Made by a program: the position numbers and the translations under genes
NCBI GenBank assembly: GCA_964537315.1
Contig: CAZIAP010000004.1
Coordinates: 14,509-78,508, forward strand
Length of the DNA: 64,000 nt
DNA from: an uncultured Gammaproteobacteria bacterium
Lineage (GTDB): Bacteria > Patescibacteriota > Microgenomatia > Levybacterales > GWA1-39-11
Direction: 5' to 3'
Shown here: positions 1 through 64,000 of the stretch, in pieces
Layout of the letters: the number at the start of each line of letters is the position of its first letter
Position numbering within the stretch: position 1 is the first letter of the stretch
The notes under the pieces: model-generated
Databases searched by the model: none
What the model was told of the DNA's origin: nothing
Seen by the model: the letters and a program-made list of their open reading frames with translations, nothing else

Positions 1-422
1 TCTTTGGTAGGAATTGAAAACATATCAGGAATTTTTATCGAATGTGGATCAAGTAACAATACACGGTCTACCCCAACGGACTCTATCATGGAAATAACTA
101 CCTTTAAGGGAACAGCTTCACCTGATCGAAATATATGATCTGCCCTCTGATACGCAAGATAGGGAATGATTGCTGTGACCTTGCCTGCTCCACTGCGTTT
201 TAGAGCGTCAACAAGGAATAAAAACTCTGTGAGATTTGCGTCTACAGGATTTGCAAACGACTTGAGGATAATAATTTCCTGATCCACTAATTCTTCATGG
301 ATTCTCACCCTTTTCTCGCCGTCAGGAAATATATGAACATCAGGATATTGAACACCTACGCCAAGTTCGGATGATAACAGTTCTGAAAGTGGTTTGTTCG
401 AGAGATCACCGTAGAAAAACAT
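1..422 (-). CDS. prs: ribose-phosphate pyrophosphokinase (PRPP synthetase), truncated by window edge (C-terminus missing)
   Basis: Manual translation of minus strand from ATG at 420-422: MFFYGDLSNKPLSELLSSELGVGVQYPDVHIFPDGEKRVRIHEELVDQEIIILKSFANPVDANLTEFLFLVDALKRSGAGKVTAIIPYLAYQRADHIFRSGEAVPLK...; HIFPDGE, DAL...A and IPY.AY.R.D motifs typical of Prs. Confidence 0.8.
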   Translation of the reverse strand, partial: MFFYGDLSNKPLSELLSSELGVGVQYPDVHIFPDGEKRVRIHEELVDQEIIILKSFANPVDANLTEFLFLVDALKRSGAGKVTAIIPYLAYQRADHIFRSGEAVPLKVVISMIESVGVDRVLLLDPHSIKIPDMFSIPTK

Positions 423-532
423 ATATAATCTAGGTACTCTTATTACCTAATTAACATAATAATATACAATTCATACGCTTGGCGTTTTGTCTTTTGGTCA
501 TTTTCCAGAAATTAGGAATTAGAAATTCAGAG

Positions 533-814
533 TTACTTTCCTCCCAGTAAACCTCCTAGTCCTCCTCCCATTTCTTGCATTTTTTGCGCGGCTTTTTTCT
601 GTACTTTTCCTAGTGCTTCGTTCAGAGCGTCTTTTACATCGTTCATTTCTTCACCGTTAATTTTAAGTTCCTTTACCTTCATATCTCCGGTCATGACAAT
701 ATATGCTCTTCCACGTTCTTCAGTAACCTCGAGTTTTTTAAGTTCGTTTTGTAGTTTCTGCGCCTCTTGTCTTAATTTATTTAAATCGCCTAATCCTTTT
801 AATGGATTAATCAT
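533..814 (-). CDS. ybaB: nucleoid-associated protein YbaB/EbfC
   Basis: 96-aa ORF with YbaB family features (coiled N-terminus, MTGDMKV..., Gly-rich C-terminus); conserved dnaX-ybaB synteny; GGGGGTGA Shine-Dalgarno 7 nt before internal ATG at 814, so start trimmed from GTG at 823. Confidence 0.85.
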   Translation of the reverse strand: MINPLKGLGDLNKLRQEAQKLQNELKKLEVTEERGRAYIVMTGDMKVKELKINGEEMNDVKDALNEALGKVQKKAAQKMQEMGGGLGGLLGGK

Positions 815-907
815 AAAAATCACCCCCCTTCGCTAAAGCTTCGGAGGGCAAGCCCCCCAAATCTTAAATCTTTTATCATTATACCTATTCTGAGATCCAT
901 TACAACC

Positions 908-2323
908 TCAGCTATTAATTACAACTTCAATCGTAATAGGTTTTTTCAAAATATCAGAAGCACACTTCTCAATAAGCTTTTTTGCTTTCGGATCAGATAA
1001 ACGCTCACCATGAAACTTGAATTTAGAACTAACTGTCATAACTCCCTTTTTAACCCCCACAACAGTACAACCACGTAAAATACCAGCAAGTGAATGATTT
1101 TCAACCTTCACCGCATCAATTAATTTACCTATTATTTTTCTTCCGTCTGCATGATACTCGCTCTGCACTGGCTCTGTCACCGGTTGTGCTGTAATCTCTG
1201 TCTCTTTTTCAATTGAAACTACTGCTTTCAAATTGTTTACTGAAGTTTCTGACTCACCAGATGAAAGGTAATCTAAGACTGCTATTTCCAGAGGTAACTG
1301 AGGGAGTACTGAAAATCTAAGCTGACCATATGAAATGTTTATTAACTCCAACAACCTCTTAATTTGTGATATGGATATATCTAGGACCTCGGTTCCCTCT
1401 TTCAAGTTTGACTTTATTAAGAGTTGATCATGCAATAAATCCACTAGTTTCTCGTGTACGATTTTAAAATCTACTCCACTCTCGGCAATATTTTGGATAA
1501 CTTTCAGAGCAGAAGAAGCATCAGGTGCGTATATGCTTTCAAGCAATAAGTTCACATGTTTTTCAGTGCTGCTTGTTTTAAACACTTTCTCTAATGTGTC
1601 TGCTGTTATTTTTTTCTTTTCTGCCTGAAATGCAAGTTCTTCAAGTGTTTTTGCCGCATTTCTGAATGCACCGTCAGATAAACTATAAATCTGTTCCAAA
1701 ACAGTATCCTCAATGACTAACTTTTCCCCATCTATAATTCTTTTAAGAGATCTTGTAATTTCTTCTTTTGTTGGTTTTTCGAAACGTACATGAAATGTTC
1801 GGGAGGTTATAGTTGGCGGAATTTTCCATTCTTCCGTAGTGCAGAGAATAAAAACAACGTGACTTGGAGGCTCCTCTAAAGTTTTTAGTAAGGCATTAAA
1901 TGCTTCCGTTGTAAGCATATGCACCTCATCAATTATATAGATCTTCTGAGTTAGCTGTGCTGGGGCAAACTTAATTCTTTCACGTAGGTCTCGTATTTCG
2001 TCAATACCTCTATTGGATGCAGCATCAATTTCAAGCACGTCTACATGAGAACCTTTTGTAATGGATACACAAATGTCACACTCGTTACAAGGCTCTATAC
2101 TAGTATTCTTCTCACCTTCTTTTTTTCCTTTTGTCTTGCTATTGCAGTTTATCGCTTTTGCGAGTATTCTTGCGGATGATGTTTTACCTAATCCTTTAGG
2201 TCCAGTAAATAAAAATGCGTGTGGAATCTCTTGTGACTCGAGCAAACGAGTAAATTTATCTCTAACGATAGTAAGATCGAGTTCAGCAATTTTTTGTGGA
2301 CGGTATTTTCGATAAAAAACCAT
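908..2323 (-). CDS. dnaX: DNA polymerase III subunit gamma/tau
   Basis: Walker A GPKGLGKTS, clamp-loader motifs, Cys-rich zinc module CNECDIC, AAA+ lid; 471 aa. Confidence 0.9.
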   Translation of the reverse strand: MVFYRKYRPQKIAELDLTIVRDKFTRLLESQEIPHAFLFTGPKGLGKTSSARILAKAINCNSKTKGKKEGEKNTSIEPCNECDICVSITKGSHVDVLEIDAASNRGIDEIRDLRERIKFAPAQLTQKIYIIDEVHMLTTEAFNALLKTLEEPPSHVVFILCTTEEWKIPPTITSRTFHVRFEKPTKEEITRSLKRIIDGEKLVIEDTVLEQIYSLSDGAFRNAAKTLEELAFQAEKKKITADTLEKVFKTSSTEKHVNLLLESIYAPDASSALKVIQNIAESGVDFKIVHEKLVDLLHDQLLIKSNLKEGTEVLDISISQIKRLLELINISYGQLRFSVLPQLPLEIAVLDYLSSGESETSVNNLKAVVSIEKETEITAQPVTEPVQSEYHADGRKIIGKLIDAVKVENHSLAGILRGCTVVGVKKGVMTVSSKFKFHGERLSDPKAKKLIEKCASDILKKPITIEVVINS

Positions 2324-2417
2324 ATTGCGCTATGCTTCAAATACTAAGTACTAATATCTAATTAATACAAAATATTTGTGTAGTATTCTAAATCCTATGT
2401 TCTAAACTCTAAAAATT

Positions 2418-2449
2418 TAGAAATTAGAAATTAGAAATTAGAAATTTAG
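2418..2449. repeat. tandem heptamer repeat (TAGAAAT)x4.5 in the ybeY-dnaX intergenic spacer
   Basis: Direct reading: ttagaaattagaaattagaaattagaaatttag; related AGAAATTAG motifs recur in other spacers (513-535, 4468-4510, 6378-6420, 43420-43540). Confidence 0.7.
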
Positions 2450-2457
2450 CGCTTGTG

Positions 2458-2865
2458 CTAATGGTGTTCTCCAAGTAAATGAAGCAATCCATGCTCTACA
2501 AGTTCTGAGATTTTTCTATCAACCAACATATTATCACGCGCTGCATCTTCGACCGCAATTGGGTAACAAACAATTACGTCACCTAATACCAAGAGATCAC
2601 TGGGCATTACAGTTGCTTCTCCTTCTATCTGGGAAAATGATAAAACATTGGTAGCTTTATCCATATTGCGATACTTATTATTCAGCTCTCGCATTTTTCG
2701 ACTACCTACGATGGCAATTGAAACCTCAGTATCGCCTTTGATTCCTTTTTCTCTCAAGACATGATCAACCGTCTGCTTTATTCGCTTGCGGTCAACTTTA
2801 TACCTGCTTTCAATGTAAATGGGGATAGAAAAATTTGCTTCTGCCATATCAAAACCTACTTGCAA
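2458..2865 (-). CDS. ybeY: rRNA maturation endoribonuclease YbeY (short form)
   Basis: C-terminal HGLLHLLGEHH metal-binding motif (H3xH5xH family); 135 aa, ends shortly after motif. Confidence 0.8.
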   Translation of the reverse strand: MQVGFDMAEANFSIPIYIESRYKVDRKRIKQTVDHVLREKGIKGDTEVSIAIVGSRKMRELNNKYRNMDKATNVLSFSQIEGEATVMPSDLLVLGDVIVCYPIAVEDAARDNMLVDRKISELVEHGLLHLLGEHH

Positions 2866-2955
2866 GATTGTACCACTGAGCGATAGCTATTGCAAAGGAG
2901 AGTTATGAAAAGCAAGGCAGAGATTTTAACTTGTCCCGCTTAGGCGGACAAGCAT

Positions 2956-3162
2956 TTATCCATTATACTGTTTTGCAAATTTTCGAGTTAATTCTTTTTT
3001 ATATTTTTTTGCAAGAGATGGCTTGAGATAAAACTCTCTTTTTTTCATTTCCTGAATAATTCCTTCACTCATCACCTTTCGTGAGAACTTACGAATCATT
3101 GCATCTGGTGATTCACCTGGACCTTTTTTTACATACACCATAAAAAACACCTCCTTTTTCAC
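2956..3162 (-). CDS. rpsU: 30S ribosomal protein S21
   Basis: 68-aa basic protein, MVYVKKGP.ESPD..IRKF.R motif typical of bS21. Confidence 0.9.
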   Translation of the reverse strand: MKKEVFFMVYVKKGPGESPDAMIRKFSRKVMSEGIIQEMKKREFYLKPSLAKKYKKELTRKFAKQYNG

Positions 3163-3264
3163 CTCGCCGAAGTTTTAAAACATAGGCGGGTTGCTAAAGG
3201 TTCAGAGGACAAGCCCCTTCACTTTAACATATTGGATATACCCTATATTATACTCCTTTTTTGA

Positions 3265-4449
3265 CTATTTTCCAATTTTAGTCTGCGTTTTTATACTAAA
3301 TTTGTTTATTTTATCAATTAACTCCAGATTTGATTTGTGATCAAAGGTTAAGTTTTTTTCAATTTTTTTCTTTGCATATCGTTCAAATCCCCATAGCCGT
3401 ATTAATCCTCCCTCATCAGGATCGAGGATATTCTCAGCTATGCGTGCGAGTAAGTATTTCGCCTCGTGAAATGAGTTTCCTGGTGATAGATATGCGTTGC
3501 CCCATTGCTCAAACTGTGCCTCGGTTACTTCGATTTGATAACCCATCTTTCTGGAATTTTTGATATTTGAACTAACTGTATTTCGCTGAAAAAAATTTGA
3601 GAAAGTAATGTAATCAACCGGACCAAGCTTTGGAAGTTTTATAAAATTTGGAAGGTTATAGTAGTAATTAATTCCGCAAATAAATGATTTGGCTGGAGCA
3701 ACTTTCTTTCTATCAAGCTCTTTAATTATTTTAACGATTTTAGAAGTATCTCTGGTTTCCGATGAGCTTAGTAAAATTTTTTTATCCGGAAACTTGGTAC
3801 TAATGACTTCAATAACTTTTTCTACATACTCCTCACTTAATCTCAGTTTTAGTTTTCCAAAAGGATTAAATGCCTCATTTTCTGGCTGAATAATTTGTAA
3901 GTAAGATAATTGTTTTTTTGGATAAGTGGATTTGATATCTTCCAATAAATAACTTAAATACTCAATTGATCTTTTTGAGATTTCCGAGTTTACACTTACT
4001 CTGCTTCCTGGTGTTATCAAAAATTTATTTATAAGTGGTAAAGGAATATACTCTTCAGGCCAGCCAAATGTTTTAATCGGTCCTACGTTTAGACATACAC
4101 TTACTTTGTTCGACAAACAATAATCAAGATATGGCTTGTAGTAAGAAAAATCTATCTCTCCATTTTTATTTACAGATTTATTCCACTTTATCCCTAACCT
4201 GATCTCTCTCATTCCGAACTCTTTTACTAATACTTCAAGTATTCTTAGTTTTTCTTCTACACTTGGAGAATACTTATTCTCTTTCTGATACAGTTGATCC
4301 ACAAGATCAGGGGAGTATGAACATCCTATTTCGATTTTTTTAAATTTATCTTTGTATTTTTCCCAGTATTTGTCTAATGACAAATCAGCATTTTGGTGTG
4401 TTCGGTACTGCCGGTAAAAATGAGTAAACCAATCATTAAAGTTTGCCAT
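3265..4449 (-). CDS. hypothetical protein, possible clan GH-A TIM-barrel glycoside hydrolase
   Basis: 394 aa; QPENEAF (NEP-like acid/base motif) and IEVTEAQ (TE nucleophile-like) spaced as in GH-A enzymes; no signal peptide. Confidence 0.4.
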   Translation of the reverse strand: MANFNDWFTHFYRQYRTHQNADLSLDKYWEKYKDKFKKIEIGCSYSPDLVDQLYQKENKYSPSVEEKLRILEVLVKEFGMREIRLGIKWNKSVNKNGEIDFSYYKPYLDYCLSNKVSVCLNVGPIKTFGWPEEYIPLPLINKFLITPGSRVSVNSEISKRSIEYLSYLLEDIKSTYPKKQLSYLQIIQPENEAFNPFGKLKLRLSEEYVEKVIEVISTKFPDKKILLSSSETRDTSKIVKIIKELDRKKVAPAKSFICGINYYYNLPNFIKLPKLGPVDYITFSNFFQRNTVSSNIKNSRKMGYQIEVTEAQFEQWGNAYLSPGNSFHEAKYLLARIAENILDPDEGGLIRLWGFERYAKKKIEKNLTFDHKSNLELIDKINKFSIKTQTKIGK

Positions 4450-4486
4450 TGTACAATTGTATCATTGGGAATAATTAGAAATTAGT

Positions 4487-4500
4487 CCGCCAGCTGGCGG
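4487..4500 (-). terminator. perfect palindrome CCGCCAGCTGGCGG between hydrolase-like and HIT genes, possible terminator/operator
   Basis: 14-bp perfect palindrome flanked by AGAAATTAG-type motifs; followed on minus strand by T-rich actaatttctaatt. Confidence 0.3.
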
Positions 4501-4511
4501 ATTAGGAATTA

Positions 4512-4844
4512 TTACGCTGCTGGCTTGCTTGCAGGTCCTAGTAGATGAAAATGAAGATGGTCAACTAATTGTGCTCCTCCGCCGTTTACTTCTATTCTAT
4601 ATCCCTGAGTATCCAGGTTATTTTCGGCAATTAATTTTTGTAATGCTTTTCTCACACTCGGCAAAACATTATCATTTTCCAATACATAAAATTCTTTTAC
4701 ATGTTCTTTGGGAATCACTAATAAATGTACGGGTTTCTGAGGGTTGATGTCTTTAAATGCTACTACATGCTCATCTTCATACGCAAACTCGGTACCCATC
4801 TCTCCGCTAGCAATTTTACAAAAAATGCAATCCATACTACGCAT
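4512..4844 (-). CDS. HIT family (histidine triad) hydrolase
   Basis: DCIFCKI N-terminus and HxHxHxx motif DHLHFHLLG. Confidence 0.88.
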   Translation of the reverse strand: MRSMDCIFCKIASGEMGTEFAYEDEHVVAFKDINPQKPVHLLVIPKEHVKEFYVLENDNVLPSVRKALQKLIAENNLDTQGYRIEVNGGGAQLVDHLHFHLLGPASKPAA

Positions 4845-4893
4845 ACACTATCAAATCTTGTTTTTTATTGCAAGAAAGAATAAACTATATGAT

Positions 4894-5907
4894 ATGACGG
4901 AGCATGAAAGCCAATCATCACTCTCTCCAAATGATCACCCAGATATTGAAATTCGAATGGGTACGGATCGTAATGAGACTACAGGAATAGAAAATTATGA
5001 GCTAACTACATCGGGTTTTCTTTTTAACCCTAAAGAAGCATTTTCAATAGCTCATGAACTCAATAAAGATCTTAAAGAAAATGAACGGATAACGCTCGAG
5101 ATATACCCGACTCTTGACCGTGGTATTCTTGGCACAGTTCGCGGAATAGGAGAGAGATTTGGTTATCAACTTCCAATTCCACCAACAGTTGATGAAGATG
5201 CAGTAAGGTCGTGGCAGAAAGAATTCCCACTAGCACAGGTCTCTCGAGTACACCTCCCTTTTAGTTATAACAAGCATGAGCTTCTCACACGGCCTATTGA
5301 TGAAAAAGGTCTTGGAAGAAAAGTACGCTCAATGCCGTGGATTGTGTATTTTGGTGCAGCAACTAATAAAAAAGGTATTGAGCTTGCCCAAGCACTGGAC
5401 GCCGATATTACTGCTCACACTAATGTTGTTGAGGGATTTGCCCAAGACGGAAAACTGGATGAACTAACAGTTCCTGGATTACATGTCCTAGCTGAAAATG
5501 AAATGGAATATGATTCTCCCATTTTGAAAGATAAAAGGGCTATATCTGACCCCATATATATCGCTGAAAATATAGTAGAAAAATATAATCTTGATGGATT
5601 ACTTCTCGGACTTGATCATGCACTTGAACAAGGAGTAGACATACATAAAGTATTAGATACTCCTTCAATACACAAGCATACCCGTGCAATACATCTTGCT
5701 GATGTAAATCATGGAGCAGTCATCACAGGTAATGAACAAATTGAAAAGCTAATCCAACACATAGGTAGAACAACATTTGATCATCCCGTACGCGCAGCAT
5801 TGGACTTAAACCCTCTCGAGTTAGGTAAACTCACAGAACGGGAAAGATTTCAATTAATAAAAAGCACTATCGATTGGATAAAAGATAATCAATATACTTC
5901 TGCGTAA
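4894..5907 (+). CDS. hypothetical protein (338 aa); start moved to ATG at 4894 to avoid overlap with HIT gene
   Basis: Long ORF; 5' part of ORF-track call (4744) overlaps convergent HIT gene; in-frame ATG MTEHESQ at 4894; no recognisable motifs. Confidence 0.5.
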   Translation: MTEHESQSSLSPNDHPDIEIRMGTDRNETTGIENYELTTSGFLFNPKEAFSIAHELNKDLKENERITLEIYPTLDRGILGTVRGIGERFGYQLPIPPTVDEDAVRSWQKEFPLAQVSRVHLPFSYNKHELLTRPIDEKGLGRKVRSMPWIVYFGAATNKKGIELAQALDADITAHTNVVEGFAQDGKLDELTVPGLHVLAENEMEYDSPILKDKRAISDPIYIAENIVEKYNLDGLLLGLDHALEQGVDIHKVLDTPSIHKHTRAIHLADVNHGAVITGNEQIEKLIQHIGRTTFDHPVRAALDLNPLELGKLTERERFQLIKSTIDWIKDNQYTSA

Positions 5908-6011
5908 TACCTCCTCTCTTACTAAGTAAGCATTTACTAATGTGTGTTATAAGATTGCAAAGTAACTTGATAAACTCTAAACTCTAAATACTAATACCTA
6001 AATAATTTTAA

Positions 6012-6362
6012 ATGTTCCAATCTCAAAATACAAAACAATATAATTTGGAGGAGAGAACGTATAGCTTTGCTAAGAACGTGCAGAGATTTGTGAAGGTATT
6101 GCCTAAGACTGTTGCGACTATTGAAGATAGTAAACAGCTCATTCGCTCTTCTGGCTCTATCGCTGCGAACTACATTGAAGCAAATGAAGCGCTTAGCAAA
6201 AAAGACTTCTTAATGAGAGTTAAGATATGTCGCAAAGAAGCTAAGGAAACAAGATTGTGGTTAAATCTTATTGAGGGAGATCATAAGGAAAAAGAAATAC
6301 TTCTCAAAGAGGTGAATGAGTTAATGAAAATATTCGGTTCTATTGTCACAAAATCTGAATAA
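6012..6362 (+). CDS. four-helix-bundle protein (23S rRNA intervening-sequence protein / Avd-like family)
   Basis: 116 aa, pattern RSS.SI.ANI.EG......K.F......KEA.ET..WL characteristic of TIGR02436-type four-helix bundle proteins. Confidence 0.7.
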   Translation: MFQSQNTKQYNLEERTYSFAKNVQRFVKVLPKTVATIEDSKQLIRSSGSIAANYIEANEALSKKDFLMRVKICRKEAKETRLWLNLIEGDHKEKEILLKEVNELMKIFGSIVTKSE

Positions 6363-6424
6363 TTTGATAATTGGAGTTTTGATATTGTTTAGAATTTAGA
6401 GATTTGATATTAGAATTTATTAGT

Positions 6425-7525
6425 TTATCTTCCTATCTTAAACTCTACTACATCTCCATCTTGCATTATATAATCCCGACCTTCGTTACGTGCTTTACCA
6501 TTCTCTCTTGCGCCTTTCCAACCGTTGTACTCTACAAAATCGTCAAAAGATACTACTTCTGCTTTAATAAATTTCTGCATAAAGTCAGTGTGGATTTCAC
6601 CTGCTGCCTCTACTGCATTTGCACCAACTTTTGTAGTCCAAGCACGGACTTCTTTTTCACCTGCTGTAAGGAACGAAACTAACCCAAGGTTTTCATATGC
6701 TTTTTGGATAAGGCGCTCAAGTCCTGACTTCTCTACTCCTAATTCATTAAGATATTCTTTTGCTTCTTCCTCTCCGAGCTCTGCCAGTTCTGACTCGATT
6801 TTTGCAGAGATTACAACAAATTTTTCTTTTGGCATTTGCATGAGATTTGCATATTGATCAATTATGCCTGGAATTTCAGCTTCAGTATATTGGTTTTCAG
6901 AGACATTGAGCACGATGATTTCATTTTTTCCGGATAATAAATTCAATTCTTTGATAGACTCTTGTTCTTCATCTGTAAGCTGCACTTCAAACGCATTTTT
7001 CCCTGCAGATAATTCTTTGGTCAGCTTCTCAACAGCTGATTTTTTGGTAGCGTCAGTACGAAGTGCTTTTTCATTTATATTTGTCAATGTCTGTAAATCT
7101 GCAAGAAGTAGCTCGTAGCGGATTGTTTCGTAGTCACTTTTCGGGTCTACTGCTCCTTCTTTTATAACATCACTATCTTCAAATACTCTGACTACGTGTG
7201 CAATAATTTTTACTTCTCGGATATTTGCCAGAAATTTATTCCCAAGTCCTGCCCCTTCACTTGCACCTTTTACCAGTCCAGCGATATCTACAAACTCGAC
7301 AAGCGCCTGTTTAATTGGTGGTAAATCACTCATACCCTCTTCTGCCTTGGTAATCTCAGCAAGAGTATTGAGTCTCTCATCCGGTACAGGTACAACACCA
7401 ACATTTGGTTCAATCGTTGCAAACGGATAATTAGCCGCTAAAGCAGCTTGTTTTTTTAATAACGCATTAAAAAGAGTCGATTTCCCAACATTTGGGAGAC
7501 CGACTATTCCTACTGATAAATTCAT
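6425..7525 (-). CDS. ychF: ribosome-binding ATPase YchF
   Basis: GIVGLPNVGKSTLFNAL P-loop, TGS-domain C-terminus, 366 aa. Confidence 0.92.
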   Translation of the reverse strand: MNLSVGIVGLPNVGKSTLFNALLKKQAALAANYPFATIEPNVGVVPVPDERLNTLAEITKAEEGMSDLPPIKQALVEFVDIAGLVKGASEGAGLGNKFLANIREVKIIAHVVRVFEDSDVIKEGAVDPKSDYETIRYELLLADLQTLTNINEKALRTDATKKSAVEKLTKELSAGKNAFEVQLTDEEQESIKELNLLSGKNEIIVLNVSENQYTEAEIPGIIDQYANLMQMPKEKFVVISAKIESELAELGEEEAKEYLNELGVEKSGLERLIQKAYENLGLVSFLTAGEKEVRAWTTKVGANAVEAAGEIHTDFMQKFIKAEVVSFDDFVEYNGWKGARENGKARNEGRDYIMQDGDVVEFKIGR

Positions 7526-7798
7526 ACCTTAGAGATTATAACAAAATAAAATGTATTTAACTTCCTCAAGGAAAAGTGGTAATTCTTAAAATTATATATA
7601 TTCAATTATTTAAAATGGTTACTTAGTCAGATTCATTTCTAAACTTTCAGCGATGCTTCTGACGGTTGAGATACTTACCTCATCCGTGTATTTATTCATA
7701 GTGAAGATGTTATTTTGAAACTAAACAGAAAAAATCTGGGAAAGTGTCGATATAAGATTATCTGAGTAATAGAATTATATTTAAATGATTTAGATATT

Positions 7799-7829
7799 GA
7801 TAAAACCACAGGTAAAGAGATTCTTTACC
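7799..7829 (-). terminator. rho-independent terminator downstream of KGG stress gene
   Basis: Hairpin GGTAAAGA-GAT-TCTTTACC (7811-7829), followed on minus strand by GGTTTTAT. Confidence 0.45.
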
Positions 7830-7870
7830 TGCTTGGATAACTTGCCGATTGGCTACTATTAGTATGCAGC

Positions 7871-8101
7871 CTATTCTTCTTCATCATCCTTTCCCCACCG
7901 TGCCGCTGCTCCTTTTCTACCGAGTTCTCCGCTCCGTACATCAGGATCGTTTGACCGGGCTTCTCCACCTTTCTGGCCAGCCATTTTTGCTCGAGGGTCA
8001 CCAGGCTTAAATTTGGTAGGACTGCTTTCGCCACCTTTTTCGGCAACTCTTTCTCGCGTTTCTTCGTCAGCACTTGCTAATCCGCGCTTGTCATCAGTCA
8101 T
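7871..8101 (-). CDS. KGG-repeat general stress protein (YciG-like)
   Basis: Repeated KGG / GGE..S motifs, Gly/Arg/acidic-rich 76 aa; GGAGGTG SD 7 nt upstream of ATG at 8101 (ORF-track start 8128 trimmed); alternative-frame ORF 7825..8073 judged spurious. Confidence 0.6.
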   Translation of the reverse strand: MTDDKRGLASADEETRERVAEKGGESSPTKFKPGDPRAKMAGQKGGEARSNDPDVRSGELGRKGAAARWGKDDEEE

Positions 8102-8364
8102 ATATTTCACCTCCTTCTTCATAACCATTACGTATTTTACCCGTACTCCTCATAGGCTCATGAACGAGTGAGTTGCTTTCTTGATCCATAGGAGTTCGTC
8201 TCTCATACATATGCATAGCAAAGCCAAAAATTTTTCGTGGACCTGTAAAGATTACTATTTTCATATATCAAATCGTACATCAGGGATATATGTATTGAAC
8301 TATGTATCCGCATGAGTGTCGTAAGGAAACGGAGAGATGTTAGATTACTCACACATTAGTTAGT

Positions 8365-11112
8365 TCACGTCTGTTGACGAGAACTCTCGTTACCCCTTTT
8401 ACTTCTCTGTTTTGTAGCACCTTTAGTCTGACCATTTCCATCAAGCGTAATCCTTTCGATTTTTACTCCTTCTTTCTCAGTAAATGAAATTTTAACTGTA
8501 TCTCCTTCCTGAATATCACCTTTCAGCATCTCTTTTGCTAATTGAGTCTCAACTTCACGTTGAATTCGTCGTCGTAATTCTCTTGCACCAAACTCCGGCA
8601 TATAACCAACTTGTGCTAAGTGATTTATGAGCTGTTCACTAAAGACAAGCTCTATACCTTGCCCTCGTGCTATTTGCTTTACGCGCTCAAGTTGTAATTT
8701 TGTAATAAGTTTTATTTGTTCCTCGGTCAAGGCATGAAAAACGATGATTTCATCAATCCTATTTAAAAATTCCGGTCGAAAGTGAGAACGTAAGACCCCC
8801 ATCAATTCGTCTTTTAACACATCATATGGTTTTTTATTCGATAGCTTCATATTTTCCTGGATGATGCCTGATCCCAAATTACTGGTCGCGATAATAATAG
8901 TATTTGTAAAATCAACAATTCGTCCTTTTCCATCTGTCAGACGACCATCATCAAGAACTTGCAGCAAAATGTTATATACATCACTATGTGCCTTCTCAAT
9001 CTCATCAAGGAGAATAACAGAATATGGTCTCCGCCTGACTGCCTCAGTGAGTTGCCCTCCCTCTTCATATCCGACATAGCCTGGAGGAGCACCGATCAGT
9101 CGGGAAACACTATAGCGCTCCATATATTCGGACATATCGATTCTAGTAAGAGCATCATCATCTCCGAAAACAAACCACGCAAGTGCTTTTGCAAGCTCAG
9201 TTTTACCGACACCTGTCGGTCCGAGGAATAGAAAACTGGCAACCGGCCTCTTTCCTTCCATTAAACCTGCTCTGGATCTTCTGATAGCGTCTGAAACTGC
9301 ATTTATTGCCTCTTCCTGTCCCACTACCCGATCATGAAGCCTGCGTTCCATCTGCAATAGTTTTTCTTTTTCAGCTTGAGTTAGCTCTGTAACTGGAACG
9401 CCGGTCAGCTTTGAGGTAACCTGTGCAATATGTTCACGAGTTACCTCAGATGTCGTAACACCACGTTCTCGTCTTGATTTCGCTTCCAGCTGCTCTTTTT
9501 CTCCCAGCAATTTCTTAATCTCATTCTCATGTTCTTTTGCTAAGTCATATTGCTTCCGTGAGGTAGCAAATTCTTGTTCGCGTTTGAGTTTCGCAAGCTG
9601 TTCTTCTAACCGTTTTATCTCCTGGGAACGCGAAGTAGACAATATTCGGACTCGTGATGCTGCCTGATCAACCAAATCAATTGCCTTGTCCGGTAAAAAG
9701 CGATTAGCAATATACCTATCTGATAGCTCGCTAGCCGCAACGATAGCATCATCAGTAATTTTTACTTTATGATGCGCTTCATACCTATCCCGTAACCCCT
9801 TCAAAATTTCGATCGTTTGCTCCACTGTCGGCTCCGGTACAAATACCGGTTGAAAACGCCGCTCAAGTGCCGCATCTTTTTCAATATACTTCTGGTATTC
9901 ATTTAATGTGGTAGCGCCAATCAGATGTAAATCTCCCCTGGCCAGATGAGGCTTGATAACATTTGAAACATCGAGCCCACCTTCCTGTCCTCCGCCGCCC
10001 GCACCGACAATAGTGTGTAACTCGTCAATAAATAATATGAGCTCATCTTTATGAGCGGTAATTTCATCGAGTACCGCTTTTATTCTCTCTTCAAATTCTC
10101 CTCGATATTTTGATCCTGCAACTATGGAATTAATATTTACTTCAACGACTCGCTTATTCAACAGTACTTCAGGAACGTCCTCATTCACGATTCGCTGTGC
10201 AAGACCTTCAACAATAGCCGTTTTCCCAACACCAGGCTCACCAATGAGTACAGGATTGTTCTTCGTCCTTCTGGATAGAATCTCAATTGTCGACTCAATC
10301 TCACCTGCCCGCCCAATAACAGGATCAAGCTTTCCCGCTCGAGCCAAATTAGAAAGATCACGAGAATATTTATCGAGTTGAGGAGTGTTACTTTTTGCCT
10401 CTACTCTCCCTTCTTTTGCCCCACGTCCGACAACTTTCAATGTTTGTTGCCTGAGACTCTGAGGATTGAGACCGTATTTTCTCAGCACCTCTCCGGCAAG
10501 TCCTTCCTCCTCAGAAAGAGCGATCAATAGATGCTCCGGGCCAATATATCCGTGTCCTAGCTCTTGCGATATCCGAAATGCTTTTTCAAATATATCTTTC
10601 AGTCTCGGGGATGGACTTAGCTCAATTTCCCCGGATAATTTCTTCTCTCCTCTAGGAGCATTCTCATCTATGTAAAGTTTCAGGTCTTCGGATTTTAGTT
10701 TAAATTGTCGAAGTATTTCAGCTGCAACATCACTCTCGACAATTGCAGAAAGAAGATGCTCAGTGTCAACTTCGAGTCTATTAAAGTCTACCGCTTTTTT
10801 ACCTGCTTCCTGAATCAGCTCTTTCGTCTGATCAGAAAAATAACTGCTAATATCTACCGCCTCTCGATGTCTGGGAATTGGATATCCCATCCCTGACGAC
10901 ATTCCGGTAAAATCCTGATCAAAAAGAGAACTGAGGTCACCAAATGGACTATCTCCTGATAAAAGAGATTGGAAAGGAGATAAGGAACGCTGCTGTAAAC
11001 GCTCTAGATCTATAGCACACACCTCAAGTGTTTCTTCTGCCCCACCTCGTGAAACTCGTACCCTTGTAGTTGCTGGCCGTTTATTGCATATATCACATAT
11101 CCCATTTGCCAT
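8365..11112 (-). CDS. clpC: ATP-dependent Clp chaperone ClpC/ClpB family (two AAA+ modules) with Cys-containing N-terminal extension
   Basis: Two Clp_N repeats, Walker A GEPGVGKT and GPTGVGKT, short M-domain (ClpC-like), 915 aa; N-terminus CDIC...C resembles ClpX-type zinc-binding domain. Confidence 0.9.
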
Positions 11113-11254
11113 ACTACTATCTATATCCTTTTAGGAAGATAGATATATGTGAGATGTGTATGAGTCACAAATGAATTACATAATTCAGCTCTTGCGGTTA
11201 TAATTCTTTCATATCAAGGCCGAGGAACTTGTAGGGTCAACCGGAACTCTAAAG

Positions 11255-11431
11255 ATGGGACGGTGTGGCTTGCATCCCTCACTTCATGTATATGTTAACC
11301 AGCCTCCGCTTGAAGGAAAAGCAAACATGGCAGTTATTCAGGCGCTTGCTGACTATTTCAAAGTAAAAAAAACCAACATCGTTCTTTTGTCAGGACACAA
11401 ATCTAAGTTGAAGTTATTCAATATACTGTGA
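11255..11431 (+). CDS. DUF167 (YggU) family protein, apparently N-terminally short
   Basis: Manual translation: MGRCGLHPSLHVYVNQPPLEGKANMAVIQALADYFKVKKTNIVLLSGHKSKLKLFNIL; matches DUF167 core L.V.V.APP.EGKAN.A.I..LA..F.V.K..I.L.SG..S..K; not in ORF track (<60 aa). Confidence 0.45.
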   Translation: MGRCGLHPSLHVYVNQPPLEGKANMAVIQALADYFKVKKTNIVLLSGHKSKLKLFNIL

Positions 11432-11473
11432 TAAATCTCTAAGAGGGTAAAAAGACCGCAAGGGACAGTTTTT

Positions 11474-11749
11474 TTAACTCAGCACATTTTCATTACTCAT
11501 TCGATCAATCGCCTCGTTTAACTTATCATCGCTTGGCTCGACCAACACATCACCATTTGGGAAAACAATTGTAGGTATCGATCTCATTCCGTTATTTATT
11601 TCTACTACCTTTTCTGCTGCGTCCGGAACTTCATCAATATTTATATACTCATATGGTATTTTTTTATTGTCTAAAAATGACTTAGATCTAGCACAATCAT
11701 GACACCATGTCGTCGCATAAAATCTAACTAATTTATTATTTTTACTCAT
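11474..11749 (-). CDS. glutaredoxin-like (NrdH/mycoredoxin-type) thioredoxin-fold protein
   Basis: WCHDC active-site CxxC at N-terminus of 91-aa thioredoxin-fold pattern. Confidence 0.75.
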   Translation of the reverse strand: MSKNNKLVRFYATTWCHDCARSKSFLDNKKIPYEYINIDEVPDAAEKVVEINNGMRSIPTIVFPNGDVLVEPSDDKLNEAIDRMSNENVLS

Positions 11750-11752
11750 ATC

Positions 11753-12610
11753 CTACAATGAATACTTTACAAATGGTAAAAGATACTTTGGTGGAGCTAT
11801 TCCCAGATCTAACTCTGACTGAAGCTTATTGTACTTATCTATTCGTTGTGGGTACCAGGTCTGTCCTTCAAGAATCCTGTCGTGTTTATGTTTTTGATAA
11901 ACGTACTCGAAAGCAATAACTGTATTTTTATAGGTGTCGTTTGAGACACGCCCGTCTGTGCCATACCGTTGATGATAATGATATAGTATCTCCGGCACGT
12001 GAAGTAAACCTTGAGGATATTTCTCGCTAAGCTGAAGCGCAAACTCCCAATCTTCCAACGCTCCAAGATCAGGATGTTCATCAAAACGGATACCGTCGTC
12101 TATTACTTTTCTGGAATGCATAAAACCTATATTATCGAAATGAAACTTCTTTAAACCAATATCTTGTGGAGTAATATTTTTAGGAACATTTTCAGAATCA
12201 TCTATTTCTCGTACTAAGAAATTATCAACGTAAAGTTCCAGTGTTTTTTTACCACGAGGGATTGCAAATATGGTATTTTTATTTTTCTCGATATGTTTGA
12301 GCATTACTTCCAGATGAGTGTGGTATAGCTCATCATCATCGTCAAGATATGTAATCCAGTCACCTTTTGCTACGTTTAAGGCAGTATTTCTTGCAGCAGA
12401 TGGTCCTTTATTAGTATCGTGGCGAATGTATCGCACTCTCTTATCTGAAAAGCTCTTCACAACGTCGTTCGTCTCATCCTTTGAGTTATCATCAACAATA
12501 ATATACTCTAAATTTTTATATGTCTGAGATAATATGCTCTCCATAGCATTTCGGAGTACATATGCACGGTTATGAGTTGGAGTAATAACGGTCACAAAAG
12601 GAGTATTCAT
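11753..12610 (-). CDS. glycosyltransferase family 2
   Basis: VITPTHNRAYVLRNAMESILSQTY....YIIVDDNSKD GT2 N-terminal signature, DDDD motif. Confidence 0.85.
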   Translation of the reverse strand: MNTPFVTVITPTHNRAYVLRNAMESILSQTYKNLEYIIVDDNSKDETNDVVKSFSDKRVRYIRHDTNKGPSAARNTALNVAKGDWITYLDDDDELYHTHLEVMLKHIEKNKNTIFAIPRGKKTLELYVDNFLVREIDDSENVPKNITPQDIGLKKFHFDNIGFMHSRKVIDDGIRFDEHPDLGALEDWEFALQLSEKYPQGLLHVPEILYHYHQRYGTDGRVSNDTYKNTVIAFEYVYQKHKHDRILEGQTWYPQRIDKYNKLQSELDLGIAPPKYLLPFVKYSL

Positions 12611-12618
12611 AGAGTTGT

Positions 12619-13224
12619 TTACACATGCGCGAGCTTATGTGACATCTTCTCTTTTTTTGTCTTTAAGTATTTCTTATTTATAGGGTTGGGAAAAACCTCA
12701 ATTGGTACTTGCTCTACAACTTCAATACCATATCTTTCAAGCTGCTCTACTTTATCTGGATTGTTAGTTAGTAATCTTATTTTTTTCAAACCCAAGTCGT
12801 GAAGTATTCCAGCTGCAGTTTTATAGTCTCTGGCATCAACTGGTAAACCCAATTTCTCATTTGCTTCTACAGTATCGTAGCCAACCTCCTGCAATGCATA
12901 AGCTTTTATTTTGTTGGTTAGACCAATTCCTCTACCTTCCTGATTTAAGTACACTATAACTCCGCTGCCATTTTTTTGAATCTGCTCCATACTCTGTTTC
13001 AGTTGATCACCACAGTCACATTTCAATGAGAACAATATATCTCCTGTAACACACGATGAATGAAGACGAACTAACGTCTCATCATTTATAACACCCTTAA
13101 CCAAGGCAAAGTGTTCCTGATTGTCTGAGGTTTTGTAGATAATAATTTGAAATCTACCTAGCTTGGTAGGAAGAATAGTATGAGCTGTGCTTTTTAAACC
13201 TCTTACTGATTTTTGTTTTTTCAT
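12619..13224 (-). CDS. ribA: GTP cyclohydrolase II
   Basis: CDCG zinc motif, NQEGRGIGL and YL.TK...GH motif context; 201 aa. Confidence 0.8.
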   Translation of the reverse strand: MKKQKSVRGLKSTAHTILPTKLGRFQIIIYKTSDNQEHFALVKGVINDETLVRLHSSCVTGDILFSLKCDCGDQLKQSMEQIQKNGSGVIVYLNQEGRGIGLTNKIKAYALQEVGYDTVEANEKLGLPVDARDYKTAAGILHDLGLKKIRLLTNNPDKVEQLERYGIEVVEQVPIEVFPNPINKKYLKTKKEKMSHKLAHV

Positions 13225-13943
13225 TATTTGTACTCCCCATAATCCTCTGATTTTATATACAATGAATCCACACCAGCATCAGCCAATACATTTGAGAGAC
13301 TTGTTACCAGTCCTGTCGGTCCAGCAAGATAAAATATAGTGTTGCTAATGTCACCTACATGTTTTTTTATCATTTCCTCATTAATATAACCAGTTTCACC
13401 CTGCCACTTATCAGTGTCTTCCTGAGTCATCGTAGGAATGAATATGAAGTTCTTATTTTGCTGTGCTATCTTCTCCAGTTCTTCAAAAAAAGGTGCATCC
13501 TTGATCGTACGATTTGAGTAAAAAAGATAAATTTTTTGTGCTGAATTACTTGTAGCTGCTTGTCTGATCATACTAATAAATGGTGTAATTCCAATACCAC
13601 CAGACAAGAATACTACTGGTCTTGAAGTATCTTTAGGCAATGTCATTGATCCTCTAGGATTTATAATTTCTACCTCTAAACCTTCAGGAGCGTTCTTTAA
13701 TGTCTGTTTAAATGCGGAATTTCTAATTCGTGTAGCAAATCCAATTTCCTCTTCAGAAGGAATAGTGATAAACGAAAGTGTGCGATCGTTACCTTCATCG
13801 TCTGTTTGAGGAGGATTAATTAGTCTTACAGTAGGATGTTGACCTGGCTCATAAACTAAGCCTTCCGGTTTCTCAAAGTAAAAAGCCATTGTCCCATTTG
13901 CGACTTCTTCTTTTCTTATTAATTTAGATTTAAATTCAGCCAT
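13224..13943 (-). CDS. FAD/NAD(P)-binding oxidoreductase, ferredoxin-NADP reductase-like (single FNR module)
   Basis: RxFS-type FAD motif RTLSFITIPS, GGIGITPF NAD-binding glycine motif; paralog of 46386..47090. Confidence 0.75.
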   Translation of the reverse strand: MAEFKSKLIRKEEVANGTMAFYFEKPEGLVYEPGQHPTVRLINPPQTDDEGNDRTLSFITIPSEEEIGFATRIRNSAFKQTLKNAPEGLEVEIINPRGSMTLPKDTSRPVVFLSGGIGITPFISMIRQAATSNSAQKIYLFYSNRTIKDAPFFEELEKIAQQNKNFIFIPTMTQEDTDKWQGETGYINEEMIKKHVGDISNTIFYLAGPTGLVTSLSNVLADAGVDSLYIKSEDYGEYK

Positions 13944-13945
13944 AT

Positions 13946-14281
13946 TTAACCTTCCTGTTCTCCTAAAATTATTTTTGCAATTGAGTCTACCAATGGGTCA
14001 TTTTGCTTAATTCTGTAAAATACAGTCTGACCAACTTTTTCTCTTGTAACAAGCCCTGAACGTTCTAAGAGCTTTAACTGTTGAGATATTGCAGGAACAG
14101 TCATACCCATGATATGTGCAATATCAGTAACATTAACGTCATCACCATGAGTTACCAAAAGTAGTCTGAATGCGCGACAACGTGTAGGATCTGCAACTGC
14201 GTTAAAGATATCAGTCAATTTGTCTTGATCTATAGTAATTGTTTCCTTAATTTTTTCGACTTGCTTTGTAGTTAGTGCCAT
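13946..14281 (-). CDS. ArsR/SmtB family transcriptional regulator
   Basis: HTH DIAHIMGMTVPAISQQLKLLERSGLV typical of ArsR; first gene of operon with FNR-like oxidoreductase and ribA. Confidence 0.85.
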   Translation of the reverse strand: MALTTKQVEKIKETITIDQDKLTDIFNAVADPTRCRAFRLLLVTHGDDVNVTDIAHIMGMTVPAISQQLKLLERSGLVTREKVGQTVFYRIKQNDPLVDSIAKIILGEQEG

Positions 14282-14323
14282 ATTTTCAATAATTGTTTAT
14301 TTAATTATTTAAACAACTGCTTA

Positions 14324-14352
14324 AGTATATCTAAATATTTGCCCCTTGTCAA
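14324..14352 (-). promoter_or_regulatory. sigma70-type promoter TTGACA-17-TATACT upstream of arsR-like operon
   Basis: Minus-strand read cacTTGACAaggggcaaatatttagaTATACTtaag, about 40 nt upstream of ATG at 14281. Confidence 0.45.
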
Positions 14353-14390
14353 GTGATCAATAATTTTGAAAAGAAAAATTCAATTAACTA

Positions 14391-14993
14391 TTAGTGCTCT
14401 CCTATGAAGTGTTTGTGTTCTTTGTGTTTTTCGTTATATCTCCAGTATGGGAGAATACCTATTAAATTCACCAAACTGGAGATAATAAATAAAATTTTAA
14501 ACCCGAATTCTTCTGCGATAACCCCTCCTAAGGCTGTAGCTATTCCCATACCAGTAAATGTGACAGCGTGATAAATACCCCAAGTTCTAGAGGCCTCTGC
14601 TCTACCTAGGTTGAGTGAGAACATAGATAGTTTTGCTGGTGAAGATATTGCAAAACTCATTCCTGCAACGATGAAGAACAAGTAAAAAGTAATTAAAGTG
14701 GGAAAAAAAGCAATCATAAGGTAGCTACATGAAAGCAGGGTCATTCCAACCACATCTGTAATCATTCTTTTTCTGTCAGAGGGGAATTTTACGTAGTTAC
14801 TAACTACTAGTTCACTTATAACACGTACGAGTAAATAAAGCGTAAATCCAAATGCTGCTGTACGCACATTACCACCAGGGAGTGTAGATACAACAAAAAC
14901 AGCAATAATATGAGAAACAAAGTTCCAAGCTGACCAGAAAAACGCTTCAGAAAAAATAAAAGCCACTACGATGGGGTTCATTTTTTTCCACAT
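14391..14993 (-). CDS. membrane protein, MFS-like half-transporter (6 predicted TM)
   Basis: 200 aa, six hydrophobic segments, GxxxG-rich helices resembling one MFS half. Confidence 0.45.
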   Translation of the reverse strand: MWKKMNPIVVAFIFSEAFFWSAWNFVSHIIAVFVVSTLPGGNVRTAAFGFTLYLLVRVISELVVSNYVKFPSDRKRMITDVVGMTLLSCSYLMIAFFPTLITFYLFFIVAGMSFAISSPAKLSMFSLNLGRAEASRTWGIYHAVTFTGMGIATALGGVIAEEFGFKILFIISSLVNLIGILPYWRYNEKHKEHKHFIGEH

Positions 14994-15125
14994 GTTTTAA
15001 GTATACAATATTCTAGCGAGACAAGCACTATACCAATAGACATCTAGTTATCACTAGATATTGCTCGTACGAATATTAATCTACTTGTTGCAGATACTCG
15101 CCAATAATACTAGAATAATAACGTT

Positions 15126-15830
15126 ATGGAAATTTTCGATCTAGTTCTGCACTTCGACGAACATCTCGCAAATATCATCGCGTTTTTCGGACCTTTCACA
15201 TATGTAATACTTTTTCTCATCGTATTCGCTGAAACCGGATTGGTAGTTACTCCATTTCTACCGGGAGATTCGCTATTATTTGTAGTTGGCACATTGGCAG
15301 GAGGCGGTTTTCTCAACATTTGGATAGCGTACTTTTCGTTGTTAATTGCCGCTATATTAGGAGACACAGTAAATTATTGGATTGGTCATCATATCGGACC
15401 TAAAGTGTTTTCAAGAGAGAACTCCAAAATATTTAACAAAGCATATCTCGAAAAAACAAGAGGATTTTATGAAAAGCACGGTGGAAAAACTATCATTTTA
15501 GCTCGATTTTTACCCATAATCCGTACATTCGCACCTTTTGTTGCAGGAGTTGGAAACATGCACTATAGAACATTTATCTTTTTTAACGTTGTAGGTGCAT
15601 TCATCTGGGTAACTAGCCTTATATTTGCAGGATACTTCTTTGGTGGCCTACCCTTCATAAAAGAAAATTTTGAGTTTGCGGTCATTGGAATTATCGTAGT
15701 ATCACTAATCCCTGCTGTGATTGAGTTTATTCAGCATAAACGAGGACCAAAACTCACCAAAAAACAACTGGAGCACGCAACTTACAAAGATATTAAACAA
15801 ACATTTAAAAAAGAAAACCTCAACAACTAG
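15126..15830 (+). CDS. dedA: DedA/VTT-domain family membrane protein
   Basis: FAETGLVVTPFLPGDSLLF and RFLPIIRTFAPFVAGV motifs diagnostic of DedA/SNARE-associated family. Confidence 0.85.
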   Translation: MEIFDLVLHFDEHLANIIAFFGPFTYVILFLIVFAETGLVVTPFLPGDSLLFVVGTLAGGGFLNIWIAYFSLLIAAILGDTVNYWIGHHIGPKVFSRENSKIFNKAYLEKTRGFYEKHGGKTIILARFLPIIRTFAPFVAGVGNMHYRTFIFFNVVGAFIWVTSLIFAGYFFGGLPFIKENFEFAVIGIIVVSLIPAVIEFIQHKRGPKLTKKQLEHATYKDIKQTFKKENLNN

Positions 15831-15845
15831 TAGTATCAAACAAGC

Positions 15846-16307
15846 CTACTTTCTCCTTGTTCTAGATTGTTTATAAGTCTCAGTCGCCTCCGGAGATTTT
15901 CTATTTATATGTGGAATTCTAGGTGTAAAAGCAACAGCGATAGTTACAATGATTCCGATTAAATAAAAGTCATATCCAAAGGCCATACCAATCGCCCCTG
16001 ATACCCATATACTTGCAGCAGTAGTTAGATTTCTTACGCTCGATCCTTCTTTTAAAATCAAACCCGCACCTAAAAACCCTATTCCTGATACAATCTGCGC
16101 AGCAATTCTAGATTTTGATGCTGGATCTACTACTGAAGACATGAATGTAAAAAGCATCGCGCCGGTAATAACAAGAATATGTGTACTAATTCCTGCGTCT
16201 TTCCCTCTGGACTCTCTTTCAGCTCCTATAACAAATCCTGCAACCATGCTTAGAAGTAAATTAATTAATAAATCAATCTCACTTTGAGAAATTAATTGAC
16301 TTAACAT
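15846..16307 (-). CDS. mgtC: MgtC/SapB family membrane protein
   Basis: LLLSMVAGFVIGAERE...GIRTH-like motif, 153 aa. Confidence 0.85.
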   Translation of the reverse strand: MLSQLISQSEIDLLINLLLSMVAGFVIGAERESRGKDAGISTHILVITGAMLFTFMSSVVDPASKSRIAAQIVSGIGFLGAGLILKEGSSVRNLTTAASIWVSGAIGMAFGYDFYLIGIIVTIAVAFTPRIPHINRKSPEATETYKQSRTRRK

Positions 16308-16410
16308 GCAGAGTATTATAGCAAAGCAAAATTTAAAATAATATCGATTTACCTATCCCTTACACGTCTTTAATTCATATTTATTTATAAATTTTTATAG
16401 TGTTCGTTTC

Positions 16411-17067
16411 ATGAAAAAAACTTTAATATTGCCGCTACTATTATTAGTTCTCTCTGCCTCAACTGTATTTGCAGACAATAGAGACCATTTTATTTTCTCG
16501 CAACACACTTTTTATAGTAAAAACTTTGCAAATCAATTTAAACAAAATTATTTATCCCAAAATGACCAACGGCATAATCCGGAACTAAGAGTTGAGCTAA
16601 ATAGAGCGATGTTAGAACATGCAGCACTTGCAGCACTTCATTTAAAATTACTTTTTGAAGAACAGGACACCTCTAGATCGAGAGAATTATTATTTGAGAA
16701 TGGAAATAAAATTGTAGAACTAATTACGCAAGAAGATAACAATGATATTCGTGATCAATTTATGTCTCTCTGGATCAGTCACATCGAAGAGTATGAGCGA
16801 TATACCTTAGCATTAAGAAACAATGATCAACAAGCCATGGAATCATCCCGTGAAAGCCTCAACCAAATAAGTGAAGATCTAGGAAACATCTTTAGTCAAG
16901 ATTCCGATCAGATAGCAGAACATATGAGAACACATGTTGATTTGACTCTCAGTATTGTAGATACTTTCCCGCAGCAGGATGTTAATGAAATGATTTCGCG
17001 TATCAAACAAGGATCGGACCATGCAGCGATGTTTGCAGATGAAATCTACTCTACTCTAACCAGATGA
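16411..17067 (+). CDS. secreted hypothetical protein (signal peptide, helical)
   Basis: MKKTLILPLLLLVLSASTVFA signal peptide; no recognisable domain. Confidence 0.5.
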   Translation: MKKTLILPLLLLVLSASTVFADNRDHFIFSQHTFYSKNFANQFKQNYLSQNDQRHNPELRVELNRAMLEHAALAALHLKLLFEEQDTSRSRELLFENGNKIVELITQEDNNDIRDQFMSLWISHIEEYERYTLALRNNDQQAMESSRESLNQISEDLGNIFSQDSDQIAEHMRTHVDLTLSIVDTFPQQDVNEMISRIKQGSDHAAMFADEIYSTLTR

Positions 17068-17081
17068 CCATCATCTAATAA

Positions 17082-17711
17082 TCATGTTTTTTTTAACATA
17101 GCATTAACTTCTGCGTCAGTAACTTCAGAAAAATCTTGATAATAAAAATTTATGGATCTCATTTTATTAGGTTTAATTAGACATATTATATGATCTACTT
17201 CTACTCTAATACGTTTTACAGTCTCATGGGCACATACCGGAGCTGCAAAAATGATTTTTTCAGGCTTATTTTTCTTGAGCGCTTTAATTGCAGCCCTCGC
17301 TGTTACGCCGGTAGCAAGACCATCGTCGACTAAAATTATTGTTTTCCCTGATGTATTTGGAAGTGGTTTACCTGACCTGTATTGCTTTATTCTACGGTTG
17401 AGTTCGTTTTTCTCAGATTCTAATACTTTATCTATCTGATTGCTTGTAATACCCAGATAATCAATTATGCATCTATCAAGTATGAAGGTATCATTTTCTG
17501 CAATTGCTCCTATTCCTAATTCTGGATTATCGGGTGACCCCAATTTACGTACCACCAATACGAAGAGAGGTAATTTTAATTTTTCAGAAACCTCGTATCC
17601 AATTCTCACACCACCGCGAGGAAGCGCAATCACGATAGATTTGTCATCTACATATTTATCCAAATCTTTAGACAATTCAACACCCGCATCGGCTCTATCT
17701 ATAAATTGCAT
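17082..17711 (-). CDS. phosphoribosyltransferase-domain protein (type I PRTase)
   Basis: PRPP-binding loop IILVDDGLATGVTARAAI; 209 aa. Confidence 0.75.
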   Translation of the reverse strand: MQFIDRADAGVELSKDLDKYVDDKSIVIALPRGGVRIGYEVSEKLKLPLFVLVVRKLGSPDNPELGIGAIAENDTFILDRCIIDYLGITSNQIDKVLESEKNELNRRIKQYRSGKPLPNTSGKTIILVDDGLATGVTARAAIKALKKNKPEKIIFAAPVCAHETVKRIRVEVDHIICLIKPNKMRSINFYYQDFSEVTDAEVNAMLKKT

Positions 17712-17778
17712 AACAATAAGTAAAGCTTGTGATTATAAAGTACGAAATAATTTTTTGTAAGAATGAGGTTTATAATGT

Positions 17779-19437
17779 TTACTGAAAACTTTGACGAATA
17801 TGTTTCTTTGAAAAAGCAGCACTTGAGTCAGTTTTCTTGTGAGGATTAAAAATATTTTGTGGATCAAATATATTTTTCACTTCTTTAAAGATTTCAAACA
17901 TTTCATTTCCATACTGCTGTTTTATAAAGTGTCCTCTTACCATTCCGTCATTGTGTTCAGCAGATAGCGAACCACCATATTCCAAAACTAGATCATTTAC
18001 TTCTTTTTGAACAACATCGATCTTATCCCTTTCTTCTTGTTTCTCTATTTCCATTAACGGAATTATGTGAAAGTTACCGTCACCAATATGACCAGCTAGT
18101 GTTGAGTGTACTTCATGTCTATCAAGAATTTCTGTTAAACGGGGGAAGAATTCAACTAACTTGTCAGGTTGAACAATAAAATCATCTATAAAAGGAGCTG
18201 TGTGCTTGTTCTTTACATTCTTTCTCAATAAATTGAAGCTCTCACGTCTAATCGTAAAGTACTTATCTGCTTTACTTTCACTATCAACTGCTTCTAATCT
18301 TACTTTGTATATCGATAGTGCCTGTTTTAGTGCATCAATCTTTTCGTGAACATCTTTATGTCTTTTGCCTTCAAATTCTGCAAGCAACGTAAACTTTGGA
18401 AGCCCTCTTAAGGCAAACCTTACAAGGTTTGGAGCAAACTGCATACCCATAGCGATAGTACCTGCAACTCCAAGAACTCTAGCAAACTGAGGCATGAAGC
18501 GTATAGCAAGCTTCAGTGTTTCATCATCAAACGCTTCAAAGCTATCTGGGCTATTTTTCAAAACATCTTGGATTAAATGAGGAAGAACTTTAATATCATC
18601 GACATAAATTACCAACAGGCCGTAATGTTTATTTTTTGGTACCAAAGATAATGTTGTACTTGTATTGATACCGAGTGTTCCCTGTGCTCCTACAAATATT
18701 TTAGACATATCAAAATACTCGCGATCCCAAACATCCCAAATATTGTATGCAGTAGAATTTTTAGTAACGTCAGGTTTAGCACCTTTAATTAAGTCGTAGT
18801 TTGACTCAATTAATTTATACATCTTTTTATAGAACCTACCTTCAAAGTCTTCTTGCTTCATTTTCTCCTCAAGCTTTTCTTTCGTAATACGTCCGAATGT
18901 ATACTCGTTACCATCTGATAAAACCATGCGGATTTTCTTTACATAATCAATAGTCTTTCCATAACTAAGTGTTTTTTCTCCACCTGAGTTATTGTTGACA
19001 ATACCCCCCAATGCACAAATTGACTTAGAAGCCGGATAAGAAGGGAACAACAATCCTTTTCTTAATGTTTTCTTTTCAAAATCACGATAGTACATACCAG
19101 GTTGTACAACAGTTCCTTCTTCTTTTATTTCCCCAACTTGGTTAATATAGCGGGTAAAATCCATAATAATTGAGTTATTGATTGCACCACCAGACATATC
19201 TGTGCCGCCACTGCGAGCAGTTAATGACAAATTAGGATAGTTTTTTTTATGTTTACTTACAAAAATTACCAGATTTTTAATATCATCTGTATTTTTGGGG
19301 TATACAACTAATTGAGGCTTTACTTCAAACAAACTAGTATCATGGCTATATCTTAATAACGTATTATCATCGTATTCTACATCTCCCTTGAAAAATTCTT
19401 TTATATAATTAACCAGTGTCTCAGTATTCATTAGCAC
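17779..19437 (-). CDS. FAD-linked oxidase (PCMH-type FAD-binding; GlcD / D-lactate dehydrogenase-like)
   Basis: N-terminal FAD-binding PCMH signature (VVYPKNTDDIKNLV...ARSGGTDMSGGAI), 552 aa. Confidence 0.85.
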   Translation of the reverse strand: MLMNTETLVNYIKEFFKGDVEYDDNTLLRYSHDTSLFEVKPQLVVYPKNTDDIKNLVIFVSKHKKNYPNLSLTARSGGTDMSGGAINNSIIMDFTRYINQVGEIKEEGTVVQPGMYYRDFEKKTLRKGLLFPSYPASKSICALGGIVNNNSGGEKTLSYGKTIDYVKKIRMVLSDGNEYTFGRITKEKLEEKMKQEDFEGRFYKKMYKLIESNYDLIKGAKPDVTKNSTAYNIWDVWDREYFDMSKIFVGAQGTLGINTSTTLSLVPKNKHYGLLVIYVDDIKVLPHLIQDVLKNSPDSFEAFDDETLKLAIRFMPQFARVLGVAGTIAMGMQFAPNLVRFALRGLPKFTLLAEFEGKRHKDVHEKIDALKQALSIYKVRLEAVDSESKADKYFTIRRESFNLLRKNVKNKHTAPFIDDFIVQPDKLVEFFPRLTEILDRHEVHSTLAGHIGDGNFHIIPLMEIEKQEERDKIDVVQKEVNDLVLEYGGSLSAEHNDGMVRGHFIKQQYGNEMFEIFKEVKNIFDPQNIFNPHKKTDSSAAFSKKHIRQSFQ

Positions 19438-19448
19438 AACTTAACTCT

Positions 19449-19751
19449 TTAATTTTTAACAAATTTATATCTTTTAAAAAGATATAAAATTGCACCGATT
19501 CCAAGAGTACTCATTAATAAATTAAGACTATCATTTGAGGAACTTGTCCATCCTGAAGAGAGCCAAAATGTGATGTTCAAGAATGTTGTAATTAACAAGC
19601 CAGATGCTAAGGCTAAAGTTAGTTTCTTCGACCAAGTTTTCTTAGCCAAATAATAGAGGACTGAGAAGATAATCAAAATAGCTGCAATAACTTCACCCCA
19701 CATGGTTAGGTTGCCAAAAATTACGTAGTTAGGAACTGCAATATCAAGCAA
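19449..19751 (-). CDS. small membrane protein (TTG start in track; true start uncertain)
   Basis: Three hydrophobic helices; reading frame stays open upstream of the TTG. Confidence 0.4.
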   Translation of the reverse strand: MLDIAVPNYVIFGNLTMWGEVIAAILIIFSVLYYLAKKTWSKKLTLALASGLLITTFLNITFWLSSGWTSSSNDSLNLLMSTLGIGAILYLFKRYKFVKN

Positions 19752-19988
19752 AAAAGACTTTACAGCTGGATTTGGATTTTCACTAGCAAAATACCTAAGC
19801 GTATTTTGTAGTCCGGAAACAAACTGACCTTCAGATACCTTTCCTATACCACTACGTAAAAAGATTAATCCGATTAATGTGACTACAAAGAAAAAAAATG
19901 AGTCGAGATGAAGTTTTTTTATATTCTTACCTCCAATATTTATTAAAGCATATATCAGATAAGAATGATACTCCTACTATCAGGCAGA

Positions 19989-20219
19989 TTACTTCTCTAC
20001 CCACTTACCGTTTTCATCTTTTTCATACTTGTTTTCAACCGCTGACCAGGCAACTGCGTGCGCTGTCTCCTCCTGAGTTCTCCCTTCACGTCTCTCATGT
20101 GGCTCATCGTACTGCTTCCAAGCACTATTGAAGGCTTCGCGATAAATATCCTGAGCGTGAGACGGTAAATTGTTCCTTACATTTTCAGGTAAATCTTGGT
20201 TATTTTCGTACTGCGGCAT
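19989..20219 (-). CDS. chaB: ChaB family protein
   Basis: 76 aa with conserved ChaB pattern P......LP..AQ.I....FN.AW; His- and acidic-rich. Confidence 0.75.
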   Translation of the reverse strand: MPQYENNQDLPENVRNNLPSHAQDIYREAFNSAWKQYDEPHERREGRTQEETAHAVAWSAVENKYEKDENGKWVEK

Positions 20220-20336
20220 AAAAATAATTTATTAAATCTGGATAAGAGCAGTTTGAAATATCTGTAAGCAAATAGTGAAAAATAATTTATATGTTATAAT
20301 TTTTGCACTTGGCGGAGATGTGTTGAGAGGGTTGCA

Positions 20337-20624
20337 ATGGATGACCATCAAGAGCCAAACGAGAGTGACTGGAAACTACATTGGGGAGATTTTATCAAAG
20401 TAGTTGATTCACAAACTCCAGATTGGCTGATCTATGGACGTAAACCCACTGAATCAGAGCTTGATGAGTGGGAAAAAATCAAGCCAGGTTCAAAATCAAA
20501 GTTACAACACGCTGCTCGTCAAAATATGAAAAAACGGCTGCGTCGTGAACGCAGACGTTCAAAACTACTTTCTATCCTTCCTCTATGGCTGAGAAAGCGA
20601 TGGATCAAACAATCCGCCAGGTAG
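20337..20624 (+). CDS. hypothetical protein with basic C-terminal tail
   Basis: 95-aa ORF followed by a clean intrinsic terminator. Confidence 0.4.
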   Translation: MDDHQEPNESDWKLHWGDFIKVVDSQTPDWLIYGRKPTESELDEWEKIKPGSKSKLQHAARQNMKKRLRRERRRSKLLSILPLWLRKRWIKQSAR

Positions 20625-20652
20625 ACACAACTCTTTGTGTCAAACTATATTC

Positions 20653-20677
20653 GGGGAGGTGAATCCTCCCCGTTTTT
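20653..20677 (+). terminator. rho-independent terminator
   Basis: GGGGAGG-TGAAT-CCTCCCC followed by GTTTTT. Confidence 0.65.
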
Positions 20678-20701
20678 CCTGACTATATATCTAAGCTTAG
20701 A

Positions 20702-21547
20702 CTATCCAAAGTGAGAAAATTTTATCAAATTTCCCCAAGGATCTTTCACTGATATACCGTGCACTGAAGCTTCATAGGTTACTTTAGAGTTATCCAATCG
20801 TTTCTTAAGTATGACAATTTCTGATTTACTTGAGAGTAAAACTTCAAAACTTTTCAGACCACGCGTTATCTCGCGCTTACCGCTTCCTGCACTTTCCCAA
20901 ATATTCATCCCAATGTGGTGATGATACTTTCCGTCTGAAACAAACAACGCAGTTGGCATCTCACTTGTTACAGTAAACCCAAGAGTATCTACATAAAAAT
21001 CTCGAGCAACTTTAATATCACCAACCTGTAAATGAATATGTCCCATTTTTTTAGAGGGTGTTGCTGAGGTTTGCGCGTAGGTACGAATATACTCTCCGGG
21101 ATCAATATATAATGAACTCATAACGACTTGTCCATTTACCCATTGCCAGTTTGATGAGTCTCGATCAACATATAGCTCTACTCCATTTTCTTCGGGGTCA
21201 TTGAAGTAAAATGCTTCGCTCACAGCATGATCAGAAGCTCCTGAGTATCGTTGTGGATCGTTCTGCAAAATTCTCAGGACAGACTGCGCGAGCGAAGCGC
21301 GAGATTCAAATAGAATAGCAGTGTGATAAAGTCCTGCACTATTTTGAGGAAATGATGGTAAATCTGGTGTATGTATAAGTTTAATAACTTCTCGGTTCTG
21401 GTATCCAAGTGTTACTGAAGATTCTGATTCTAACAACACATCTAATCCAACTAGGGCTGAATAAAACTCTTTTTGTGATAACAAATCTGCAACATTGAGT
21501 TCAACCACACCCATCTCGATATTTGAAGACAATTTTTCCATAAGCAC
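20702..21547 (-). CDS. VOC-family (glyoxalase / extradiol dioxygenase-like) two-domain protein
   Basis: Two tandem beta-alpha-beta-beta-beta VOC modules (HTAILFES... and HIHLQVGDIKVARDFYVDTLGF). Confidence 0.8.
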   Translation of the reverse strand: MLMEKLSSNIEMGVVELNVADLLSQKEFYSALVGLDVLLESESSVTLGYQNREVIKLIHTPDLPSFPQNSAGLYHTAILFESRASLAQSVLRILQNDPQRYSGASDHAVSEAFYFNDPEENGVELYVDRDSSNWQWVNGQVVMSSLYIDPGEYIRTYAQTSATPSKKMGHIHLQVGDIKVARDFYVDTLGFTVTSEMPTALFVSDGKYHHHIGMNIWESAGSGKREITRGLKSFEVLLSSKSEIVILKKRLDNSKVTYEASVHGISVKDPWGNLIKFSHFG

Positions 21548-21623
21548 ACGTCAATTATACATAAAATGTCGTATGTTTTTTTTGTATTTGCAAAGATCTG
21601 ACAAAACAAGTAGTATATAACTC

Positions 21624-22181
21624 ATGGCAAATATATCATCAACCTCAATGGACGAAATGTGTCCGAAATGCGGACATCCATTAGGAGAGATTTCTACAAC
21701 TAAAACAGGACGAAAATTACAACGTTGTTCACGTGGCTCATGGGATGCTGAGGCTAAAAAAAATGTAGGATGCGAGTATGTAAAATGGCTGGAGATGGAG
21801 CCTGAAAAAATAGATGAAAAATGTCCTAAGTGCGGACAGCCGCTTGTTATTGCATTCACCCGTTTCGGTAAAAAAATGAAAAAATGCTCTACTAACGTTT
21901 GGAATGCAGAAACAAAAAAAGCTGAAGGGTGCGACTTTATCGAGTGGATAAACGGAACAACTGAACCATTGGATGAGATTTGTCCCGACTGTGGAGAAAA
22001 GCTGGTACTATTTACTACCTCTGCTGGTAAGAAAATGAAAAAATGCTCTACCGCAGGTTGGGATCGTGATGCCAAAAAAGCAACAGGCTGTCCGTATGTT
22101 TACTGGTTCAAACCAGGTGAGTATGAAGCAACTTATGACTCAGGCGGCGAAGAGTTTCTCCCTCCCGAGCCGGAAGACTAA
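21624..22181 (+). CDS. stand-alone triple zinc-ribbon protein (topoisomerase I C4-type zinc-finger repeats)
   Basis: Three ~53-aa repeats CPKCG...(K)KMKKCS..GW....KK..GC.Y..W; no catalytic domain; antisense ORF 21551..22075 is a mirror artefact. Confidence 0.75.
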   Translation: MANISSTSMDEMCPKCGHPLGEISTTKTGRKLQRCSRGSWDAEAKKNVGCEYVKWLEMEPEKIDEKCPKCGQPLVIAFTRFGKKMKKCSTNVWNAETKKAEGCDFIEWINGTTEPLDEICPDCGEKLVLFTTSAGKKMKKCSTAGWDRDAKKATGCPYVYWFKPGEYEATYDSGGEEFLPPEPED

Positions 22182-22228
22182 AATCTACTGTTTTAACTTC
22201 ACTACTTCTTTGATACAATTGTTCTCCA

Positions 22229-23008
22229 ATGACATATAAAGCACTTTTTCTAGATGTCGATGGAACTGTTATTCCATATAAGTATGATGCTCTCCCCTCA
22301 GACACATTAGCTGCAGCCATAAAAAAAGTTCAAGAAAAAGTTACAGTATGTCTCATCACTGGTCGATCATACGGTTTTACACAACCGATACTAGAAAAAT
22401 TACAAATTAAATCAGGATACGCTGTAGTAAATACGGGAGCGGTAATAGTCGATCTTTCGGATGAATCAGTTGTTCACTCACTTCCGATTAATCGATCAGA
22501 TATGGAAGAAATAGTTACTGTACTTAATGCAGAACAGGTTACCTTTTACTTAAAAGATTCTGCTCTAGGTAAGTCTCATGGCTTGGATTTAGAGCTTTTT
22601 ACAAATAACAAAATTCCCGATTCCACTTTTATGATACTAACTGATGAAAAGTATCCAGGAGAAAAAATTGATACTATACTCCAGAAGTTATCCCACCTGC
22701 CTACATTAAATATGCATAAAACATCGCATAAAGACCCTACTAAATTTGGAATTAACATCACCCACATTAATGCAACAAAACTACATGGAGTGCAGTTTTT
22801 ATTAAAAAAACTTGATTTACAGCGAGAAGAGGTTATAGGAGTAGGTGACAGTTATAACGACTTTCCGCTACTTATGGCATCAGGATTAAAGGTAGCTATG
22901 GGAAATGCGATAGGCGACCTAAAAGCAATTGCTGATTATATTGCCCCACCAGTCACAGAAGACGGTGTGGTAAACGTTATAGAAAAGTTCATATTTAAAA
23001 ACAGATAA
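22229..23008 (+). CDS. HAD-IIB (Cof-type) phosphatase
   Basis: LFLDVDGTV motif I, GDSYNDFPLL motif IV; 259 aa. Confidence 0.85.
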   Translation: MTYKALFLDVDGTVIPYKYDALPSDTLAAAIKKVQEKVTVCLITGRSYGFTQPILEKLQIKSGYAVVNTGAVIVDLSDESVVHSLPINRSDMEEIVTVLNAEQVTFYLKDSALGKSHGLDLELFTNNKIPDSTFMILTDEKYPGEKIDTILQKLSHLPTLNMHKTSHKDPTKFGINITHINATKLHGVQFLLKKLDLQREEVIGVGDSYNDFPLLMASGLKVAMGNAIGDLKAIADYIAPPVTEDGVVNVIEKFIFKNR

Positions 23009-23031
23009 GTAAGAATTTTGAAAGCCTAGAA

Positions 23032-24147
23032 TTATTTGAGGTATTTTTTATAAAAAGCTACAGTATTTTCCATCGCAGTGACAAAACTTGCTCCAGATAT
23101 ATTGTGTCCGCCTGTTGGATATTCATGGAACTCATTAATTACAGACGAAGCATCAAGTAATGAATTCAAGTCTCTGCTATATCTTACTGTAACTACATCA
23201 TCATCAGTAGCATGATTTAGCTGCACTGCCCCTTTAAGGTCTTGTAGATAGTTTGTTGGTGCCATCTGCTGCCAAAACAGACTATTACTCTTCGGCTCAC
23301 CATGAACTTCGATTATTCGTTGTCGGCTATTAGGACGTGGACTGGAAGTAGTAATTGGACGCTGATAACTTGTGTCCTGAATTCCATATTCATGCATATC
23401 ACGGTAAGTATATACCGCTCCACCCCAAATAGATACTGCTTTTATCTCAGGTCGTACTGCCATACTTCTCATCGTGACATTACCTGCCATACTGTGTCCC
23501 CACAAACCAATTGCATCAGGACTTACAAAATCTGATGATTGTAATGCCGCACGGGCATTGAGAGTGTCGATGACATAATCAGCTGAATAATATGCTCCAC
23601 CCGGCTCACCTTCAGAACTACCGTGTCCTCGTAAGTCAATTTTAAATACTACGAATCCATTTCGCGCTAGATAGTCTACATAATCATAATACCGTTCTAG
23701 CGTCTGGTACTGAGCAGGAGGAATATATCCATGCACAAAGATGATTGCTGGATGCTTTGTATCAGACTCTGTCTTTGGCACCGTCAATAACCCGTTTATT
23801 TTCAAACCATCAGAATCATAACTTGTAAAGTATGCAGTATAGACAGGATTTTCATACGCCACTTCCCTTACTCCTAATGTACTGGAATATTGTCTGCTTC
23901 TAAGAGCTGGTATTGTGAGTTCTGCAAACGGAATTGCAGCTGATTCAACTTGTTCATCTGCTCCTGCGGCACTCATTAACGGCGCTTTTGTATTTGATTC
24001 ACTCTTTAGCATTAAAAAAAATATCCCTGCGAGTATCGCACTAATAAACACAGGTAGAACTCCAAATAATATCAGCTTTTTACGTGAATCAAGAGGATTC
24101 TCTTTATTTTCATTAGACGCTAGCGATTCCTGCAGGTTTTGATCCAT
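23032..24147 (-). CDS. membrane-anchored alpha/beta hydrolase (dienelactone hydrolase / S9-like), paralog family A
   Basis: N-terminal TM helix, HGY...RGHGSSEG, nucleophile elbow GHSMAG; paralog of 59202..60245. Confidence 0.8.
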   Translation of the reverse strand: MDQNLQESLASNENKENPLDSRKKLILFGVLPVFISAILAGIFFLMLKSESNTKAPLMSAAGADEQVESAAIPFAELTIPALRSRQYSSTLGVREVAYENPVYTAYFTSYDSDGLKINGLLTVPKTESDTKHPAIIFVHGYIPPAQYQTLERYYDYVDYLARNGFVVFKIDLRGHGSSEGEPGGAYYSADYVIDTLNARAALQSSDFVSPDAIGLWGHSMAGNVTMRSMAVRPEIKAVSIWGGAVYTYRDMHEYGIQDTSYQRPITTSSPRPNSRQRIIEVHGEPKSNSLFWQQMAPTNYLQDLKGAVQLNHATDDDVVTVRYSRDLNSLLDASSVINEFHEYPTGGHNISGASFVTAMENTVAFYKKYLK

Positions 24148-24367
24148 ATTTTAGGCAATAAATTTTCTAAGGAAGAATTGAGTTATTACTATAGCAAATA
24201 TTTATAAAAAGCAAAAGAAACAATCTATATGCATAAATCCATTAGAAGTAAGTTACAAGATAATACGAAGATATGTGGGGTCATATTATTCCGACGGAGG
24301 AATTTATAATACGAATGATACGAAAAATAAATATTAACTCCGTCGGAACAAGTCAAAAAAACAGAGA

Positions 24368-24622
24368 TTATCTGTCTTCACGAGGTCGTGCAACAGAGAC
24401 TGCTATTGAGCGCCCGCCAACATCTTTTCCATTCATTTCTTCTATAGCTTTTTGCGCTTGTGCATCATCTTCAAGTTCTACGAAACCAAATCCTTTACTC
24501 TGACCAGTACTGCGATCGGTAATAACAACTGCTGAAACAACGTTTCCATACTCTGAAAAAAGATCATTTAACTCCTGATCGTTTACTGCGTATGGAAGTC
24601 CTCCTACAAATAGTTTTGTCAT
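24368..24622 (-). CDS. RRM-type RNA-binding protein
   Basis: RNP2 LFVGGL and RNP1 KGFGFVE motifs; 84 aa. Confidence 0.88.
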   Translation of the reverse strand: MTKLFVGGLPYAVNDQELNDLFSEYGNVVSAVVITDRSTGQSKGFGFVELEDDAQAQKAIEEMNGKDVGGRSIAVSVARPREDR

Positions 24623-24718
24623 AATTTATTCACCTCCCTTCAAGATAGAGTGATTATATCAATATTCACATATATATAAGCGAGTATAGTGAGTGAGGGG
24701 ATATGCAGTGGTGTCGAC

Positions 24719-25084
24719 TTAGTTTCGTACATGCGGAAGGTGTTTTTCAATCTTATTTATCATATCATCAATGTCAAAAGGTTTTACAAGGAAATCACAA
24801 ACTTTTGCTTCTTTGGCTATTGTCTCGATCTCATTGTTCGCAGAAAATAGAATAATTGGAATCTGACCACTCTTTTTTTGAGACATAAGATATTTTGCAA
24901 GAGCCACACCGTTAGTACCGGACAGATTGAGGTCTAAAAAAATCATATCAGGATTTTCTTCAATAGATTTTTTAACGGTGGACTCGTCTTTGGCAATAAT
25001 AACCTCGTACCCTTCATACTCCAATAAAAGTTTTGTAGCATCCAGTATTCCTGGATCATCATCTGCGATTAGAACTTTAGTCAT
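24719..25084 (-). CDS. response regulator, receiver domain only
   Basis: DD....D phosphoacceptor pocket (DDDP...FLDLNL), conserved T/K; 121 aa, no output domain. Confidence 0.85.
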   Translation of the reverse strand: MTKVLIADDDPGILDATKLLLEYEGYEVIIAKDESTVKKSIEENPDMIFLDLNLSGTNGVALAKYLMSQKKSGQIPIILFSANNEIETIAKEAKVCDFLVKPFDIDDMINKIEKHLPHVRN

Positions 25085-25091
25085 AAATTTT

Positions 25092-25466
25092 CTATATATA
25101 TTTTCCTACCATTTTCTTTAGCTCTGTGATATCAAATGGTTTACTAATGTATCCGTCAGCACCCAAACGTTTTGCAATTTTTTCTGTATCTTTACTTGCA
25201 GAAACTACAATTACTGGAATCGATGCTGTTTTTTTCTTGCTTTTTAGCGTCTGCAAGATCTCTACACCGGATAGCTGAGGCATCCACAAATCAAGAAGTA
25301 TCACTGTCGGCGGTTTTTTTTTGATGCGATTAAAAATACCTTCCGGATCAAGCATTTTCTCTACACGATAGTTTTTCTCTGAGAGTATGGATTCGAACAC
25401 TTCCAAAATACCTTCATCGTTGTCTACTACCAAGACATATTTTTGCATTATTAGCTCTCCTTTCAC
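25092..25466 (-). CDS. response regulator, receiver domain only
   Basis: VVDND...LLDLWMP receiver signature; 124 aa. Confidence 0.85.
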   Translation of the reverse strand: MKGELIMQKYVLVVDNDEGILEVFESILSEKNYRVEKMLDPEGIFNRIKKKPPTVILLDLWMPQLSGVEILQTLKSKKKTASIPVIVVSASKDTEKIAKRLGADGYISKPFDITELKKMVGKYI

Positions 25467-25541
25467 GTTATACCATAGAGCAAATTACAAACTTCTTTGT
25501 ATTAGAATACTTTATATTATTCATGGCTCATTAGCAATCAC

Positions 25542-26624
25542 CTACTCATACAAGGAGTTACTCTGATCATACATTTCTTTCAAGATTCTATCTTTATAAA
25601 TAGAATCTGAGATAATTTGTGCTTGTCCGTAATCATGAATCCTAATTGGTATAAATTCAGCATCTATTAACCTGTTTTCGAAAAAATAATATTTACCAAT
25701 AACTCCTTCCTGAGTTTTTTCAGACCACATTTGATCAAATATGAAATTACCATGTGCATATGTAATCAATTTGTTTTTATATATCTCAATCGGCTGAATC
25801 CAATGAGGGTGGTTACCTATAACTAGATCAGCACCTGCATCTATAGATAATCTCCCCAACTCACGCTGACGATCAGTTGGTTTGCTCACATACTCTGTTC
25901 CCCAGTGAAACTGTACAACTACAATATCTGCGTTTTCCCGTGCGACCTTAATTTCATTTTGTACTGTATTTAACTCGATAGCAGAGATTCCTTGCTGCGG
26001 CTCAATATCATCGTATCCTAAAAAAGCAAAACGAGTCCCTCGTGCATTTACGAACTGTGGATTATTTAATGCGCCAACAGAAGTTATATTTGCGTTTCGC
26101 AAGTGACTCAATGTCTCTTGTACTCCCTTCAATCCGTAGTTGCCAGTGTGATTATTGCCTAAATTTACTACATCTACTCCCGCATGTTTTAATCCCTGTG
26201 TATGACGTGCGTCGCCGCAAAATTTCATACCTTCATTTGTCACCGGACAGTCAGATAACAATGGAACTTCTAAATTCACAAATGTGATATCCCCATCACG
26301 AAGTATATGTGCTGTAGGTTCAAATGCCCAAAAAAAATTATTATACTGCAATGTTTTATAATTTACGCTTCTTCCCGGAATTACATCGCCTGTTACAACC
26401 AGCGTTCTAATAGAGTCTGAAGGAAACTCAGTTTCCGCTGTACCTGTTGCATCAAAAAACTGTTCTAATGTAAGCTCAGGAATAGTTACAGTGGCGGTTT
26501 TATGCATCCCAGAGGTAACCGCAGGAGAATGAGTTACTACTCTGTCTTTTTGAAATACAAGCGATAGAAAAGCTAAAGTAAGTAAAGCTGAAAAAACTGT
26601 AATTATAATAATCAAGCGGTACAT
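25542..26624 (-). CDS. CapA/PgsA-family metallophosphoesterase-like protein (membrane anchored)
   Basis: N-terminal TM; GNHPHW and NLGNNH metallophosphatase-like motifs as in CapA family. Confidence 0.75.
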   Translation of the reverse strand: MYRLIIIITVFSALLTLAFLSLVFQKDRVVTHSPAVTSGMHKTATVTIPELTLEQFFDATGTAETEFPSDSIRTLVVTGDVIPGRSVNYKTLQYNNFFWAFEPTAHILRDGDITFVNLEVPLLSDCPVTNEGMKFCGDARHTQGLKHAGVDVVNLGNNHTGNYGLKGVQETLSHLRNANITSVGALNNPQFVNARGTRFAFLGYDDIEPQQGISAIELNTVQNEIKVARENADIVVVQFHWGTEYVSKPTDRQRELGRLSIDAGADLVIGNHPHWIQPIEIYKNKLITYAHGNFIFDQMWSEKTQEGVIGKYYFFENRLIDAEFIPIRIHDYGQAQIISDSIYKDRILKEMYDQSNSLYE

Positions 26625-26631
26625 GCTTGTA

Positions 26632-27165
26632 TTATATAGATTTTAACTGAATAATCGAGTCTGCAATTATAACAGGCTGCCCTTCGTAAGTAGAAAATAT
26701 CTCATCGTCTAAGTCGATCCCCAGTTCTTGCTCTATTTCTGCTTGGTTAAATTGTCGAACAACTCCTGATACTCTGACATTATCATCAGAACGGTATGTT
26801 GCAACGCCGGGACCGCCTCCAATTCCAACTAAAGCTTCTCGACTCAGTATCAGCAACTTATCACCACTCTGTATTGCTGACTCTATTGTCATTCCTCGAA
26901 TATCTATATTTGAATCAACTTCACCTCTTACAGAAACTACCTGACCATAAAAACTGTCGGGATCATTCACTATTGATTCAAGATCAATATTTTGTCCTCG
27001 CTCATCACCTATTAAATTTTTATTAATTATATCTTTTCTATCTTCATTCCCTGAATGATTTACATTGGAACTATAGAATGAGACTATTAGTAGAATTGTA
27101 AATACCACTAACAACCCTCCCAGTGCCGCTCTTCCAAATACTGTGTTTCTTCTGCTTCTATTCAT
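26632..27165 (-). CDS. membrane-anchored hypothetical protein
   Basis: N-terminal TM, 177 aa, co-directional and 8 nt from capA-like gene. Confidence 0.5.
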   Translation of the reverse strand: MNRSRRNTVFGRAALGGLLVVFTILLIVSFYSSNVNHSGNEDRKDIINKNLIGDERGQNIDLESIVNDPDSFYGQVVSVRGEVDSNIDIRGMTIESAIQSGDKLLILSREALVGIGGGPGVATYRSDDNVRVSGVVRQFNQAEIEQELGIDLDDEIFSTYEGQPVIIADSIIQLKSI

Positions 27166-27231
27166 GAGCTAATACTTTAAAGCAATTAAATTAAAATAAC
27201 AGGAGATAAAAGTAAGAAATAGACAAGATTA

Positions 27232-27843
27232 TTATTGTAATGGTTGAGAAGAAACGCTTTCTGCTATTGCGTATAGCAGTACTGAATGATCATGTTCAAC
27301 ATCTTGTGAGGGGGGAGTAATAATTAACACAGAGTCGTTTGAAATTTTTAGAGCAAAAACAGGCCCAAATGTACTTTCATTCACGATTTCAGTACTTACC
27401 TCTGTTGTCTCTTTATTTACACTTAAAGATACACCATGCACTCCGTTTATTGTCTTAAACTCTTGAACCTTATTTAACCCTGTACAAGACACTGAAAATT
27501 CATTTTCTTCACGATTACAAATATTTTGGACTTGAAGATATGCAAACTCAGCTAGGTCTTCATTATTTTCATTTTCTCTAACCTGTATACTAGCTAAAGG
27601 CATAATAACTCCCTCTGAGTTCATTACTACACTCAAATTTTCTGGAGTATACTTAATGACTTCATAAGTAGAAGGGAAACTAAATGTAAAGTTGTAGTTT
27701 TGATTGTTATACAAACTAAAATTAAGAGGATTGGATGTATGGTGGTTTTTTATTTTTTGTTCATTAATATAAATTGCTCGTGTAACTAGGAGAAAAAAGG
27801 CTAGCGCTGCAACTCCCAATAATATAATATGTTTTTTTATCAT
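27232..27843 (-). CDS. secreted/membrane-anchored hypothetical protein
   Basis: N-terminal hydrophobic helix; 203 aa; preceded by a possible 49-codon membrane ORF at 27845..27994. Confidence 0.5.
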   Translation of the reverse strand: MIKKHIILLGVAALAFFLLVTRAIYINEQKIKNHHTSNPLNFSLYNNQNYNFTFSFPSTYEVIKYTPENLSVVMNSEGVIMPLASIQVRENENNEDLAEFAYLQVQNICNREENEFSVSCTGLNKVQEFKTINGVHGVSLSVNKETTEVSTEIVNESTFGPVFALKISNDSVLIITPPSQDVEHDHSVLLYAIAESVSSQPLQ

Positions 27844-28106
27844 ATTATTCCAATGAATTACCGGATACTACAACATTAGACTGAGATCCGTTTACTGCAT
27901 TACTTGAGCTTATTCTCAAAGAGAAAGCAGCTGCAGCAAGTATAAATAGAATAATAAGTGAAATTATAACCCTCACAGGAATAAAGGATACCATAAATTT
28001 AATACTTTTAACATAACTTTTTTATCTTTTTGAAAATTTATTGATAGTGTAATTTATTTTTATTAAGTTCTTACTATTCAACTAAGATTTTAGGTTAAAA
28101 TTAAAT

Positions 28107-28565
28107 ATGGGAGAAAAAGATAAAATCCTTATCCATGTTCCTTATGTCCCCAGCACATGGCACAAAGTTTCCGTCATATTAGAGCTTGCTAATCCTCAGT
28201 TAGGTGAAAAAATGGCTGATCTTGGATCAGGAGACGGAAGGATTGTAAAAGAGTTTGCAAAAAAGAAAATTGAATCCCACGGATATGAGATCCATAGTGG
28301 GCTTGCGTTACTGGCTGAGAGTAAAATACTAGATGAACAGTTAGATGAACATGCTTTTATACATATGTCAGACTTTTGGAATGAAGACTTGTCTGATTAC
28401 GATATTGTTGTCATATACGGAATGAGTAGCATAATGAAGCAGCTAGAAACGAAACTAAAAAAAGAACTAAAACCAGGATCACGGGTAATCTCAAGTATCT
28501 TCCATTTCGTTGACTGGGAACCAATAAAGCAAAAAGATAACGTATATCTTTACATAATTGAGTAA
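28107..28565 (+). CDS. small class I SAM-dependent methyltransferase-like protein
   Basis: Motif I DLGSGDGRIV followed by acidic motif II spacing; 152 aa. Confidence 0.5.
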   Translation: MGEKDKILIHVPYVPSTWHKVSVILELANPQLGEKMADLGSGDGRIVKEFAKKKIESHGYEIHSGLALLAESKILDEQLDEHAFIHMSDFWNEDLSDYDIVVIYGMSSIMKQLETKLKKELKPGSRVISSIFHFVDWEPIKQKDNVYLYIIE

Positions 28566-28570
28566 TATAA

Positions 28571-29083
28571 TTACTCTTCTACATTATCTAAAATCTTTGT
28601 AGTAAGTGTAGGAATCTGTACGTCAAGCCAACTCGCCATCTCTTCTTCCTGTACGAGTATTTCTTTGCAAACATCAGCGACCTCTTGCTCTCCAAGTGAC
28701 TGAGCTGCTGCAATCAGCGACTTATATGAGGCAATTTCAAAATGCTCCGTTGCATAATCCATAAGAGCAAACTTCAACATCTTATCATGTGGCGCAAGTC
28801 CTGTTGTCGCTCCCATTAAACTACCCATCAGACTCGCAATAGCACTTTTCACTCCAGAAACATCTTCTCCAAGATTTTCAATCAAATTCTTTAGTTTCTC
28901 AGCTTGTTGATCTGTAGTATTTTTATGCCCCTCTACTTTTGCACGTACTTCAGGAAGGTCTTGTAAATCGTCAAGCTGTCCGTTCAAGATTTTGGAAATC
29001 TCCTGCTCCATAGCATACGCATCGTTCAGCCACTTAATGAGCTGTTCTGATTTATCATCCATGAAAATTATCATATCGGGCAA
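28571..29083 (-). CDS. ferritin-like DUF892 (YciE/YciF) family protein
   Basis: DAYAMEQ...L and EH.EIA.Y..L four-helix ferritin-like pattern. Confidence 0.8.
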   Translation of the reverse strand: MPDMIIFMDDKSEQLIKWLNDAYAMEQEISKILNGQLDDLQDLPEVRAKVEGHKNTTDQQAEKLKNLIENLGEDVSGVKSAIASLMGSLMGATTGLAPHDKMLKFALMDYATEHFEIASYKSLIAAAQSLGEQEVADVCKEILVQEEEMASWLDVQIPTLTTKILDNVEE

Positions 29084-29136
29084 GAATGAGAATTAAAAAA
29101 GTGATCAGTAATTAAACAGTAAGGCTTTAAGTAAAA

Positions 29137-29529
29137 TTATTCCTCTCCAGGCTGGATAGCGGGGATTGACTCTGCGTAGCTAACAACCATATCACGAAGC
29201 TCATCTAAATTCATCTCGCCTTTTATAAAATATTCATTAGCTCCGGCATTTAAAAATTCCTGTTTTCTTTGATCTCCGAGATTGGTTAATACAATTACCG
29301 GGATTTTTTTAAGGCGAGAGTTGGATCTTACTTCTTTCAAGATTTGAATCGCATCAACGTCTCCTAAAATGTCAATATCCAAAAGGATTGTATCAAACTC
29401 ACCTGTACTTATTTGACTTGTTGCCGATATACCATCAGCACTTATCTGGACATTGAGCTTATCTTTGAATAGCTGCTCCATCTGAAAACTAAAGCTTGGA
29501 TCGTCATCTACCACTAATATTCTTTTCAT
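29137..29529 (-). CDS. response regulator, receiver domain only
   Basis: ILVVDDDP...ILLDIDI receiver signature, 130 aa. Confidence 0.85.
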   Translation of the reverse strand: MKRILVVDDDPSFSFQMEQLFKDKLNVQISADGISATSQISTGEFDTILLDIDILGDVDAIQILKEVRSNSRLKKIPVIVLTNLGDQRKQEFLNAGANEYFIKGEMNLDELRDMVVSYAESIPAIQPGEE

Positions 29530-29685
29530 GCAAAGATTATCGTAACCTTCTTTAGATGAAAATGCAAGTTGTCATCTATTTCTTACAGATATGTAACAAA
29601 GATGCACGCTTCGCTCGTTAAGATATAAAAGTAGTAAATCCACAATGGGTGTTATTAGTTTTAAATGAAATGAGGTGATTAAAGT

Positions 29686-29829
29686 ATGAACTTAAGTACA
29701 GTTGGATTAGACCCAATAGTTGCTATATTATTCGGAATATTAATTCTTATTTTTCCTAGATTTCTAAACTATTTTATCGCTGCGTATTTAATTATTACGG
29801 GAGTACTTGGATTGGGAATATTTGGATAG
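29686..29829 (+). CDS. DUF3096-family small membrane protein (48 aa)
   Basis: Manual translation MNLSTVGLDPIVAILFGILILIFPRFLNYFIAAYLIITGVLGLGIFG; GAGGTGA SD 8 nt upstream; not in ORF track (<60 aa). Confidence 0.55.
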   Translation: MNLSTVGLDPIVAILFGILILIFPRFLNYFIAAYLIITGVLGLGIFG

Positions 29830-29843
29830 ACAGATAATTCCTT

Positions 29844-30758
29844 TTATTGTGAGTCAATTACTGCTTTAAATGACTCAAAAGGTTGCGCTCCTACAATAGT
29901 GTTATCACCGATAATAAAGGTAGGAGTTCCCGTGATTCCTTTGCTTTTCCCTTCAGATTTGTCTTTCTCCACCTGAGCAGCAAACTGTTTTGTGTCTAAA
30001 CACTGAGAGAAATCATCACCATTTATAGAAAGTGCCGTAGCGTAATTTTTCATGATTTTATACACGTCTGACTCGCTTTTACCTGCCCACTCATTTTGTT
30101 TTATAAATAACTCATTATGGAACTGCCAAAACTTTCCTTGATTTGCTGCACACATTGCCGCATTATGCGCTGTTGGAGCTGCTTTATGGTTATTTAACGG
30201 GAAGTTTTTGAAAATCAGTTTTATTGTTCCTTTATCAAGGTACTCGGATTGAAGCTTAGGAAGAACCTCGTTAATAAACTTTGCGCAATATACACATTCA
30301 AATGAGTAATAAGCAACAACTGCTATCTCTGCATTAGGATCACCAAGCACAAAATTCTCTGCTGGAATTGATACATTTGGCACAGGTGTACTGCTTGGAG
30401 TCGCAGATGGAGATACCATTGATGTCGGTGACGGAGAAGCAGAAGGAGTGACAGTTACCCCATCGTTTCTTCCACCAATATTTTCACTCTGAACTTCTTC
30501 CTGCTCTTCGGGTTTAATGTTTTCGCTTTCTTCAGTTATTTCATCAATTACTTGATCCTCATCGCTTGAACCATTCAGCTGTATTCTGGCAATTCTTTGT
30601 TGCTCTTCGGCATCATTAACTATATTTTGACCAAAGAAATAAAATCCCGAGACCGCAAAAAGCCCCAGAAAAATAGCAATAATTGCAATCGACGTTCTAT
30701 AGTGGATACGAAGTAACAATTTTTTAAACAGTGATTTTTTTCTTTCCATAAGTGTCAA
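29844..30758 (-). CDS. DsbA-family thiol:disulfide oxidoreductase, membrane anchored with Pro/Ser/Thr linker
   Basis: CxxC site FECVYCAKF, thioredoxin fold, N-terminal TM, PSASPSPTS linker. Confidence 0.8.
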   Translation of the reverse strand: MTLMERKKSLFKKLLLRIHYRTSIAIIAIFLGLFAVSGFYFFGQNIVNDAEEQQRIARIQLNGSSDEDQVIDEITEESENIKPEEQEEVQSENIGGRNDGVTVTPSASPSPTSMVSPSATPSSTPVPNVSIPAENFVLGDPNAEIAVVAYYSFECVYCAKFINEVLPKLQSEYLDKGTIKLIFKNFPLNNHKAAPTAHNAAMCAANQGKFWQFHNELFIKQNEWAGKSESDVYKIMKNYATALSINGDDFSQCLDTKQFAAQVEKDKSEGKSKGITGTPTFIIGDNTIVGAQPFESFKAVIDSQ

Positions 30759-30917
30759 ATTATAGGATTATTAAGTAGACTTGTCAATGAGTATAATGAA
30801 CGCGCGTATTGATTGTATTTAACCTCATCTTACAGCTCATTTGTAAGTTTCGCAACAGAAAATACTTTACTAATCTCTAACATAAAACTTGCAAATAATC
30901 GCAATAATTATCACTGT

Positions 30918-31385
30918 ATGCGAATTTGCAGTCCTGATTTCGACAAAGGGGAACAGATCCCTCGTTCTTTTACATGTACAGGGGCAAACGTAAACCCTCA
31001 GCTGGAAATAAAAAATGCTCCAATGTCGACACGTTCATTTGTACTAGTAGTACTGGAGAAGTCAGAATCAGCAAGTATTGAGGTACGGTGGTTTGTGGTT
31101 AATATCCCGGCCAATGTTACAACTATTTACAGAAATTCAGTTCCCGACGGCGCAGTTGAAGCCATATCAGACAATAGCAAAACATATGAAGGTCCTTGTC
31201 CGATTTTTTTCAACGGACTTCACACTTTTATTTTCAGAGTTTATGCACTGGATAAAAACTTACAAATACCTGCCTCCGCATCCTATTGGGAAGTAAAGTC
31301 GCTAATTGAGAAACATACAATTGCGCAAGCTGAATTATGTGGCACATCCGAAGGAACCGCGTACAATACAAAACAGTCGATATAG
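30918..31385 (+). CDS. YbhB/YbcL (PEBP/RKIP) family protein; start moved to internal ATG
   Basis: PEBP core ...W.V.NIP...............EGPCP...H.F..YALD. Confidence 0.8.
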   Translation: MRICSPDFDKGEQIPRSFTCTGANVNPQLEIKNAPMSTRSFVLVVLEKSESASIEVRWFVVNIPANVTTIYRNSVPDGAVEAISDNSKTYEGPCPIFFNGLHTFIFRVYALDKNLQIPASASYWEVKSLIEKHTIAQAELCGTSEGTAYNTKQSI

Positions 31386-31400
31386 TCCCTCTTAATCTAG

Positions 31401-31514
31401 CTATGTTACAACAGGAAATTGCGTGATCACTGTACTGAGTAGGGCTACCAGCAATAAACCAAATAAGCCTGCAACAACTATCAATCCTTCCTTGATTTGA
31501 TCATCGTCACCCAT
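31401..31514 (-). CDS. possible 37-aa single-TM micro-protein within copper locus
   Basis: Manual translation MGDDDQIKEGLIVVAGLFGLLLVALLSTVITQFPVVT; speculative. Confidence 0.25.
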   Translation of the reverse strand: MGDDDQIKEGLIVVAGLFGLLLVALLSTVITQFPVVT

Positions 31515-31581
31515 ACAAAAGCTTATACTGAAGTAAAATAGGAAAAACTTAAACAGGAGGTAAGTATTGTTTAAGAGAGCT

Positions 31582-31797
31582 TTATTTTATTTGCTTGGAA
31601 GAATAACCCAGTTTTGCAACTATTTCCTGAAGTTGTGTAACATTTACTAAGTTTTCATCATACTCTACCTCAGTTGTTTGCTTTGCATAGCTAGTAGATG
31701 AACGTTTAACACCAATTATATCTTCAAACTCACCATCAATATTAAACGCGCAGCTTGTACAGTGCATACCTTCAATTTTCATTTTTATCTTTTTCAT
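31582..31797 (-). CDS. copZ: copper chaperone CopZ (HMA domain)
   Basis: GMHCTSCAFNI MxCxxC metal-binding motif. Confidence 0.85.
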   Translation of the reverse strand: MKKIKMKIEGMHCTSCAFNIDGEFEDIIGVKRSSTSYAKQTTEVEYDENLVNVTQLQEIVAKLGYSSKQIK

Positions 31798-31798
31798 A

Positions 31799-32923
31799 TT
31801 AAATTACTTGAATCACCCCCCTATACATTCCCATCGTGCACATAAATGGTATTTGTGTATTTTCGTTAGGTAGTGTAATTGTTATTGAGTCCTTATCTCC
31901 AACTCTAATGAATTTCTGATAATTATAGTAAGGAATAGCAAATGCAGCAGCGCATCCATATGCACCATCGTTGAATATATCTAAAGTAATTGTTGACCCT
32001 CTTTTGGCTGAGAATGAGTTAGGAGTATAACCTGTATCCTTTATGGAAATATTTATTCTGTCTCTAACCTGATTCTGACTCCCTTCTCCGGAAATATTGT
32101 TAAACGGATTAATATTTACTCCTGCCAAAGCAAAAGCATTATTTAAATTAAATATAGCTAGAAATGCGATCGCCACAGCAGCAAATTTAATAAATTTTGA
32201 ATGTAAAGATTGGCTGAGTTTTGTCGTAAAATACCCAAGAAGGAAAAAAACAGGTGAAGTACCGATTGTAAATGAAGCGAGAATTGCAGCTCCAATTAAG
32301 GGATTGCCTGAGGCGATAGCCAGAGCCATCATAGCTTGAGTTGTTCCACAAGGTATAAAAATCGTAAATCCACCCAGAATTATTGGCGCAAATAGATCAT
32401 CTTTCTTTGACTGCTTTCTGACGAAACGGGTTATAAATCGGGGTGGTTGAATAACAAAATATCTGAAAACAGGATGTAGATTTAACATGTTTGCTGCAGT
32501 TCCAAGCAAAAATACAGCAACTATTATTTGTAATATTGCCTGAACAGTAAGCGACATAGTTAGGAATGACCCCATCCAACCCAGAAGTAAACCTAAAAGT
32601 GAATAAGAGACAATTTTAGATCCAAGAAATGAAAGAATAGGTAATACATTATCCTTATTTTTTGATTTCGATTTTACTGCTGACTCAGCTCTTTGAACTA
32701 GTGTTGCAGCTAATAAGCCACCCTGAACGGCCATACAGGTAAGGCCACCTGTCAACAGTCCAGTCAGAAATATCGCAAAAAGACTCACAGATCCACCTGT
32801 TTCAACTGATGGTAAAGAGAAGTTGTATTCTAGCTGAAGGCTATACACAAATAAAACTACAATAAGCGCCAATAATCCTATGACTGCAATTTTCAAGGAA
32901 ACGGATGGACTATTTGATTTCAT
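31799..32923 (-). CDS. polytopic membrane protein (DsbD_2/TauE-like permease core) fused to C-terminal cupredoxin-like domain
   Basis: ~8 TM segments with GGLTCMAVQGG; C-terminal soluble domain ending FMCTMGMYRGVIQV resembling cupredoxin_1 C-terminus; sits between copA and copZ. Confidence 0.5.
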   Translation of the reverse strand: MKSNSPSVSLKIAVIGLLALIVVLFVYSLQLEYNFSLPSVETGGSVSLFAIFLTGLLTGGLTCMAVQGGLLAATLVQRAESAVKSKSKNKDNVLPILSFLGSKIVSYSLLGLLLGWMGSFLTMSLTVQAILQIIVAVFLLGTAANMLNLHPVFRYFVIQPPRFITRFVRKQSKKDDLFAPIILGGFTIFIPCGTTQAMMALAIASGNPLIGAAILASFTIGTSPVFFLLGYFTTKLSQSLHSKFIKFAAVAIAFLAIFNLNNAFALAGVNINPFNNISGEGSQNQVRDRINISIKDTGYTPNSFSAKRGSTITLDIFNDGAYGCAAAFAIPYYNYQKFIRVGDKDSITITLPNENTQIPFMCTMGMYRGVIQVI

Positions 32924-32924
32924 A

Positions 32925-35159
32925 TTAAATTTTTACTCGTTTCAGTAAAAGTGAATTTGTAACTACAGATACAGAACTGGATGCCATAGCGATGGATGCG
33001 AGAATTGGACTAAGTAATATTCCAAAAAACGGATATAACACACCCATCGCAACCGGAATTAATAGTACATTGTAGCCAAAAGCCCAAAACAAATTTAATT
33101 TTATAGTTCTCATCGTTTTTTGAGATAATTTTATTGCTTTTGCAACAGATCGTAAATCTTTGTTAAGCAGCGTAATATCAGCCGATTCAATTGCCACATC
33201 AGTGCCGCTCCCTATTGCAATACCTACATCCGCAGCTGCCAGTGCCGGAGCGTCATTTATACCGTCTCCCACCATAGCAACCTTTTTTCCAGATGCTTGT
33301 ATCTTCCTGACTTCATCTTCCTTCTGATCAGGCAAAACTTCCGCAAGCACTTTCTTAATTCCAAGTTTAGACGCAATAGCATTAGCTGCACGTGAATTGT
33401 CACCTGTTATCATAATTACGTCTATACCTCTTTTCATCAAAGCTGTAACTCCGGCTCTCGCTGATTCTTTAAGAGTGTCAGCAACTGCAATTAATCCTAC
33501 AAGTTTTTTATCCACTGCCAAAAGTATGACTGTCTTACCCTCTTTTTCTAGATTCTCAAGTTGTGTAACTGCATTATCGTAGGAAATTTTTTCTTTTTCC
33601 ATTAATCTCCTATTTCCCAATACTATCTCATACTTTTTGACTGTTCCTTTTACTCCGTGACCTGCAACAGACTGGAATTTATCTGCCCTATCAAGTTGTA
33701 TTTTTTTTGCTTGAGCTGCTTTTACGATTGCCTCAGCTAATGAGTGCTCTGATCCAACCTCAATTGATGCAGCTAATTTCAAAATATCTTCCTCACTTTT
33801 AATTTTTGATTTTTGACTTTTAATTTGTATAACATCTGTTACTTCAGGTTTTCCATGAGTAAGTGTGCCTGTTTTATCAAATATTACTGTGTTAATTTTA
33901 TTTGCAACTTCCAAACTTTGAGCATCTTTAATTAATATTCCATTTTCAGCACCTAATCCTGTTCCTACCATAATTGCTGTCGGTGTTGCCAAACCCATCG
34001 CGCATGGACAGGCAATTATGAGAACAGCAACCGTACTGAGCATCGCGTATATAAATGAAGGTTCTGGTCCGAATATATACCAAACTCCAAACGTAGCAAA
34101 TGCCAGCATAATTACGATGGGAACAAAATATGATGAGACTTTATCGGCAATTCGTTGAATCGGAGCCTTGGAACCTTGTGCCTCTTGTACGAGCTTAATA
34201 ATTTGTGCTAACACCGTATCATTGCCAACTGTAGTGGCTTTAAATAAAAAAGTTCCGGATTTATTGATAGTCGCTCCAACTACGGTATCTCCTTTTATTT
34301 TATCAACAGGTATACTTTCTCCGGTGATCATTGACTCGTCAATAGATGACTCCCCTTCTACAATTACGCCATCAACTGGTACTTTTTCTCCTGGTCTAAC
34401 TCTAATAAGATCACCTTTAACGACTTGTTCAATTGGCATATCGACTTCGTTACCATCACGGATGACTCTTGCAGTTTTTGCTTGCAAACCTACAAGCTTT
34501 GTTATTGCTTGACTCGTTCCCATTTTAGCCCTGGCTTCCATGTATCTCCCTAGTAAAATTAACCCTATGACTATTACTGACACATCAAAATATGGCATGA
34601 CCTCCATGCCTAGGTTACTTACAATACTAGGGAAAAAAATTACAAATACTGAGTACACGTAGGCAACGGTCGTACCTAACGCGACCAAAGTATCCATGTT
34701 CGCAGTACGATTCCTCAATGCAGGAATTGTTGCTTTATAAAACTCAAGTCCTGCCCAAAACTGAATTGGTGTTGCCAAAAGCATTTGTACAAAAAAGTTC
34801 CGTAATATTTGAGGTGCTGTATGCATTATTCCTAGAAAAGTACCCCATAAAATTAATACACCAACAATTAAACTGGCAATTACCTTAGTTCGAAGAGTTG
34901 ATAATTCTTTATTTTTTTCTTCTGAAAGTTTTTTCTCGTCTTTTTCTTCTTCAAGAGTATATCCTGTTTTTGATACTGACTCTGAAAGTTTTTCAGGACT
35001 ACTTACTTCCTTATCATATGTGACAGTAGCTTTAGAAGTTGCCAAATTTACCATAGCCTCTTTTACACCATTGGTTTTTTTTAACGATCGTTCTATTGTC
35101 ATTGCACATGAAGCACAACTCATTCCTTTCACTGAAAATGTTTGTTTTACAATATTCAT
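32925..35159 (-). CDS. copA: copper-translocating P1B-type ATPase
   Basis: N-terminal [18 protein letters not shown] transmembrane motif [20 protein letters not shown] phosphorylation site, GDGINDAP hinge. Confidence 0.95.
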
Positions 35160-35168
35160 ATATCTTAT

Positions 35169-35528
35169 TTAGCTTGCAATAATTTTTCCATGAAACATAT
35201 TCATTCCACAAGCAAACTCATATTCACCTGGTTTTTCAGGTGATACGCTAACTGTAACTTTTTTATTAAGGGGTAAGTATCTTTTAACTCTGAAATCACT
35301 TATGACTACTTCTTCTAAGCAACTTGAAGAATCTTTTCGAAGAAAATTAATCTTTGTAGTTTTTCCTGTTGGAATTTTTATAACGCTGGGTTGATAACCT
35401 CCATGTACAAGAATATCTACTTCATCTTGAACTTCTACGATATTTTCATTTTTCATCAAAAAAAACCAGTATGTGAATATTATTCCGCTGACCGTAAAAA
35501 TTGATACTAATATCTGATCTAATGTCAT
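35169..35528 (-). CDS. membrane-anchored cupredoxin-like (cupredoxin_1) domain protein
   Basis: N-terminal TM, C-terminal EFACGMNMFHGKI resembling GxYEFxCS.PGH....G cupredoxin_1 signature. Confidence 0.65.
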   Translation of the reverse strand: MTLDQILVSIFTVSGIIFTYWFFLMKNENIVEVQDEVDILVHGGYQPSVIKIPTGKTTKINFLRKDSSSCLEEVVISDFRVKRYLPLNKKVTVSVSPEKPGEYEFACGMNMFHGKIIAS

Positions 35529-35797
35529 TAGTCTTTTCTCTTGAACACCTCCATCACTTCCGTAATTGCCTCATCTTTTTTACCTTTTGAAATTGCATCT
35601 GCCGCACAAGTCAATAGATGGTTTTCTAAAATGAGATTGTCCACCTCTTTTAGAGATCGCTGCACAGCTTGAGACTGGTGAAGAACATCGATACAGTATT
35701 CGTCTGCCTCTACCATTGAGATAACTTTATTTAAATGCCCTCGCGCAATCTTTAGTCTATGTAGCTGTCTTTCTTTTGTATTTTTTGGTTTAAACAT
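35528..35797 (-). CDS. csoR: CsoR/RcnR family metal-sensing repressor
   Basis: 89 aa; conserved C..H..C triad positions (YCIDVLHQ...LLTCAADA) typical of CsoR. Confidence 0.85.
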   Translation of the reverse strand: MFKPKNTKERQLHRLKIARGHLNKVISMVEADEYCIDVLHQSQAVQRSLKEVDNLILENHLLTCAADAISKGKKDEAITEVMEVFKRKD

Positions 35798-35805
35798 ACT
35801 ATTCT

Positions 35806-35828
35806 ATATCCCCCCTATGGGGATATAT
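35806..35828. promoter_or_regulatory. candidate CsoR operator: GC-tract palindrome ATATCCCC-CCTAT-GGGGATAT
   Basis: Perfect 8-bp inverted repeat with C/G tracts, 9 nt upstream of csoR start; resembles known CsoR operators (TACCC...GGGTA type). Confidence 0.55.
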
Positions 35829-35901
35829 TATCTTAGAAGATTGCTGTTTGTCAAGCGATTTGCAATATCCTGTAATGTGTGTATAATGAATAGGTTACGC
35901 A

Positions 35902-37041
35902 ATGATACATACCAAAGATAAAAAGAGATTAATCAATTTTGGTAAAAAATTTAATTCACTCTCGAATAAGTTATCAGTCGGAACTCATACACTTACGCCG
36001 ATAAATTTTTCGGAAGAACGAGAGAAGTTTTTCTCGTCCAATACATATAACCCTATTTATCAATACTCACCCAACAATACCTCAGGTTTACATAAAGAGA
36101 TCCAGGCTCTAATTGAAGAATTGGATACGATTACTCTCCCCAACTCGCTTCGGTATTACTTCAGATCTGCGCTGGAAGCACTTTCTACAGATATTGATTT
36201 AATCGATGCAATTGGTACAGATAGGTTCGCCGAAATTGCCGCTGACATCTATCAGTACAACCAGATAAAAAGTGAGTCACTACTTCGTGAAGCCGCTCAT
36301 ATTTCGTTTAATGAACCCGGAAACTGCGAACTACAATCGGCGGAAGAAATGGCTGATAGTTTTCAAAAGTACATCGATCAACTTGGCTTAGACTACACTG
36401 TTACCATCGATACATTCAATGATCATATAATTCGAGTAGGATCCCGTAGTTTAATAGTTGGCTCTAAAGTCAGACGTTTCTGTAAAAATATCAACCGTCT
36501 AATTGTTCATGAAATCGAAAGTCATATTTTGCAACGTCATAATCTAAAAATGTCTGACAATCCATTGCTTAGAGTTATTCCCCGTCCACAAGTTTCATTG
36601 TGGGGTGAAGGTTTAGCAGTATATAACGAAATACATTCTGGAACAATCACACGAGGCGCATTTGAAACATATTATTATCGCTTGAAAGCAGTTGAAAATA
36701 TTAATCGTAGCTTTAGACAAATTTATAATCTTTTGACAGATTATGTCAGTCCTGAGAAAGCGTTTATGATCACGTATCGAGTAAAACGTGGTATGAAGGA
36801 GACTTACAATCCAGGAGGTTTCGCAAAAGATGCCTCATATTTATTGGGATATAAAAAGGTAAGTGAGTACATTCAGGATGGTGGAAATATTAAGTTTCTA
36901 TACACTTCGAAATATCCGCATATAGGAAAATTATTGCTTGAACACGAAATGCTTGAACAAAAACCAGTACTACTCCCCGCATATATGCACACAGCTAAAG
37001 CAACTAATAATTACTTTCCTACTTCTGCTCCTCTTATATAA
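35902..37041 (+). CDS. DUF1704 / QEGLA-motif putative metallopeptidase
   Basis: HExxH (VHEIESH) plus WGEGLAVYNE (QEGLA-like) motifs spaced as in TIGR02421/DUF1704. Confidence 0.7.
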   Translation: MIHTKDKKRLINFGKKFNSLSNKLSVGTHTLTPINFSEEREKFFSSNTYNPIYQYSPNNTSGLHKEIQALIEELDTITLPNSLRYYFRSALEALSTDIDLIDAIGTDRFAEIAADIYQYNQIKSESLLREAAHISFNEPGNCELQSAEEMADSFQKYIDQLGLDYTVTIDTFNDHIIRVGSRSLIVGSKVRRFCKNINRLIVHEIESHILQRHNLKMSDNPLLRVIPRPQVSLWGEGLAVYNEIHSGTITRGAFETYYYRLKAVENINRSFRQIYNLLTDYVSPEKAFMITYRVKRGMKETYNPGGFAKDASYLLGYKKVSEYIQDGGNIKFLYTSKYPHIGKLLLEHEMLEQKPVLLPAYMHTAKATNNYFPTSAPLI

Positions 37042-37086
37042 ATCAAATATTTTTATTACATTTTTAGGATATGCTATGATGAGTAT

Positions 37087-38238
37087 ATGAAGAAGTTATT
37101 GGTTTTATTCTCCCTAATTATTTTTCTCCCTTTGGTTGTAATCGGCCCTATTTTTGCCCAGAATTTCTCTTCAGGCGAGTCGCCTGTACTTCCTCGGGGT
37201 GAGACGGTCACTGGCGACTACTTTGCAACCGGTGAAAAAGTTACAATTTCAGGCACTGTAAATGGAGATGCGTATGTAGCAGGTGGAAATGTTCTCGTTG
37301 ATGGAACAATTAATGGAGATTTACTCGTTGCAGGAGGAAATGTAACTATTCGTGGAACAGTGACCCAAGATGTACGTGCAGCAGGTGGAAATGTTGTTGT
37401 CTCATCTCAGATCGGACGAAACACTACGATCACGGGAGGAAGTGTAGATATCACAGACAGCGCTTCACTTTCCGGTTCACTGGTTGCAGGTACGGGTAAT
37501 CTGCAGATATTTGCTCCTGTAGCAGGAGGAATGACGATTGGCGGAGGAAATGTTGTAATAGGCAATACCGTTGACGGAAATATTGCTGCCGGAGTCGGAC
37601 AGTTGACACTAACCCCAGATGCTCAAGTACGAGGAGACGTACACTACTGGAGCGAAGCCGAAGCGGATATCGCGCCGGGTGCTTCTGTTTCAGGATCTAT
37701 TAGACAAGATATGCCGCCGAGAGGATCAACAGAAGCAGCTGAAGGAGTATTCAGTGCAATCGGTGCGGGACTAACTCTAGCAAGCTTTATTTCTGCCTTG
37801 ATTCTCGGTCTGTTGTTTATAAAATTTGTTCCCCGATTCATGGAAAGAATTTCAGAGACTGTACGGACAGCCCCTGTAAGGTCAGCAGTGATTGGATTTA
37901 TTGCACTGGTAGTAGTACCAATACTTGCGTTCTTCCTGTTCATTACACTCTTACTTATTCCCCTTTCAATAGTCGTGATGGTAATCTATTTCCTAGTCAT
38001 GTATCTCAGTAAGATTTTTGTTGCATACGCAATTGGAATTAAAGCTGCAGAATTACTGAAAGTGACATGGGCGCGTGGTGTTGTTTATGCTGCTGGATTG
38101 ATATTGTTTTACCTAATTTCTGCAATACCGATTATCGGTTGGATATTTGGATTTGTTGCTATGCTTATTGGATTTGGAGCAATACTCTCACTCAAAAGCA
38201 CATTCTACACTACTCTCAGAGACAAGAAACTTGTATAG
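37087..38238 (+). CDS. signal-peptide protein with beta-helix (bactofilin/polymer-forming-like GGNV repeats) and C-terminal 4-TM anchor
   Basis: Signal peptide; ~8 repeats of ..GGNV.V.G.V.GD. ; C-terminal hydrophobic segments. Confidence 0.55.
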   Translation: MKKLLVLFSLIIFLPLVVIGPIFAQNFSSGESPVLPRGETVTGDYFATGEKVTISGTVNGDAYVAGGNVLVDGTINGDLLVAGGNVTIRGTVTQDVRAAGGNVVVSSQIGRNTTITGGSVDITDSASLSGSLVAGTGNLQIFAPVAGGMTIGGGNVVIGNTVDGNIAAGVGQLTLTPDAQVRGDVHYWSEAEADIAPGASVSGSIRQDMPPRGSTEAAEGVFSAIGAGLTLASFISALILGLLFIKFVPRFMERISETVRTAPVRSAVIGFIALVVVPILAFFLFITLLLIPLSIVVMVIYFLVMYLSKIFVAYAIGIKAAELLKVTWARGVVYAAGLILFYLISAIPIIGWIFGFVAMLIGFGAILSLKSTFYTTLRDKKLV

Positions 38239-38268
38239 AAATCCAGAAGCTTAATGTAAAATTAAATC

Positions 38269-39342
38269 TTATAAAGAAAACTCTCTGAAATTTTTCATGT
38301 CCTCAGATGCGTATAATTTCACATTAATTTCTCGCACAAAATCTATATTTCGTGTATTTATACCTCTATGAATATGAGAATATAACTGAGTAGCTGATTT
38401 GGAGAAGATTCTTTCAAACTTCTTACGATGTAAGTTAAGATCTTCATCTATGAGTGACTGATACTCATCAGTCCATATTTGAATAAATTCATCTTCGGTG
38501 ATTTCTCTATTTTTTATCCGCGAAGCATTCTCCGTAAGTGCCTTTTTTGACCATTTGCCATATATCTTCCATACACCTCGTTCTCCTAATTCTTCTTTAA
38601 TGTATTTAACTCGATTGTGCAATTGTTCTTCTCTTCTGTTTTCTTTAGAATATTTTTCTTTGTTTTCTGTAATTTTATTTTTCATCTCCTCATACGAGTA
38701 TGTAGGGGTTTGTGAAGTGGGTAAAGCCAAGATTTGCCACTCTGGGCAGAGAAGAACCAATCCATTCACTACTCTTCTTTTTCCATGAGGAAATGTGTGA
38801 AGTAAGCGTGAGAAATCAACTGGAGAAAAGAAATGATCGCTTGGATGTGTATGAATTTCAAGCATTGGAAAATTGCCATTCCGTGCAATTTCATAAGCCT
38901 CAGATATAGTGCTAAAAACTTCTCCATGTTTTGCAGAAGAATTGTAGAATCTTTTTTCTTCAGGATCATAAAAAACTATTGAACTTCGTTCGACATCTAC
39001 TTTTTCACTGTATATTTTAATCCTTTCTTCTTCAGCAGCTTCATAAATAGACCGAAAGTTATCCGGAATATCATCAAAATTTAAATGAGAAGTTCTTACT
39101 TCTTCATCAAAAATATATCCTAATTTTTTCTCCCCATATAAATATTCAAAAACAGGAGTATACGAACTCATACTTAGTTCTGACGCAAATTGAATTTTTG
39201 CACTACTATTCAAATCTCCGTATAATAGAAAATCTGTAATGTTTGACGAATCAATGATTGTTGCTTCAGGCTCTTGTTCGGGGACAGGAACCATTGCACG
39301 TGATCTTTCAATAGACATGCGCGTATTATAAGTTAGGATCAT
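38269..39342 (-). CDS. hypothetical protein with JAB/MPN-like HxHPx5Sx2D motif
   Basis: LEIHTHPSDHFFSPVD approximates the JAMM motif H.HP.(6)S..D (one residue short); charged coiled C-terminal half. Confidence 0.4.
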   Translation of the reverse strand: MILTYNTRMSIERSRAMVPVPEQEPEATIIDSSNITDFLLYGDLNSSAKIQFASELSMSSYTPVFEYLYGEKKLGYIFDEEVRTSHLNFDDIPDNFRSIYEAAEEERIKIYSEKVDVERSSIVFYDPEEKRFYNSSAKHGEVFSTISEAYEIARNGNFPMLEIHTHPSDHFFSPVDFSRLLHTFPHGKRRVVNGLVLLCPEWQILALPTSQTPTYSYEEMKNKITENKEKYSKENRREEQLHNRVKYIKEELGERGVWKIYGKWSKKALTENASRIKNREITEDEFIQIWTDEYQSLIDEDLNLHRKKFERIFSKSATQLYSHIHRGINTRNIDFVREINVKLYASEDMKNFREFSL

Positions 39343-39508
39343 CGATATATCAACTTAGCTTTCGTTATCATAGTTAAGATTACCTAAAATATTTGTACAT
39401 TTATCTCTAAATATTCCATTACCCACCACTCTCTTTCCTTATAGTTATTTAATATAAGACATTTGAATGCCTTGACAAATTGATTGGTTAGGTGTATATT
39501 GCCGAGAG

Positions 39509-40333
39509 ATGAAATATTACAGGACTTTTTTAAATTTTGTGAAGCAGCCAATTGCGTTTATCGCTGTGCTCGGTTTATCTTTAATCCTTCTTATCAGCAT
39601 TAGTTCGAGTGTAAACGCACAAAATCCAAGTGTGTGTCCACAAGGAAATGGATGGAGTAATCATATTCAAGGAACAAACCCACAGTACACAGCTCCTACT
39701 GGATTTTTAATAGCAGAGATTTGCATTAAAGGTGGAAACGCGGACAACAGTCCGAACGGATATCTTAAACACTTTACTTCAGATGGTTGGTTTCAAGTTA
39801 CCTACGAAACAAATGGGAACCCACAAAACAGAAAAACAGTTACAAAAAATTGTGTAGGTGGATTTGGAATCGGAACACATCAAGGTGAAGCATTACACGG
39901 TGATGCAGATGGTTATGCATGTGCAGGTATTTCACATGCTTCATTTAGACTAGTCGCAAAAAGTACTCCAACACCAACACCGACTGATACACCGACTCCG
40001 ACTCCAACATTTACACCTACGCCAACTTTGACTTTAACACCAACTGCTACACCAACTCCAACGCTTACGCCAACTGGTACACCATCAGCCACTCTTACTA
40101 TAACACCTACTCCTACAACTGGATCGATTGGTGGTAACAACAACAATAATAATAGTGATAATACAGGATCAGTTGCAGGAGCAACAACTCAACAGACTGG
40201 AGAAATTTTAGGCGCAACTACACTTGCAGGAACTGGAACTGCTCTTACATCATTTGCTAACATGCTTGGTCTAGCGGGTGCAACATTAGTTGGTATCGCA
40301 TCTACTCGCAGTAAAAAAAAACTGCAAAAATAG
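39509..40333 (+). CDS. sortase-substrate surface protein (signal peptide, TP-repeat stalk, LAGTG sorting signal)
   Basis: N-terminal signal/TM, (TPTP)n linker, C-terminal LAGTG + hydrophobic stretch + RSKKK tail = LAXTG-type cell-wall sorting signal; strong TTGACA-17-TATATT promoter at 39470-39498. Confidence 0.65.
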
Positions 40334-40422
40334 TACTCGTAACACTTAAACGATATTTTAAAAAGCTTTCTAAACTCCGTAAGTCCACTGTCAAAAAAAT
40401 TCGTTCGCACTCACTGTTATTT

Positions 40423-40926
40423 ATGACGGGCTTAGCACTTATCTGTAGCTCACAAATAATTAACTCCTATTCACAATCAAAACTTTCATTTTCAGTGGTA
40501 GAAGCTGAAATCACTTCTGAAGTCAAAGACAGGCACAACACCCCTACTTTTATTTCTATTCCAGCTGTTTCTATCGGGTTACCGATCACTCAGACCAGTA
40601 TCATAAATGGGATCTGGGAGATCGATAAAGATGGAGTCTCACACTTAGAGTCATCAGCCTATCCTGGAGAAAACAGTGGAATAATCATGTATGCGCATAA
40701 TACTCATGATCGTTTTGGAAATTTACATTCAGTTAAAATTGGTGACGAAATCGCTGTGACAACACGAAATAGCAAACTGGCTAAATACAAAGTAGCTTCA
40801 ATATCGGTCGTTACTCCAAATGATGTAAATGCACTGATAACCGATAGTGAATCGCTAATTCTCTATACCTGTACAGGTTTTGCAGATCTTAAACGATTGG
40901 TAGTTAAAGCAAAACCAGCAAACTAA
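40423..40926 (+). CDS. sortase (class E-like)
   Basis: Catalytic His YAHNTHDRF, TLxTC motif LILYTCTG; adjacent to LAXTG substrate. Confidence 0.8.
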   Translation: MTGLALICSSQIINSYSQSKLSFSVVEAEITSEVKDRHNTPTFISIPAVSIGLPITQTSIINGIWEIDKDGVSHLESSAYPGENSGIIMYAHNTHDRFGNLHSVKIGDEIAVTTRNSKLAKYKVASISVVTPNDVNALITDSESLILYTCTGFADLKRLVVKAKPAN

Positions 40927-41321
40927 GTTGATTTATTAAAATTTAGTGCTGCAGAATTGATACAAAATCTTTTACCAGTAGTCTCTTGAGGTCCATCATC
41001 AAACACATGTCCTAAATGTCCGCCACAATTACTGCACAACACTTCTATCCTGTGCATTCCAAAACTCCAATCATCTTTGAACTCTACATTTCCTTCCAAT
41101 GATCTATCAAATGACGGCCATCCACAATCAGAGTGAAATTTTGTGTCAGATGAAAAAAGCTCTTGTCCACATGCTGCACACTCATACATCCCAGTTTCAA
41201 AGTTGTTGTTAAATTTTCCGGTAAAAGGAGCTTCAGTTCCCTTCTGACGCAATACCTTATACTGCTCTGGACTCAATTTTTCTTTCCAATAATCATCTGG
41301 CTTATTTTTAAAGTCATTCAT
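40923..41321 (-). CDS. msrB: peptide-methionine (R)-S-oxide reductase
   Basis: Two CxxC zinc pairs (CAACGQ, CSNCGGH) and GHVFDDGP; catalytic RxCxN-type region HSDCGWPSF. Confidence 0.92.
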   Translation of the reverse strand: MNDFKNKPDDYWKEKLSPEQYKVLRQKGTEAPFTGKFNNNFETGMYECAACGQELFSSDTKFHSDCGWPSFDRSLEGNVEFKDDWSFGMHRIEVLCSNCGGHLGHVFDDGPQETTGKRFCINSAALNFNKST

Positions 41322-41382
41322 ACATATATTATACCCTACCCGTAAACCAACCTATTCTGCATAACTTTGATATAATTGCCTC

Positions 41383-42255
41383 ATGACTTCTCAAATTGTA
41401 GAATTTTTAACTCCTGAAAAAATAATACTTACCGGACTACATTTAGGAAACCCCAAATCGCAGACCTGTTATATTTTCATTCATGGTCTCGGAGGCAATG
41501 TCTTTTCAATGCGTGAACTTGCATCTCTGCTAGTCAGTGATAACTCCTCTGCTCTGCTTTTTAATAACCGAGGACATGACCTTATTTGTCGCATGAAAAA
41601 AGTCGATAAGAGAAAAAAGAAAGGTACAACTTCATTTCTTGGTGGTGCAGCACACGAAGTCTTTACAGAGTGCGAAGATGACATTGAAGGCGCGGTTCAG
41701 TATGCTAAATCTCAAGGTGCAAAAAATATTGTTCTTGTAGGCCATTCAACCGGTAGTCAAAAATCAATTTATTATTTATCAAAAAGAAATAATCAAAAGA
41801 AAATAAAAGCTGTTGTTCTCCTAAGTCCTTTAAGTGATTTTGCAGGCATCGTCAGTCAACTTTCAGTTGAGGACTACAAAAACTTACTTAAAATCTCAGA
41901 AGCATTAGTAATGCAAGGAACACCTCATCAATTATTACCAACTTCTATTTGGCCTCAACTGGCTGACGCGCAACGCTTTTTAAGTCTTGCCACACCAATG
42001 AGTGAAGAAGAAATATTTTCTTATTACGACCCAAGTAAAAAAAGTGTTTTCTCGTCGATTAAGACTCCACTACTTGTGATCTTCGGTCAAAAAGATGAAT
42101 ACCGTGATCGTCCAATAAAAAAGATCGTACAATGGTTTGATACTCATCAAAGCTCATCTAATTACCATTCAGAAATTATTCCTGATGGAAACCATGGATT
42201 TGACGGTAATGAAAATAAAGTTGCCCAGATAATATTAAGTAAGACTGCTAAATAG
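41383..42255 (+). CDS. alpha/beta hydrolase (cytoplasmic)
   Basis: HG.GG oxyanion region IHGLGGN, nucleophile elbow GHSTGS, C-terminal His HGF. Confidence 0.75.
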   Translation: MTSQIVEFLTPEKIILTGLHLGNPKSQTCYIFIHGLGGNVFSMRELASLLVSDNSSALLFNNRGHDLICRMKKVDKRKKKGTTSFLGGAAHEVFTECEDDIEGAVQYAKSQGAKNIVLVGHSTGSQKSIYYLSKRNNQKKIKAVVLLSPLSDFAGIVSQLSVEDYKNLLKISEALVMQGTPHQLLPTSIWPQLADAQRFLSLATPMSEEEIFSYYDPSKKSVFSSIKTPLLVIFGQKDEYRDRPIKKIVQWFDTHQSSSNYHSEIIPDGNHGFDGNENKVAQIILSKTAK

Positions 42256-42290
42256 TTGCATTCTCTTCTTAGATCATCAATAATTAGGCC

Positions 42291-43418
42291 ATGAAACGTA
42301 CAGTAATATTTGGACTGATATTTGTTTTTGTAATTGGAATAACCTTGTTTCTCCGAGAGACCGACTACCTCAGCCGTCAGCAAGATATACCCACACTCCG
42401 AGAAATTAGCAATCAAGACTCGGCTGACCTCCCTCGACTTACTACCATTGCAGAAAACTTAGAAATACCTTGGGGATTAGTGTTTTTGCCTGATAATAAC
42501 CTTCTTGTAACAGAAAGACCTGGACGAGTTGTTCATATAAACCTGCAGTCAGGAAAGCAGACTCTAGTAGCAACTTTACCAGAAGTAGTACATATTGGTG
42601 AAGGAGGCCTTCTGGGAATAGAACTCCACCCAGAATTTGAAAGAAACAACTTTATTTACCTTTATTACACCTATCAAAACAATGGAAACAACACGCTCAA
42701 TCGCATAGTTAGAATGACATATGAGAACCAACAGCTTGATAATGAAACGATTATACTTGACCGTATTCCCGGCGCTTCAAACCATAACGGAGGGCAGATA
42801 AAGTTTGGTCCTGATAACTTTTTATATATCACTACAGGAGACGCCCAGATACCTAGCTCAGCTCAAAACATTCAATCACTAGCAGGAAAAATTTTGCGAG
42901 TATCCGATGATGGAAAACCGGCTCCCGGAAACCCATTTAATAACGAAGTGTACTCATACGGACATCGAAACCCTCAAGGCATTTGTTGGGATGAAAACGA
43001 TCAGATGTTTGCTACTGAGCACGGAAGATCAGGCGCTCAATCAGGACTTGATGAACTTAACTTAATAAGACCTGGAATCAACTACGGGTGGCCAGAAATT
43101 CAAGGAAACGAAACACATAATGAAATGCAGACTCCACTACTCAACAGTGGAACTACTACTTGGGCACCTGCAGGAGCTGTGTGTATAAACAACCAAATAT
43201 ATTTTGGAGGGCTAAGAGGAAACGCACTTTATGAAGCAGTAACTCAAGGCGATACTGTAGAGCTAAAGACACATCTTGACGGAGAGCTAGGACGTATCAG
43301 AGCAGTAATACTTGGACCTGATGAGATGCTATATATTTCTACCAGCAACCGTGACGGCCGCGGTACACCAAGTAGTGGGGATGATAAAATAATAAGAGTC
43401 AACCTAGAGAAGCTATAA
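42291..43418 (+). CDS. PQQ-dependent soluble sugar (glucose/sorbosone) dehydrogenase, beta-propeller
   Basis: N-terminal TM; LEIPWGLVFLPDNNLLVTERPGRV and GGLLGIELHP motifs of YliI/sGDH family. Confidence 0.85.
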   Translation: MKRTVIFGLIFVFVIGITLFLRETDYLSRQQDIPTLREISNQDSADLPRLTTIAENLEIPWGLVFLPDNNLLVTERPGRVVHINLQSGKQTLVATLPEVVHIGEGGLLGIELHPEFERNNFIYLYYTYQNNGNNTLNRIVRMTYENQQLDNETIILDRIPGASNHNGGQIKFGPDNFLYITTGDAQIPSSAQNIQSLAGKILRVSDDGKPAPGNPFNNEVYSYGHRNPQGICWDENDQMFATEHGRSGAQSGLDELNLIRPGINYGWPEIQGNETHNEMQTPLLNSGTTTWAPAGAVCINNQIYFGGLRGNALYEAVTQGDTVELKTHLDGELGRIRAVILGPDEMLYISTSNRDGRGTPSSGDDKIIRVNLEKL

Positions 43419-43543
43419 ATTTCTAATTGCACTAATTATTCTAATTGACCTAAATAAGTACAACGCTTAAATTAGTTTATTATATAATTGGGTTTTGTTT
43501 AGAAATTAGAGAAATTAGCTTAATTAGATTAATTTATATAATA

Positions 43544-44101
43544 ATGCATAAATACCCTTTCATTATCCTGGCAGTCATCATCATAGTTTCAGTTTACTTA
43601 GTTCTCTTCGGAAACGTAGATACACCTCAAACAACAAAAAGTTCAGTTGTCACAGACTCAAGTCCCACAAACGAAGAATTCAGTGATTATACCGCGGCAT
43701 TTCTTGTAGTCACAAACGGATTGTCTCGTGATTTTTCAGCATCCAGATACCATAACTTATCACAGAGTGTTTATATCACATCTCAAAATCCCCAGATAGT
43801 TCATGTTCAAAAGCCAAATATAACCTGGCAGGATTTTTTCAGCACGTTACCTATGGGATTATCATCTAGCTGTTTAACTACCGGAACAGGTCAAAATTTT
43901 TGTGATGAACAGGGAGGATCACTCCGTTTCTTTTTAAATGGTAATGAAGCTCCCAGAGCATTAGAAGCAGTAATTCAGCCCAATGACAAATTATTAGTAA
44001 CCTTCGGTAATGCTTCTGACAACGAAATACAACTTCAGATCAAACGGATTGATGACCCACAGCCTGACGTTTCGTCAAAGGCTGAGAAAGAGGAAGAGTA
44101 A
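43544..44101 (+). CDS. membrane-anchored hypothetical protein
   Basis: N-terminal TM, 185 aa, no motif recognised. Confidence 0.45.
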   Translation: MHKYPFIILAVIIIVSVYLVLFGNVDTPQTTKSSVVTDSSPTNEEFSDYTAAFLVVTNGLSRDFSASRYHNLSQSVYITSQNPQIVHVQKPNITWQDFFSTLPMGLSSSCLTTGTGQNFCDEQGGSLRFFLNGNEAPRALEAVIQPNDKLLVTFGNASDNEIQLQIKRIDDPQPDVSSKAEKEEE

Positions 44102-45806
44102 AGAAAAAAGTTGAACCCTTATTTTCTTTTGATTCTACCCATATCTTCCCTTTATGTTCTTTTATTATGCTTGCCGATACATAGAGACCAATTCCCAAGC
44201 TTTGCTTATTACCATTATTCTCAACTTGATAGAATCTATCAAAAACTTTAGATTGTTCTTCTTTAGGAATTCCCTGACCAAAATCTTTCACGCTTATCAT
44301 CGCTTTTCCATCTTGGATTTTACTGGTAACTATCACTTTAGATTTTGATGGTGAGTACTTTAATGCATTGTTTACTAGGTTAGTAATCACTTGCATAACT
44401 CTTGTTTTATCTGCAAACACTTCTCTTTTCAAATTATTTTTCAAAACTATTTCCCTTTGAGGCTTTGTTTTTTGAAAGGTTTCTACTACCTCTTCAATTA
44501 CTTTTGCTAAATCAAGTTGCTCAGGATTTAATGTTATTCCTCCATTTCGTAACCGTGATAAATCAAGCAAATCATTTGTCAGTACAAGCATTCGATTTAC
44601 TTGATCCTGCAATTTTTTTGCCACAGTGTGCTCTGGCGTATTAGGTGAAATTTTTGCTGTTAAAATGTCAGCATAAAGTTTTATACTGGTAATAGGGGTT
44701 TTTAGCTCGTGGCTTGCCACACTGATAAACTCATCTTTGCTTTCTTCCCTCTTTTTCTCTTCACGAATATCTTTTACAACTACAGTCGCGCCTACTACTT
44801 TATGGTTCAGCTCAATTGGTGTAACACTTACTGATACCGGAATTTTTTTATGTTTACTTTTAATCATAAAGCTGGATGAGGTAAACTTTCTACCTGATTG
44901 TATTGATCTCAAAAACCTGTCTTCATCCACAGAGTTTTTAGATGAAATTAAAGTATGTACCTTTTTACCAACTACTTCAGTTGGGTGCCTTCCGATTAGT
45001 TCACCAAGCGCATTATTAGAATTCCCTATTCTTCCTTTAAGATTTACTGAAATAACACCATCACTGATACTAGAAAGTATTGTGTGCGCTTCAATATCAA
45101 ACAGCTCGTATCGTAATATTGCGTATCCAATGATAATACCCATGAAGGTAGTTAGCGGAACAGCAGCCGGGAAAATATAAATTTCAAACAATGGTAAAAC
45201 TCCGTCAGTAATTGAACCAAGTATGAGAGGTACAAGAATAGCAATAATAAGTAGTACTACCTGCTTTCTCTGTATGTAGTTTTTAACAGATCTATAATAA
45301 ACGATGAGTATACCGATCGATGCTACCATTAGAGACTCAAGCCAAAAAAGAAAGTATGAAAAATACTCACCTGGCCGCGAGTTATAACCCCATTGATTGA
45401 TCACTATGGCCTCTTGGCTATGATTATCTATTAAAAAAGTTGTCCAGGATAAATATAAAAATACAATTGAGGGTATAAAAACATACGCTGACACCCATAT
45501 TTTTTTTAAATAATCTAATTTCTTTGTAAAGGCCAGTGAGAATACAAAAAATACTGAGGGAAGGGTAACGTACCCTAGAGCAGATATTCTATCGACACGC
45601 TCGTACAAATCCTGATGCAAACCCATCCAATTTATAATAATTTGGGGCACACTCCAGACAGTAATCGCAACTATAAATAAAGCAAACGAAACTAACACAG
45701 GAGAGCGCACAGGCCGACGAATTAATAGATATAGTAATGCTAAGTTTGTGATCGCGGCCGCGATAAGCAAAGCAGTATATATTTCAGCCATAAATTCATG
45801 ACACAA
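44040..45806 (-). CDS. sensor histidine kinase with N-terminal 7-TM sensor, PAS-like linker, HisKA and HATPase_c
   Basis: H-box SVASHELKTPITSIKLYADIL, N/G1/G2 boxes (LVNNALKYS, DFGQGIP, GLGL); no adjacent cognate regulator. Confidence 0.85.
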   Translation of the reverse strand: MCHEFMAEIYTALLIAAAITNLALLYLLIRRPVRSPVLVSFALFIVAITVWSVPQIIINWMGLHQDLYERVDRISALGYVTLPSVFFVFSLAFTKKLDYLKKIWVSAYVFIPSIVFLYLSWTTFLIDNHSQEAIVINQWGYNSRPGEYFSYFLFWLESLMVASIGILIVYYRSVKNYIQRKQVVLLIIAILVPLILGSITDGVLPLFEIYIFPAAVPLTTFMGIIIGYAILRYELFDIEAHTILSSISDGVISVNLKGRIGNSNNALGELIGRHPTEVVGKKVHTLISSKNSVDEDRFLRSIQSGRKFTSSSFMIKSKHKKIPVSVSVTPIELNHKVVGATVVVKDIREEKKREESKDEFISVASHELKTPITSIKLYADILTAKISPNTPEHTVAKKLQDQVNRMLVLTNDLLDLSRLRNGGITLNPEQLDLAKVIEEVVETFQKTKPQREIVLKNNLKREVFADKTRVMQVITNLVNNALKYSPSKSKVIVTSKIQDGKAMISVKDFGQGIPKEEQSKVFDRFYQVENNGNKQSLGIGLYVSASIIKEHKGKIWVESKENKGSTFFFTLPLSQPLTKRQAVGHQSV

Positions 45807-45872
45807 AAATGTATCGGCATTATTGTATCATACCGAGGTTTATTATTCTCTATATCTAAAGAACGACGTGAG

Positions 45873-46373
45873 TTACTCTTCTACTATTAGTGTACCTACC
45901 ATTCCCATCTGTCTATGATCTCCTACGCTGCAGTAGTACTCAAATTCTCCTGCTTTGTCAGCTACGAACACTACACTCTCTGCCTCACCTGCAGACAGCA
46001 TCTGAGTACGTGCATCAAATTCATCAATCACCCAATCGTGCATATCAGATTCACTGCTTAGTGTGACTCGTACTGTATCACCAACCTTAACTCGTATTTC
46101 TTTTTGACTAAACTGAAAGTTACTTGCAGTAATCGCAAAATCTTTAATACCTTCTTCTTCCATCATTGAAGTCTCATCGCTCTGATTTGTATTTGTATCT
46201 TCTGTCATATCTCTTTGTTCTACAGTAGATCCATCATCTGTATTTCTTTGAGACTGAGTCATATACAACAAGCCACCAATAGCAAATAATATCACTACTG
46301 CGACTAATGCTAGAACCCCTACATTCATTCTTCCTAATGATTGCTTCATATATGTCACCTCCCTTCGCCTCAC
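45873..46373 (-). CDS. membrane-anchored cupredoxin_1 domain protein
   Basis: C-terminal GEFEYYCSVGDHRQMGMVGTLIV matches cupredoxin_1 signature; N-terminal TM. Confidence 0.75.
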   Translation of the reverse strand: MRRREVTYMKQSLGRMNVGVLALVAVVILFAIGGLLYMTQSQRNTDDGSTVEQRDMTEDTNTNQSDETSMMEEEGIKDFAITASNFQFSQKEIRVKVGDTVRVTLSSESDMHDWVIDEFDARTQMLSAGEAESVVFVADKAGEFEYYCSVGDHRQMGMVGTLIVEE

Positions 46374-46385
46374 GTAATTTTTCGC

Positions 46386-47090
46386 TTAATACCCTGCGAA
46401 GTCTTCTCTATTAATCTTATCATCATTTACACCCAGAGATATAAGCATATTTTCTATTTCATGACCCATATTTTCAGGACCAACTATATAAAACAGAGCA
46501 GATTTCATATCCGGTACATATTGGTTTATTATCTCTACATTGATCCGACCCTGAAAACCTGGCCAATTTTTGTCTTGTGACATATTATGTATAACCTTTA
46601 AGTTAGTAAGGTTTTCTTCAAGCGCCTCTAATTCATCAAAATAAGGTGTGCTGTCTTTTAACTTATTAGAATAAAAAAGAGTTACTGAATTCTCTTTTCC
46701 TGAGTCTTTCATCCACCTCATCATGCTCATAAAAGGGTTTATGCCTATTCCTCCTGCAATAAATACCAGGGGAATATCAGTACTTTCCGGAAAAACTAAA
46801 TCTCCCTCTGGACTGCTTACATCTATCTGACCACCTAACGGTAGGGCATGTAGCTCTTTTTTAAACCCTGATTCTCTTAAACGGGTAGCGACTGAAATTT
46901 TATTTTTCTCTGCAGGAGAACTGGCAATAGTAAAATATCTGCGTGATCCTTGATAGTCAGGGAATTTTGGATTTTTAAAGGTTAAGAATACGTACTGACC
47001 TGCCTGAAACAATATTGGTTCTGATAATTCAAAAGTATATTCAAAAGTTTCAACACACAGTTCTCTTTTATTTATCAATGACCCTACCAT
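46386..47090 (-). CDS. FAD/NAD(P)-binding FNR-like oxidoreductase (paralog of 13224..13943)
   Basis: RYFTIASSP FAD motif, GGIGINPF NAD motif; start codon overlaps stop of zwf-gnd fusion. Confidence 0.75.
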   Translation of the reverse strand: MVGSLINKRELCVETFEYTFELSEPILFQAGQYVFLTFKNPKFPDYQGSRRYFTIASSPAEKNKISVATRLRESGFKKELHALPLGGQIDVSSPEGDLVFPESTDIPLVFIAGGIGINPFMSMMRWMKDSGKENSVTLFYSNKLKDSTPYFDELEALEENLTNLKVIHNMSQDKNWPGFQGRINVEIINQYVPDMKSALFYIVGPENMGHEIENMLISLGVNDDKINREDFAGY

Positions 47091-49480
47091 TACTTTTGAC
47101 TTTTGATTTTTGAGTTTTGACTTTTTATACTGTGCCCTCCAAACTGGTTTCTCAGAGTACTTAATATTTTTCCAGTATAGCTTGGATTTTTTTCTGACTC
47201 TATTCTGAATTGTAATGACTCTTCAATTATCTTGGTTTTTACTTTTAATTCTCTTGCTGCTTCAATCGTCCACGCACCCTCTCCAGTGTGAGCAACTGAG
47301 CCTGAAATTTCAGAAAGATCTTCTCCATAAATTTGCAAACCATTGCGTAACCAACCGATAAGCCGTGATTCAATTACACTTCCGTGATTATATACTTCAG
47401 CAACTTTCGTCAGATCAAGATCATATTTTGACTCTTTTAAGACTGTAAAACCTTCTGCAATTGCTTGCATCATTCCATATTCGATACCGTTATGAACCAT
47501 TTTGACAAAGTGACCTGCTCCTGCACCTTCAAAATGTTCAACTCCTTCGCTTACTGCGATGTCTGTATATAACGGAAGAAGTTCTTCATAGGATTCACGT
47601 GACCCACCCACCATTAGGCAAGCTCCATTTCTAGCACCACCTGGTCCACCTGATACACCAACATCAACAAAATTAATTCTCTCTTTTTCCAGAACTTTCG
47701 CACGTTTCTGTGAGTTTTTATACAATGAGTTTCCAGCATCAATCACAGTATCTCCTTTTTCAAGATACGGCAAAATACCATCACCGCTTAAGAGAGAGTC
47801 CAGAGCGTCTCCTTCAGGCAACATAACCCAGATTATCCTTGGTCCGTCTAATTTTTGCGCTAATTCCTGCAAGGAGTATGCTCCTTTTACTCCCTGTTCT
47901 TCAAAGATTTTAGTAACTTCGCTTGTTCTGTTATATGCAACTACTTCCCAACCTTTTTCGATAAGCCTGGATGCTATATTCCCACCCATTTTTCCTAGAC
48001 CTATGATACCGATCTGTTTTTTAAATTTAGGTGCCAAAGGAATTGCATCTATATATAAAGAGTCTTCAACTGGTTCAAATGTTCGTTTTTTATAGCTTTT
48101 AAGCGGCACTAAATTTTTCTGCCAGGAAAGCCAAATAGGGTCAGTAAATCTCCACATTGCTTTTATTTCATCAGTACTTACAAATAAAAGCTGGTTGCCA
48201 TAAATACAATCAAGTAACAGTTTTTCATACTCTTCTACATACTGTACACGGTCTGTTACATCACGATAATAAAAATTCAAAACTCCGGGAGCAATTCCAC
48301 CATCAAGTCCAGGTTTCTTATTCCAGAAATGGATATTAATCGTCTCTGTCGGCTCAATCCCAATCACGATTTTATTCTGATTATGCTCACCAGGCGGACA
48401 CATACACGGCTCAGGATGCTTTAGTGTTATGACAATTTCTTTGATCTGCTCTGCCATCGATTTACCGCTTTCAAAAGTAATTGGAATATTAGAATAACGA
48501 GGATGTGTAATACTTGTTTTTATCTTAAAGTAAGTTTCGGTTTGTGATTTAGGATCTACTCCTTTTATAGACTTATATCCTTCGTACTGTGCTCTATATG
48601 TATTGTTTTTTATCTGCTCTTCGCTCATCACGGGTAGATAATTTAAAATTTCTGCCCTCTTTTTGCGAACTTGCTCAGGCGAGTTTTCTTTTGGATGTTC
48701 CATGAGAATAAGAGCCAGCATCTGAAGCAAATGATTCTGCCCCACATCCCGCAGTGCGCCTACACCATCATAAAAATCACCACGGTTCTCTACACCCATC
48801 GTTTCGTACAGCTTGAGATGAATACTTTCGATCAATTGATTATTCCATGATTGCTCAAACAGATTATTTGAAAACCTAAAGTTTAAAATATTTTGCAGCA
48901 TCTCTTTTGCCAGATAATGATCAATGCGGTATATTTGTTCTTCCTTAAAAAGCGTACCAAGCATCGTATCCAGCTCTTCTGCAGTTTTCAGGTCTTTTCC
49001 AAACGGTTTTTCAACCAGAACTCTAGTCCAACCCTCTTCAGGACTGCATGGCTCCGTAAGTCCGGAATCAGATAAGTTCTGGAAAATTGATTTATAGTAC
49101 TCTGGAGGAACTGCCAAATAGAATAGCTTATTTGCGCACACATTCCACTGCTTGTCCGCACGACCCAGTGTAACAGCGAGATCTTTATAACTTGCAAAAT
49201 CCTCAAAGTCTCCTGACTGATAAAAAATATGCTGCAAGAACTTTGGAAGATGTTCTTTATTTTCTTCAAAATCCTTCTGCTTTTTGAGTACCGTGGTGAT
49301 ATGCTGACGAAACTCTTCCTCAGTCAATTTTCGTCTAGCAAAACCATAGATTTTGATCATTTGTGGAAGCTTGCCTGCGATAAAGAGGTGAAAGAGAGCC
49401 GGGGCAATTTTTTTAGCTGTAAGATCACCAGTCGCACCAAAAATAACAAATATTGTTGGAAGATTGTGCTTGGTGTTCAC
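47090..49480 (-). CDS. zwf-gnd: bifunctional fusion: glucose-6-phosphate 1-dehydrogenase (N) + short-form 6-phosphogluconate dehydrogenase (C)
   Basis: N-terminal GATGDLT Rossmann and RIDHYLAKE G6PD active-site peptide; C-terminal IGLGKMGGNIA, GVSGGPGGARNG, HFVKMVHNGIEYG motifs of decarboxylating 6PGDH; 796 aa single ORF. Confidence 0.85.
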   Translation of the reverse strand: MNTKHNLPTIFVIFGATGDLTAKKIAPALFHLFIAGKLPQMIKIYGFARRKLTEEEFRQHITTVLKKQKDFEENKEHLPKFLQHIFYQSGDFEDFASYKDLAVTLGRADKQWNVCANKLFYLAVPPEYYKSIFQNLSDSGLTEPCSPEEGWTRVLVEKPFGKDLKTAEELDTMLGTLFKEEQIYRIDHYLAKEMLQNILNFRFSNNLFEQSWNNQLIESIHLKLYETMGVENRGDFYDGVGALRDVGQNHLLQMLALILMEHPKENSPEQVRKKRAEILNYLPVMSEEQIKNNTYRAQYEGYKSIKGVDPKSQTETYFKIKTSITHPRYSNIPITFESGKSMAEQIKEIVITLKHPEPCMCPPGEHNQNKIVIGIEPTETINIHFWNKKPGLDGGIAPGVLNFYYRDVTDRVQYVEEYEKLLLDCIYGNQLLFVSTDEIKAMWRFTDPIWLSWQKNLVPLKSYKKRTFEPVEDSLYIDAIPLAPKFKKQIGIIGLGKMGGNIASRLIEKGWEVVAYNRTSEVTKIFEEQGVKGAYSLQELAQKLDGPRIIWVMLPEGDALDSLLSGDGILPYLEKGDTVIDAGNSLYKNSQKRAKVLEKERINFVDVGVSGGPGGARNGACLMVGGSRESYEELLPLYTDIAVSEGVEHFEGAGAGHFVKMVHNGIEYGMMQAIAEGFTVLKESKYDLDLTKVAEVYNHGSVIESRLIGWLRNGLQIYGEDLSEISGSVAHTGEGAWTIEAARELKVKTKIIEESLQFRIESEKNPSYTGKILSTLRNQFGGHSIKSQNSKIKSQK

Positions 49481-49570
49481 TCACATACTATACCAAATAT
49501 GAACTTACAGGACAAGAAAGCAAACAATGTTCTATATCCTGGAATGTAAAATTCTGTCTTTACTACGAGA

Positions 49571-50011
49571 TTATTTACGAGAAGAACGAAGCGCAAGCAT
49601 ACCTGCAAGGGAGATTAATGCAAGATTTTTGATCATGTACTGTCCTTCAAGGGTAGGATTCAAGAATGACTCCCATGTCATATTAGGAAGAAGTAACACT
49701 GGCATCATAGTTGCAACCGCATGAAGCAATACAACGCCAAACATAATTTTTGAGTATTTAGGGAAAAGGATAAATAGACCAATCATCATCTCTGAAAATC
49801 CGAGAAAAAGGATAAAGTATTCGAACGGCACAAAAGGCAAAGTTTTGTCGAGTAACGCTGCAACAATTTCGTTTGCGGAGCTAATAGTAAATATCTTAGT
49901 TGCGCCAAACCAAAAGTATATAAGAAATAGTGAAAAACGCGCAAAAGGAGAAATTAATTCTGACAAATTCACATCAAACCATTTCTCGTATTTTTGAATA
50001 AATTCTCTCAT
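49571..50011 (-). CDS. small polytopic membrane protein (DoxX-like)
   Basis: 4 hydrophobic helices, 146 aa. Confidence 0.45.
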   Translation of the reverse strand: MREFIQKYEKWFDVNLSELISPFARFSLFLIYFWFGATKIFTISSANEIVAALLDKTLPFVPFEYFILFLGFSEMMIGLFILFPKYSKIMFGVVLLHAVATMMPVLLLPNMTWESFLNPTLEGQYMIKNLALISLAGMLALRSSRK

Positions 50012-50118
50012 TTTAAAAATAAAATAACTGTATCCTTGTGAATACGGACATGTCTCACCTTTTTATTTAATCAATTCTATCCAGGGCCCTGGAATATACA
50101 TTCAATTGAGAAAAAAGA

Positions 50119-50331
50119 TTACTTCTTTCCTCCCCAAACTTTGCTGTATTTATCGTAGTCAACGAGTAACCACACAGCTGAAAGTCCAACAAGTACGTAT
50201 ACTACTTGTTCAAGTACTGGGACTGATTCAAAAAGTAACTCAACGAGATTTAGTTCCATAAGACCGACAAGTCCCCAGTTCAAACCTCCGACTACTACTA
50301 AAAGGTATGCGAGCATTTTTAAAGCTTTCAT
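50119..50331 (-). CDS. DUF378-family small membrane protein
   Basis: YLLVVVGGLNWGLVGL core typical of DUF378. Confidence 0.7.
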   Translation of the reverse strand: MKALKMLAYLLVVVGGLNWGLVGLMELNLVELLFESVPVLEQVVYVLVGLSAVWLLVDYDKYSKVWGGKK

Positions 50332-50537
50332 ATATTCTCACCACCCTTCGCTCCGTAATGATTTTATAAAGGCTACCAAAACTAACTCAATCAATTCTAT
50401 TTTTTCTTCTCCGTACGGAGCTACGGAGTGGTAAGCCTCCTTAACCAAATAATCATTTTATCTGGTACTATCAGTTTAGACGGAAATATTTTCACAGTCA
50501 ATAGTCTGCTTTATTGGAAGGGTTTTCACGAAGAATA

Positions 50538-51377
50538 TTACCGAAGACTTCTTAAACGCTTTACGCGTTCTTCAACGGGAGGATGTGTAGAAAACAGACT
50601 CATCATAGAGCCTCCAAGTCCACCTAGAGGATTTCCAATATACAGAGAAGATAAAGCAGGATTCACTTTTTTAGGATTTCTGCGGGTTGAATCATGGATT
50701 GCGATCAATGCTGACGCAAGTGCGTGTCCGCTGCCAATCGCTTTTGCTCCAGACTCGTCTGCTCCATACTCTCTTTGACGCGATACTGCCATCTGGATAA
50801 TGCTTCCTGCGATTGGAACTAAAATGGCGATAAGCAGTGTCAGCATACCTCCTCCTCTATTATCATCACGGTCTCCACCCAGGCCACCAAATAGGGTCAT
50901 GTTTGCCAAAAATGACAATGAGCTTGCAAGTACTGCAGCAATCGTCGCAATTAAAATATCTCTGTTCTTAACATGGGCAAGTTCATGTGCAAGTACTCCT
51001 TTTAGTTCTTCCTTTGAAAGGACATCCAGAATTCCTTGAGTTACAGCAACTGACGCATGACCGGGTCCTCGACCAGTAGCAAATGCATTTGCCTGTCTGT
51101 CAGGTGTAATATAGAGATCAGGCATTGGAATTTGCATTTTATGAGATAGTTCCTTAACCATACTATAAACTTCAGGAGCTTGAGATTGTTTAAGAGGTTT
51201 TGCTCCGCTCATTTTCAACGCAATCTTATCAGAGAAAAAGTATGAAACACCGTTCATAAGCAACGCGAATATAAATGCAATATAAACACCTTGCTCGCCG
51301 CCGAGTAATCCTCCGACAAAAATAACCAGCACACTCAATACCCCGAGCAATGCAACTGTCTTTAACATACTTCCCAT
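50538..51377 (-). CDS. htpX: M48 zinc metalloprotease HtpX
   Basis: HELAHVKNRD HExxH, 4 TM topology, 279 aa. Confidence 0.9.
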   Translation of the reverse strand: MGSMLKTVALLGVLSVLVIFVGGLLGGEQGVYIAFIFALLMNGVSYFFSDKIALKMSGAKPLKQSQAPEVYSMVKELSHKMQIPMPDLYITPDRQANAFATGRGPGHASVAVTQGILDVLSKEELKGVLAHELAHVKNRDILIATIAAVLASSLSFLANMTLFGGLGGDRDDNRGGGMLTLLIAILVPIAGSIIQMAVSRQREYGADESGAKAIGSGHALASALIAIHDSTRRNPKKVNPALSSLYIGNPLGGLGGSMMSLFSTHPPVEERVKRLRSLR

Positions 51378-51482
51378 AAATATATTTTATCATATGTTGA
51401 CAACTACTGATAACACCCCAAGCAATTGTATGAGAGTTGTAATAAATACTTTAAAAAATGCTAATTTTGCTATACTTTTAGT

Positions 51483-53786
51483 ATGGAACATAGTAAAATA
51501 ACCGCTAGCGCGCACAAAGTAAGTATAAACTTGGCAACTAAAATTAAACAAAGCGCACAACAGAGCAAAACCAAACTTCATAAACTTCGAAGCTCTATTA
51601 AAGAAAAAGGATTCATACCAACCATGAAACAATTTATATCAGAAACCTGGCACAGTGGAAAAAAACCAATACTTTATCTAATCGGGTTGGGGATTTTAAT
51701 ACTTATCCTTACTCCAATACTCACTTACTTATATTTCGTGCGAGACATGACCAGTAAAGAAAGTATCATGACAAGAAAAAACGAAGGGGTGGTATTGCAA
51801 GATAGAACAGGAAATCCATTTTTTACACTCTATGAAGCCAAAACACAAAACCGAGTCACACTCGATCAGATTACTGAAGAGACTCAACAGGCAGTAGTGT
51901 CCATCGAAGACAAAGACTTCTATACTCATAGAGGATTTTCTATCTCAGGATTGGGACGTGCGCTAGTAGCAAATATCAGAAATGAGAGTATCACTCAAGG
52001 AGGGTCTACTATTTCTCAGCAGGTTGTAAAAAATACACTACTCAGTCAGGATAGAAGCTTTTTGAGAAAATATCAGGAGTTATTCCTTGCCTTAGAACTG
52101 GAACGTAGGTTTTCTAAGGAAGATATTTTGGAGATGTATCTTAATACATCATATTTTGGAGAAGGAGCATTCGGGATTCAAGATGCTGCGCAGACTTATT
52201 TCTCAAAAGATGCAAATGAGCTGACACTTGCAGAAAGTGCACTTATGGCGGGGATTTTACCTGCTCCGTCTGCATACTCTCCAATATCAGGCAACGCTGA
52301 GAGAGCGTATGCCCGACAAAAATTAGTCCTTCAACTTATGCAGCAGCAGGGGTATATCACAGAAGATGAACGCGCACAAGCAGAAAAGGAACAGATAACA
52401 TTTAATCCCTCTTCGACAGGAATTAACCAAACAGCGCCCCACTTTGCGCTCATGGTACAAGAAGAGTTAATAAACAAATATGGAGAACAGAGAGTCGCCC
52501 AATCAGGCTACGTCGTCAAGACCACACTTGATCGACAGGGACAAGAGTTAGCACAAAAGGCAGTAAGAGACAGAGTTGCTGCTCTACAAAGAAATGGTGT
52601 GAGTAACGGCGCTGCGGTAGTTATGGATCCTACAAATGGAGAGATTTTAGCACTTGTTGGAAGTCATAACTGGGCAGACGAAGAAAACGGAAAAATTAAT
52701 ATGGCTACTGCTGCTCGCCAACCAGGATCTTCTTTTAAACCAATTGTCTATGCAAAAGCACTAGAGGACAGACTCATTACGCCTGCAACCCAGCTAAAAG
52801 ACGAGGAAATCAGCTTTCCTGGTGGGTACAAACCAAGAAATTATGACAGAAAATTTCGCGGCGAGGTACTAGTACGCTATGCTCTGGCGAACTCACTAAA
52901 CATTCCTGCAGTACTAGTAATGGATATGGTAGGCGTTCGCGATACAATCAGTTATGCTGAACAGCTCGGAATTACAACCCTTAACTCACCTGATAGATAT
53001 GGTCTATCTCTCGTATTAGGTGCTGCCGAAGTTCCCTTGACCCAGATGACAGCATCATACGCTGTATTTGCAAACCAAGGGGTTAGAGCCACACCTACAA
53101 CAATACTTGAAGTTACTGATAAAAAAGGAAAAGTCATCTACCAACATACCTCAGAAACCCGACGAGTTATGCCGAGTTCAGTGGCATTTCAAATCTCATC
53201 CATTCTCTCTGATAATAGAGCTCGCTCAGATACGTTTGGAGGATCTCTAACAATTTCTCGTCCTGCAGCAGTTAAAACAGGAACTACCGAAGATTATCGT
53301 GACGCGCTTACCATAGGGTATACGCCTCAGATTGTCGTAGGAGCTTGGGTAGGAAATAATGATAATACGGAAATGGATAATATTGCCGGAAGCTTAGGGG
53401 CAGCTCCAATCTGGCGACAAATCATGGAGCACTTTTTGCGAGGAAAACCTGTAGTTCAGTTTACACCACCTAACGGAATCGTTCGAATGGAGGTTTGTCG
53501 AGAAAACGGACTGAGAGCAGAAGTTGCAACAGAGAGTGCATATCCCGAGTTCTTCTTGCCAGGCACTACGCCAAAAGATAGCTGTAATATACCAACTCCT
53601 ACACCTGAAGACGAGGATGAAAATGAAAATGATGAAGATAATAACGATGAGGAGAATAATGAAGATGAAAATGAAGAACCGACTCCTACACACACACCTG
53701 CTCCGACGAATACACCACAACCCACAAGCACTCCCACGCCAATAAATATTCCTATCATAAATAACTCTCCTACTCCGGTTATTTAA
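51483..53786 (+). CDS. class A penicillin-binding protein (transglycosylase + transpeptidase) with acidic/TP-rich C-terminal tail; alternative start ATG 51624
   Basis: GT51 motifs (EDKDFYTHRGF, GGSTISQQ), TPase SxxK (GSSFKP), SxN, KTGT; C-terminal DE-rich low complexity and PTPT. Confidence 0.9.
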   Translation: MEHSKITASAHKVSINLATKIKQSAQQSKTKLHKLRSSIKEKGFIPTMKQFISETWHSGKKPILYLIGLGILILILTPILTYLYFVRDMTSKESIMTRKNEGVVLQDRTGNPFFTLYEAKTQNRVTLDQITEETQQAVVSIEDKDFYTHRGFSISGLGRALVANIRNESITQGGSTISQQVVKNTLLSQDRSFLRKYQELFLALELERRFSKEDILEMYLNTSYFGEGAFGIQDAAQTYFSKDANELTLAESALMAGILPAPSAYSPISGNAERAYARQKLVLQLMQQQGYITEDERAQAEKEQITFNPSSTGINQTAPHFALMVQEELINKYGEQRVAQSGYVVKTTLDRQGQELAQKAVRDRVAALQRNGVSNGAAVVMDPTNGEILALVGSHNWADEENGKINMATAARQPGSSFKPIVYAKALEDRLITPATQLKDEEISFPGGYKPRNYDRKFRGEVLVRYALANSLNIPAVLVMDMVGVRDTISYAEQLGITTLNSPDRYGLSLVLGAAEVPLTQMTASYAVFANQGVRATPTTILEVTDKKGKVIYQHTSETRRVMPSSVAFQISSILSDNRARSDTFGGSLTISRPAAVKTGTTEDYRDALTIGYTPQIVVGAWVGNNDNTEMDNIAGSLGAAPIWRQIMEHFLRGKPVVQFTPPNGIVRMEVCRENGLRAEVATESAYPEFFLPGTTPKDSCNIPTPTPEDEDENENDEDNNDEENNEDENEEPTPTHTPAPTNTPQPTSTPTPINIPIINNSPTPVI

Positions 53787-53816
53787 TATCCTCCCTTCGC
53801 TTGATTTTCAGATCAT

Positions 53817-54245
53817 ATGAGCTATAATCAGCTCAAGATGAAAGAAAAGGAATCCACTACTCCTCCAGTTGAGACTAGACAATCACCAAAACCTAAACCG
53901 CCTCGGGATCCGATCTATCAGCTTTTTCCTGAGCATACAGATTTATTAGATAAAGCACGAGTAGTCGTAGAAAATATTGCATTAGGACAATCAACCGATG
54001 AAGAGATTGAAGAACAGTTTAATCAACTCTTTTTAGACCCTGAAGACGAAGAATTTCTTACTAATGATATGCACCCTGAACTATACCGTCTATCACCAAT
54101 GGCGTATTTGAGAAAGCGAGTGGATTATGAGATTGCAGAAGGACTAATTTCAAAATCATCTATTGAAACAGCAAAAACAGTAATGATTGAAGGAGAAGAC
54201 TTACTAATCGATGAGACTGCAAATTCACCGCTAAATAATAATTAA
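53817..54245 (+). CDS. hypothetical acidic protein
   Basis: 142-aa ORF, no motif recognised. Confidence 0.4.
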   Translation: MSYNQLKMKEKESTTPPVETRQSPKPKPPRDPIYQLFPEHTDLLDKARVVVENIALGQSTDEEIEEQFNQLFLDPEDEEFLTNDMHPELYRLSPMAYLRKRVDYEIAEGLISKSSIETAKTVMIEGEDLLIDETANSPLNNN

Positions 54246-54854
54246 TTATTTATCAATAATATAATACCTAATTTCTTCTTTATCAGGCTCCAGTAAGTTA
54301 TATAAATATGTAATATCTTCATCTGAATGTCTGATGCAGCCACTTGAGCCTTGATCCCAGTCAGCAAGCTTATCAGGATTACCTGCTGTTCCATGCAACC
54401 CAAACGCACCTGGCAGCACCCAATGACACTGCTGACCGTTACACTCATTGTACGGCACAGGACCGTATGGCTCAGTGTCAGGCGCTGGAACATCAAGAGT
54501 TATAAAATATGGAGCAGTTTCAGGATTATCTGGTTCAGGCTGCTTAGTGGTAATAACCCAGTATTCTCTACTGACTAACTCAGGTAGTGGCGTTGGACGC
54601 TCATTTGGAACTCCTGTCTTAACTCTAAAGGAGCGAATATGTTCACTTCGAGATTTATCACCCGGCACTCCTCTATACAAATTTTCGATATTGGATTTTC
54701 GCTGAAGCTCAAACCAATACGCTTCCTGCTTTTCAACTATTGATTCAGTTACATGTTTGGAAGAGGTATCAGAAGTAGAGTTTCTGATAAATAAGCTTGC
54801 TCCAATAAGCACGAGTATTAAAGCGATATTTATAGTTCGTCGACTAATTTTCAC
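54246..54854 (-). CDS. L,D-transpeptidase (YkuD domain), membrane anchored
   Basis: Catalytic HGT...SSGCIR motif; N-terminal TM. Confidence 0.8.
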   Translation of the reverse strand: MKISRRTINIALILVLIGASLFIRNSTSDTSSKHVTESIVEKQEAYWFELQRKSNIENLYRGVPGDKSRSEHIRSFRVKTGVPNERPTPLPELVSREYWVITTKQPEPDNPETAPYFITLDVPAPDTEPYGPVPYNECNGQQCHWVLPGAFGLHGTAGNPDKLADWDQGSSGCIRHSDEDITYLYNLLEPDKEEIRYYIIDK

Positions 54855-54914
54855 ACTAGCTATTGTAGCACAGAAGTCTACACCTTACACCCTAAACCTT
54901 GTATAATACGAAAC

Positions 54915-55877
54915 ATGGCAAATTTTTGGGAAAAATTGGATAAACCATTCTTAGTGCAAGCTCCTATGGAACAAGTTACTGATATGGTGGTACGACAAAT
55001 GCTTTTAAAAGCAGGTGCGCCTGATGTCTTCTTTACTGAGTTCACCAACGTAGACGGAATTTGTTCAAAAGGCAGCGAACATGTTGCAAAAAGGCTGCTT
55101 TACGGCTCAGAACAAAGGCCAATTGTTGCACAAATCTGGGGATTAAACCCTGAAAACTTTAAAAAATCTGCCGAAATTTTAGTAGAAATGGGTTTTGATG
55201 GGATCGATATTAACATGGGATGTCCTGACCGTGATGTTATCAAAAAAGGTTGCTGTGCTGCTCTTATTGATGATCCTATCCGTGCGAAAGAAATCATCGA
55301 TGCTACCAAAGAAGGCGCAAAATCTCTACCTGTAAGTGTTAAGACTAGGATTGGCATAAGATCAATTAAGACTGAAGAATGGGTTTCATTTTTATTGGAA
55401 CAAAACCTTCCTGCACTAACTATACACGGACGGACTGTATCTGAAATGTCAAAAGTTCCTGCCCACTGGGATGAGATCGGTAAGGCTGTCAAAATCCGTG
55501 ATGAGATGAAAAAAGATACGCTCATCATCGGAAACGGTGACATCCTGTCACGGGAGCAGGCTATAGATATGCACGAAAAGTATGGTGTGGACGGCATAAT
55601 GATCGGACGCGGCATTTTTTACAACTTCTGGGTATTTAATAAAAATATGAATCCTGAAAACATTACAGTTTCCCAGCGACTCTCCTACTTGGAAGAACAT
55701 ATTAAGCTTTTTGAAAAAATCTGGGGAAATAAAAAAGACTTCAATATTAGTAAAAAGTTTTACAAAGTATATATTAGCGGCTTTGATAATGCGAGTGAAA
55801 TCCGAGAACAATTAATGAAATTTAACAATGCAACCGATACCCTGCAATACTTACAGGAGTTGAAGAGTAGTTATTAG
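54915..55877 (+). CDS. dus: tRNA-dihydrouridine synthase
   Basis: QAPMEQVTD, IDINMGCP catalytic Cys, HGRT motifs. Confidence 0.9.
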   Translation: MANFWEKLDKPFLVQAPMEQVTDMVVRQMLLKAGAPDVFFTEFTNVDGICSKGSEHVAKRLLYGSEQRPIVAQIWGLNPENFKKSAEILVEMGFDGIDINMGCPDRDVIKKGCCAALIDDPIRAKEIIDATKEGAKSLPVSVKTRIGIRSIKTEEWVSFLLEQNLPALTIHGRTVSEMSKVPAHWDEIGKAVKIRDEMKKDTLIIGNGDILSREQAIDMHEKYGVDGIMIGRGIFYNFWVFNKNMNPENITVSQRLSYLEEHIKLFEKIWGNKKDFNISKKFYKVYISGFDNASEIREQLMKFNNATDTLQYLQELKSSY

Positions 55878-56016
55878 TTATTGGTTCATAGTTCATATAA
55901 TTAAATTTTGACACTATGAGCAAGACTTGTCGAGAGCTTTTGCTTCTTTTGTCGGCACAAAAGAAGTATAATAAAAAAATCATAATGATTCTAAACAAGT
56001 CAGAATTATAAAAACC

Positions 56017-56202
56017 ATGCAAAAGGAAGCATTAAACCCTATAGAACATTCCTTCGAAGAAACAGGAGACTCTTGTCCTAAATGCGGCAACACGCTTATG
56101 AGGAAACAAGAAAGCAACCGGATCATAAAGTACTGCGTCACTGAATCATTCGATGTAAAATCAGGAAAAGTTACTCCCTGCGGATTTGTAAAAACTGTTT
56201 AA
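56017..56202 (+). CDS. small zinc-ribbon protein
   Basis: CPKCG...C..C pattern; 61 aa. Confidence 0.4.
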   Translation: MQKEALNPIEHSFEETGDSCPKCGNTLMRKQESNRIIKYCVTESFDVKSGKVTPCGFVKTV

Positions 56203-57092
56203 ATAGTTACTGCATTGCGACATCCCATCGGACATAAAGATCTACCTGTATCTGGGTCAGCACAGTTCTCGCATAATATAAAATGCCGCGCACAATCATC
56301 ATCGATACAGTTGATAAGCCTCTCACTTTTTTCGTTACATTTAGTACACCTTCCTACAACTTCATGCTCTGGATCGTCAGTATTGAATCCCATAATCATC
56401 CGCTTATCAAATACATACAGCTTTCCCTTAAAATCCAGGTTAGGATACTTTTCCATATAGGAGACAATGCCTCCTTTAAGTTGGTACACATCTGTAAATC
56501 CCTGTGTTAGTAAGAATCCGGAAGCTTTTTCGCAACGTACCCCACCCGTACACACAGTTAAAACTTTTTTATCTTTGAGATGCTCTATATTTGGCAACAT
56601 GCCGGGTAAATCACGGAAGAATTCCATACCGGGAAAAATTGAGTTTTCAAACCTTCCCACTGCATATTCAAAATCATTGCGCATGTCGATAATGTAAAAC
56701 TCCTGCTTGTTTGGTCCATGAATCCATTCATATAATTCTTCTGGAGCTAGATATTTACCTGTCGTAACTCGAGGATCCACGTCCCGCTCTTTTAAGTGAG
56801 TGCTTACTATCTCGTCTCTCACACGAATCCTAAGCTTTTTAAACGCATCGCCAATCCCATCACTTTTTTTCCAGTGAATATCTGCAAATCTTGAATCTTT
56901 TGTCATCTCTGCAATATATTTATTGATATTTTCTGTAGTACCCTCTACCGTTCCGTTAATCCCTTCCTTTGCTACGATAATTCTACCCTTTAAACCAAGC
57001 TTCTCGCATAGCCTTCGCTGAGACTTCATAAGCCTTACAGGATAATCAATAGGTACATATTTGTAATACAAAAGTATCGTGTACATACGCAT
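56199..57092 (-). CDS. trhO: rhodanese-domain tRNA uridine(34) hydroxylase TrhO (YceA/UPF0176)
   Basis: Rhodanese active-site CTGGVRCEKA and Cys-rich C-terminus CTKC...C..C typical of YceA. Confidence 0.85.
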   Translation of the reverse strand: MRMYTILLYYKYVPIDYPVRLMKSQRRLCEKLGLKGRIIVAKEGINGTVEGTTENINKYIAEMTKDSRFADIHWKKSDGIGDAFKKLRIRVRDEIVSTHLKERDVDPRVTTGKYLAPEELYEWIHGPNKQEFYIIDMRNDFEYAVGRFENSIFPGMEFFRDLPGMLPNIEHLKDKKVLTVCTGGVRCEKASGFLLTQGFTDVYQLKGGIVSYMEKYPNLDFKGKLYVFDKRMIMGFNTDDPEHEVVGRCTKCNEKSERLINCIDDDCARHFILCENCADPDTGRSLCPMGCRNAVTI

Positions 57093-57110
57093 GTATTATA
57101 CTAAACCTTT

Positions 57111-57145
57111 CTTTAAAGAAAAACCCTCGTACATATGTACGAGGG
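57111..57145 (-). terminator. rho-independent terminator of 57169..57822
   Basis: CCCTCGTAC-ATAT-GTACGAGGG perfect 9-bp stem followed on minus strand by TTTTTCTTT. Confidence 0.65.
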
Positions 57146-57168
57146 TTAATCGTTACCATAACCAGGAA

Positions 57169-57822
57169 CTATCGTTGTTTTCCTGAATTTGGATTTGCTT
57201 GGACATAGCTTACACACTGTCCTTGGTTTTTGAATGACGGATTACTAAATGTCATCCATCCACCCTTTTTACATTGGTCTTTACTGGTTGGAACAGTAAC
57301 AGGAAGAGGAACAACTACTTCCACACCATTTACGGCAATGTTTGAAAGTGTTGTCTGTCCTTCTTCATCCTGAACTATGTTAATTCTCCTTACTGTTTCA
57401 CCTTCTGGTAAAGATTCTCCACCATAGGTTTCACCAGCTTCAAAGACTACAGTGCCATCAGCATCTGCATCTCCATGGACACAACCAAGGAAAATGGTTG
57501 AACCATTCTCCAGGGTGACATTGAAGCGGGGAGCACCTGCTCCACAATATCCGTCTACATCAAAGCTGAGAGTCATACCGGTTGTAGATAGTCCTTCCAC
57601 GCCCTCAAGTGTTGCACCTGCGGCTGAATTTGTAGAGGTAGGAGCATTTTTTTCTAATCTCAAATCTCCGTTACTATCTACTTCTGAAACTACTGAGCCA
57701 GTGTTATCCGGATCGTAGGTCCATGGTTCTAAAGTTACACTTGCAGCCTGTGCAGTAACTGCAAAAACGAACACTGCTGCAACTGATAACATACCTGCTA
57801 AGAGTTTTTTCATTTCTGTCAC
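57169..57822 (-). CDS. secreted hypothetical protein (signal peptide)
   Basis: Signal peptide ...AVTAQA; Gly/Thr/Val-rich beta-type sequence. Confidence 0.5.
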   Translation of the reverse strand: MTEMKKLLAGMLSVAAVFVFAVTAQAASVTLEPWTYDPDNTGSVVSEVDSNGDLRLEKNAPTSTNSAAGATLEGVEGLSTTGMTLSFDVDGYCGAGAPRFNVTLENGSTIFLGCVHGDADADGTVVFEAGETYGGESLPEGETVRRINIVQDEEGQTTLSNIAVNGVEVVVPLPVTVPTSKDQCKKGGWMTFSNPSFKNQGQCVSYVQANPNSGKQR

Positions 57823-57873
57823 CTCCTTTCGTATAGATCTTTTTGAATATCACTAATTAATAAATTCAGCCAC

Positions 57874-57894
57874 AAAAAAACCCGCCGTAGCGGG
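57874..57894 (-). terminator. rho-independent terminator of 58027..59181
   Basis: CCCGC-CGTA-GCGGG followed on minus strand by TTTTTTT. Confidence 0.6.
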
Positions 57895-58026
57895 AAATTA
57901 ATAATTGAATTATTCTACTTTTTTAAAAGTCAGACAAAGGATATGCATAGAAGGTATAGACTACACAACTTAGCAATAAAAATCAATCAATTTTACATGT
58001 TTCATACCGTTTTCTGATCTTTACGC

Positions 58027-59181
58027 TTAAAGTGATGAGAGAGCTTCTTTGGCAATCGTTTGGTTTTTATTGTAATATACGGCTTTTTCGAACTCAGCTC
58101 GTGCAGCTTCAATATTTCCTTGTGCTTGGTAACTTTTCCCTCGCAAAATATACATTTCAGAAAAGGCAATATTGTTGTTTGCAATAATCCAGTCAGTTAG
58201 TGCAAATACCCGTTCATGATCACCTATTTCAACATAGGCGTGAAGAGGTTCGATCTGATACCACATCATTCGAGCGGGAAGTACTGCTGACTGGGCCTTC
58301 TCATAAAACTCTACACTCTTTTGTGCGTTACCCAAGTGGTAATATGCAGTTGAAAGATTAAAAAGATCATAAGCTGAGTTTGGATTTTTTTGCAAATTTT
58401 GTTGGGCACGCATGATCGCATTTTCATAAGCTTTATCCTGATCCATATTCTCTCCTAAGATAGCTGTTACAATACCGTGTTTTTCTTTTGGATATACCAA
58501 GATATACCCATAATTAAATGGCTTCCACATTTCCTCAAATGTAGAGTACTCATACTCTAAATTTCTTCCTTCATATGAATCATCTTGAATAAATATACCG
58601 CGAGCATCATCGTATCCACGGACAATTCTGAAGTGACCAATGTCCTCATCAGGATGCAACCATGTACGTAAAACAACAGGAATATCATTTGCAATTAGTG
58701 TTTTCAATAATTCTGTAGTGCCATTTGGTCGGGCAATACCTTGCAAACCATATTTTTCTGCATACTCAACAAATTCAGGAGCAAATACTGATTTATCATC
58801 AATACCTCCAGCAGGATTATTGAAAGGTCTCATCTGTTCACGAAGCTCATCTTGAGAGATATTAACTCCAAAATATGACATCGCCATTGAAAGCGTTGCA
58901 GGACCGCAGTTATTAAATGTCTGCGAGACATGAGACGCAGACGGTATTACATATGCTTGAGGCGAAGACTTGACCTTAGTTGAAGGGGTTGCAGAGGGAG
59001 CAGAACCATCTATCACAGTATTTTTATTTGCGTTAAATGAATTATCAATAGGTGAATTAAGGTTATTAACCAATATAATGCCTACCGCACCCACAACCGT
59101 AAGCAGTATTAGAATACCTGAAAATATATGATACTTCTTCATAAACGTCCAAATTTTATCACTATCGCACAAATGAAACAA
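58027..59181 (-). CDS. membrane-anchored peptidase C39-like domain protein with C-terminal TPR repeats
   Basis: N-terminal TM; NCGPATLSMAMSYFG Cys motif and downstream His as in Peptidase_C39_2; TPR-like helices at C-terminus. Confidence 0.65.
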   Translation of the reverse strand: MFHLCDSDKIWTFMKKYHIFSGILILLTVVGAVGIILVNNLNSPIDNSFNANKNTVIDGSAPSATPSTKVKSSPQAYVIPSASHVSQTFNNCGPATLSMAMSYFGVNISQDELREQMRPFNNPAGGIDDKSVFAPEFVEYAEKYGLQGIARPNGTTELLKTLIANDIPVVLRTWLHPDEDIGHFRIVRGYDDARGIFIQDDSYEGRNLEYEYSTFEEMWKPFNYGYILVYPKEKHGIVTAILGENMDQDKAYENAIMRAQQNLQKNPNSAYDLFNLSTAYYHLGNAQKSVEFYEKAQSAVLPARMMWYQIEPLHAYVEIGDHERVFALTDWIIANNNIAFSEMYILRGKSYQAQGNIEAARAEFEKAVYYNKNQTIAKEALSSL

Positions 59182-59201
59182 ATATCAGAGGTAAAAAAAC
59201 T

Positions 59202-60245
59202 CTAAATTCCTTTTACGTGTCTATCAAAAAACTCAAGAGAACGCTGTATTGCAGTATTAAAATTATGACTAATATTATGATCGTCTCCCGTATATTCATA
59301 GTACTCTACTGTTTTTCCGACGGACTTTAGTTGCTGATCAAGATTTTGAGAAAATGCCACAGGCACTGAATCGTCAGCCGTTCCGTGGTGGATTTGTACA
59401 GGTCCTGAGATATCTGCTAAGTAGTTATTGGCAGACAGTGTTTTCCAAAATGGGTCCTGATCATTCGGTTCACCGTATTCTTGTAATAATAAACCTCTCC
59501 ACCCTCTCGCTCTACGTGCAGCATCTGATTGAGGATCAGACGATCTTCTGCGCCAATTATTAATAAGATCTGGATACGATGCAACAACCCCAGCCCAGAT
59601 TACACCTGCTTTAATATCATCTCGTACCACCATGCTTCGCAATGTAATGTGTCCACCCATCGAATGTCCCCAAAAACCTATCCTGTTAGGGTCTGCATCC
59701 GAGTGTCTCTTTATAGAAGCAAGTGCATTGAGCACATCAATAGTATAGCCATTTGAACCATACCCGCCTGAGGCAGTACCTTCAGAATTACCGTGTCCAC
59801 GATAATCAGATTTAATCGTAATATACCCATTACGGGCAAATGTGTCTTGGTAGGCGACGTATCTTTCGTTAGTACGATACTCTGCAGGAGGAATATAGCC
59901 ATGATTAAAAACTATCACTGGCCATCCAGAGGGTGGCCTCTGTCCATTGGGAATAGTTAGCAATGAAAAGATTTTTAACCCTTCGGATTTATAGGACGCA
60001 ATGTAACGGCTATAATTTGATCCAGACTCAAGCTCCTGTTCTATAACTATGTCACTTCCGGTATACTCCCCGTTGCGAAGTGCTTCGATCGAAAGCGGAT
60101 GTGGAGGGATTGATTTATCTATCAGTCCACCTTCGTTTTCGTCATTAAACTCAGTTGATGGAGATAATATCTTTTGCTGTGTTAGAAAATATAGTGTACC
60201 TGCTGCAACAATGACAAATAAAACTAAACCTAGCTTAAGTTTCAT
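59202..60245 (-). CDS. membrane-anchored alpha/beta hydrolase, paralog family A
   Basis: HGYIPPAEY...RGHGNSEG, GHSMGG; ~45% identical to 23032..24147 by eye. Confidence 0.8.
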   Translation of the reverse strand: MKLKLGLVLFVIVAAGTLYFLTQQKILSPSTEFNDENEGGLIDKSIPPHPLSIEALRNGEYTGSDIVIEQELESGSNYSRYIASYKSEGLKIFSLLTIPNGQRPPSGWPVIVFNHGYIPPAEYRTNERYVAYQDTFARNGYITIKSDYRGHGNSEGTASGGYGSNGYTIDVLNALASIKRHSDADPNRIGFWGHSMGGHITLRSMVVRDDIKAGVIWAGVVASYPDLINNWRRRSSDPQSDAARRARGWRGLLLQEYGEPNDQDPFWKTLSANNYLADISGPVQIHHGTADDSVPVAFSQNLDQQLKSVGKTVEYYEYTGDDHNISHNFNTAIQRSLEFFDRHVKGI

Positions 60246-60317
60246 AAAATATATTTGATTTGATTAAAGACATATGTATAATAGCTTCATTTTTTACTTA
60301 GGTCAATACTAATAAAT

Positions 60318-60626
60318 GTGCTACAATTGGGTGTGGCAAAAGCAAAATACAAAGAGTATTACGACATGATGACTCAGCAGCATAGCGATCTGCTGGAAAA
60401 ATTTAAAGAAATTCATGATCAGTATGTAGAACAGCCGGATAAATGGCGAGAGGAATTTAACAGTGTTGGCGCAAAAGTTGTTGAAATCATGCGTGACTAT
60501 GAATTACGGCTATGTTCAAATTCTGAAGGTGGGCGCTACGGCAAGTACGCAGCAAATCTAGCAGACAAGTTCTGGGATCACGTTCGCAAAACATACCCCA
60601 AAATTGACTTCGTAGGAACGAAGTAA
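60318..60626 (+). CDS. hypothetical protein
   Basis: 102-aa ORF, no motif. Confidence 0.4.
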   Translation: MLQLGVAKAKYKEYYDMMTQQHSDLLEKFKEIHDQYVEQPDKWREEFNSVGAKVVEIMRDYELRLCSNSEGGRYGKYAANLADKFWDHVRKTYPKIDFVGTK

Positions 60627-60643
60627 AAGTAATTAAAATAAAT

Positions 60644-61765
60644 CTATTCCTCATCCGCTTCAAACTGTTCTACATAAAACTCTATACTTTTCTCAACAGC
60701 TTGTTCCCATGAACCTAGGTTAAAGTTGTGATTCTCACCCGGGTATTTATAGTACTCAATATCCTTGTCCATCTCCTCCATTGAGCTTGCAAATTGATCA
60801 CTCCACCGAACCGGAACAGCCTCATCAGCCACTGCCTGGTGAAGCTGAATTGGCGCGTTTATCCATTCATAATACTTGCTCGGTGAATAGTTAAATACAT
60901 CATACTCTGTCTCAAAATCTGCAACTACTTTACGTAGTGCTTTTCCTTCATCTTCAAACTCATCAGTAAAGTACAATATGCTATATGGGAACGGCTTGGT
61001 TACCGGATTCCATAAAACAGTAGGTATCCGTTTGCCTGTTATTGCAAGAACCGAGAGCGAGATGTGTCCACCGTTACTATGCCCCCATATTCCAACCTTG
61101 GCAGTATCTGCCTCTATTCCTGCAATTGGACTGAAGCTTTCGATTTGACGTGTAGTACCGGTTGGAGTAATTGTTGCCTGACTCTCTCCAAATTTTTTAA
61201 GCGCATCAACAAGACTCGGAACTGATTCAAGCATTGTTAGAGCTGTTGGATAAGTCTGTAATCTATCCTCAATTGACCCCTCCGCACCTGAGTCTGATTC
61301 TCCAAAACCTAAAAAGTCTGGTGCAAGAGTAATATATCCATTACGTGCGAATTCTTCCGCAGTCCTGCGTGTGCCTTCTCCTGTAGTAAAGTTTTCTCGC
61401 GATACAAACCCCCTAAACATCACTATAATAGGATAATTTCCAGGCTCTTTTGGAATATTAATTAGACCACTTACCTTTTTATCACTCTCTGCGTTGAGTA
61501 AGTCACCACTTACTGTATATGTAAATATAAACGAGGCAAAATCAGGGTCATCTTTTATTTGTTTACCTATTTCAATTGAACTAGGTCGAATATCTGTGGA
61601 ACTCAAGCTTTCAAAAGAATACTTTTCAAGAGGTTTTTCTGCGATCTCATCAACTTTCTGAGATATTGGTGTGGCTATATCACTACTGGCTAGAAACTTA
61701 AAGATTGAAAATCCAACAATTCCGACAAGCAAGACGATAATAAGAATAATTACTAACTTTCGCAC
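60644..61765 (-). CDS. membrane-anchored alpha/beta hydrolase (third member of cluster)
   Basis: N-terminal TM; GHSNGG nucleophile elbow, C-terminal HNF. Confidence 0.75.
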   Translation of the reverse strand: MRKLVIILIIVLLVGIVGFSIFKFLASSDIATPISQKVDEIAEKPLEKYSFESLSSTDIRPSSIEIGKQIKDDPDFASFIFTYTVSGDLLNAESDKKVSGLINIPKEPGNYPIIVMFRGFVSRENFTTGEGTRRTAEEFARNGYITLAPDFLGFGESDSGAEGSIEDRLQTYPTALTMLESVPSLVDALKKFGESQATITPTGTTRQIESFSPIAGIEADTAKVGIWGHSNGGHISLSVLAITGKRIPTVLWNPVTKPFPYSILYFTDEFEDEGKALRKVVADFETEYDVFNYSPSKYYEWINAPIQLHQAVADEAVPVRWSDQFASSMEEMDKDIEYYKYPGENHNFNLGSWEQAVEKSIEFYVEQFEADEE

Positions 61766-61833
61766 TCACCTATTATATCGGAATATAGTTAAAATAAAAG
61801 CGAAGGAGGGAATTAGTTGATGGAAACCATGAG

Positions 61834-62118
61834 CTACTTGCTATCTTCTTTTTCTACCGAGATAGTACACTCGGTAATTAGTGCTGCCATTGCGCCTACT
61901 GCAGCAAGAACCGGTGCGAGTGCCGTACCAAGAACACCAAACGTTAGGGGAAATCGCATCAACTCTTTACCGTTTTTATCAATTATGGTAATTTTACGCA
62001 CATTTCCTTCGTGCAAAAGTTCTTTTACCTTTGAAAGAAGCTCTTCCCCGCTTACTTTAAAGGTTTGCTCTGTAGTTTTTTTAGACTTCTTTGTCGTCGC
62101 CATAAATTTATTATACAC
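61834..62118 (-). CDS. DUF4342-family protein
   Basis: 94 aa, pattern FKVSGEELL.KVKEL...N.R.I.I.D..G.. with C-terminal hydrophobic helix as in DUF4342. Confidence 0.65.
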   Translation of the reverse strand: MYNKFMATTKKSKKTTEQTFKVSGEELLSKVKELLHEGNVRKITIIDKNGKELMRFPLTFGVLGTALAPVLAAVGAMAALITECTISVEKEDSK

Positions 62119-62278
62119 TACACAAAGACTTTTAGCTCCTCCTCCTTATTTCGCCACTTTGCGTAAATAATAATTACTTGTATTCTTAAGATACTAGTAC
62201 TTTTGTAGCCAAAAGTACTATCTTTGCTTACATAGACAAAATATGTCTATAATAATAACATCAGGATTATTTACCCTA

Positions 62279-62307
62279 TTGACAAAAGTCTTATAGTATA
62301 TTATAAT
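62279..62307 (+). promoter_or_regulatory. perfect consensus sigma70 promoter TTGACA-17nt-TATAAT
   Basis: Read directly: TTGACAaaagtcttatagtatatTATAAT; no ORF downstream. Confidence 0.6.
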
Positions 62308-62313
62308 CCTCAA

Positions 62314-63111
62314 ACATTGTGCTTGGTAGGCCTTTTATTTGCAAAAGCCGTCTACAAAAGCACTTGTAAGTACATTAACAAAGGAATACAGGAAAAACTC
62401 TTTTACACATCCGTGTATTTGAGTTGAAAACCTTTACCCCGCTAAGCGGGGTACTCTTTGCTTGATATACTTACAAGCCACATACAGAGGCGCAAATCAC
62501 CAATTGTGCTTCTCTATCTGGCTTGTAGGTTACGGAAATGTTTTCCGTAAGCTCAAGCTTTGGGAAGGAAGGATAGTGGCAAGAAGCCCGCCGTGTACCG
62601 GACTTAGTTCGGTAAGTATAATGAATAATTATATTGGCGCGGCTCAGCCGCTAGAAGAAAGGAAAGAAGATGCGCAAACTGCGTACCTAGTCCAGTAGGA
62701 TTAGAAAAGCATTCGTCGTGCGGTACTGACCGCCATAAGTTGAACGAGAATGCTTTAGTACAGTCTGACTGATGTGCAGACTCCAATGCTCGATATAGCA
62801 AAGGATCATGTCTCCACAGTCAACTGGACACCCTACTGGACACTATGTATGTATATTAGGGAGCCAAATGCTCCCCGGGTACCGGCACCCGTTTACGCCG
62901 ACTAGGGTCAGACCCACAATGATGGGTCTGACCCCATCTATACCGCACTTATCATCCCTTCCTCTCTTTCGTCCGAGGATCGATCCCAATATATACCGAA
63001 AATCTTTTTCGGGATCGGTCCTCCTCGGAGGGGTACTACTTGCATACTAGCAGTACACCCCATCTCCTCCCTCCCTATTCTGGGGGCCTGCACCGCAGGC
63101 CCCCTTTATAT
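62314..63111 (+). ncRNA. candidate large (~800 nt) structured non-coding RNA of unknown class
   Basis: Bracketed by consensus promoter and strong intrinsic terminator; no credible ORF; elevated local GC; >10 perfect GC-rich hairpins. Confidence 0.45.
63082..63111 (+). terminator. rho-independent terminator
   Basis: GGGGGCCTGC-ACC-GCAGGCCCCC (10-bp perfect GC stem) followed by TTTATAT. Confidence 0.7.
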
Positions 63112-64000
63112 AGATAGGTTTTCTATATGAGCACGTCGATCATCGACACCAACTAACAATTGCGTTATGCTTGAGTGTCACACATGAACGTCGAACGTTC
63201 ACGAAATATCCTGTATTCCTTTGATTTCAAATATTTTCTCCTAAATTTATATTTCACTAATAATAATCAACAACTTTTTAACCTTTTAACTCGTTAATAC
63301 TTCACACTTAATTCCCAATACCCAATTCTGCTTTGTAGAGAATTTGCTTTCACATCTAAAGTAGCTTATAATATATAAATTCGCACGCACTGTACACTAT
63401 GCGTATGGACTGCGTGTTTCGTAGAGTTCTTTGACATAAGGAATAGAATTGAAAATTAATTAGGGAATTTTGTAGACAGTCAGGAAGAGATGGAATGCCA
63501 ACATTCCTTTTCCTCTTGACTGTTTGCATTAACGGAGGTGTAAACTCAGACTGGCTTACGAGCCAATTACTATAACCGGCCCTCACCCAGCCGGTTTATT
63601 TCACCCTCCTCTCCCCTTATACCATACATTCAAAGCACCCCCTGCTTTTGTATGGTAGTACAGTTGGCGCAAGAAGCCAGAGAATTACCCCACCCAACAC
63701 ATATATGTTGGAATTCTCGGCTTCTTGGCCTTCTGTATTTTGAATTATCTTTCTTTCTCATAGGTATCATTCCCTGGTTCTGCAAGCATTTTGCGCTTGC
63801 AATAACTATATCTACCGATTGAGTGTAGAAAAATCCCTATTCCTTATGTCATCTTTTTAAGCACTTAAGCTCCTACTATTTTTTTCATTGTTTTATTGTT
63901 TAACCGCCTTAGTGCAACCTCGACTTTCTGTACTGTGAACCATTAACCAAGAACTATTAATATTTATTTTAGTCTTATAGTACTTGACTCGCATCTTGAA

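Follow-up and report, generated by a model that had tools for sequence, protein, structure and literature searches.

A single polypeptide chain encoded in the window (the whole stretch of 64,000 nucleotides analysed here) carries a glucose-6-phosphate dehydrogenase (G6PD) followed by a short-form 6-phosphogluconate dehydrogenase (6PGDH). The fusion is a conserved family, mostly in Patescibacteria (CPR), as the identical protein was recovered from independent sequencing runs, the best 120 database matches share its architecture, and it is found at no fewer than 21 loci. We consider that the protein is probably a bifunctional Zwf-Gnd enzyme, a compact generator of NADPH and pentose for redox defence that arose from a pair of genes, zwf followed by gnd, in Patescibacteria. 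We found no description of a G6PD-6PGDH fusion from Bacteria, or from CPR, in the open-access literature.

The first-pass annotation had read the gene as a single-ORF fusion from short motifs (GATGDLT, EKPFG, RIDHYLAKE, IGLGKMGGNIA, GGPGGARNG, and HFVKMVHNGIEYG). All of these were found in the translation, and the ORF, Pfam, and NCBIfam scores bear out the fusion. Pfam places four domains on the one polypeptide: G6PD_N (PF00479) at residues 12-197 (E = 1.6e-61, 208.6 bits), G6PD_C (PF02781) at 200-474 (E = 3.8e-78, 263 bits), NAD_binding_2 at 489-642 (E = 1.2e-44), and 6PGD (PF00393) at 656-765. As the last match is confined to positions 1-116 of the 290-position profile, the 6PGDH half is of the short form. 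With NCBIfam, the protein exceeds the cut-offs of zwf TIGR00871 (465.7 bits against 400.6), gnd_rel TIGR00872 (338.9 against 297.2), and NF007161 (353.9 against 271), the latter two over residues 489-788, and the domain scans uphold the assignment of the C-terminal half as 6PGDH. A complete G6PD thus occupies residues ~9-475 and a complete short-form 6PGDH residues 489-788. The linker between them is variable in sequence and constrained in length, the span from Y463 to G494 being 29-32 residues in 95 of 123 fused proteins. Coordinates are given in Table 1.

Table 1. Features of the fused gene and its surroundings (positions in the window)
Feature	Coordinates	Strand	Basis or remark
Fused zwf-gnd gene (G6PD + short-form 6PGDH)	47090..49480	-	One 796-aa ORF, GTG start
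G6PD half (residues 12-474)	48059..49447	-	Pfam, NCBIfam
Inter-enzyme linker (residues 475-488, ~13 residues)	48017..48058	-	Between domain matches
Short-form decarboxylating 6PGDH half (residues 489-788)	47117..48016	-	TIGR00872 and NF007161 above cut-offs
Cys/His loop H355-x3-C359-x-C361-x4-H366 in G6PD_C	48383..48418	-	Alignment of fused proteins
Single-module FNR-superfamily flavoprotein, 234 aa	46386..47090	-	FAD_binding_6 + NAD_binding_1 (Pfam)
Membrane-anchored type-1 (blue) copper protein, 158 aa	45873..46349	-	Copper-bind, Cupredoxin_1
7TM-PAS histidine kinase	44040..45806	-	HisKA_7TM, PAS, HisKA, HATPase_c (Pfam); 66 nt downstream of cupredoxin
Promoter-like site TTGTCC-17-TATAGT with TG extension	49487..49515	-	Consensus scan; directly upstream of GTG start
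Polytopic membrane protein, 146 aa, upstream	49571..50011	-	Syntenic in L083

The same 796-aa protein was assembled from runs SRR7082966 and SRR7082976 and is present in a 104.8-kb NCBI contig. A search of related genomes for the fusion, as suggested by the first-pass annotation, showed that it recurs: all of the best 120 matches contain the four domains (765-834 aa), and the loci, which are distinct and non-redundant and were collected from genome-collection and metagenome scans, come from unrelated samples. The fused genes range from 28 to 68% GC, and the proteins form about 13 clusters at 50% identity, reaching down to 37% identity. Separate zwf and gnd neighbours, which are known from other bacteria and from a few members of the clade, are only about 12-45 nt apart, and a one-base error could merge them, but the explanation that an assembly or sequencing error erased a stop codon is effectively refuted by the identical ORF in independent assemblies, the recurrence in unrelated samples, the breadth of GC content, and the near-constant linker span.

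The architecture had been called unusual for bacteria. This is true of cultivated bacteria but not of Patescibacteria, among which the fused form prevails. Taken singly, both halves are full-length members, with intact catalytic residues, of the stand-alone enzyme families (TIGR00871 for Zwf; TIGR00872/NF007161 for short-form Gnd); whereas the fusion is one chain in the order zwf-gnd, the sampled loci of other phyla have separate genes, mostly in the order gnd-zwf, and in many phyla the two genes adjoin. For each of the two halves, the fused proteins group in a single clade, and an unfused pair from Moraniibacteriota, zwf followed by gnd with a 12-nt gap, is located at or near the base of the clade. 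The clade also includes unfused members (L004, L101, and L105) and members with zwf alone (L091, L100, and L109); thus, the fusion is not essential.

Both halves retain their catalytic residues. In the G6PD half, G15-L20 (Rossmann GxxGDL), K158 (EKPFG), D187/H188/K192 (RIDHYLAKE), and H250 (QNHLLQ) are present, and the catalytic and substrate residues are invariant or at least 90% conserved among the fused proteins (116-123 sequences); the sole departure, RIDHYLAKE with Ala in place of Gly, is usual in this clade. In the 6PGDH half, K660, E667, S610, H663, N664, and N584 are invariant (116-123 fused sequences). We take these to be equivalent to K183, E190, S128, H186, N187, and N102 of the sheep enzyme, i.e., the catalytic Lys and Glu and the substrate-binding Ser, His, and Asn. 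The 6PGDH-specific signature HFVKMVHNGIEYG is also invariant among the fused proteins aligned.

With regard to cofactors, R49-R50 of the G6PD half, at the position of the 2'-phosphate, is kept in 114 of 123 fused sequences. In the 6PGDH half, N517-R518-T519 resembles an NADP-type motif (N-R-T/S in 102 of 123 sequences), at a site where D-R-D or D-H-D is found in the solved short forms that prefer NAD+. Judging from these motifs, both dehydrogenase steps most likely use NADP+. Alternatively, the C-terminal half might be a 6PGDH that depends on NAD+, or a beta-hydroxyacid dehydrogenase of another kind, in which case the fusion would not generate NADPH at both steps. The name of the best equivalog, TIGR00872, specifies NAD(+) dependence, so that it is the sequence motif that argues for NADP+ use by this half; several solved short-form 6PGDHs favour NAD+; Asp is found at position 517 in about 6% of the fused sequences; and the models for HIBADH and tartronate semialdehyde reductase give weak matches. 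However, N517-R518-T519 is as in NADP-dependent 6PGDHs, the top NCBIfam match is the NADP-dependent subfamily NF007161, the 6PGDH signature does not vary, and the HIBADH-type score of 85 bits is far under its cut-off of 292. This alternative is quite improbable.

The Cys/His loop in G6PD_C substitutes for the canonical G6PD loop without an insertion. It is co-conserved with C115 and C145, giving a CCHCCH pattern in 107 of 123 fused proteins. All four Cys residues are found also in unfused clade members and are absent from 35 of 35 outgroup G6PDs sampled, a signature that separates this lineage from other G6PDs. We rejected the idea that the cluster is tied to the fused state, as it marks the G6PD lineage, fused or not.

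The AlphaFold2 model of the fusion predicts a confident two-enzyme arrangement (pLDDT 89.1, pTM 0.78) with an ordered linker (pLDDT 81-97) that includes two short helices. The G6PD half matches solved G6PDs with Foldseek TM-scores of 0.82-0.89 (target-normalised). The solved structures nearest to the 6PGDH half are the short-form 6PGDHs 6vpb, 10gw/6xeq, 8ihe, and 4e21; the fusion lacks an insertion of ~20-30 residues that the solved short forms contain.

The absence of a 6-phosphogluconolactonase (6PGL) nearby, stated in the first-pass annotation, was borne out: none of the ORFs of the window matched the Glucosamine_iso or YbhE-type lactonase families. Pfam gave no match to Glucosamine_iso (PF01182) on the fusion chain at E<=0.01, and 6PGL was not found beside the fused genes at any sampled locus. 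At L092, L094, and L095, the fusion is in operons with RpiB, Rpe, transketolase, and transaldolase, without a lactonase. At least one patescibacterium encodes 6PGL.

Downstream of the fusion, the FNR-like gene was found to be single-module, and its reported overlap with the fusion was located: the fusion TAA and the FNR-like ATG share one base (TAATG, 47092-47088), so translational coupling is plausible. No NCBIfam model scores above its cut-off for this protein; the best of the same two-domain architecture is Fre NF005963 (72.9 bits against 230). Like the E. coli Fre-type NAD(P)H:flavin reductase, it is a two-domain FAD/NAD(P)H module of ~233 aa that carries no further cofactor domain (TM-score to 1qfj 0.82-0.84). 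It has an R-x-F-T/S flavin motif, read from the sequence, a conserved C-terminal Tyr, and no membrane segment. The AlphaFold2 model (pLDDT 94.8) matches flavohaemoglobin, NqrF, b5R, SpNOX, and Fre about equally, and the fold search could not single out an electron acceptor. The search for homologs yielded just 57, all of the named ones from Patescibacteria; some homologs are extended at the N terminus by membrane or ferric-reductase-type segments (PF03116, PF08022).

In the case of the next gene, given previously as 45873..46373, the cupredoxin with its membrane anchor, which is N-terminal, stands but the start is probably different: translation most likely begins at ATG 46349 (158 aa), 8 nt past a GGGAGG SD site, and not at GTG 46373 (166 aa). 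The protein matches PF00127 (Pfam, 41.1 bits against 21.2), and its His, Cys, His, and Met ligands, in MHDW and C-x4-H-x2/4-M, are kept in the ortholog at L083; by its sequence, it is a type-1 copper protein with the full ligand set. A gap of 36 nt without a predicted terminator separates the FNR-like stop from this start. Upstream of the fusion, the promoter-like site is weak evidence, as 22 such sites were found when 20.2 were expected from shuffles. The 146-aa membrane protein has a 69%-identical ortholog in the same position in L083; its DoxX similarity is sub-threshold (E about 0.05, Pfam), and BLASTP did not match it to the true DoxX that L092 has upstream of its fusion. We regard the resemblance as no more than a hint. 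At L088 and L089, a conserved 69-aa ORF, which matched no known family and is absent from the window, overlaps the start of the fusion.

The first-pass annotation proposed a compact operon that links NADPH production to an electron-transfer chain with the cupredoxin as its last member. The operon is structurally plausible from the overlap, the 36-nt gap, and the lack of a terminator, but the chain to the cupredoxin is not supported, as the pair is limited to close relatives and no transmembrane redox carrier lies between its members. A dedicated route, in which NADPH from the fusion would pass through the FNR-like flavoprotein to the extracytoplasmic cupredoxin, could draw on the TAATG overlap, the single strand, the strong SD before the cupredoxin, the synteny of these three genes, together with that of the upstream membrane protein, in L083, the complete copper ligands, and the membrane extensions of some FNR-like homologs. 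Among the sampled loci, however, only this genome and L083, the one flank-sampled relative with 83% identity, have the FNR-like/cupredoxin pair after the fusion, and the other 18 fused loci lack it; there are hints of a second relative, with an 85%-identical fusion, that has the FNR-like ortholog. The FNR-like gene of L090 shares just 28% identity and is encoded on the other strand, and elsewhere the fusion is flanked by genes for peroxiredoxins, disulfide reductases, DsbD/CcdA, Msr, or the pentose phosphate pathway (PPP). In addition, the FNR-like protein is cytoplasmic, the cupredoxin domain lies outside the membrane, the cluster encodes no membrane-spanning carrier (heme or Fe-S conduit) between them, and the FNR-like fold is equally near to modules with different acceptors. 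This genome also has a cluster of CopA, DsbD_2-cupredoxin, and DsbA, which suggests that the cupredoxin may serve copper handling and not respiration. We regard the dedicated chain as improbable.

The gene contexts suggest a role in redox defence. The fusion adjoins a peroxiredoxin in L087 and L098 and a pyridine-nucleotide disulfide reductase in L089 and L103; near it are DsbD/CcdA and thioredoxin-like proteins (L086, L088, L089, and L095), MsrA/B (L086 and L096), and Ni-SOD (L088). These associations come from about 20 loci taken arbitrarily from larger sets of matches, and they imply no frequencies.

For the bifunctional enzyme, we propose that the N-terminal G6PD would convert glucose-6-phosphate to 6-phosphoglucono-delta-lactone, the lactone would be hydrolysed spontaneously or by some other activity, and the C-terminal short-form 6PGDH would decarboxylate 6-phosphogluconate oxidatively to ribulose-5-phosphate. 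The two NADP+ steps would yield two NADPH per glucose-6-phosphate. The pentose phosphate and NADPH would be supplied to the cell, with NADPH serving thiol and oxidative-stress defence and, in this genome, possibly also the co-translated FNR-like flavoprotein. An adjacent zwf-gnd pair probably fused within the patescibacterial lineage, and the fusion became the predominant form there; the likely benefit would be that, in a streamlined genome, the two NADPH-yielding steps are expressed at a fixed 1:1 ratio and kept in one place. As a hydrolysis step lies between the dehydrogenases, direct channelling is unlikely.

This intervening step is also consistent with the fusion being a neutral by-product of intergenic loss in streamlined genomes, without kinetic or regulatory meaning. 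The ancestor-like unfused state has a gap of only 12 nt, the fusion was lost or split several times in the clade, and the linker sequence is unconserved. On the other hand, the fused state is kept down to 37% identity and across the whole GC range, and the linker is constrained in length and predicted to be ordered within a defined arrangement. We consider a purely neutral fusion rather unlikely.

A bolder and improbable reading extends the bifunctional enzyme to a self-sufficient, lactonase-independent oxidative PPP module, in which the four Cys residues, with His, would form a metal centre or act as a thiol switch, and would either speed lactone turnover or couple NADPH output to the thiol redox state of the cell; here, the module would also be wired, via the co-translated flavoprotein, to extracytoplasmic blue-copper reduction in an organism without a respiratory chain.

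The only published natural G6PD-6PGDH fusion that we found is protein 54663 of the diatom Phaeodactylum tricornutum, which resembles the present protein at the level of architecture, with the same two enzymes in one predicted polypeptide [Kroth et al. 2008 (PMC2173943); Stover et al. 2011 (PMC3148214)]. It is eukaryotic and cytosolic, is reported from one species and its closest relatives, and comes from a genome that also encodes 6PGL. Its gene model is disputed, no further such fusion was found in nr (Stover et al. 2011, PMC3148214), and post-translational cleavage was suggested for diatom fusion proteins, a conceivable caveat for fused enzymes. The G6PD::6PGL enzymes (Plasmodium GluPho, those of Giardia/Trichomonas, and metazoan H6PD), a type of fusion that arose independently several times, also join G6PD to another enzyme of the oxidative PPP; their partner is the lactonase (step 2), whereas that of the present protein is the second dehydrogenase (step 3). 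Jaffe et al. (2020) discussed the patchy oxidative PPP of CPR and made no reference to a fusion.

In public sources, the fusion is named after just one of the two enzymes that it contains, and annotation of this kind leads pathway reconstructions to score the oxidative PPP wrongly as incomplete. Engineers build artificial G6PD-6PGDH pairs for cofactor regeneration, and a natural fusion could interest them. The fusion is also a natural test of whether 6PGL is dispensable. Patescibacteria have a minimal metabolism, and their source of NADPH and their survival of oxidative stress are poorly understood. A single chain with both NADPH-yielding steps of the PPP offers a concrete, testable answer on NADPH in this group, of heightened interest because the fusion often adjoins peroxiredoxins, disulfide reductases, and DsbD/Msr systems.

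[quoted passage not shown] Translation of the window gave one ORF with a GTG start, all the motifs quoted in that annotation were found in the translation, and the Pfam scan it had proposed placed all four domains on one polypeptide (see the table). As the 6PGD profile is covered only at positions 1-116 of 290, the 6PGDH half is of the short form. The protein also exceeded the curated NCBIfam cut-offs for zwf (TIGR00871; 465.7 bits vs 400.6), gnd_rel (TIGR00872; 338.9 vs 297.2), and the NADP-dependent subfamily NF007161 (353.9 vs 271). The linker of about 13 residues is constrained in length and variable in sequence (the Y463-G494 spacing is 29-32 residues in 95 of the 123 fused sequences), and the AlphaFold2 model, built from 116 sequences (mean pLDDT 89.1, pTM 0.78), predicts it to be ordered, with two short helices (pLDDT 81-97). 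Structure searches found no solved structure with both enzymes on one chain. The C-terminus carries a low-complexity Lys/Ser/Gln tail (KSQNSKIKSQK), with residues 791-796 predicted to be disordered (pLDDT <50); the tail is encoded by an A-rich repeat just 5' of the TAATG at the stop codon.

An assembly artefact was ruled out. The same protein, identical at every residue, was recovered from two independent assemblies (SRR7082966 and SRR7082976) and from a 104.8-kb NCBI contig. When the same fusion was sought in relatives, as had been proposed, the best 120 matches among 5.8 billion proteins were all fused (765-834 aa, four domains each, 55-100% identity), and two collection scans with targeted look-ups gave at least 21 non-redundant loci with one ORF covering both enzymes. 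The named sources among the best 120 were Levybacteria, Roizmanbacteria, Harrisonbacteria, Portnoybacteria, Taylorbacteria, Parcubacteria, and one bin labelled Woesearchaeota. When representatives clustered at 50% identity were searched exhaustively, about 13 full-length fused clusters came up, at identities as low as 37%, the named ones coming from Woesebacteria, the Microgenomates group, the Patescibacteria group, and Minisyncoccia. Carriers of the fusion include an 804-kb contig (CAZLGV010000001.1) and a Woesebacteria genome of about 929 kb (protein QQR63809.1). Since the contigs carrying fused genes range from 28 to 68% GC and one is binned as Gammaproteobacteria, either the fusion has spread past the low-GC Patescibacteria or part of the binning is in error.

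The architecture had been described as unusual for bacteria. This is so in the other phyla sampled, where zwf and short gnd are usually adjacent yet separate, mostly in the order gnd-zwf; in Patescibacteria, however, the fused form is the norm. Among the sampled genomes, the separate order zwf-gnd was seen in a few Bacilli and one Mycobacterium MAG. It also occurs, with a 12-nt gap, in a Moraniibacteriota locus (L004); in neighbour-joining trees of each half (approximate and without bootstrap), this locus branches basal, or nearly so, to one clade of fused proteins. This placement fits a single fusion of a neighbouring zwf-gnd pair. Within the clade, two loci are unfused with genuine stop and start codons (L101 and L105) and three have zwf without gnd (L091, L100, and L109); thus, the fusion is predominant yet reversible.

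Both enzyme halves look active from their residues, which were also aligned to solved enzymes. K158 (EKPFG), H188/K192 (RIDHYLAKE), and H250 (QNHLLQ) of G6PD, and N584, S610, K660, H663, N664, and E667 of 6PGDH, are invariant over 116-123 fused proteins. R49-R50 in the G6PD half (114 of 123 fused sequences) and N-R-T/S at 517-519 in the 6PGDH half (102 of 123), where solved NAD-preferring short-form enzymes have D-R-D or D-H-D, point to NADP+ as the probable cofactor of both. Separately, members of this G6PD lineage, fused or unfused, conserve C115, C145, C359, and C361 together, in most cases along with H355 and H366. The four-Cys set is missing from all 35 outgroup G6PDs sampled, and C359, C361, and both His are jointly missing from two database proteins (P0051 and P0088) and one locus (L003). 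The set may bind a metal or act as a thiol redox switch.

The absence of a nearby 6-phosphogluconolactonase (6PGL), remarked on at first pass, was borne out: no Glucosamine_iso or YbhE-type family was found among the window ORFs or beside any fused gene examined. At L092, L094, and L095, the fusion shares an operon with the genes for RpiB, Rpe, transketolase, and transaldolase, so that the pentose phosphate pathway (PPP) set there is full save for a lactonase. Lactonase independence is a hypothesis drawn from the window and the loci sampled, and 6PGL has been reported in one patescibacterium. The lactone would need hydrolysis on its way from the first active site to the second, which makes direct channelling unlikely; the gain from fusing would more likely be fixed stoichiometry and co-localisation. 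The window also contains several paralogous alpha/beta-hydrolase genes, conceivable candidates for a non-orthologous lactonase.

The neighbours of the fusion recur across loci: peroxiredoxin (L087, L098), pyridine-nucleotide disulfide reductase (L089, L103), DsbD/CcdA with thioredoxin-like proteins (L086, L088, L089, L095), MsrA/MsrB (L086, L096; in the window, MsrB lies about 5.8 kb away), Ni-SOD (L088), PPP genes (L092, L094, L095), and glycolytic or gluconeogenic genes (L086, L087, L089). In this small sample, these recurring neighbours support a probable role as supplier of NADPH and pentoses, particularly for thiol-based redox defence. In one Harrisonbacteria and one Parcubacteria locus, a hydrophobic 69-aa ORF (77% identity between the two) overlaps the fused gene start by 4 nt; it matches no Pfam family and is missing from the window. 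A dual-specificity-phosphatase-like (DSPc/PTP) gene, consistently paired with DsbD_TM near the fusion, overlaps the fusion stop with its start in L088; given the thiol-redox context, it may encode an arsenate-reductase or rhodanese-like Cys enzyme, not a protein phosphatase. Other window genes are listed in the table; extracytoplasmic sugar oxidation by GSDH is unexpected, as the genome is thought to lack a respiratory chain.

Downstream, the fusion stop overlaps the FNR-like start by one base, as first reported, and 36 nt separate the FNR-like stop from the cupredoxin gene, whose ATG at 46349 is preceded by a GGGAGG SD. With no terminator predicted between the three genes, co-transcription is plausible, and to this extent the proposed compact operon stands. 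The trio is, however, kept in close relatives only: L083, with an 83% identical fusion, shares the whole neighbourhood, and an FNR-like ortholog on a contig equal in length to that of the 85%-identical fusion hints at a second such relative. None of the other 18 fused loci has the trio; at L090, an FNR-like gene (28% identical) lies on the opposite strand. The cupredoxin carries a membrane anchor at its N-terminus and, as in the L083 ortholog, a predicted full type-1 copper ligand set. As for the FNR-like protein, a soluble module of two domains, a fold search of its model placed it equally near flavohaemoglobin, NqrF, b5 reductase, bacterial NOX, and Fre modules, no NCBIfam model scored above cut-off, and the cluster encodes no electron carrier across the membrane. 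The suggested electron-transfer chain to the cupredoxin was thus not upheld: the link is unproven, and we take the FNR-like protein to be a further NADPH consumer beside an NADPH source. The window contains another single-module FNR-like gene, with 35% identity to the one next to the fusion, and it overlaps start to stop with the gene for GTP cyclohydrolase II (RibA); this hints at a tie between these FNR-like proteins and flavin metabolism.

Features in the window and in loci L088 and L089
Feature	Position	Strand	Details
Fusion gene	47090..49480	-	796 aa
G6PD_N	residues 12-197		Pfam
G6PD_C	residues 200-474		Pfam
Linker	residues 475-488
NAD_binding_2	residues 489-642		Pfam
6PGD C-terminal domain	residues 656-765		Pfam
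Cys/His loop	48383-48418		residues 355-366; C115 and C145 elsewhere in protein
C-terminal Lys/Ser/Gln tail	47090-47130	-	encoded by A-rich repeat
TAATG overlap	47092-47088
FNR-like gene	46386..47090	-	234 aa
Cupredoxin gene	45873..46349	-	158 aa
Second FNR-like gene	13224..13943	-	239 aa
RibA	12619..13224	-
Copper and thiol cluster	29844-35159	-
CopA-type P1B ATPase	32925..35159	-	HMA domain; in cluster
DsbD_2 membrane domain protein	31799..32923	-	374 aa; cupredoxin-like domain without type-1 Cu ligands; abuts CopA gene
DsbA/Thioredoxin_4 protein	29844..30758	-	next in cluster
GSDH	42291-43418	+	membrane-anchored PQQ-type glucose/sorbosone dehydrogenase beta-propeller, E 8e-81; near fusion cluster
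PF08014 protein	35902-37041	+	379 aa; MATCAP (microtubule-associated tyrosine carboxypeptidase family), E 3.9e-30; the genome is bacterial
Alpha/beta-hydrolases	23032-24147, 59202-60245, 60644-61765	-	dienelactone-hydrolase / Peptidase_S9-type
Alpha/beta-hydrolase	about 41.4-42.3 kb		same type
69-aa ORF	L088 5795-6004, L089 5795-6004
DSPc/PTP gene	L088 8373-8831, L089 3261-3719		152 aa

Fusions that join G6PD to the lactonase are well documented (Plasmodium, Giardia/Trichomonas, H6PD). For G6PD with 6PGDH, the sole report concerns the diatom Phaeodactylum, from a gene model that has been questioned, and no second one was found in nr in 2011 (Kroth et al. 2008; Stover et al. 2011). We found no account of a bacterial G6PD-6PGDH fusion in the full text of open-access papers; Jaffe et al. 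(2020) described the oxidative PPP of CPR bacteria as patchy and did not mention it. Public data contain many members of this bacterial G6PD and short-form 6PGDH family, which is under-annotated and uncharacterised, and the window gene is an ordinary one among them. The named fused clusters are annotated with one activity each, either 'glucose-6-phosphate dehydrogenase' or '6-phosphogluconate dehydrogenase', and the labels are inconsistent (database proteins P0180 and P0185 and other clusters), NCBI mostly giving the former and IMG the latter. Pathways called automatically from such labels will therefore lack one of the two steps.

Follow-up and report, generated by a model that had tools for sequence, protein, structure and literature searches.

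The segment from position 62279 to about 63240 (+ strand) of the stretch of DNA analyzed here, hereafter the window (64,000 nt), is probably a gene for a structured non-coding RNA of ~925 nt that is specific to a small clade and built like a miniature rRNA operon. That a real structured RNA is encoded on the + strand, as a preliminary description of this DNA had proposed, is very likely: the promoter is conserved in homologues from five further Microgenomates-like species, and so are the helices, which are kept through compensatory changes beyond those seen in shuffled and slid controls. The RNA itself probably extends from about 62314 to 63240, and the elements that define it are the following:

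62279–62307, + strand: promoter P1 (TTGACA at 62279–62284, 17-nt spacer, TATAAT at 62302–62307), 12/12 match to consensus
62314–62367, + strand: leader hairpin H1, from the single-sequence fold and as helix 1 of alignment A4
62370–62380, + strand: boxA-like motif GTACATTAACA, overlapping the start of the clamp helix and matching 9/11 positions of GYTCTTTAANA, a consensus from PMC5725501 that may not be the host's own rrn boxA
62379–62393, + strand: 5' (leader) strand of the clamp helix, CAAAGGAAUACAGGA, perfect 15-bp complement of 63209–63223
62396–62425, + strand: hairpin H2 (A4 helix 2), both sides changed in 4/11 pairs, 91% of cells paired
62426–62433, + strand: 5' strand of the second long-range helix, GAAAACC(U), pairing with 63116–63123
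62435–62453, + strand: hairpin H3, CCCCGC-UAA-GCGGGG, both sides changed in 4/6 pairs, 97% of cells paired
62456–62558, + strand: three-way junction closed by GCUUGA/UCAAGC and enclosing H4 and H5, both of which covary
62469–62530, + strand: long hairpin H4, loop with conserved UCACCA, 96% of cells paired, both sides changed in 4 pairs
62530–62550, + strand: hairpin H5, both sides changed in 5/6 pairs
62559–62904, + strand: central fast-evolving domain with purine tracts (62562–62573 and 62654–62670) and several hairpins
62905–62934, + strand: hairpin GGGUCAGACCC/GGGUCUGACCC, with the stem sequence itself conserved
62953–63080, + strand: pyrimidine tracts (62953–62970 and 63062–63080) and hairpins (62973–63028 and 63030–63061)
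63082–63104, + strand: GC-rich hairpin, previously taken for a terminator; it lies inside both long-range helices and is read here as an internal structural hairpin
63116–63123, + strand: 3' strand of the second long-range helix, (A)GGUUUUC; the core pairing is GAAAACC (62426–62432) with GGUUUUC (63117–63123)
63134–63207, + strand: tail with three small hairpins (63134–63148, 63153–63167, and 63185–63201) that show compensatory changes
63209–63223, + strand: 3' (trailer) strand of the clamp helix, UCCUGUAUUCCUUUG (A8 helix 1), 98.7% of cells paired
63224–63240, + strand: U-rich stretch 3' of the clamp, AUUUCAAAUAUUUU, the probable 3' end of the RNA

The ORF-free region covers 2065 nt of the source contig (62104–64168) and does not end at 63111. 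As had been claimed, it has no credible coding potential: no ORF on either strand exceeds 80 aa within 62119–64000, the ORFs overlap mutually, and none has a Pfam match at a meaningful E-value. The reported GC enrichment is also real, with values of 0.42–0.50 over 62300–63200 compared to 0.32–0.40 in the flanks. Substitutions are spread 58/58/64 over the three codon positions, without a 3-base period, and most indels have lengths that are not divisible by three. The region is without coding signal, and small conserved proteins were rejected, with neither a Pfam match nor a coding-type substitution pattern. Translation under an alternative genetic code, raised in the preliminary description as a way in which the non-coding reading could fail, has a practically negligible probability. 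Reading TAG as sense does leave one − strand frame open for 222 codons, but the longest open run with TGA as sense is 122 codons, the neighboring genes all read normally in code 11, and the indels shift the frame; with neither a Pfam match nor substitution periodicity, the non-coding reading stands. One adjacent gene was identified as DUF4342, in agreement with the earlier annotation, and a Pfam search with the neighboring genes (a 129-aa ORF, a nucleotidyltransferase-like gene, and a metallophosphoesterase) gave no functional lead. The metallophosphoesterase and nucleotidyltransferase genes flank the locus in 6/6 long syntenic contigs and are missing from the two contigs that do not have the locus.

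Homologues were found at the syntenic site beside DUF4342 in loci L007/L097, L008, L010/L011, L087, and L102. P1 is the textbook sigma70 promoter that had been described, and its hexamers and spacer core GTCTTATAGTA are conserved in L097/L007, L008, L010, and L102; L087 carries ATCTTATAGTC in place of the spacer core. From the promoter we infer a transcription start near 62314. The leader hairpin H1 that follows (93% of cells paired, two pairs with both sides changed) occupies the position of boxB in rRNA operons.

The evidence for a conserved fold comes from five full or nearly full homologues. In the full-length alignment of five sequences, 89.6% of the cells at 114 consensus pairs are paired and both sides have changed in 33 pairs, compared to 14.3 ± 2.6 in shuffled alignments (0/500 reach 33) and 4–13 in slid controls; for the 5' domain, the corresponding figures are 20 pairs, 9.0 ± 2.0 (0/500), and 2–6. 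With sequences that are few and closely related, the shuffle control overstates the significance of these figures; the alignment that was scored also served to derive the consensus structure. The + strand is favored by an excess of G-U over A-C cells (41:19, 30:4, and 28:7), by the alignment fold energy (−106.7 kcal/mol versus −95.5 kcal/mol for the − strand), and by conserved G-U pairs in H4 that are compatible only with this strand. As a single sequence, 62314–63115 folds with −329 kcal/mol, compared to −226 ± 5.7 kcal/mol for dinucleotide shuffles (z = −18.2, and −12.1 for the − strand).

Every hairpin listed in the preliminary description is present in the sequence. Within H3, C-G pairs are replaced by U-A or G-C. 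The central domain shows no blastn similarity to L008 or L010, yet its architecture recurs in both, and in L007/L097 its stems carry compensatory changes (GGGAGC/GCUCCC to GGGAGU/ACUCCC, and AAGCAUUC/GAAUGCUU to AAGCAUUG/CAAUGCUU). The stem at 62905–62934 (A8 helix 8) is identical in the window, L097, L008, and L010, and its loops differ. The pyrimidine tracts downstream of it are predicted to pair with the purine tracts upstream; the two purine/pyrimidine helices (A8 helices 5 and 9) have 9 and 4 pairs with both sides changed, but only 68–83% of their cells are paired. In A8 helix 10 (CGAGGAUCGAUCCC...), 97% of cells are paired and both sides have changed in three pairs.

Two long-range helices join the 5' domain to the 3' part of the RNA. 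The 5' strand of the clamp is invariant in four species, whereas L087 has GACAAAGGATACAGG with the matching change on the opposite strand. The 3' strand of the second helix, GGTTTTCTATA, is common to all four full-size homologues, and the helix belongs to the minimum-energy structure in L097 and L008, comes within 0.1–1.1 kcal/mol of that structure in L010 and in the window, and is recovered by RNAalifold from the full-length alignment; in the short version of L087, neither of its strands is present. Both long-range helices hardly vary among the full-size copies, so that their support consists of co-conservation, the one compensated variant in L087, and co-loss.

The position of these helices bears directly on where the RNA ends. 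The hairpin at 63082–63104 had been described as part of a T-tract terminator closing the transcript at 63111. Its 10-bp stem exists, but the T-tract is only TTT followed by ATATAG; a different GC-rich hairpin occupies the position in every homologue, and no T-run follows it in L097, L008, L010, or L087. The 120 nt that follow the stem are moreover conserved and contain the partner strands of both long-range helices as well as compensated hairpins, with UAAC/GUUA replaced by UAGC/GCUA and a C-G pair by G-C in the third hairpin. A near-invariant CACGAAAU (CAUGAAAU in L008) also lies in this tail. The conservation of the tail, its compensated hairpins, and the pairing of its strands with the 5' domain argue for a transcript that most likely runs to about 63223–63240. 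Downstream of most of the compared clamps lies a T-rich run, which is clear in the copies of the second unit described below, and weak in the first unit and some others. It is unlikely that the primary transcript instead stops at 63111 after ~800 nt, with the tail and the right repeat acting at the DNA level or being transcribed separately. Such a short form would agree with a terminator scan that lists the 63082–63104 stem (9 G-C among 10 bp) first, with hairpin-plus-T-tract terminators of textbook form at the equivalent internal position in the related units of L009 and L090, and with a weak promoter-like site in the tail (63143–63171). It is at odds with the missing T-runs, the compensatory changes in the tail, and the two helices between the tail and the 5' domain, one of which is in the minimum-energy fold of two homologues.

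The RNA is not a lone gene: at least two related units lie here in tandem, of which it is the first, and a third promoter follows them:

63344–63859, + strand: unit 2, a gene for a related structured RNA, with conservation in L008 and L010
63344–63372, + strand: unit 2 promoter, TTGCTT-17-TATAAT
63382–63416 and 63426–63436, + strand: unit 2 leader hairpin and boxA-like motif (10/11), respectively
63432–63446 with 63837–63851, + strand: unit 2 clamp, perfect in all copies, then UCUUUUU
63984–64000, + strand: start of the third promoter (TTGACT...TATACT) on source contig L001

In the unit 2 alignment (A6), both sides have changed in 15/103 consensus pairs, the tail included. The third promoter is followed by a conserved leader of ~170 nt, kept in L008 and L090, for the 129-aa Cys-rich ORF that lies past the end of the window. 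Since this ORF is on the same strand and the intervening region is ORF-free, the whole 2 kb could in principle be one long 5' UTR controlling it in cis. We consider this very improbable, as there are three separate conserved promoters, each unit is closed by its own clamp and U-rich stretch, the L009 unit has no 129-aa ORF downstream, and the L087 RNA is followed by different ORFs.

Each unit has the same order of elements, namely promoter, leader hairpin, boxA-like motif, clamp helix, and cargo, which is the order found in an rRNA operon. The boxA-like motif occurs at an identical relative position in 13/13 units with 9–10/11 matches: L008 has GCACTTTAACA (10/11), and L087 and all unit-2-type copies have GTTCTTTGACA or GCTCTTTGACA (10/11), with the exception of unit 2 of L087, which has GTTCGTTGACA (9/11). 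By count alone, boxA-type matches in the 64 kb are not above chance (1 found versus 1.38 expected). The conserved motif, which abuts the 5' strand of the clamp, is a putative boxA. A text search of the literature for the motif returned only noise. The TTGACA inside the motif was rejected as an internal promoter, because a consistent −10 element is absent across units. The cargo is more variable, and unit size and content differ between species (562–1007 nt). In L009 and L079, the cargo of the sole unit found includes a degenerate tRNA-like element, a complete cloverleaf with encoded CCA, which scores 50.5 bits in L009, falls under the Rfam threshold in L079, and is absent in L090.

The rRNA-operon-like layout, the tRNA-like element, the narrow distribution, and the variable size and content of the units would also be expected of a decaying, non-functional relic of a stable-RNA (rRNA or tRNA) operon, in which the promoter, boxA, and leader–trailer helix are left over and the interior drifts. 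This is quite unlikely given that the 12/12 promoter, invariant blocks of 20–40 nt, and compensated helices have been kept across species in which the neighboring hydrolase shares just 69–81% identity. In addition, no rRNA fragment is detectable at E ≤ 10. ARAGORN found no tRNA or tmRNA.

The clamps across the 13 units comprise seven co-varying sequence variants, each of them a perfect Watson–Crick helix of 12–15 bp, over spans of 241–1007 nt. None of the ~100 bp is a G-U pair, and constraint at the DNA level would therefore fit too. The two perfect 15-nt inverted repeats, which are very improbable by chance and whose arms change together between species, could accordingly be the ends of a non-autonomous transposon or the recombination sites of an invertible segment, and several public contigs break in the region. 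We nevertheless regard a DNA-level element as highly unlikely. The units are found only at a single syntenic locus, with no other copies dispersed in the 64-kb window, all 13 have the same orientation, the promoters lie upstream of the left repeats and not between them, no recombinase or transposase genes are among the neighbors, and conservation extends outside the repeats to the promoter, the leader, and the boxA-like motif. A MITE or other transposon was rejected, as there are neither multiple dispersed copies nor an end of conservation at the repeats, and so was an inverton, for want of a promoter between the repeats, two orientations, and a nearby recombinase. Nor is inversion the cause of the contig breaks: those at 62512–62524 end a stretch of >31 nt that is identical between species co-occurring in the same sample, which is sufficient to break a k-mer assembly there.

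The known carriers of the RNA are a few closely related species, and it appears to be specific to a small Microgenomates-like clade of Patescibacteria. A genome-collection scan with the neighboring hydrolase as query returned only two distant, irrelevant matches. In metagenomes, the invariant 19-mer AACAAAGGAATACAGGAAA gave 66 matches, all by chance and with nothing else in common with the region, and in viral contigs TACAGAGGCGCANATCACC gave two matches within a phage ORF without hairpin context, again attributable to chance. In line with the earlier statement that no known RNA family is represented, no Rfam 15 family reaches its gathering score in the window, and nothing relevant (RNase P RNA, tmRNA, SRP RNA, 6S RNA, group I/II introns, rRNA, or tRNA) was found in 62000–64000 at E ≤ 10. 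A group I intron in a tRNA gene, as described for Patescibacteria (PMC13011429), was rejected because the window matches neither intron nor tRNA models. Literature searches yielded no description of a comparable large RNA from CPR/Patescibacteria or from the vicinity of DUF4342.

The suggested likeness to OLE, GOLLD, and ROOL holds for size and hairpin density but not for membership, as none of these, nor HEARO, raiA, or other large Rfam RNAs, has a covariance-model match in the window or the homologous loci. Like GOLLD and ROOL, the RNA measures 0.6–0.9 kb, has many helices, combines a conserved with a fast-evolving part, has no known associated protein, has a tRNA-type link (here the tRNA-like module of related units), and forms a GC-rich gap in an AT-rich genome. 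Unlike these phage and prophage RNAs, it is encoded in a chromosome between housekeeping genes, its host is a Patescibacterium, and it has clamped termini and a boxA-like motif. With OLE RNA it shares large size (about 600 nt or more), extensive structure, restriction to a lineage, and its own promoter, but no oapA/B/C-type partner genes are adjacent and the phylum is different. Y RNA/YrlA also has its 5' and 3' ends paired in a stem and a tRNA-like module (as in L009 and L079), but is much smaller, and here there is no Rfam YrlA match and no Rsr/Ro gene nearby. The tRNA-like part in L009 and L079 further differs from that of YrlA in forming an entire cloverleaf with encoded CCA.

The closest parallel is the rRNA operon, with which the units share a consensus promoter of the stable-RNA type, a leader hairpin, a boxA-like motif, a bracketing long-range helix, and a long, untranslated, hairpin-rich transcript of the kind that needs antitermination. 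Whereas the rRNA helices of E. coli are 27–44 bp long and interrupted, those here are perfect and span 12–15 bp, and the motif overlaps the helix strand directly rather than lying 18–19 nt upstream of boxC. As the boxA-like motif and leader–trailer helix are present but the cargo has no rRNA match even at E ≤ 10, the gene is best said to work like an rRNA operon without being one. A boxA early in a long non-coding transcript outside rRNA also has precedents in CRISPR arrays and suhB, where it serves antitermination (PMC7665894, PMC5725501), but these cases have neither a leader–trailer helix nor structured cargo.

By analogy with rRNA synthesis, we propose that the boxA-like motif on the nascent RNA recruits NusB/NusE (ribosomal protein S10), and that the Nus-loaded polymerase would then withstand Rho as well as the numerous terminator-like hairpins inside this long transcript, which is not translated. 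The boxA complex may hold the 5' strand of the clamp close to the RNA exit channel, and the clamp would form once its 3' strand has emerged, as in the tether-and-deliver model proposed for rRNA leader–trailer helices (PMC10250234, PMC8632103). The clamp, followed by the U-rich stretch, would end the RNA, and could provide either base-paired, nuclease-protected termini or a stalk for processing by RNase III. Our best guess is that, once mature, the RNA serves as a stable scaffold that binds proteins or assembles with itself. Its recognition sites would be the invariant motifs: the UCACCA loop and CACGAAAU, both predicted to be unpaired, and the helix-forming GAAAACC and GGUUUUCUAUA.

Very few bacterial RNAs longer than 500 nt are known besides rRNA, RNase P RNA, tmRNA, OLE, GOLLD, and ROOL, and every newly found large bacterial RNA has opened new biology. 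Patescibacteria account for much of bacterial diversity, and in their tiny genomes 2 kb of non-coding DNA is costly. If the boxA reading is correct, the antitermination and RNA-chaperone machinery of rRNA would be reused for other large folded RNAs, the leader–trailer clamp would be a portable device for the production of large RNAs, and the succession of promoter, boxA, and 5' strand of a perfect long-range helix would be a signature with which to search for more such genes. More tentatively, and with somewhat more doubt than conviction, we suggest that the RNA may be the first representative of a novel class, namely ornate RNAs of large size (~0.9 kb) that are native to the chromosomes of Patescibacteria. 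They would be made by a modular stable-RNA cassette, with promoter, boxA, and leader–trailer clamp borrowed from rRNA operons and a cargo that differs by genome, be it the large RNA, an RNA of 400 nt, or a tRNA-like module. Once mature, the RNA would form a catalytic, protein-organizing, or self-assembling particle that is important in these host-dependent bacteria with reduced genomes.

The sigma-70 promoter of the candidate RNA gene (unit 1) lies at 62279–62307, where all 12 consensus positions match and the spacer measures 17 nt, as claimed in the preliminary description. That description also proved correct regarding the hairpins, every one of which is found in the sequence, the GC enrichment (0.42–0.50 in the region vs 0.32–0.40 in the flanks), and the lack of coding potential, as neither strand contains an ORF of more than 80 aa and none of the ORFs matches Pfam. 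The predicted fold of 62314–63115 has an energy of −329 kcal/mol compared to −226 ± 5.7 kcal/mol for dinucleotide shuffles (z = −18.2), and the − strand of the same stretch gives z = −12.1. A comparison with the Rfam models (Rfam 15), as the description had proposed, here over the whole window, returned 0 families at the gathering score; 62000–64000 has no relevant match at E ≤ 10, and ARAGORN found neither a tRNA nor a tmRNA.

On the source contig (Logan contig L001, which includes the window), the gene is located in an ORF-free gap of 2065 nt (62104–64168) bordered by a DUF4342 gene (− strand) and a 129-aa Cys-rich ORF (+ strand). The surroundings consist of housekeeping genes (rpsB, tsf, frr, recR, class A PBP, and dus), with no signs of a prophage around the locus. 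The named relatives of the neighboring hydrolase belong to Candidatus Levybacteria and Microgenomates, and the host is therefore a Patescibacterium (CPR). Between the DUF4342 start and the unit 1 promoter, a perfect 11-bp AT-rich hairpin, TAGTACTTTTG/CAAAAGTACTA, followed by TCTTTGC, occupies 62195–62220. At the opposite end, a third promoter, TTGACT...TATACT (window 63984–64000, on into L001 5688–6260, − strand of L001), is followed by a ~170-nt leader (GGACCCGUCCAUAAGAGGGGUAAGAACCACCGGAUUU...) preceding the 129-aa ORF and kept in the compared contigs L008 and L090; the ORF has no Pfam domain and the leader no Rfam match, and the latter may be a cis-regulatory RNA. Genes for a metallophosphoesterase (242 aa) and a nucleotidyltransferase-like protein (249 aa, weak Aminoglyc_resit/NTP_transf_5 match), at L001 3964–5464, flank the RNA locus in six of six long syntenic contigs (L001, L009, L010, L079, L087, and L090), and L084 and L086 lack the RNA locus, DUF4342, and both of these genes. 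This co-occurrence could reflect a functional link or mere shared ancestry. Elsewhere in the window, a 796-aa ORF (47090–49480, −) carries an unusual fusion of glucose-6-phosphate dehydrogenase and 6-phosphogluconate dehydrogenase domains (Pfam, source contig).

Homologues were sought on contigs encoding relatives of the neighboring hydrolase and DUF4342, and the syntenic gap was recovered from five other species.

Contigs from other species compared with unit 1
L007/L097: hydrolase 81% identical; unit 1 DNA ~78–84% identical
L008: hydrolase 76% identical
L010/L011: hydrolase 69% identical
L087: short version of the RNA
L102: 5' part only

The known range of the RNA is narrow, comprising five or six closely related species. 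By blastn, a 5' block (62228–62531) and a 3' block (63100–64168) are conserved, and L008 and L010 have no detectable similarity across 62532–63099; homology of this middle part nevertheless shows when the folds are compared. All copies share a junction helix (GCUUGA/UCAAGC), purine tracts paired with pyrimidine tracts, a CGAGGA... hairpin, and a terminal GC-rich hairpin; a further hairpin, GGGUCAGACCC/GGGUCUGACCC, is common to those of full size.

Between the window and L007, changes fall mostly in loops, and the stems show paired substitutions: CCCCGC/GCGGGG becomes CCCUGC/GCAGGG, AACUC/GAGUU becomes AACUG/CAGUU, GGGAGC/GCUCCC becomes GGGAGU/ACUCCC, and AAGCAUUC/GAAUGCUU becomes AAGCAUUG/CAAUGCUU. 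For the 5' domain, aligned over five species, substitutions in both partners (pairs changed on both sides) are seen in 20 of 71 pairs, compared to 9.0 ± 2.0 in shuffles (0/500 reach 20) and 2–6 in slid controls. Over the full length, RNAalifold predicts 114 pairs from the alignment (89.6% of cells paired), 33 of them changed on both sides (shuffles 14.3 ± 2.6, 0/500 reach 33; slid controls 4–13). The compensatory changes that the preliminary description had proposed to look for in relatives are present beyond both kinds of control in five related sequences. G-U cells outnumber A-C cells and the + strand folds better, both in agreement with the promoter orientation, while the three codon positions carry similar numbers of substitutions (58/58/64) and the indels are frame-shifting. 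We conclude that unit 1 is a real structured non-coding RNA, the caveats being the small number of related sequences (five) and a consensus structure that comes from the alignment on which it was tested.

The proposed terminator at 63082–63111 did not survive the comparison, as every homologue has a GC-rich hairpin there that differs in sequence each time and is not followed by a T-run. Downstream lie the conserved blocks GGUUUUCUAUA, a CUAAC...GUUA hairpin, and CACGAAAU, and the tail has three small hairpins with compensatory changes, e.g., UAAC/GUUA to UAGC/GCUA. Two long-range helices are predicted to join this tail to the 5' domain. The first, which we call the clamp, is a perfect 15-bp helix (62379–62393 with 63209–63223), invariant in four species and altered on both strands in L087 (GACAAAGGAUACAGG with CCUGUAUCCUUUGUC). 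The second (GAAAACC 62426–62432 with GGUUUUC 63117–63123) is recovered on the alignment. It belongs to the minimum-energy structure in two homologues and comes within ~1 kcal/mol of that structure in the remaining two, and both of its strands are missing together in the short L087 form. Because the tail would pair with the 5' domain in this way, the GC hairpin (63082–63104) appears to be internal, and the RNA most likely spans ~62314–63240; a transcript ending at 63111 may be a minor or alternative product.

Unit 2, a related gene for a structured RNA, lies directly downstream.

Features of unit 2
63344–63859, + strand: unit 2
63344–63372: promoter, TTGCTT-17-TATAAT
63432–63446 with 63837–63851: clamp, perfect 15 bp, then UCUUUUU

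The promoter is followed by a leader hairpin and a boxA-like motif, GTTCTTTGACA; the interior is conserved and covarying (15/103 pairs changed on both sides), and 63112–63990 folds with z = −8.6. Across all loci there are 13 units with seven clamp sequences, each clamp being a perfect 12–15-bp Watson–Crick helix with sharp ends and a span of 241–1007 nt; in most cases a T-rich stretch comes next. Species differ in how many of these cassettes they have and in what the cassettes contain. In L087 (3955–5037, and gap positions 2276–2516 in window orientation), the short unit 1 is separated from a very short cassette of the unit-2 type (clamp TGACAAAGGAATAGG, span 241 nt) by two unannotated ORFs of 153 and 127 aa, neither with a Pfam domain. 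In L009 (4856–4931, −) and L079 (8108–8185, −), the sole unit found in the syntenic gap contains a degenerate tRNA-like element whose CCA end is encoded and whose 'anticodon' loop is non-standard, with 6 or 8 nt (ARAGORN 'tRNA-???'). Against the Rfam tRNA model, the L009 copy scores 50.5 bits and the L079 copy stays below threshold; the element probably mimics a tRNA without decoding. The units of L090 and L092 lack it.

The clamps (~100 bp over the seven variants) contain 0 mismatches and 0 G-U pairs, although the latter occur frequently in other parts of these RNAs; this absence could reflect a strict double-strand requirement (e.g., a nuclease site) or a constraint at the DNA level. Such repeats might also be transposon ends or an invertible switch. 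However, the units occur at the RNA locus only, with no further copy in the 64-kb window, and all in one orientation; conservation extends to the flanks beyond the repeats, the promoters are not enclosed by them, and there are no recombinase genes nearby. Contig breaks at 62512–62524 coincide with the end of a >31-nt stretch identical between species co-occurring in one sample.

Directly 5' of, and overlapping, every clamp is a motif (GTTCTTTGACA, GCTCTTTGACA, GTTCGTTGACA, GCACTTTAACA, or GTACATTAACA) that matches 9–10 of 11 positions of the rRNA boxA consensus GYTCTTTAANA (PMC5725501), which is the published one rather than that of the host's own rrn leader. By count, boxA-type matches in the window (one) are not above chance; it is because the position is conserved across 13 units that we infer a boxA function. 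The order of elements is that of an rRNA operon: promoter, leader hairpin, boxA-like motif, leader strand, structured cargo, and trailer strand. A decaying stable-RNA operon might share this order, but neither the perfect promoter nor the invariant blocks nor the compensated helices would then have been retained. For assembly of the Nus-factor antitermination complex on rRNA operons, boxA is both required and sufficient. The complex resists Rho, and a related one, that of lambda N, withstands intrinsic terminators as well. The rRNA complex is proposed to keep hold of the leader strand near the RNA exit channel up to the emergence of the trailer (PMC10250234, PMC8632103). CRISPR arrays are other long non-coding transcripts protected by boxA (PMC7665894). 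Candidate boxA antitermination in the present units would explain how a transcript full of terminator-like hairpins is completed and why the internal GC hairpin would not have to act as a terminator, and tethering of the leader strand would account for reliable formation of a helix spanning 845 nt. The clamp itself may form the end of the mature RNA, act as a terminator stem, or be cut by RNase III.

The suggested likeness to OLE, GOLLD, and ROOL stands for size and hairpin density, but the unit 1 RNA matches none of their models; it is also chromosomal and from a different phylum. GOLLD and ROOL are linked with tRNA-type elements (PMC12286853), as are units related to this RNA. The biogenesis layout resembles that of an rRNA operon, although the cargo here is not rRNA. 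No description of such an RNA was found in the literature searched, and we regard it as a new family among the large structured RNAs, produced from a cassette laid out like an rRNA operon.

Follow-up and report, generated by a model that had tools for sequence, protein, structure and literature searches.

Patescibacteria are among the bacteria with the smallest and most densely coded genomes. The region considered here is positions 63112–64000 of the window (the whole 64,000-nt stretch of DNA that was analysed), where no convincing protein gene is found. An earlier note on this DNA gave two alternatives – a second structured RNA, or the extended 3' part of the RNA before it – and both hold. 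Approximately the first 120 nt are the 3' part of one RNA (RNA-1), and a second structured RNA (RNA-2) occupies 63379–63858. As judged from sequence comparison, the region would be best explained by two paralogous structured non-coding RNA genes, with 63112–63235 belonging to the first, at a probability of roughly 0.75.

The absence of genes is more extensive than the ca. 1.7 kb proposed earlier. In the identical longer contig L001, in which no protein gene crosses the region, the next ATG, that of a small gene, is at the window-equivalent position 64220, so the gene-free gap is 2.1 kb (62104–64219). Orthologous loci were recovered besides this contig. L012 and L027 have the non-coding region in colinear form, with 61–77% identity, and the adjacent DUF4342 gene has 75.6% DNA identity between the window contig and L012. 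Within 63112–64000 there are four parts: the 3' tail of RNA-1, an AT-rich spacer with a promoter, RNA-2, and the promoter of the next protein gene. The earlier note considered that the RNA locus may continue beyond the window; it does not, since the last 17 nt are the start of this promoter.

All six hairpins described in the earlier note are present, with coordinates at most 1 nt off: GTCGAT-C-ATCGAC (63135–63147), TGAACGT-CGA-ACGTTCA (63185–63201), AACCGGC-CCTCACCCA-GCCGGTT (63574–63596), AAAGCA-CCCCC-TGCTTT (63632–63648), a long imperfect stem of 9 bp, a bulged A and 6 bp with an outer TACAG/CTGTA (63659–63737), and (T)GCAAGC-ATTTTGC-GCTTGC(A) (63781–63801). Related genomes retain these hairpins or have others in their place. 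In addition, two 15-nt inverted repeats with perfect long-range complementarity were found, 62379–62393 with 63209–63223 and 63432–63446 with 63837–63851. Each would close one of the RNAs by a long-range helix, here called a clamp, and no further occurrence of either sequence is present in the 64 kb of the window.

RNA-1 probably extends from a sigma-70-type promoter that matches the consensus at 12/12 positions (P1, 62279–62307) to about 63235, as predicted from sequence signals. The 5' arm of its clamp, CAAAGGAATACAGGA (62379–62393, plus strand), is identical in L007, L012 and L027, and the 15-bp helix that it forms with the 3' arm (63209–63223, plus) is part of the minimum free energy (MFE) structure of 62314–63240. 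The plus-strand tail from 63112 to ~63235 is aligned and conserved in four genomes (window, L007, L012, L027). It consists of a conserved block GGTTTTCTATATG (63117–63129), the hairpin at 63135–63147, conserved CTAACAATTGCGTTA, the hairpin at 63185–63201, in which a G-C pair is swapped to C-G in L007, the 3' clamp arm and GATTTCAAA. Folded alone, the tail has almost no structure, because its main pairing partner is 800 nt upstream.

A GC-rich hairpin at 63082–63104 (plus) had been taken as the terminator ahead of this tail. It has a terminator-like pattern in the window only; in L012, L007 and L027 there is a hairpin of other sequence without a U-run, and sequence conservation restarts directly 3' of it. 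Since 63209–63223 pairs perfectly with 62379–62393, this hairpin is internal and is probably not the end of RNA-1, though its appearance in this genome makes a shorter isoform of RNA-1 possible.

The spacer that follows (63236–63343) has a GC content of about 0.32 and resists alignment among relatives: nothing in L012 or L027 could be aligned with it, and its short tandem repeats differ among the genomes. It is followed by a second, putative promoter, P2 (63344–63372, plus), with a -35 box TTGCTT (63344–63349), a 17-nt spacer and a -10 box TATAAT (63367–63372). Counterparts with the same spacing are TTGCAT-17-TATAAT in L012 and L027 and TTGACT-17-TATAAT in L009. The promoter scan does not list P2, because its -35 box fits the consensus only in TTG. 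RNA-2 is probably transcribed from P2 on the plus strand, but given this weak -35 box it could come partly or wholly from read-through of RNA-1.

RNA-2 would be about 480 nt long (~63379–63858, plus); its 5' end is predicted from the promoter, and its 3' end from the U-run that follows the clamp. It was compared across three close sequences (window, L012 and L027) and one divergent sequence (L009), all of which have colinear homologues; the contigs bearing P0004 and P0006 end short of RNA-2. The first element is a 5' hairpin, H1 (63383–63417, plus), in which 4 of the 13 pairs are changed on both sides and the sequence GCGTATG is conserved in and beside the loop. After the family motif AGTTCTT comes the 5' clamp arm TGACATAAGGAATAG (63432–63446, plus), a perfect complement of 63837–63851. 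This arm is invariant in L012 and L027, while L009 has TGACAAAGGAATAGG/CCTATTCCTTTGTCA, with one base pair lost and one gained.

The clamp encloses 390 nt of hairpins on the plus strand. H2 (63471–63528), a long hairpin, has 26 pairs. L012 and L027 keep it, with compensatory changes in 2 pairs and with conserved G-U pairs, and it is missing from the shorter L009 copy. It is followed by a variable interior (63534–63657) in which GGAGG/CCTCC (63534–63538 with 63605–63609) surrounds hairpins at 63553–63564 and 63574–63596; after this unit comes a hairpin at 63620–63657 that contains 63632–63648. The sequence of the interior is not conserved, yet there is a hairpin at the same place in L012 (TATCGGAG..CTCCGATA) and L027 (TCCTGCAC..TGTGTGGGA). 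The hairpins at 63574–63596 and 63632–63648 had been described as terminator-like, but they are within this variable part of RNA-2 and are not listed by the terminator scan. H3 (63659–63737) has an invariant base, with all 18 basal pairs 100% paired in three genomes, and a variable tip of 15 nt in L027 versus 40 and 28 nt in the other two. In H4 (63775–63808), an outer TGGTT/AACTA and an inner TGCAAGC/GCTTGCA carry the conserved loop ATTTTGC. The inner stem is TTTGTGC/GCACAAA in L012, TGCATGC/GCATGCA in L027 and CTCAGGC/GCGTGAG in L009; both-side changes are seen in 4 pairs of H4, in which every cell (100%) is paired. The 3' clamp arm and the TCTTTTT after it complete the RNA (63837–63858), and the U-rich tail is also found in L012 (TTTTTTT) and L027 (TCTTTTTTTT).

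The region 63378–63860 folds at -179 kcal/mol, compared to -106±6 for dinucleotide shuffles (z = -12.1). The z-score is -16.6 for RNA-1 (through 63240), -6.3 for L009_R2, -11.4 for L014 and -9.1 for L034, and the clamp helix is found in the MFE structure of every one of these RNAs. In the covariation analysis of RNA-2 (window, L012 and L027), 95.1% of cells were paired and 16 pairs were changed on both sides, versus 7.3±2.0 in shuffles, none of which (0/500) reached 16. These shuffles ignore relatedness; a control that does not, in which the partners were slid by 1–3 columns, gave 2–5 both-side changes. Compensatory substitutions, six complementary versions of the clamp across the family, and the lack of a conserved ORF are together what a structured non-coding RNA gene should show. 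RNAalifold gave no consensus on a 12-sequence alignment of the 5' modules, because MAFFT does not align hairpins structurally.

Non-coding RNAs had been proposed on either strand. The transcribed strand is very probably plus, as suggested by the promoters and by conserved G-U pairs. P1, P2 and the downstream promoter P3 all point in the plus direction, and four G-U pairs are invariant in the window, L012 and L027, where the minus-strand equivalents would be C-A mismatches. Fold strength is nearly equal on both strands (z = -12.1 for plus and -10.8 for minus).

RNA-1 and RNA-2 are tandem paralogues of one family. The 5' modules of all copies align, and an HMM built from them finds only two sites in the window, 62317–62397 and 63379–63451, the latter with E = 7.5e-10. 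Relatives that carry the family have one or two copies at the syntenic site. The layout is a sigma-70-type promoter, a 5' hairpin of 35–45 nt with UUGCR in the loop, a conserved single-stranded motif AGUUCUUUGACA, and a clamp that joins the 5'-proximal segment to the 3' end and whose 3' arm is immediately followed by a U-rich tail. The promoter, the 5' hairpin, the AGTTCTTTGACA..AGGA motif and a perfect clamp of 14–15 bp are common to all copies, and in 10 of the 11 the first clamp arm is 59–71 nt from the -10 box. Six clamp sequences are found among the 11 copies, all perfectly complementary: CAAAGGAATACAGGA in RNA-1 (W_R1) and TGACATAAGGAATAG in RNA-2 (W_R2) of the window, GACAAAGGATACAGG in L009_R1, TGACAAAGGAATAGG in L009_R2, CATAGGACACAGAC in L014 and L016, and CATAGGATACGAAT in L034. 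The clamp is invariant within the closest clade, and covaries only between clades and between paralogues.

The interior of the family consists of fast-evolving hairpins over 211–978 nt that cannot be aligned between clades, and total RNA length is about 300–1000 nt, from 311 nt in an L009 copy to about 920 nt in the window. An RNA with a defined tertiary fold would not usually show such turnover of its interior between clades. The L034 homologue encloses a tRNA-like gene (45.2 bits with the tRNA model); such a part is missing from most copies, both of those in the window among them. No copy was found in L020 or L030, which are more distant or have other synteny. The family was found here only in a few closely related, ultra-small bacteria of the Patescibacteria type, and is apparently undescribed.

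Four other explanations were considered. Protein coding would require small proteins such as those of a plus-strand ORF at 63652–63822 (56 aa, hydrophobic) or a minus-strand ORF at 63356–63586, and is a remote prospect. The longest ORF in 63112–64000 has 76 aa, and there is no conserved ORF in this interval. That longest ORF is the minus-strand one, which the earlier note had already judged implausible, and rightly: it is not conserved as protein in L012 and resembles its counterpart there only under the conserved hairpin H2. On the plus strand, a frame over RLLGLLYF..PWF..HFA is open in the window, L012 and L027, and the indel lengths downstream of H3 are, as it happens, multiples of three. 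However, this frame has no conserved start codon or ribosome-binding site, it differs in L027 upstream of the H3 tip (15 nt versus 40 and 28), and in L009 it has an in-frame TGA within a conserved CCTGG/CCTGA block. The changes in H4 keep pairing but are radical for amino acids (C to F; K to V or M; L to H; A to K), and the RLLGLLY stretch is 100% identical in nucleotides, third positions included, against 75.6% for the DUF4342 gene between the window contig and L012. It is scarcely credible that the stretch regulates the next protein gene in cis or serves as its long structured 5' leader. That gene, for a small Cys-rich protein of 112 aa, is directly downstream on the same strand and is often co-located with RNAs of the family. 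Nonetheless, it has its own promoter, P3 (63984–64012, plus), with a -35 box TTGACT (63984–63989), a 17-nt spacer and a -10 box TATACT (64007–64012, beyond the window). P3 scored 10/12 in the promoter scan, has an extended -10 TG, is conserved in L012, L027, L014 and L016, and is preceded by a conserved GTCTTATAGTA motif (63972–63982, plus); the gene that it serves has a conserved, structured 200-nt 5' leader hairpin of its own. Moreover, the gene is upstream of RNA-2 in L009, and in L034 the RNA is present but the adjacent protein has 116 aa and no Cys motif. A homologue search with the 112-aa protein returned only itself. A 16-nt likeness of H1 of RNA-2 to the leader of this gene is not kept in L027 and was treated as chance.

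The two RNAs might also be domains of a single transcript of ~1.55 kb from P1 (62279–62307), possibly processed at both clamps, and this has more in its favor while still being unlikely. P1 matches the consensus perfectly and the -35 box of P2 is weak, no canonical terminator follows the RNA-1 clamp, and the units are in tandem on the same strand, ~145 nt apart. RNase III processes the stems flanking 16S and 23S rRNA, and as in those operons there are long-range helices around a large structured RNA, tandem units, a strong promoter and sometimes a tRNA nearby; but the enclosed RNA is not rRNA according to Rfam, the first arm is ~55 nt into the transcript, after a conserved hairpin, and the clamps of this family, with 14–15 bp, are shorter than typical RNase III substrates. 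Against one transcript, the window, L012 and L027 all keep the TATAAT of P2 with its 17-nt spacing from TTG, and the spacer at 63236–63343 is not conserved. In L009 two genes separate the copies and the second has a strong promoter (TTGACT-17-TATAAT), so it must be transcribed independently there, and that the unit is self-contained is evident from clades that have only one copy. The last alternative, that the inverted repeats are the termini of MITE-like non-autonomous transposons with incidental hairpins, is very improbable. Perfect inverted repeats around a few hundred nt of hairpin-rich DNA, conserved ends with a variable interior, and related arm sequences in the two adjacent copies of the window, both with AAGGAATA, do resemble a transposable element, and the second copy in L009 is placed differently relative to neighboring genes. 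Yet all copies are at one syntenic site, with none besides in the 64 kb of the window or in related loci totalling ~345 kb, there is no transposase gene nearby and no clear target-site duplication beside the arms, and no match was found in phage records or viral contigs. The arms are 59–71 nt downstream of a promoter and 5' hairpin that belong to the conserved unit although they are outside the repeats, and complementarity is perfect across clades with unalignable interiors, which an immobile dead element would not keep. Selection on RNA is indicated by the covariation of the internal hairpins, in which G-U pairs are conserved.

The reading as two paralogous RNA genes leads to the question of whether the family belongs to a known class. 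Rfam, as had been recommended, gave no family at gathering score in the window, nor in six related loci, and a permissive search returned only eukaryotic miRNA and unrelated sRNA models below gathering, which are noise. ROOL, GOLLD, OLE, raiA and HEARO are absent at E <= 10 in 61900–64000 and at E <= 5 in L001 6900–8700. No RNase P RNA, tmRNA, 6S, SRP RNA, rRNA or tRNA was found in the window or its extension by Rfam or ARAGORN; a tRNA gene, which the earlier note suggested looking for near a large RNA, is not in the window, and ARAGORN found no tmRNA there either. Phage records (blastn) and viral contigs (pattern scans) had no match, and neither did a scan of metagenome contigs with the pattern of the RNA-2 arms. 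The P1 promoter pattern matched three unrelated loci in metagenome contigs, with the promoter alone in common, and a scan of genome contigs with the neighboring hydrolase gave two weak, unrelated matches only. No description of such an RNA family was found in the literature. A CsrA-type sponge RNA, RNase P RNA and 6S RNA were weighed on sequence features and dropped, as was a retron msr/msd, for which there is no reverse transcriptase gene nearby.

The family shares features with several known RNAs. Large bacterial non-coding RNAs are rare, and OLE, ROOL, GOLLD and raiA have led to unexpected biology, RNA-only cages included. Like these, the family is stand-alone, intergenic, several hundred nt long and untranslated, with many hairpins and covariation. 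The four known RNAs have conserved cores across wide phylogenetic ranges, while the family in the window was found in a narrow clade only, is conserved mainly at its ends, varies ca. threefold in size and has tandem paralogues. tRNA genes often adjoin ROOL and GOLLD (PMC5737381, PMC12286853), and one copy of the family here, that of L034, contains a tRNA-like gene. Another comparison is with bacterial Y RNAs. Those of the YrlA type are about 100–200 nt long, are encoded beside an rsr (TROVE-domain) gene and are bound by Rsr/Ro60. Chen et al. 2014 are said to have described a tRNA-like module that the Y RNA interior can hold. In both families the 5' and 3' regions close the molecule by a long stem, and the L034 copy has a tRNA-like module; the RNAs described here are longer (300–1000 nt) and have no Rfam match, and the Pfam lists of the loci contain no TROVE domain.

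Formation of the clamp helix, together with the U-run, would end the transcript and shield its 3' end. That the product works as a stable scaffold standing on its own, whether of RNA alone or with bound protein as a ribonucleoprotein, is doubtful but worth stating; the co-located small Cys-rich protein would be one candidate partner. A broader reading, tentative and given somewhat less than even odds, is that these RNAs are the founding members of an undescribed class of abundant, end-clamped RNAs of 0.3–1 kb in an ultra-small Patescibacteria lineage. In this same joint reading, the promoter, 5' hairpin and clamp would form a conserved frame, and the interior would be hypervariable and modular, able to duplicate, to expand threefold and to take in a tRNA-like gene. 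If so, the RNA could serve as a scaffold specific to this lineage or form an RNA-only assembly, in either case comparable to ROOL or GOLLD; alternatively, it could be a carrier whose clamp doubles as a long-range transcription terminator.

In spite of its dense genome, this lineage retains, at one fixed site, tandem structured non-coding RNAs that total ~1.5 kb and apparently have strong promoters. The evolution of this RNA is unusual – the architecture and ends are invariant, and the interior turns over fast. It may exemplify a design for termination and end protection in which a helix spans hundreds of nucleotides, and the copies of 311 to about 920 nt would, if expressed, be a natural set of RNAs of variable size for structural work.

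The interval 63112–64000 contains the tail of a predicted upstream folded RNA (RNA-1, ~62314–63235), a complete, putative paralogous RNA (RNA-2), and the start of the promoter of the next gene. The earlier note had described this interval as structured and ORF-free, holding either a second RNA or an extended 3' part of the first. The observation is real and the interpretation was essentially right, in that both alternatives apply – 63112–63235 is part of RNA-1, and 63379–63858 is a putative second RNA gene – with the end of the interval belonging to the next gene's promoter. A reading of 61500–64000 found all six of the hairpins that had been named, each within 1 nt of where it had been placed, and the longest ORF listed for the interval encodes 76 aa. 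An identical longer public contig (L001; window position = 71766 − L001 position), found through the neighboring 373-aa hydrolase that it encodes, extended the sequence past the window edge. No protein gene appeared before a 112-aa Cys-rich ORF with its ATG at window-equivalent 64220. The non-coding gap, which begins at the start of the DUF4342 gene (62103, transcribed divergently) and ends at this ATG, is 2.1 kb.

A scan of the gap found three signals, all on the plus strand: the RNA-1 promoter (62279–62307, a 12/12 match to consensus), a terminator-like hairpin (63082–63104), and a well-scoring promoter for the Cys-rich gene (63984–64012, TTGACT-17-TATACT with an extended −10 TG). The 11-mer GTCTTATAGTA is found both in the spacer of the RNA-1 promoter (62288–62298) and just upstream of the Cys-rich gene's −35 box (63972–63982). 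Both sites are conserved in the related loci L012 and L027, and the second is GTTATAGTAC in L014 and L016; this 11-mer may be an operator common to the two promoters.

A repeat search identified two perfect 15-nt inverted repeats in the gap, 62379–62393/63209–63223 and 63432–63446/63837–63851. Neither has further copies in the window beyond chance, allowing up to 3 mismatches. The first repeat forms a helix that spans the supposed terminator at 63082–63104, and the fold of 62314–63240 (−376.5 kcal/mol, z = −16.6) is closed by it in the minimum free energy (MFE) structure. The block directly 3' of the hairpin, GGTTTTCTATATG, is identical in four genomes and is followed by CTAACAATTGCGTTA and then by CACGAAAT..CCTGTATTCCTTTGATTT, which holds the 3' arm of the helix. 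The reading of 63082–63104 as a terminator did not hold up in relatives: L012, L007 and L027 keep a hairpin at this site, with unrelated sequences and no U-run. The hairpin looks like an internal structural element of RNA-1, and may cause partial termination in the window's genome.

Related contigs were retrieved with homologs of the flanking DUF4342 protein and of a 249-aa nucleotidyltransferase on the far side. The names given to these homologs point to a Patescibacteria-type bacterium. L012, with a DUF4342 protein 87% identical (75.6% at the DNA level), is colinear with the window across the whole gap, in blocks 61–77% identical. L027, with a nucleotidyltransferase 85% identical, has 65% identity over 63117–64051 and a 5' block at 62228–62570; L007 spans the gap as far as ~63300. 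The region 63236–63343 cannot be aligned between the window genome and these relatives, indicating that neutral sequence has diverged past recognition and that constraint acts on the conserved blocks. Between the RNAs and the nucleotidyltransferase, small genes of unassigned function differ from relative to relative, making this segment a local turnover hot spot: L027 has genes of 74 and 112 aa (5650–7000), L009 of 127 and 153 aa (3955–5037), and L014 of 147 aa (6066–6509).

RNA-2 has a putative promoter of its own (63344–63372), with a plus-strand −10 box TATAAT (63367–63372) 17 nt past TTGCTT. Its position is conserved in L012 and L027 (TTGCAT-17-TATAAT in both), and the more distant L009 has TTGACT-17-TATAAT. 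The −35 box shares no more than TTG with the consensus and was for this reason missing from the promoter scan; it is the weakest link in the case for independent transcription. The predicted transcript folds at −179 kcal/mol (z = −12.1), closed by the 63432/63837 helix. An RNAalifold consensus of the window, L012 and L027 has 103 pairs, with 95.1% of cells paired: a 5' hairpin (63383–63417), followed by the long-range helix; a second hairpin (63471–63528), followed by a variable region; and hairpins at 63659–63737 and 63775–63808. Two hairpins proposed as terminator-like, 63574–63596 and 63632–63648, lie within the lineage-variable interior, and different hairpins occupy the matching places in L012 and L027.

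Sixteen of the pairs changed on both sides, vs. 7.3±2.0 in column shuffles (none of 500 reached 16); with partners slid by 1–3 columns, only 2–5 did. Covariation is clearest in the inner stem of the last hairpin: TGCAAGC/GCTTGCA in the window, TTTGTGC/GCACAAA in L012, TGCATGC/GCATGCA in L027 and CTCAGGC/GCGTGAG in L009, around a loop, ATTT(T/C)GC, conserved in all four. Thermodynamics cannot decide the strand, as the opposite strand scores nearly equally (z = −10.8). The plus strand is favored by the promoters and by four G-U pairs, invariant in all three sequences of the consensus, that would be C-A mismatches on the other strand.

Inverted-repeat scans of the orthologous gaps, assembled into a table of 11 copies, revealed the anatomy of a family. 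Every relative examined has a common plan: a TTGAC(A/T)-17-TATAAT promoter, a 5' hairpin, AGTTCTTTGACA..AGGA, the long-range helix (the clamp), and a U-rich tail. The clamp is a perfect helix of 14–15 bp enclosing 211–978 nt. Its sequence differs between groups of copies, with perfect complementarity in all six versions: CAAAGGAATACAGGA (RNA-1 in the window, L007, L012 and L027), TGACATAAGGAATAG (RNA-2 in the window, L012 and L027), GACAAAGGATACAGG and TGACAAAGGAATAGG (first and second copies of L009), CATAGGACACAGAC (L014 and L016) and CATAGGATACGAAT (the L034 group). The −10 box lies 59–71 nt from the first clamp arm in 10 of the 11 copies. All copies tested are much more stably folded than their shuffles, and their MFE structures include the clamp. 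The 5' modules can be aligned across all copies, and interiors cannot be aligned between clades. A 5'-module HMM hit the 64-kb window at two sites only (62317–62397 and 63379–63451) and, over ~345 kb of fetched loci, only the expected syntenic sites. There is one copy in the L014/L016 and L034 clades and two in the window's clade and in L009, where two small genes separate the second copy from the first and a strong promoter of its own precedes it.

Some copies have additional elements nearby or within them. The interior of the L034 copy contains a tRNA-like gene (5656–5730, minus strand; Rfam tRNA model score 45.2 bits, E = 1.8e-8) with a 7-bp acceptor stem, an encoded ACCA end, an 8-nt anticodon loop (ARAGORN label 'tRNA-???') and a cloverleaf in the whole-RNA MFE structure. 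L016 has a T-arm-like GGAGTTCGACTCTCC at this place, and both window copies lack the element. In L009, a hammerhead type III-like sequence (4438–4509, minus strand) with intact CUGAUGAG and CGAAAC cores lies between two small genes in the same variable region, in the orientation of the RNAs; its 33.4 bits (E = 0.0016) are under the gathering score of 48.5.

Protein-coding and mobile-element readings were rejected. The minus-strand 76-aa ORF resembles its L012 counterpart only within the hairpin at 63471–63528. A plus-strand frame across the last two hairpins is open in the window, L012 and L027, but lacks a conserved start, shifts at the tip of the 63659–63737 hairpin in L027 and contains a stop in L009; its differences keep pairing yet are radical in amino acids, and where it is best conserved the identity extends to all three codon positions. 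Against a mobile element stand the fixed synteny and RNA-type covariation, the lack of dispersed copies in the window and ~345 kb of related loci, and the absence of a nearby transposase and of a clear target duplication. The RNAs had no phage or viral matches. The Rfam search proposed earlier identified no RNA: none of the Rfam 15 families matched in the window or six related loci, all hits across the 64 kb stayed short of the gathering score, and a permissive scan of 61900–64000 gave only weak matches below gathering (eukaryotic miRNA and unrelated sRNA models). The look for tRNA genes that the earlier note proposed called neither a tRNA nor a tmRNA in the window. Full-text literature searches turned up no account of an RNA of this kind in Patescibacteria – absence of evidence only – and the family appears not to have been described before.

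The RNAs are usually adjoined by the small Cys-rich protein gene, which comes with a separate promoter and whose leader hairpin is strongly conserved. The 112-aa protein (C..CxC..CC..CxxC; window-equivalent 64220–64558, L001 7208–7546, minus strand) belongs to no Pfam family and matched only itself in a database search; homologs are present in L012 and L014, though not called as genes there. Its leader (window-equivalent 64013–64219, L001 7547–7753, minus strand) forms a long hairpin with nine covarying pairs over four genomes and no Rfam match. It is ~95% identical between the window's genome, which has an extra GC-rich hairpin inserted, and L012, much above coding DNA. The association is not universal – the neighboring protein in L034 has no Cys motif – and the protein is a candidate partner of the RNAs.

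Taken together, the results show the anatomy of the family and selection on its structure. In the proposed mechanism, transcription of each RNA unit would start at a promoter of its own. The nascent 3' clamp arm would then pair with the 5'-proximal arm, and the helix and U-run would end the transcript, protect its 3' end, or both, giving a stable, closed, multi-hairpin RNA. The U-rich motif UUGCR is found in both RNAs and every homolog (63160–63164, 63791–63795 and, in all family members, the loop of the 5' hairpin), and may serve in binding or in tertiary contacts. Sequence is conserved family-wide only at the ends (AGUUCUUUGACA and the clamp), with UUGCR also recurring in hairpin loops; this pattern suggests a factor that would recognize the ends and loops, with the interior serving as a variable scaffold.
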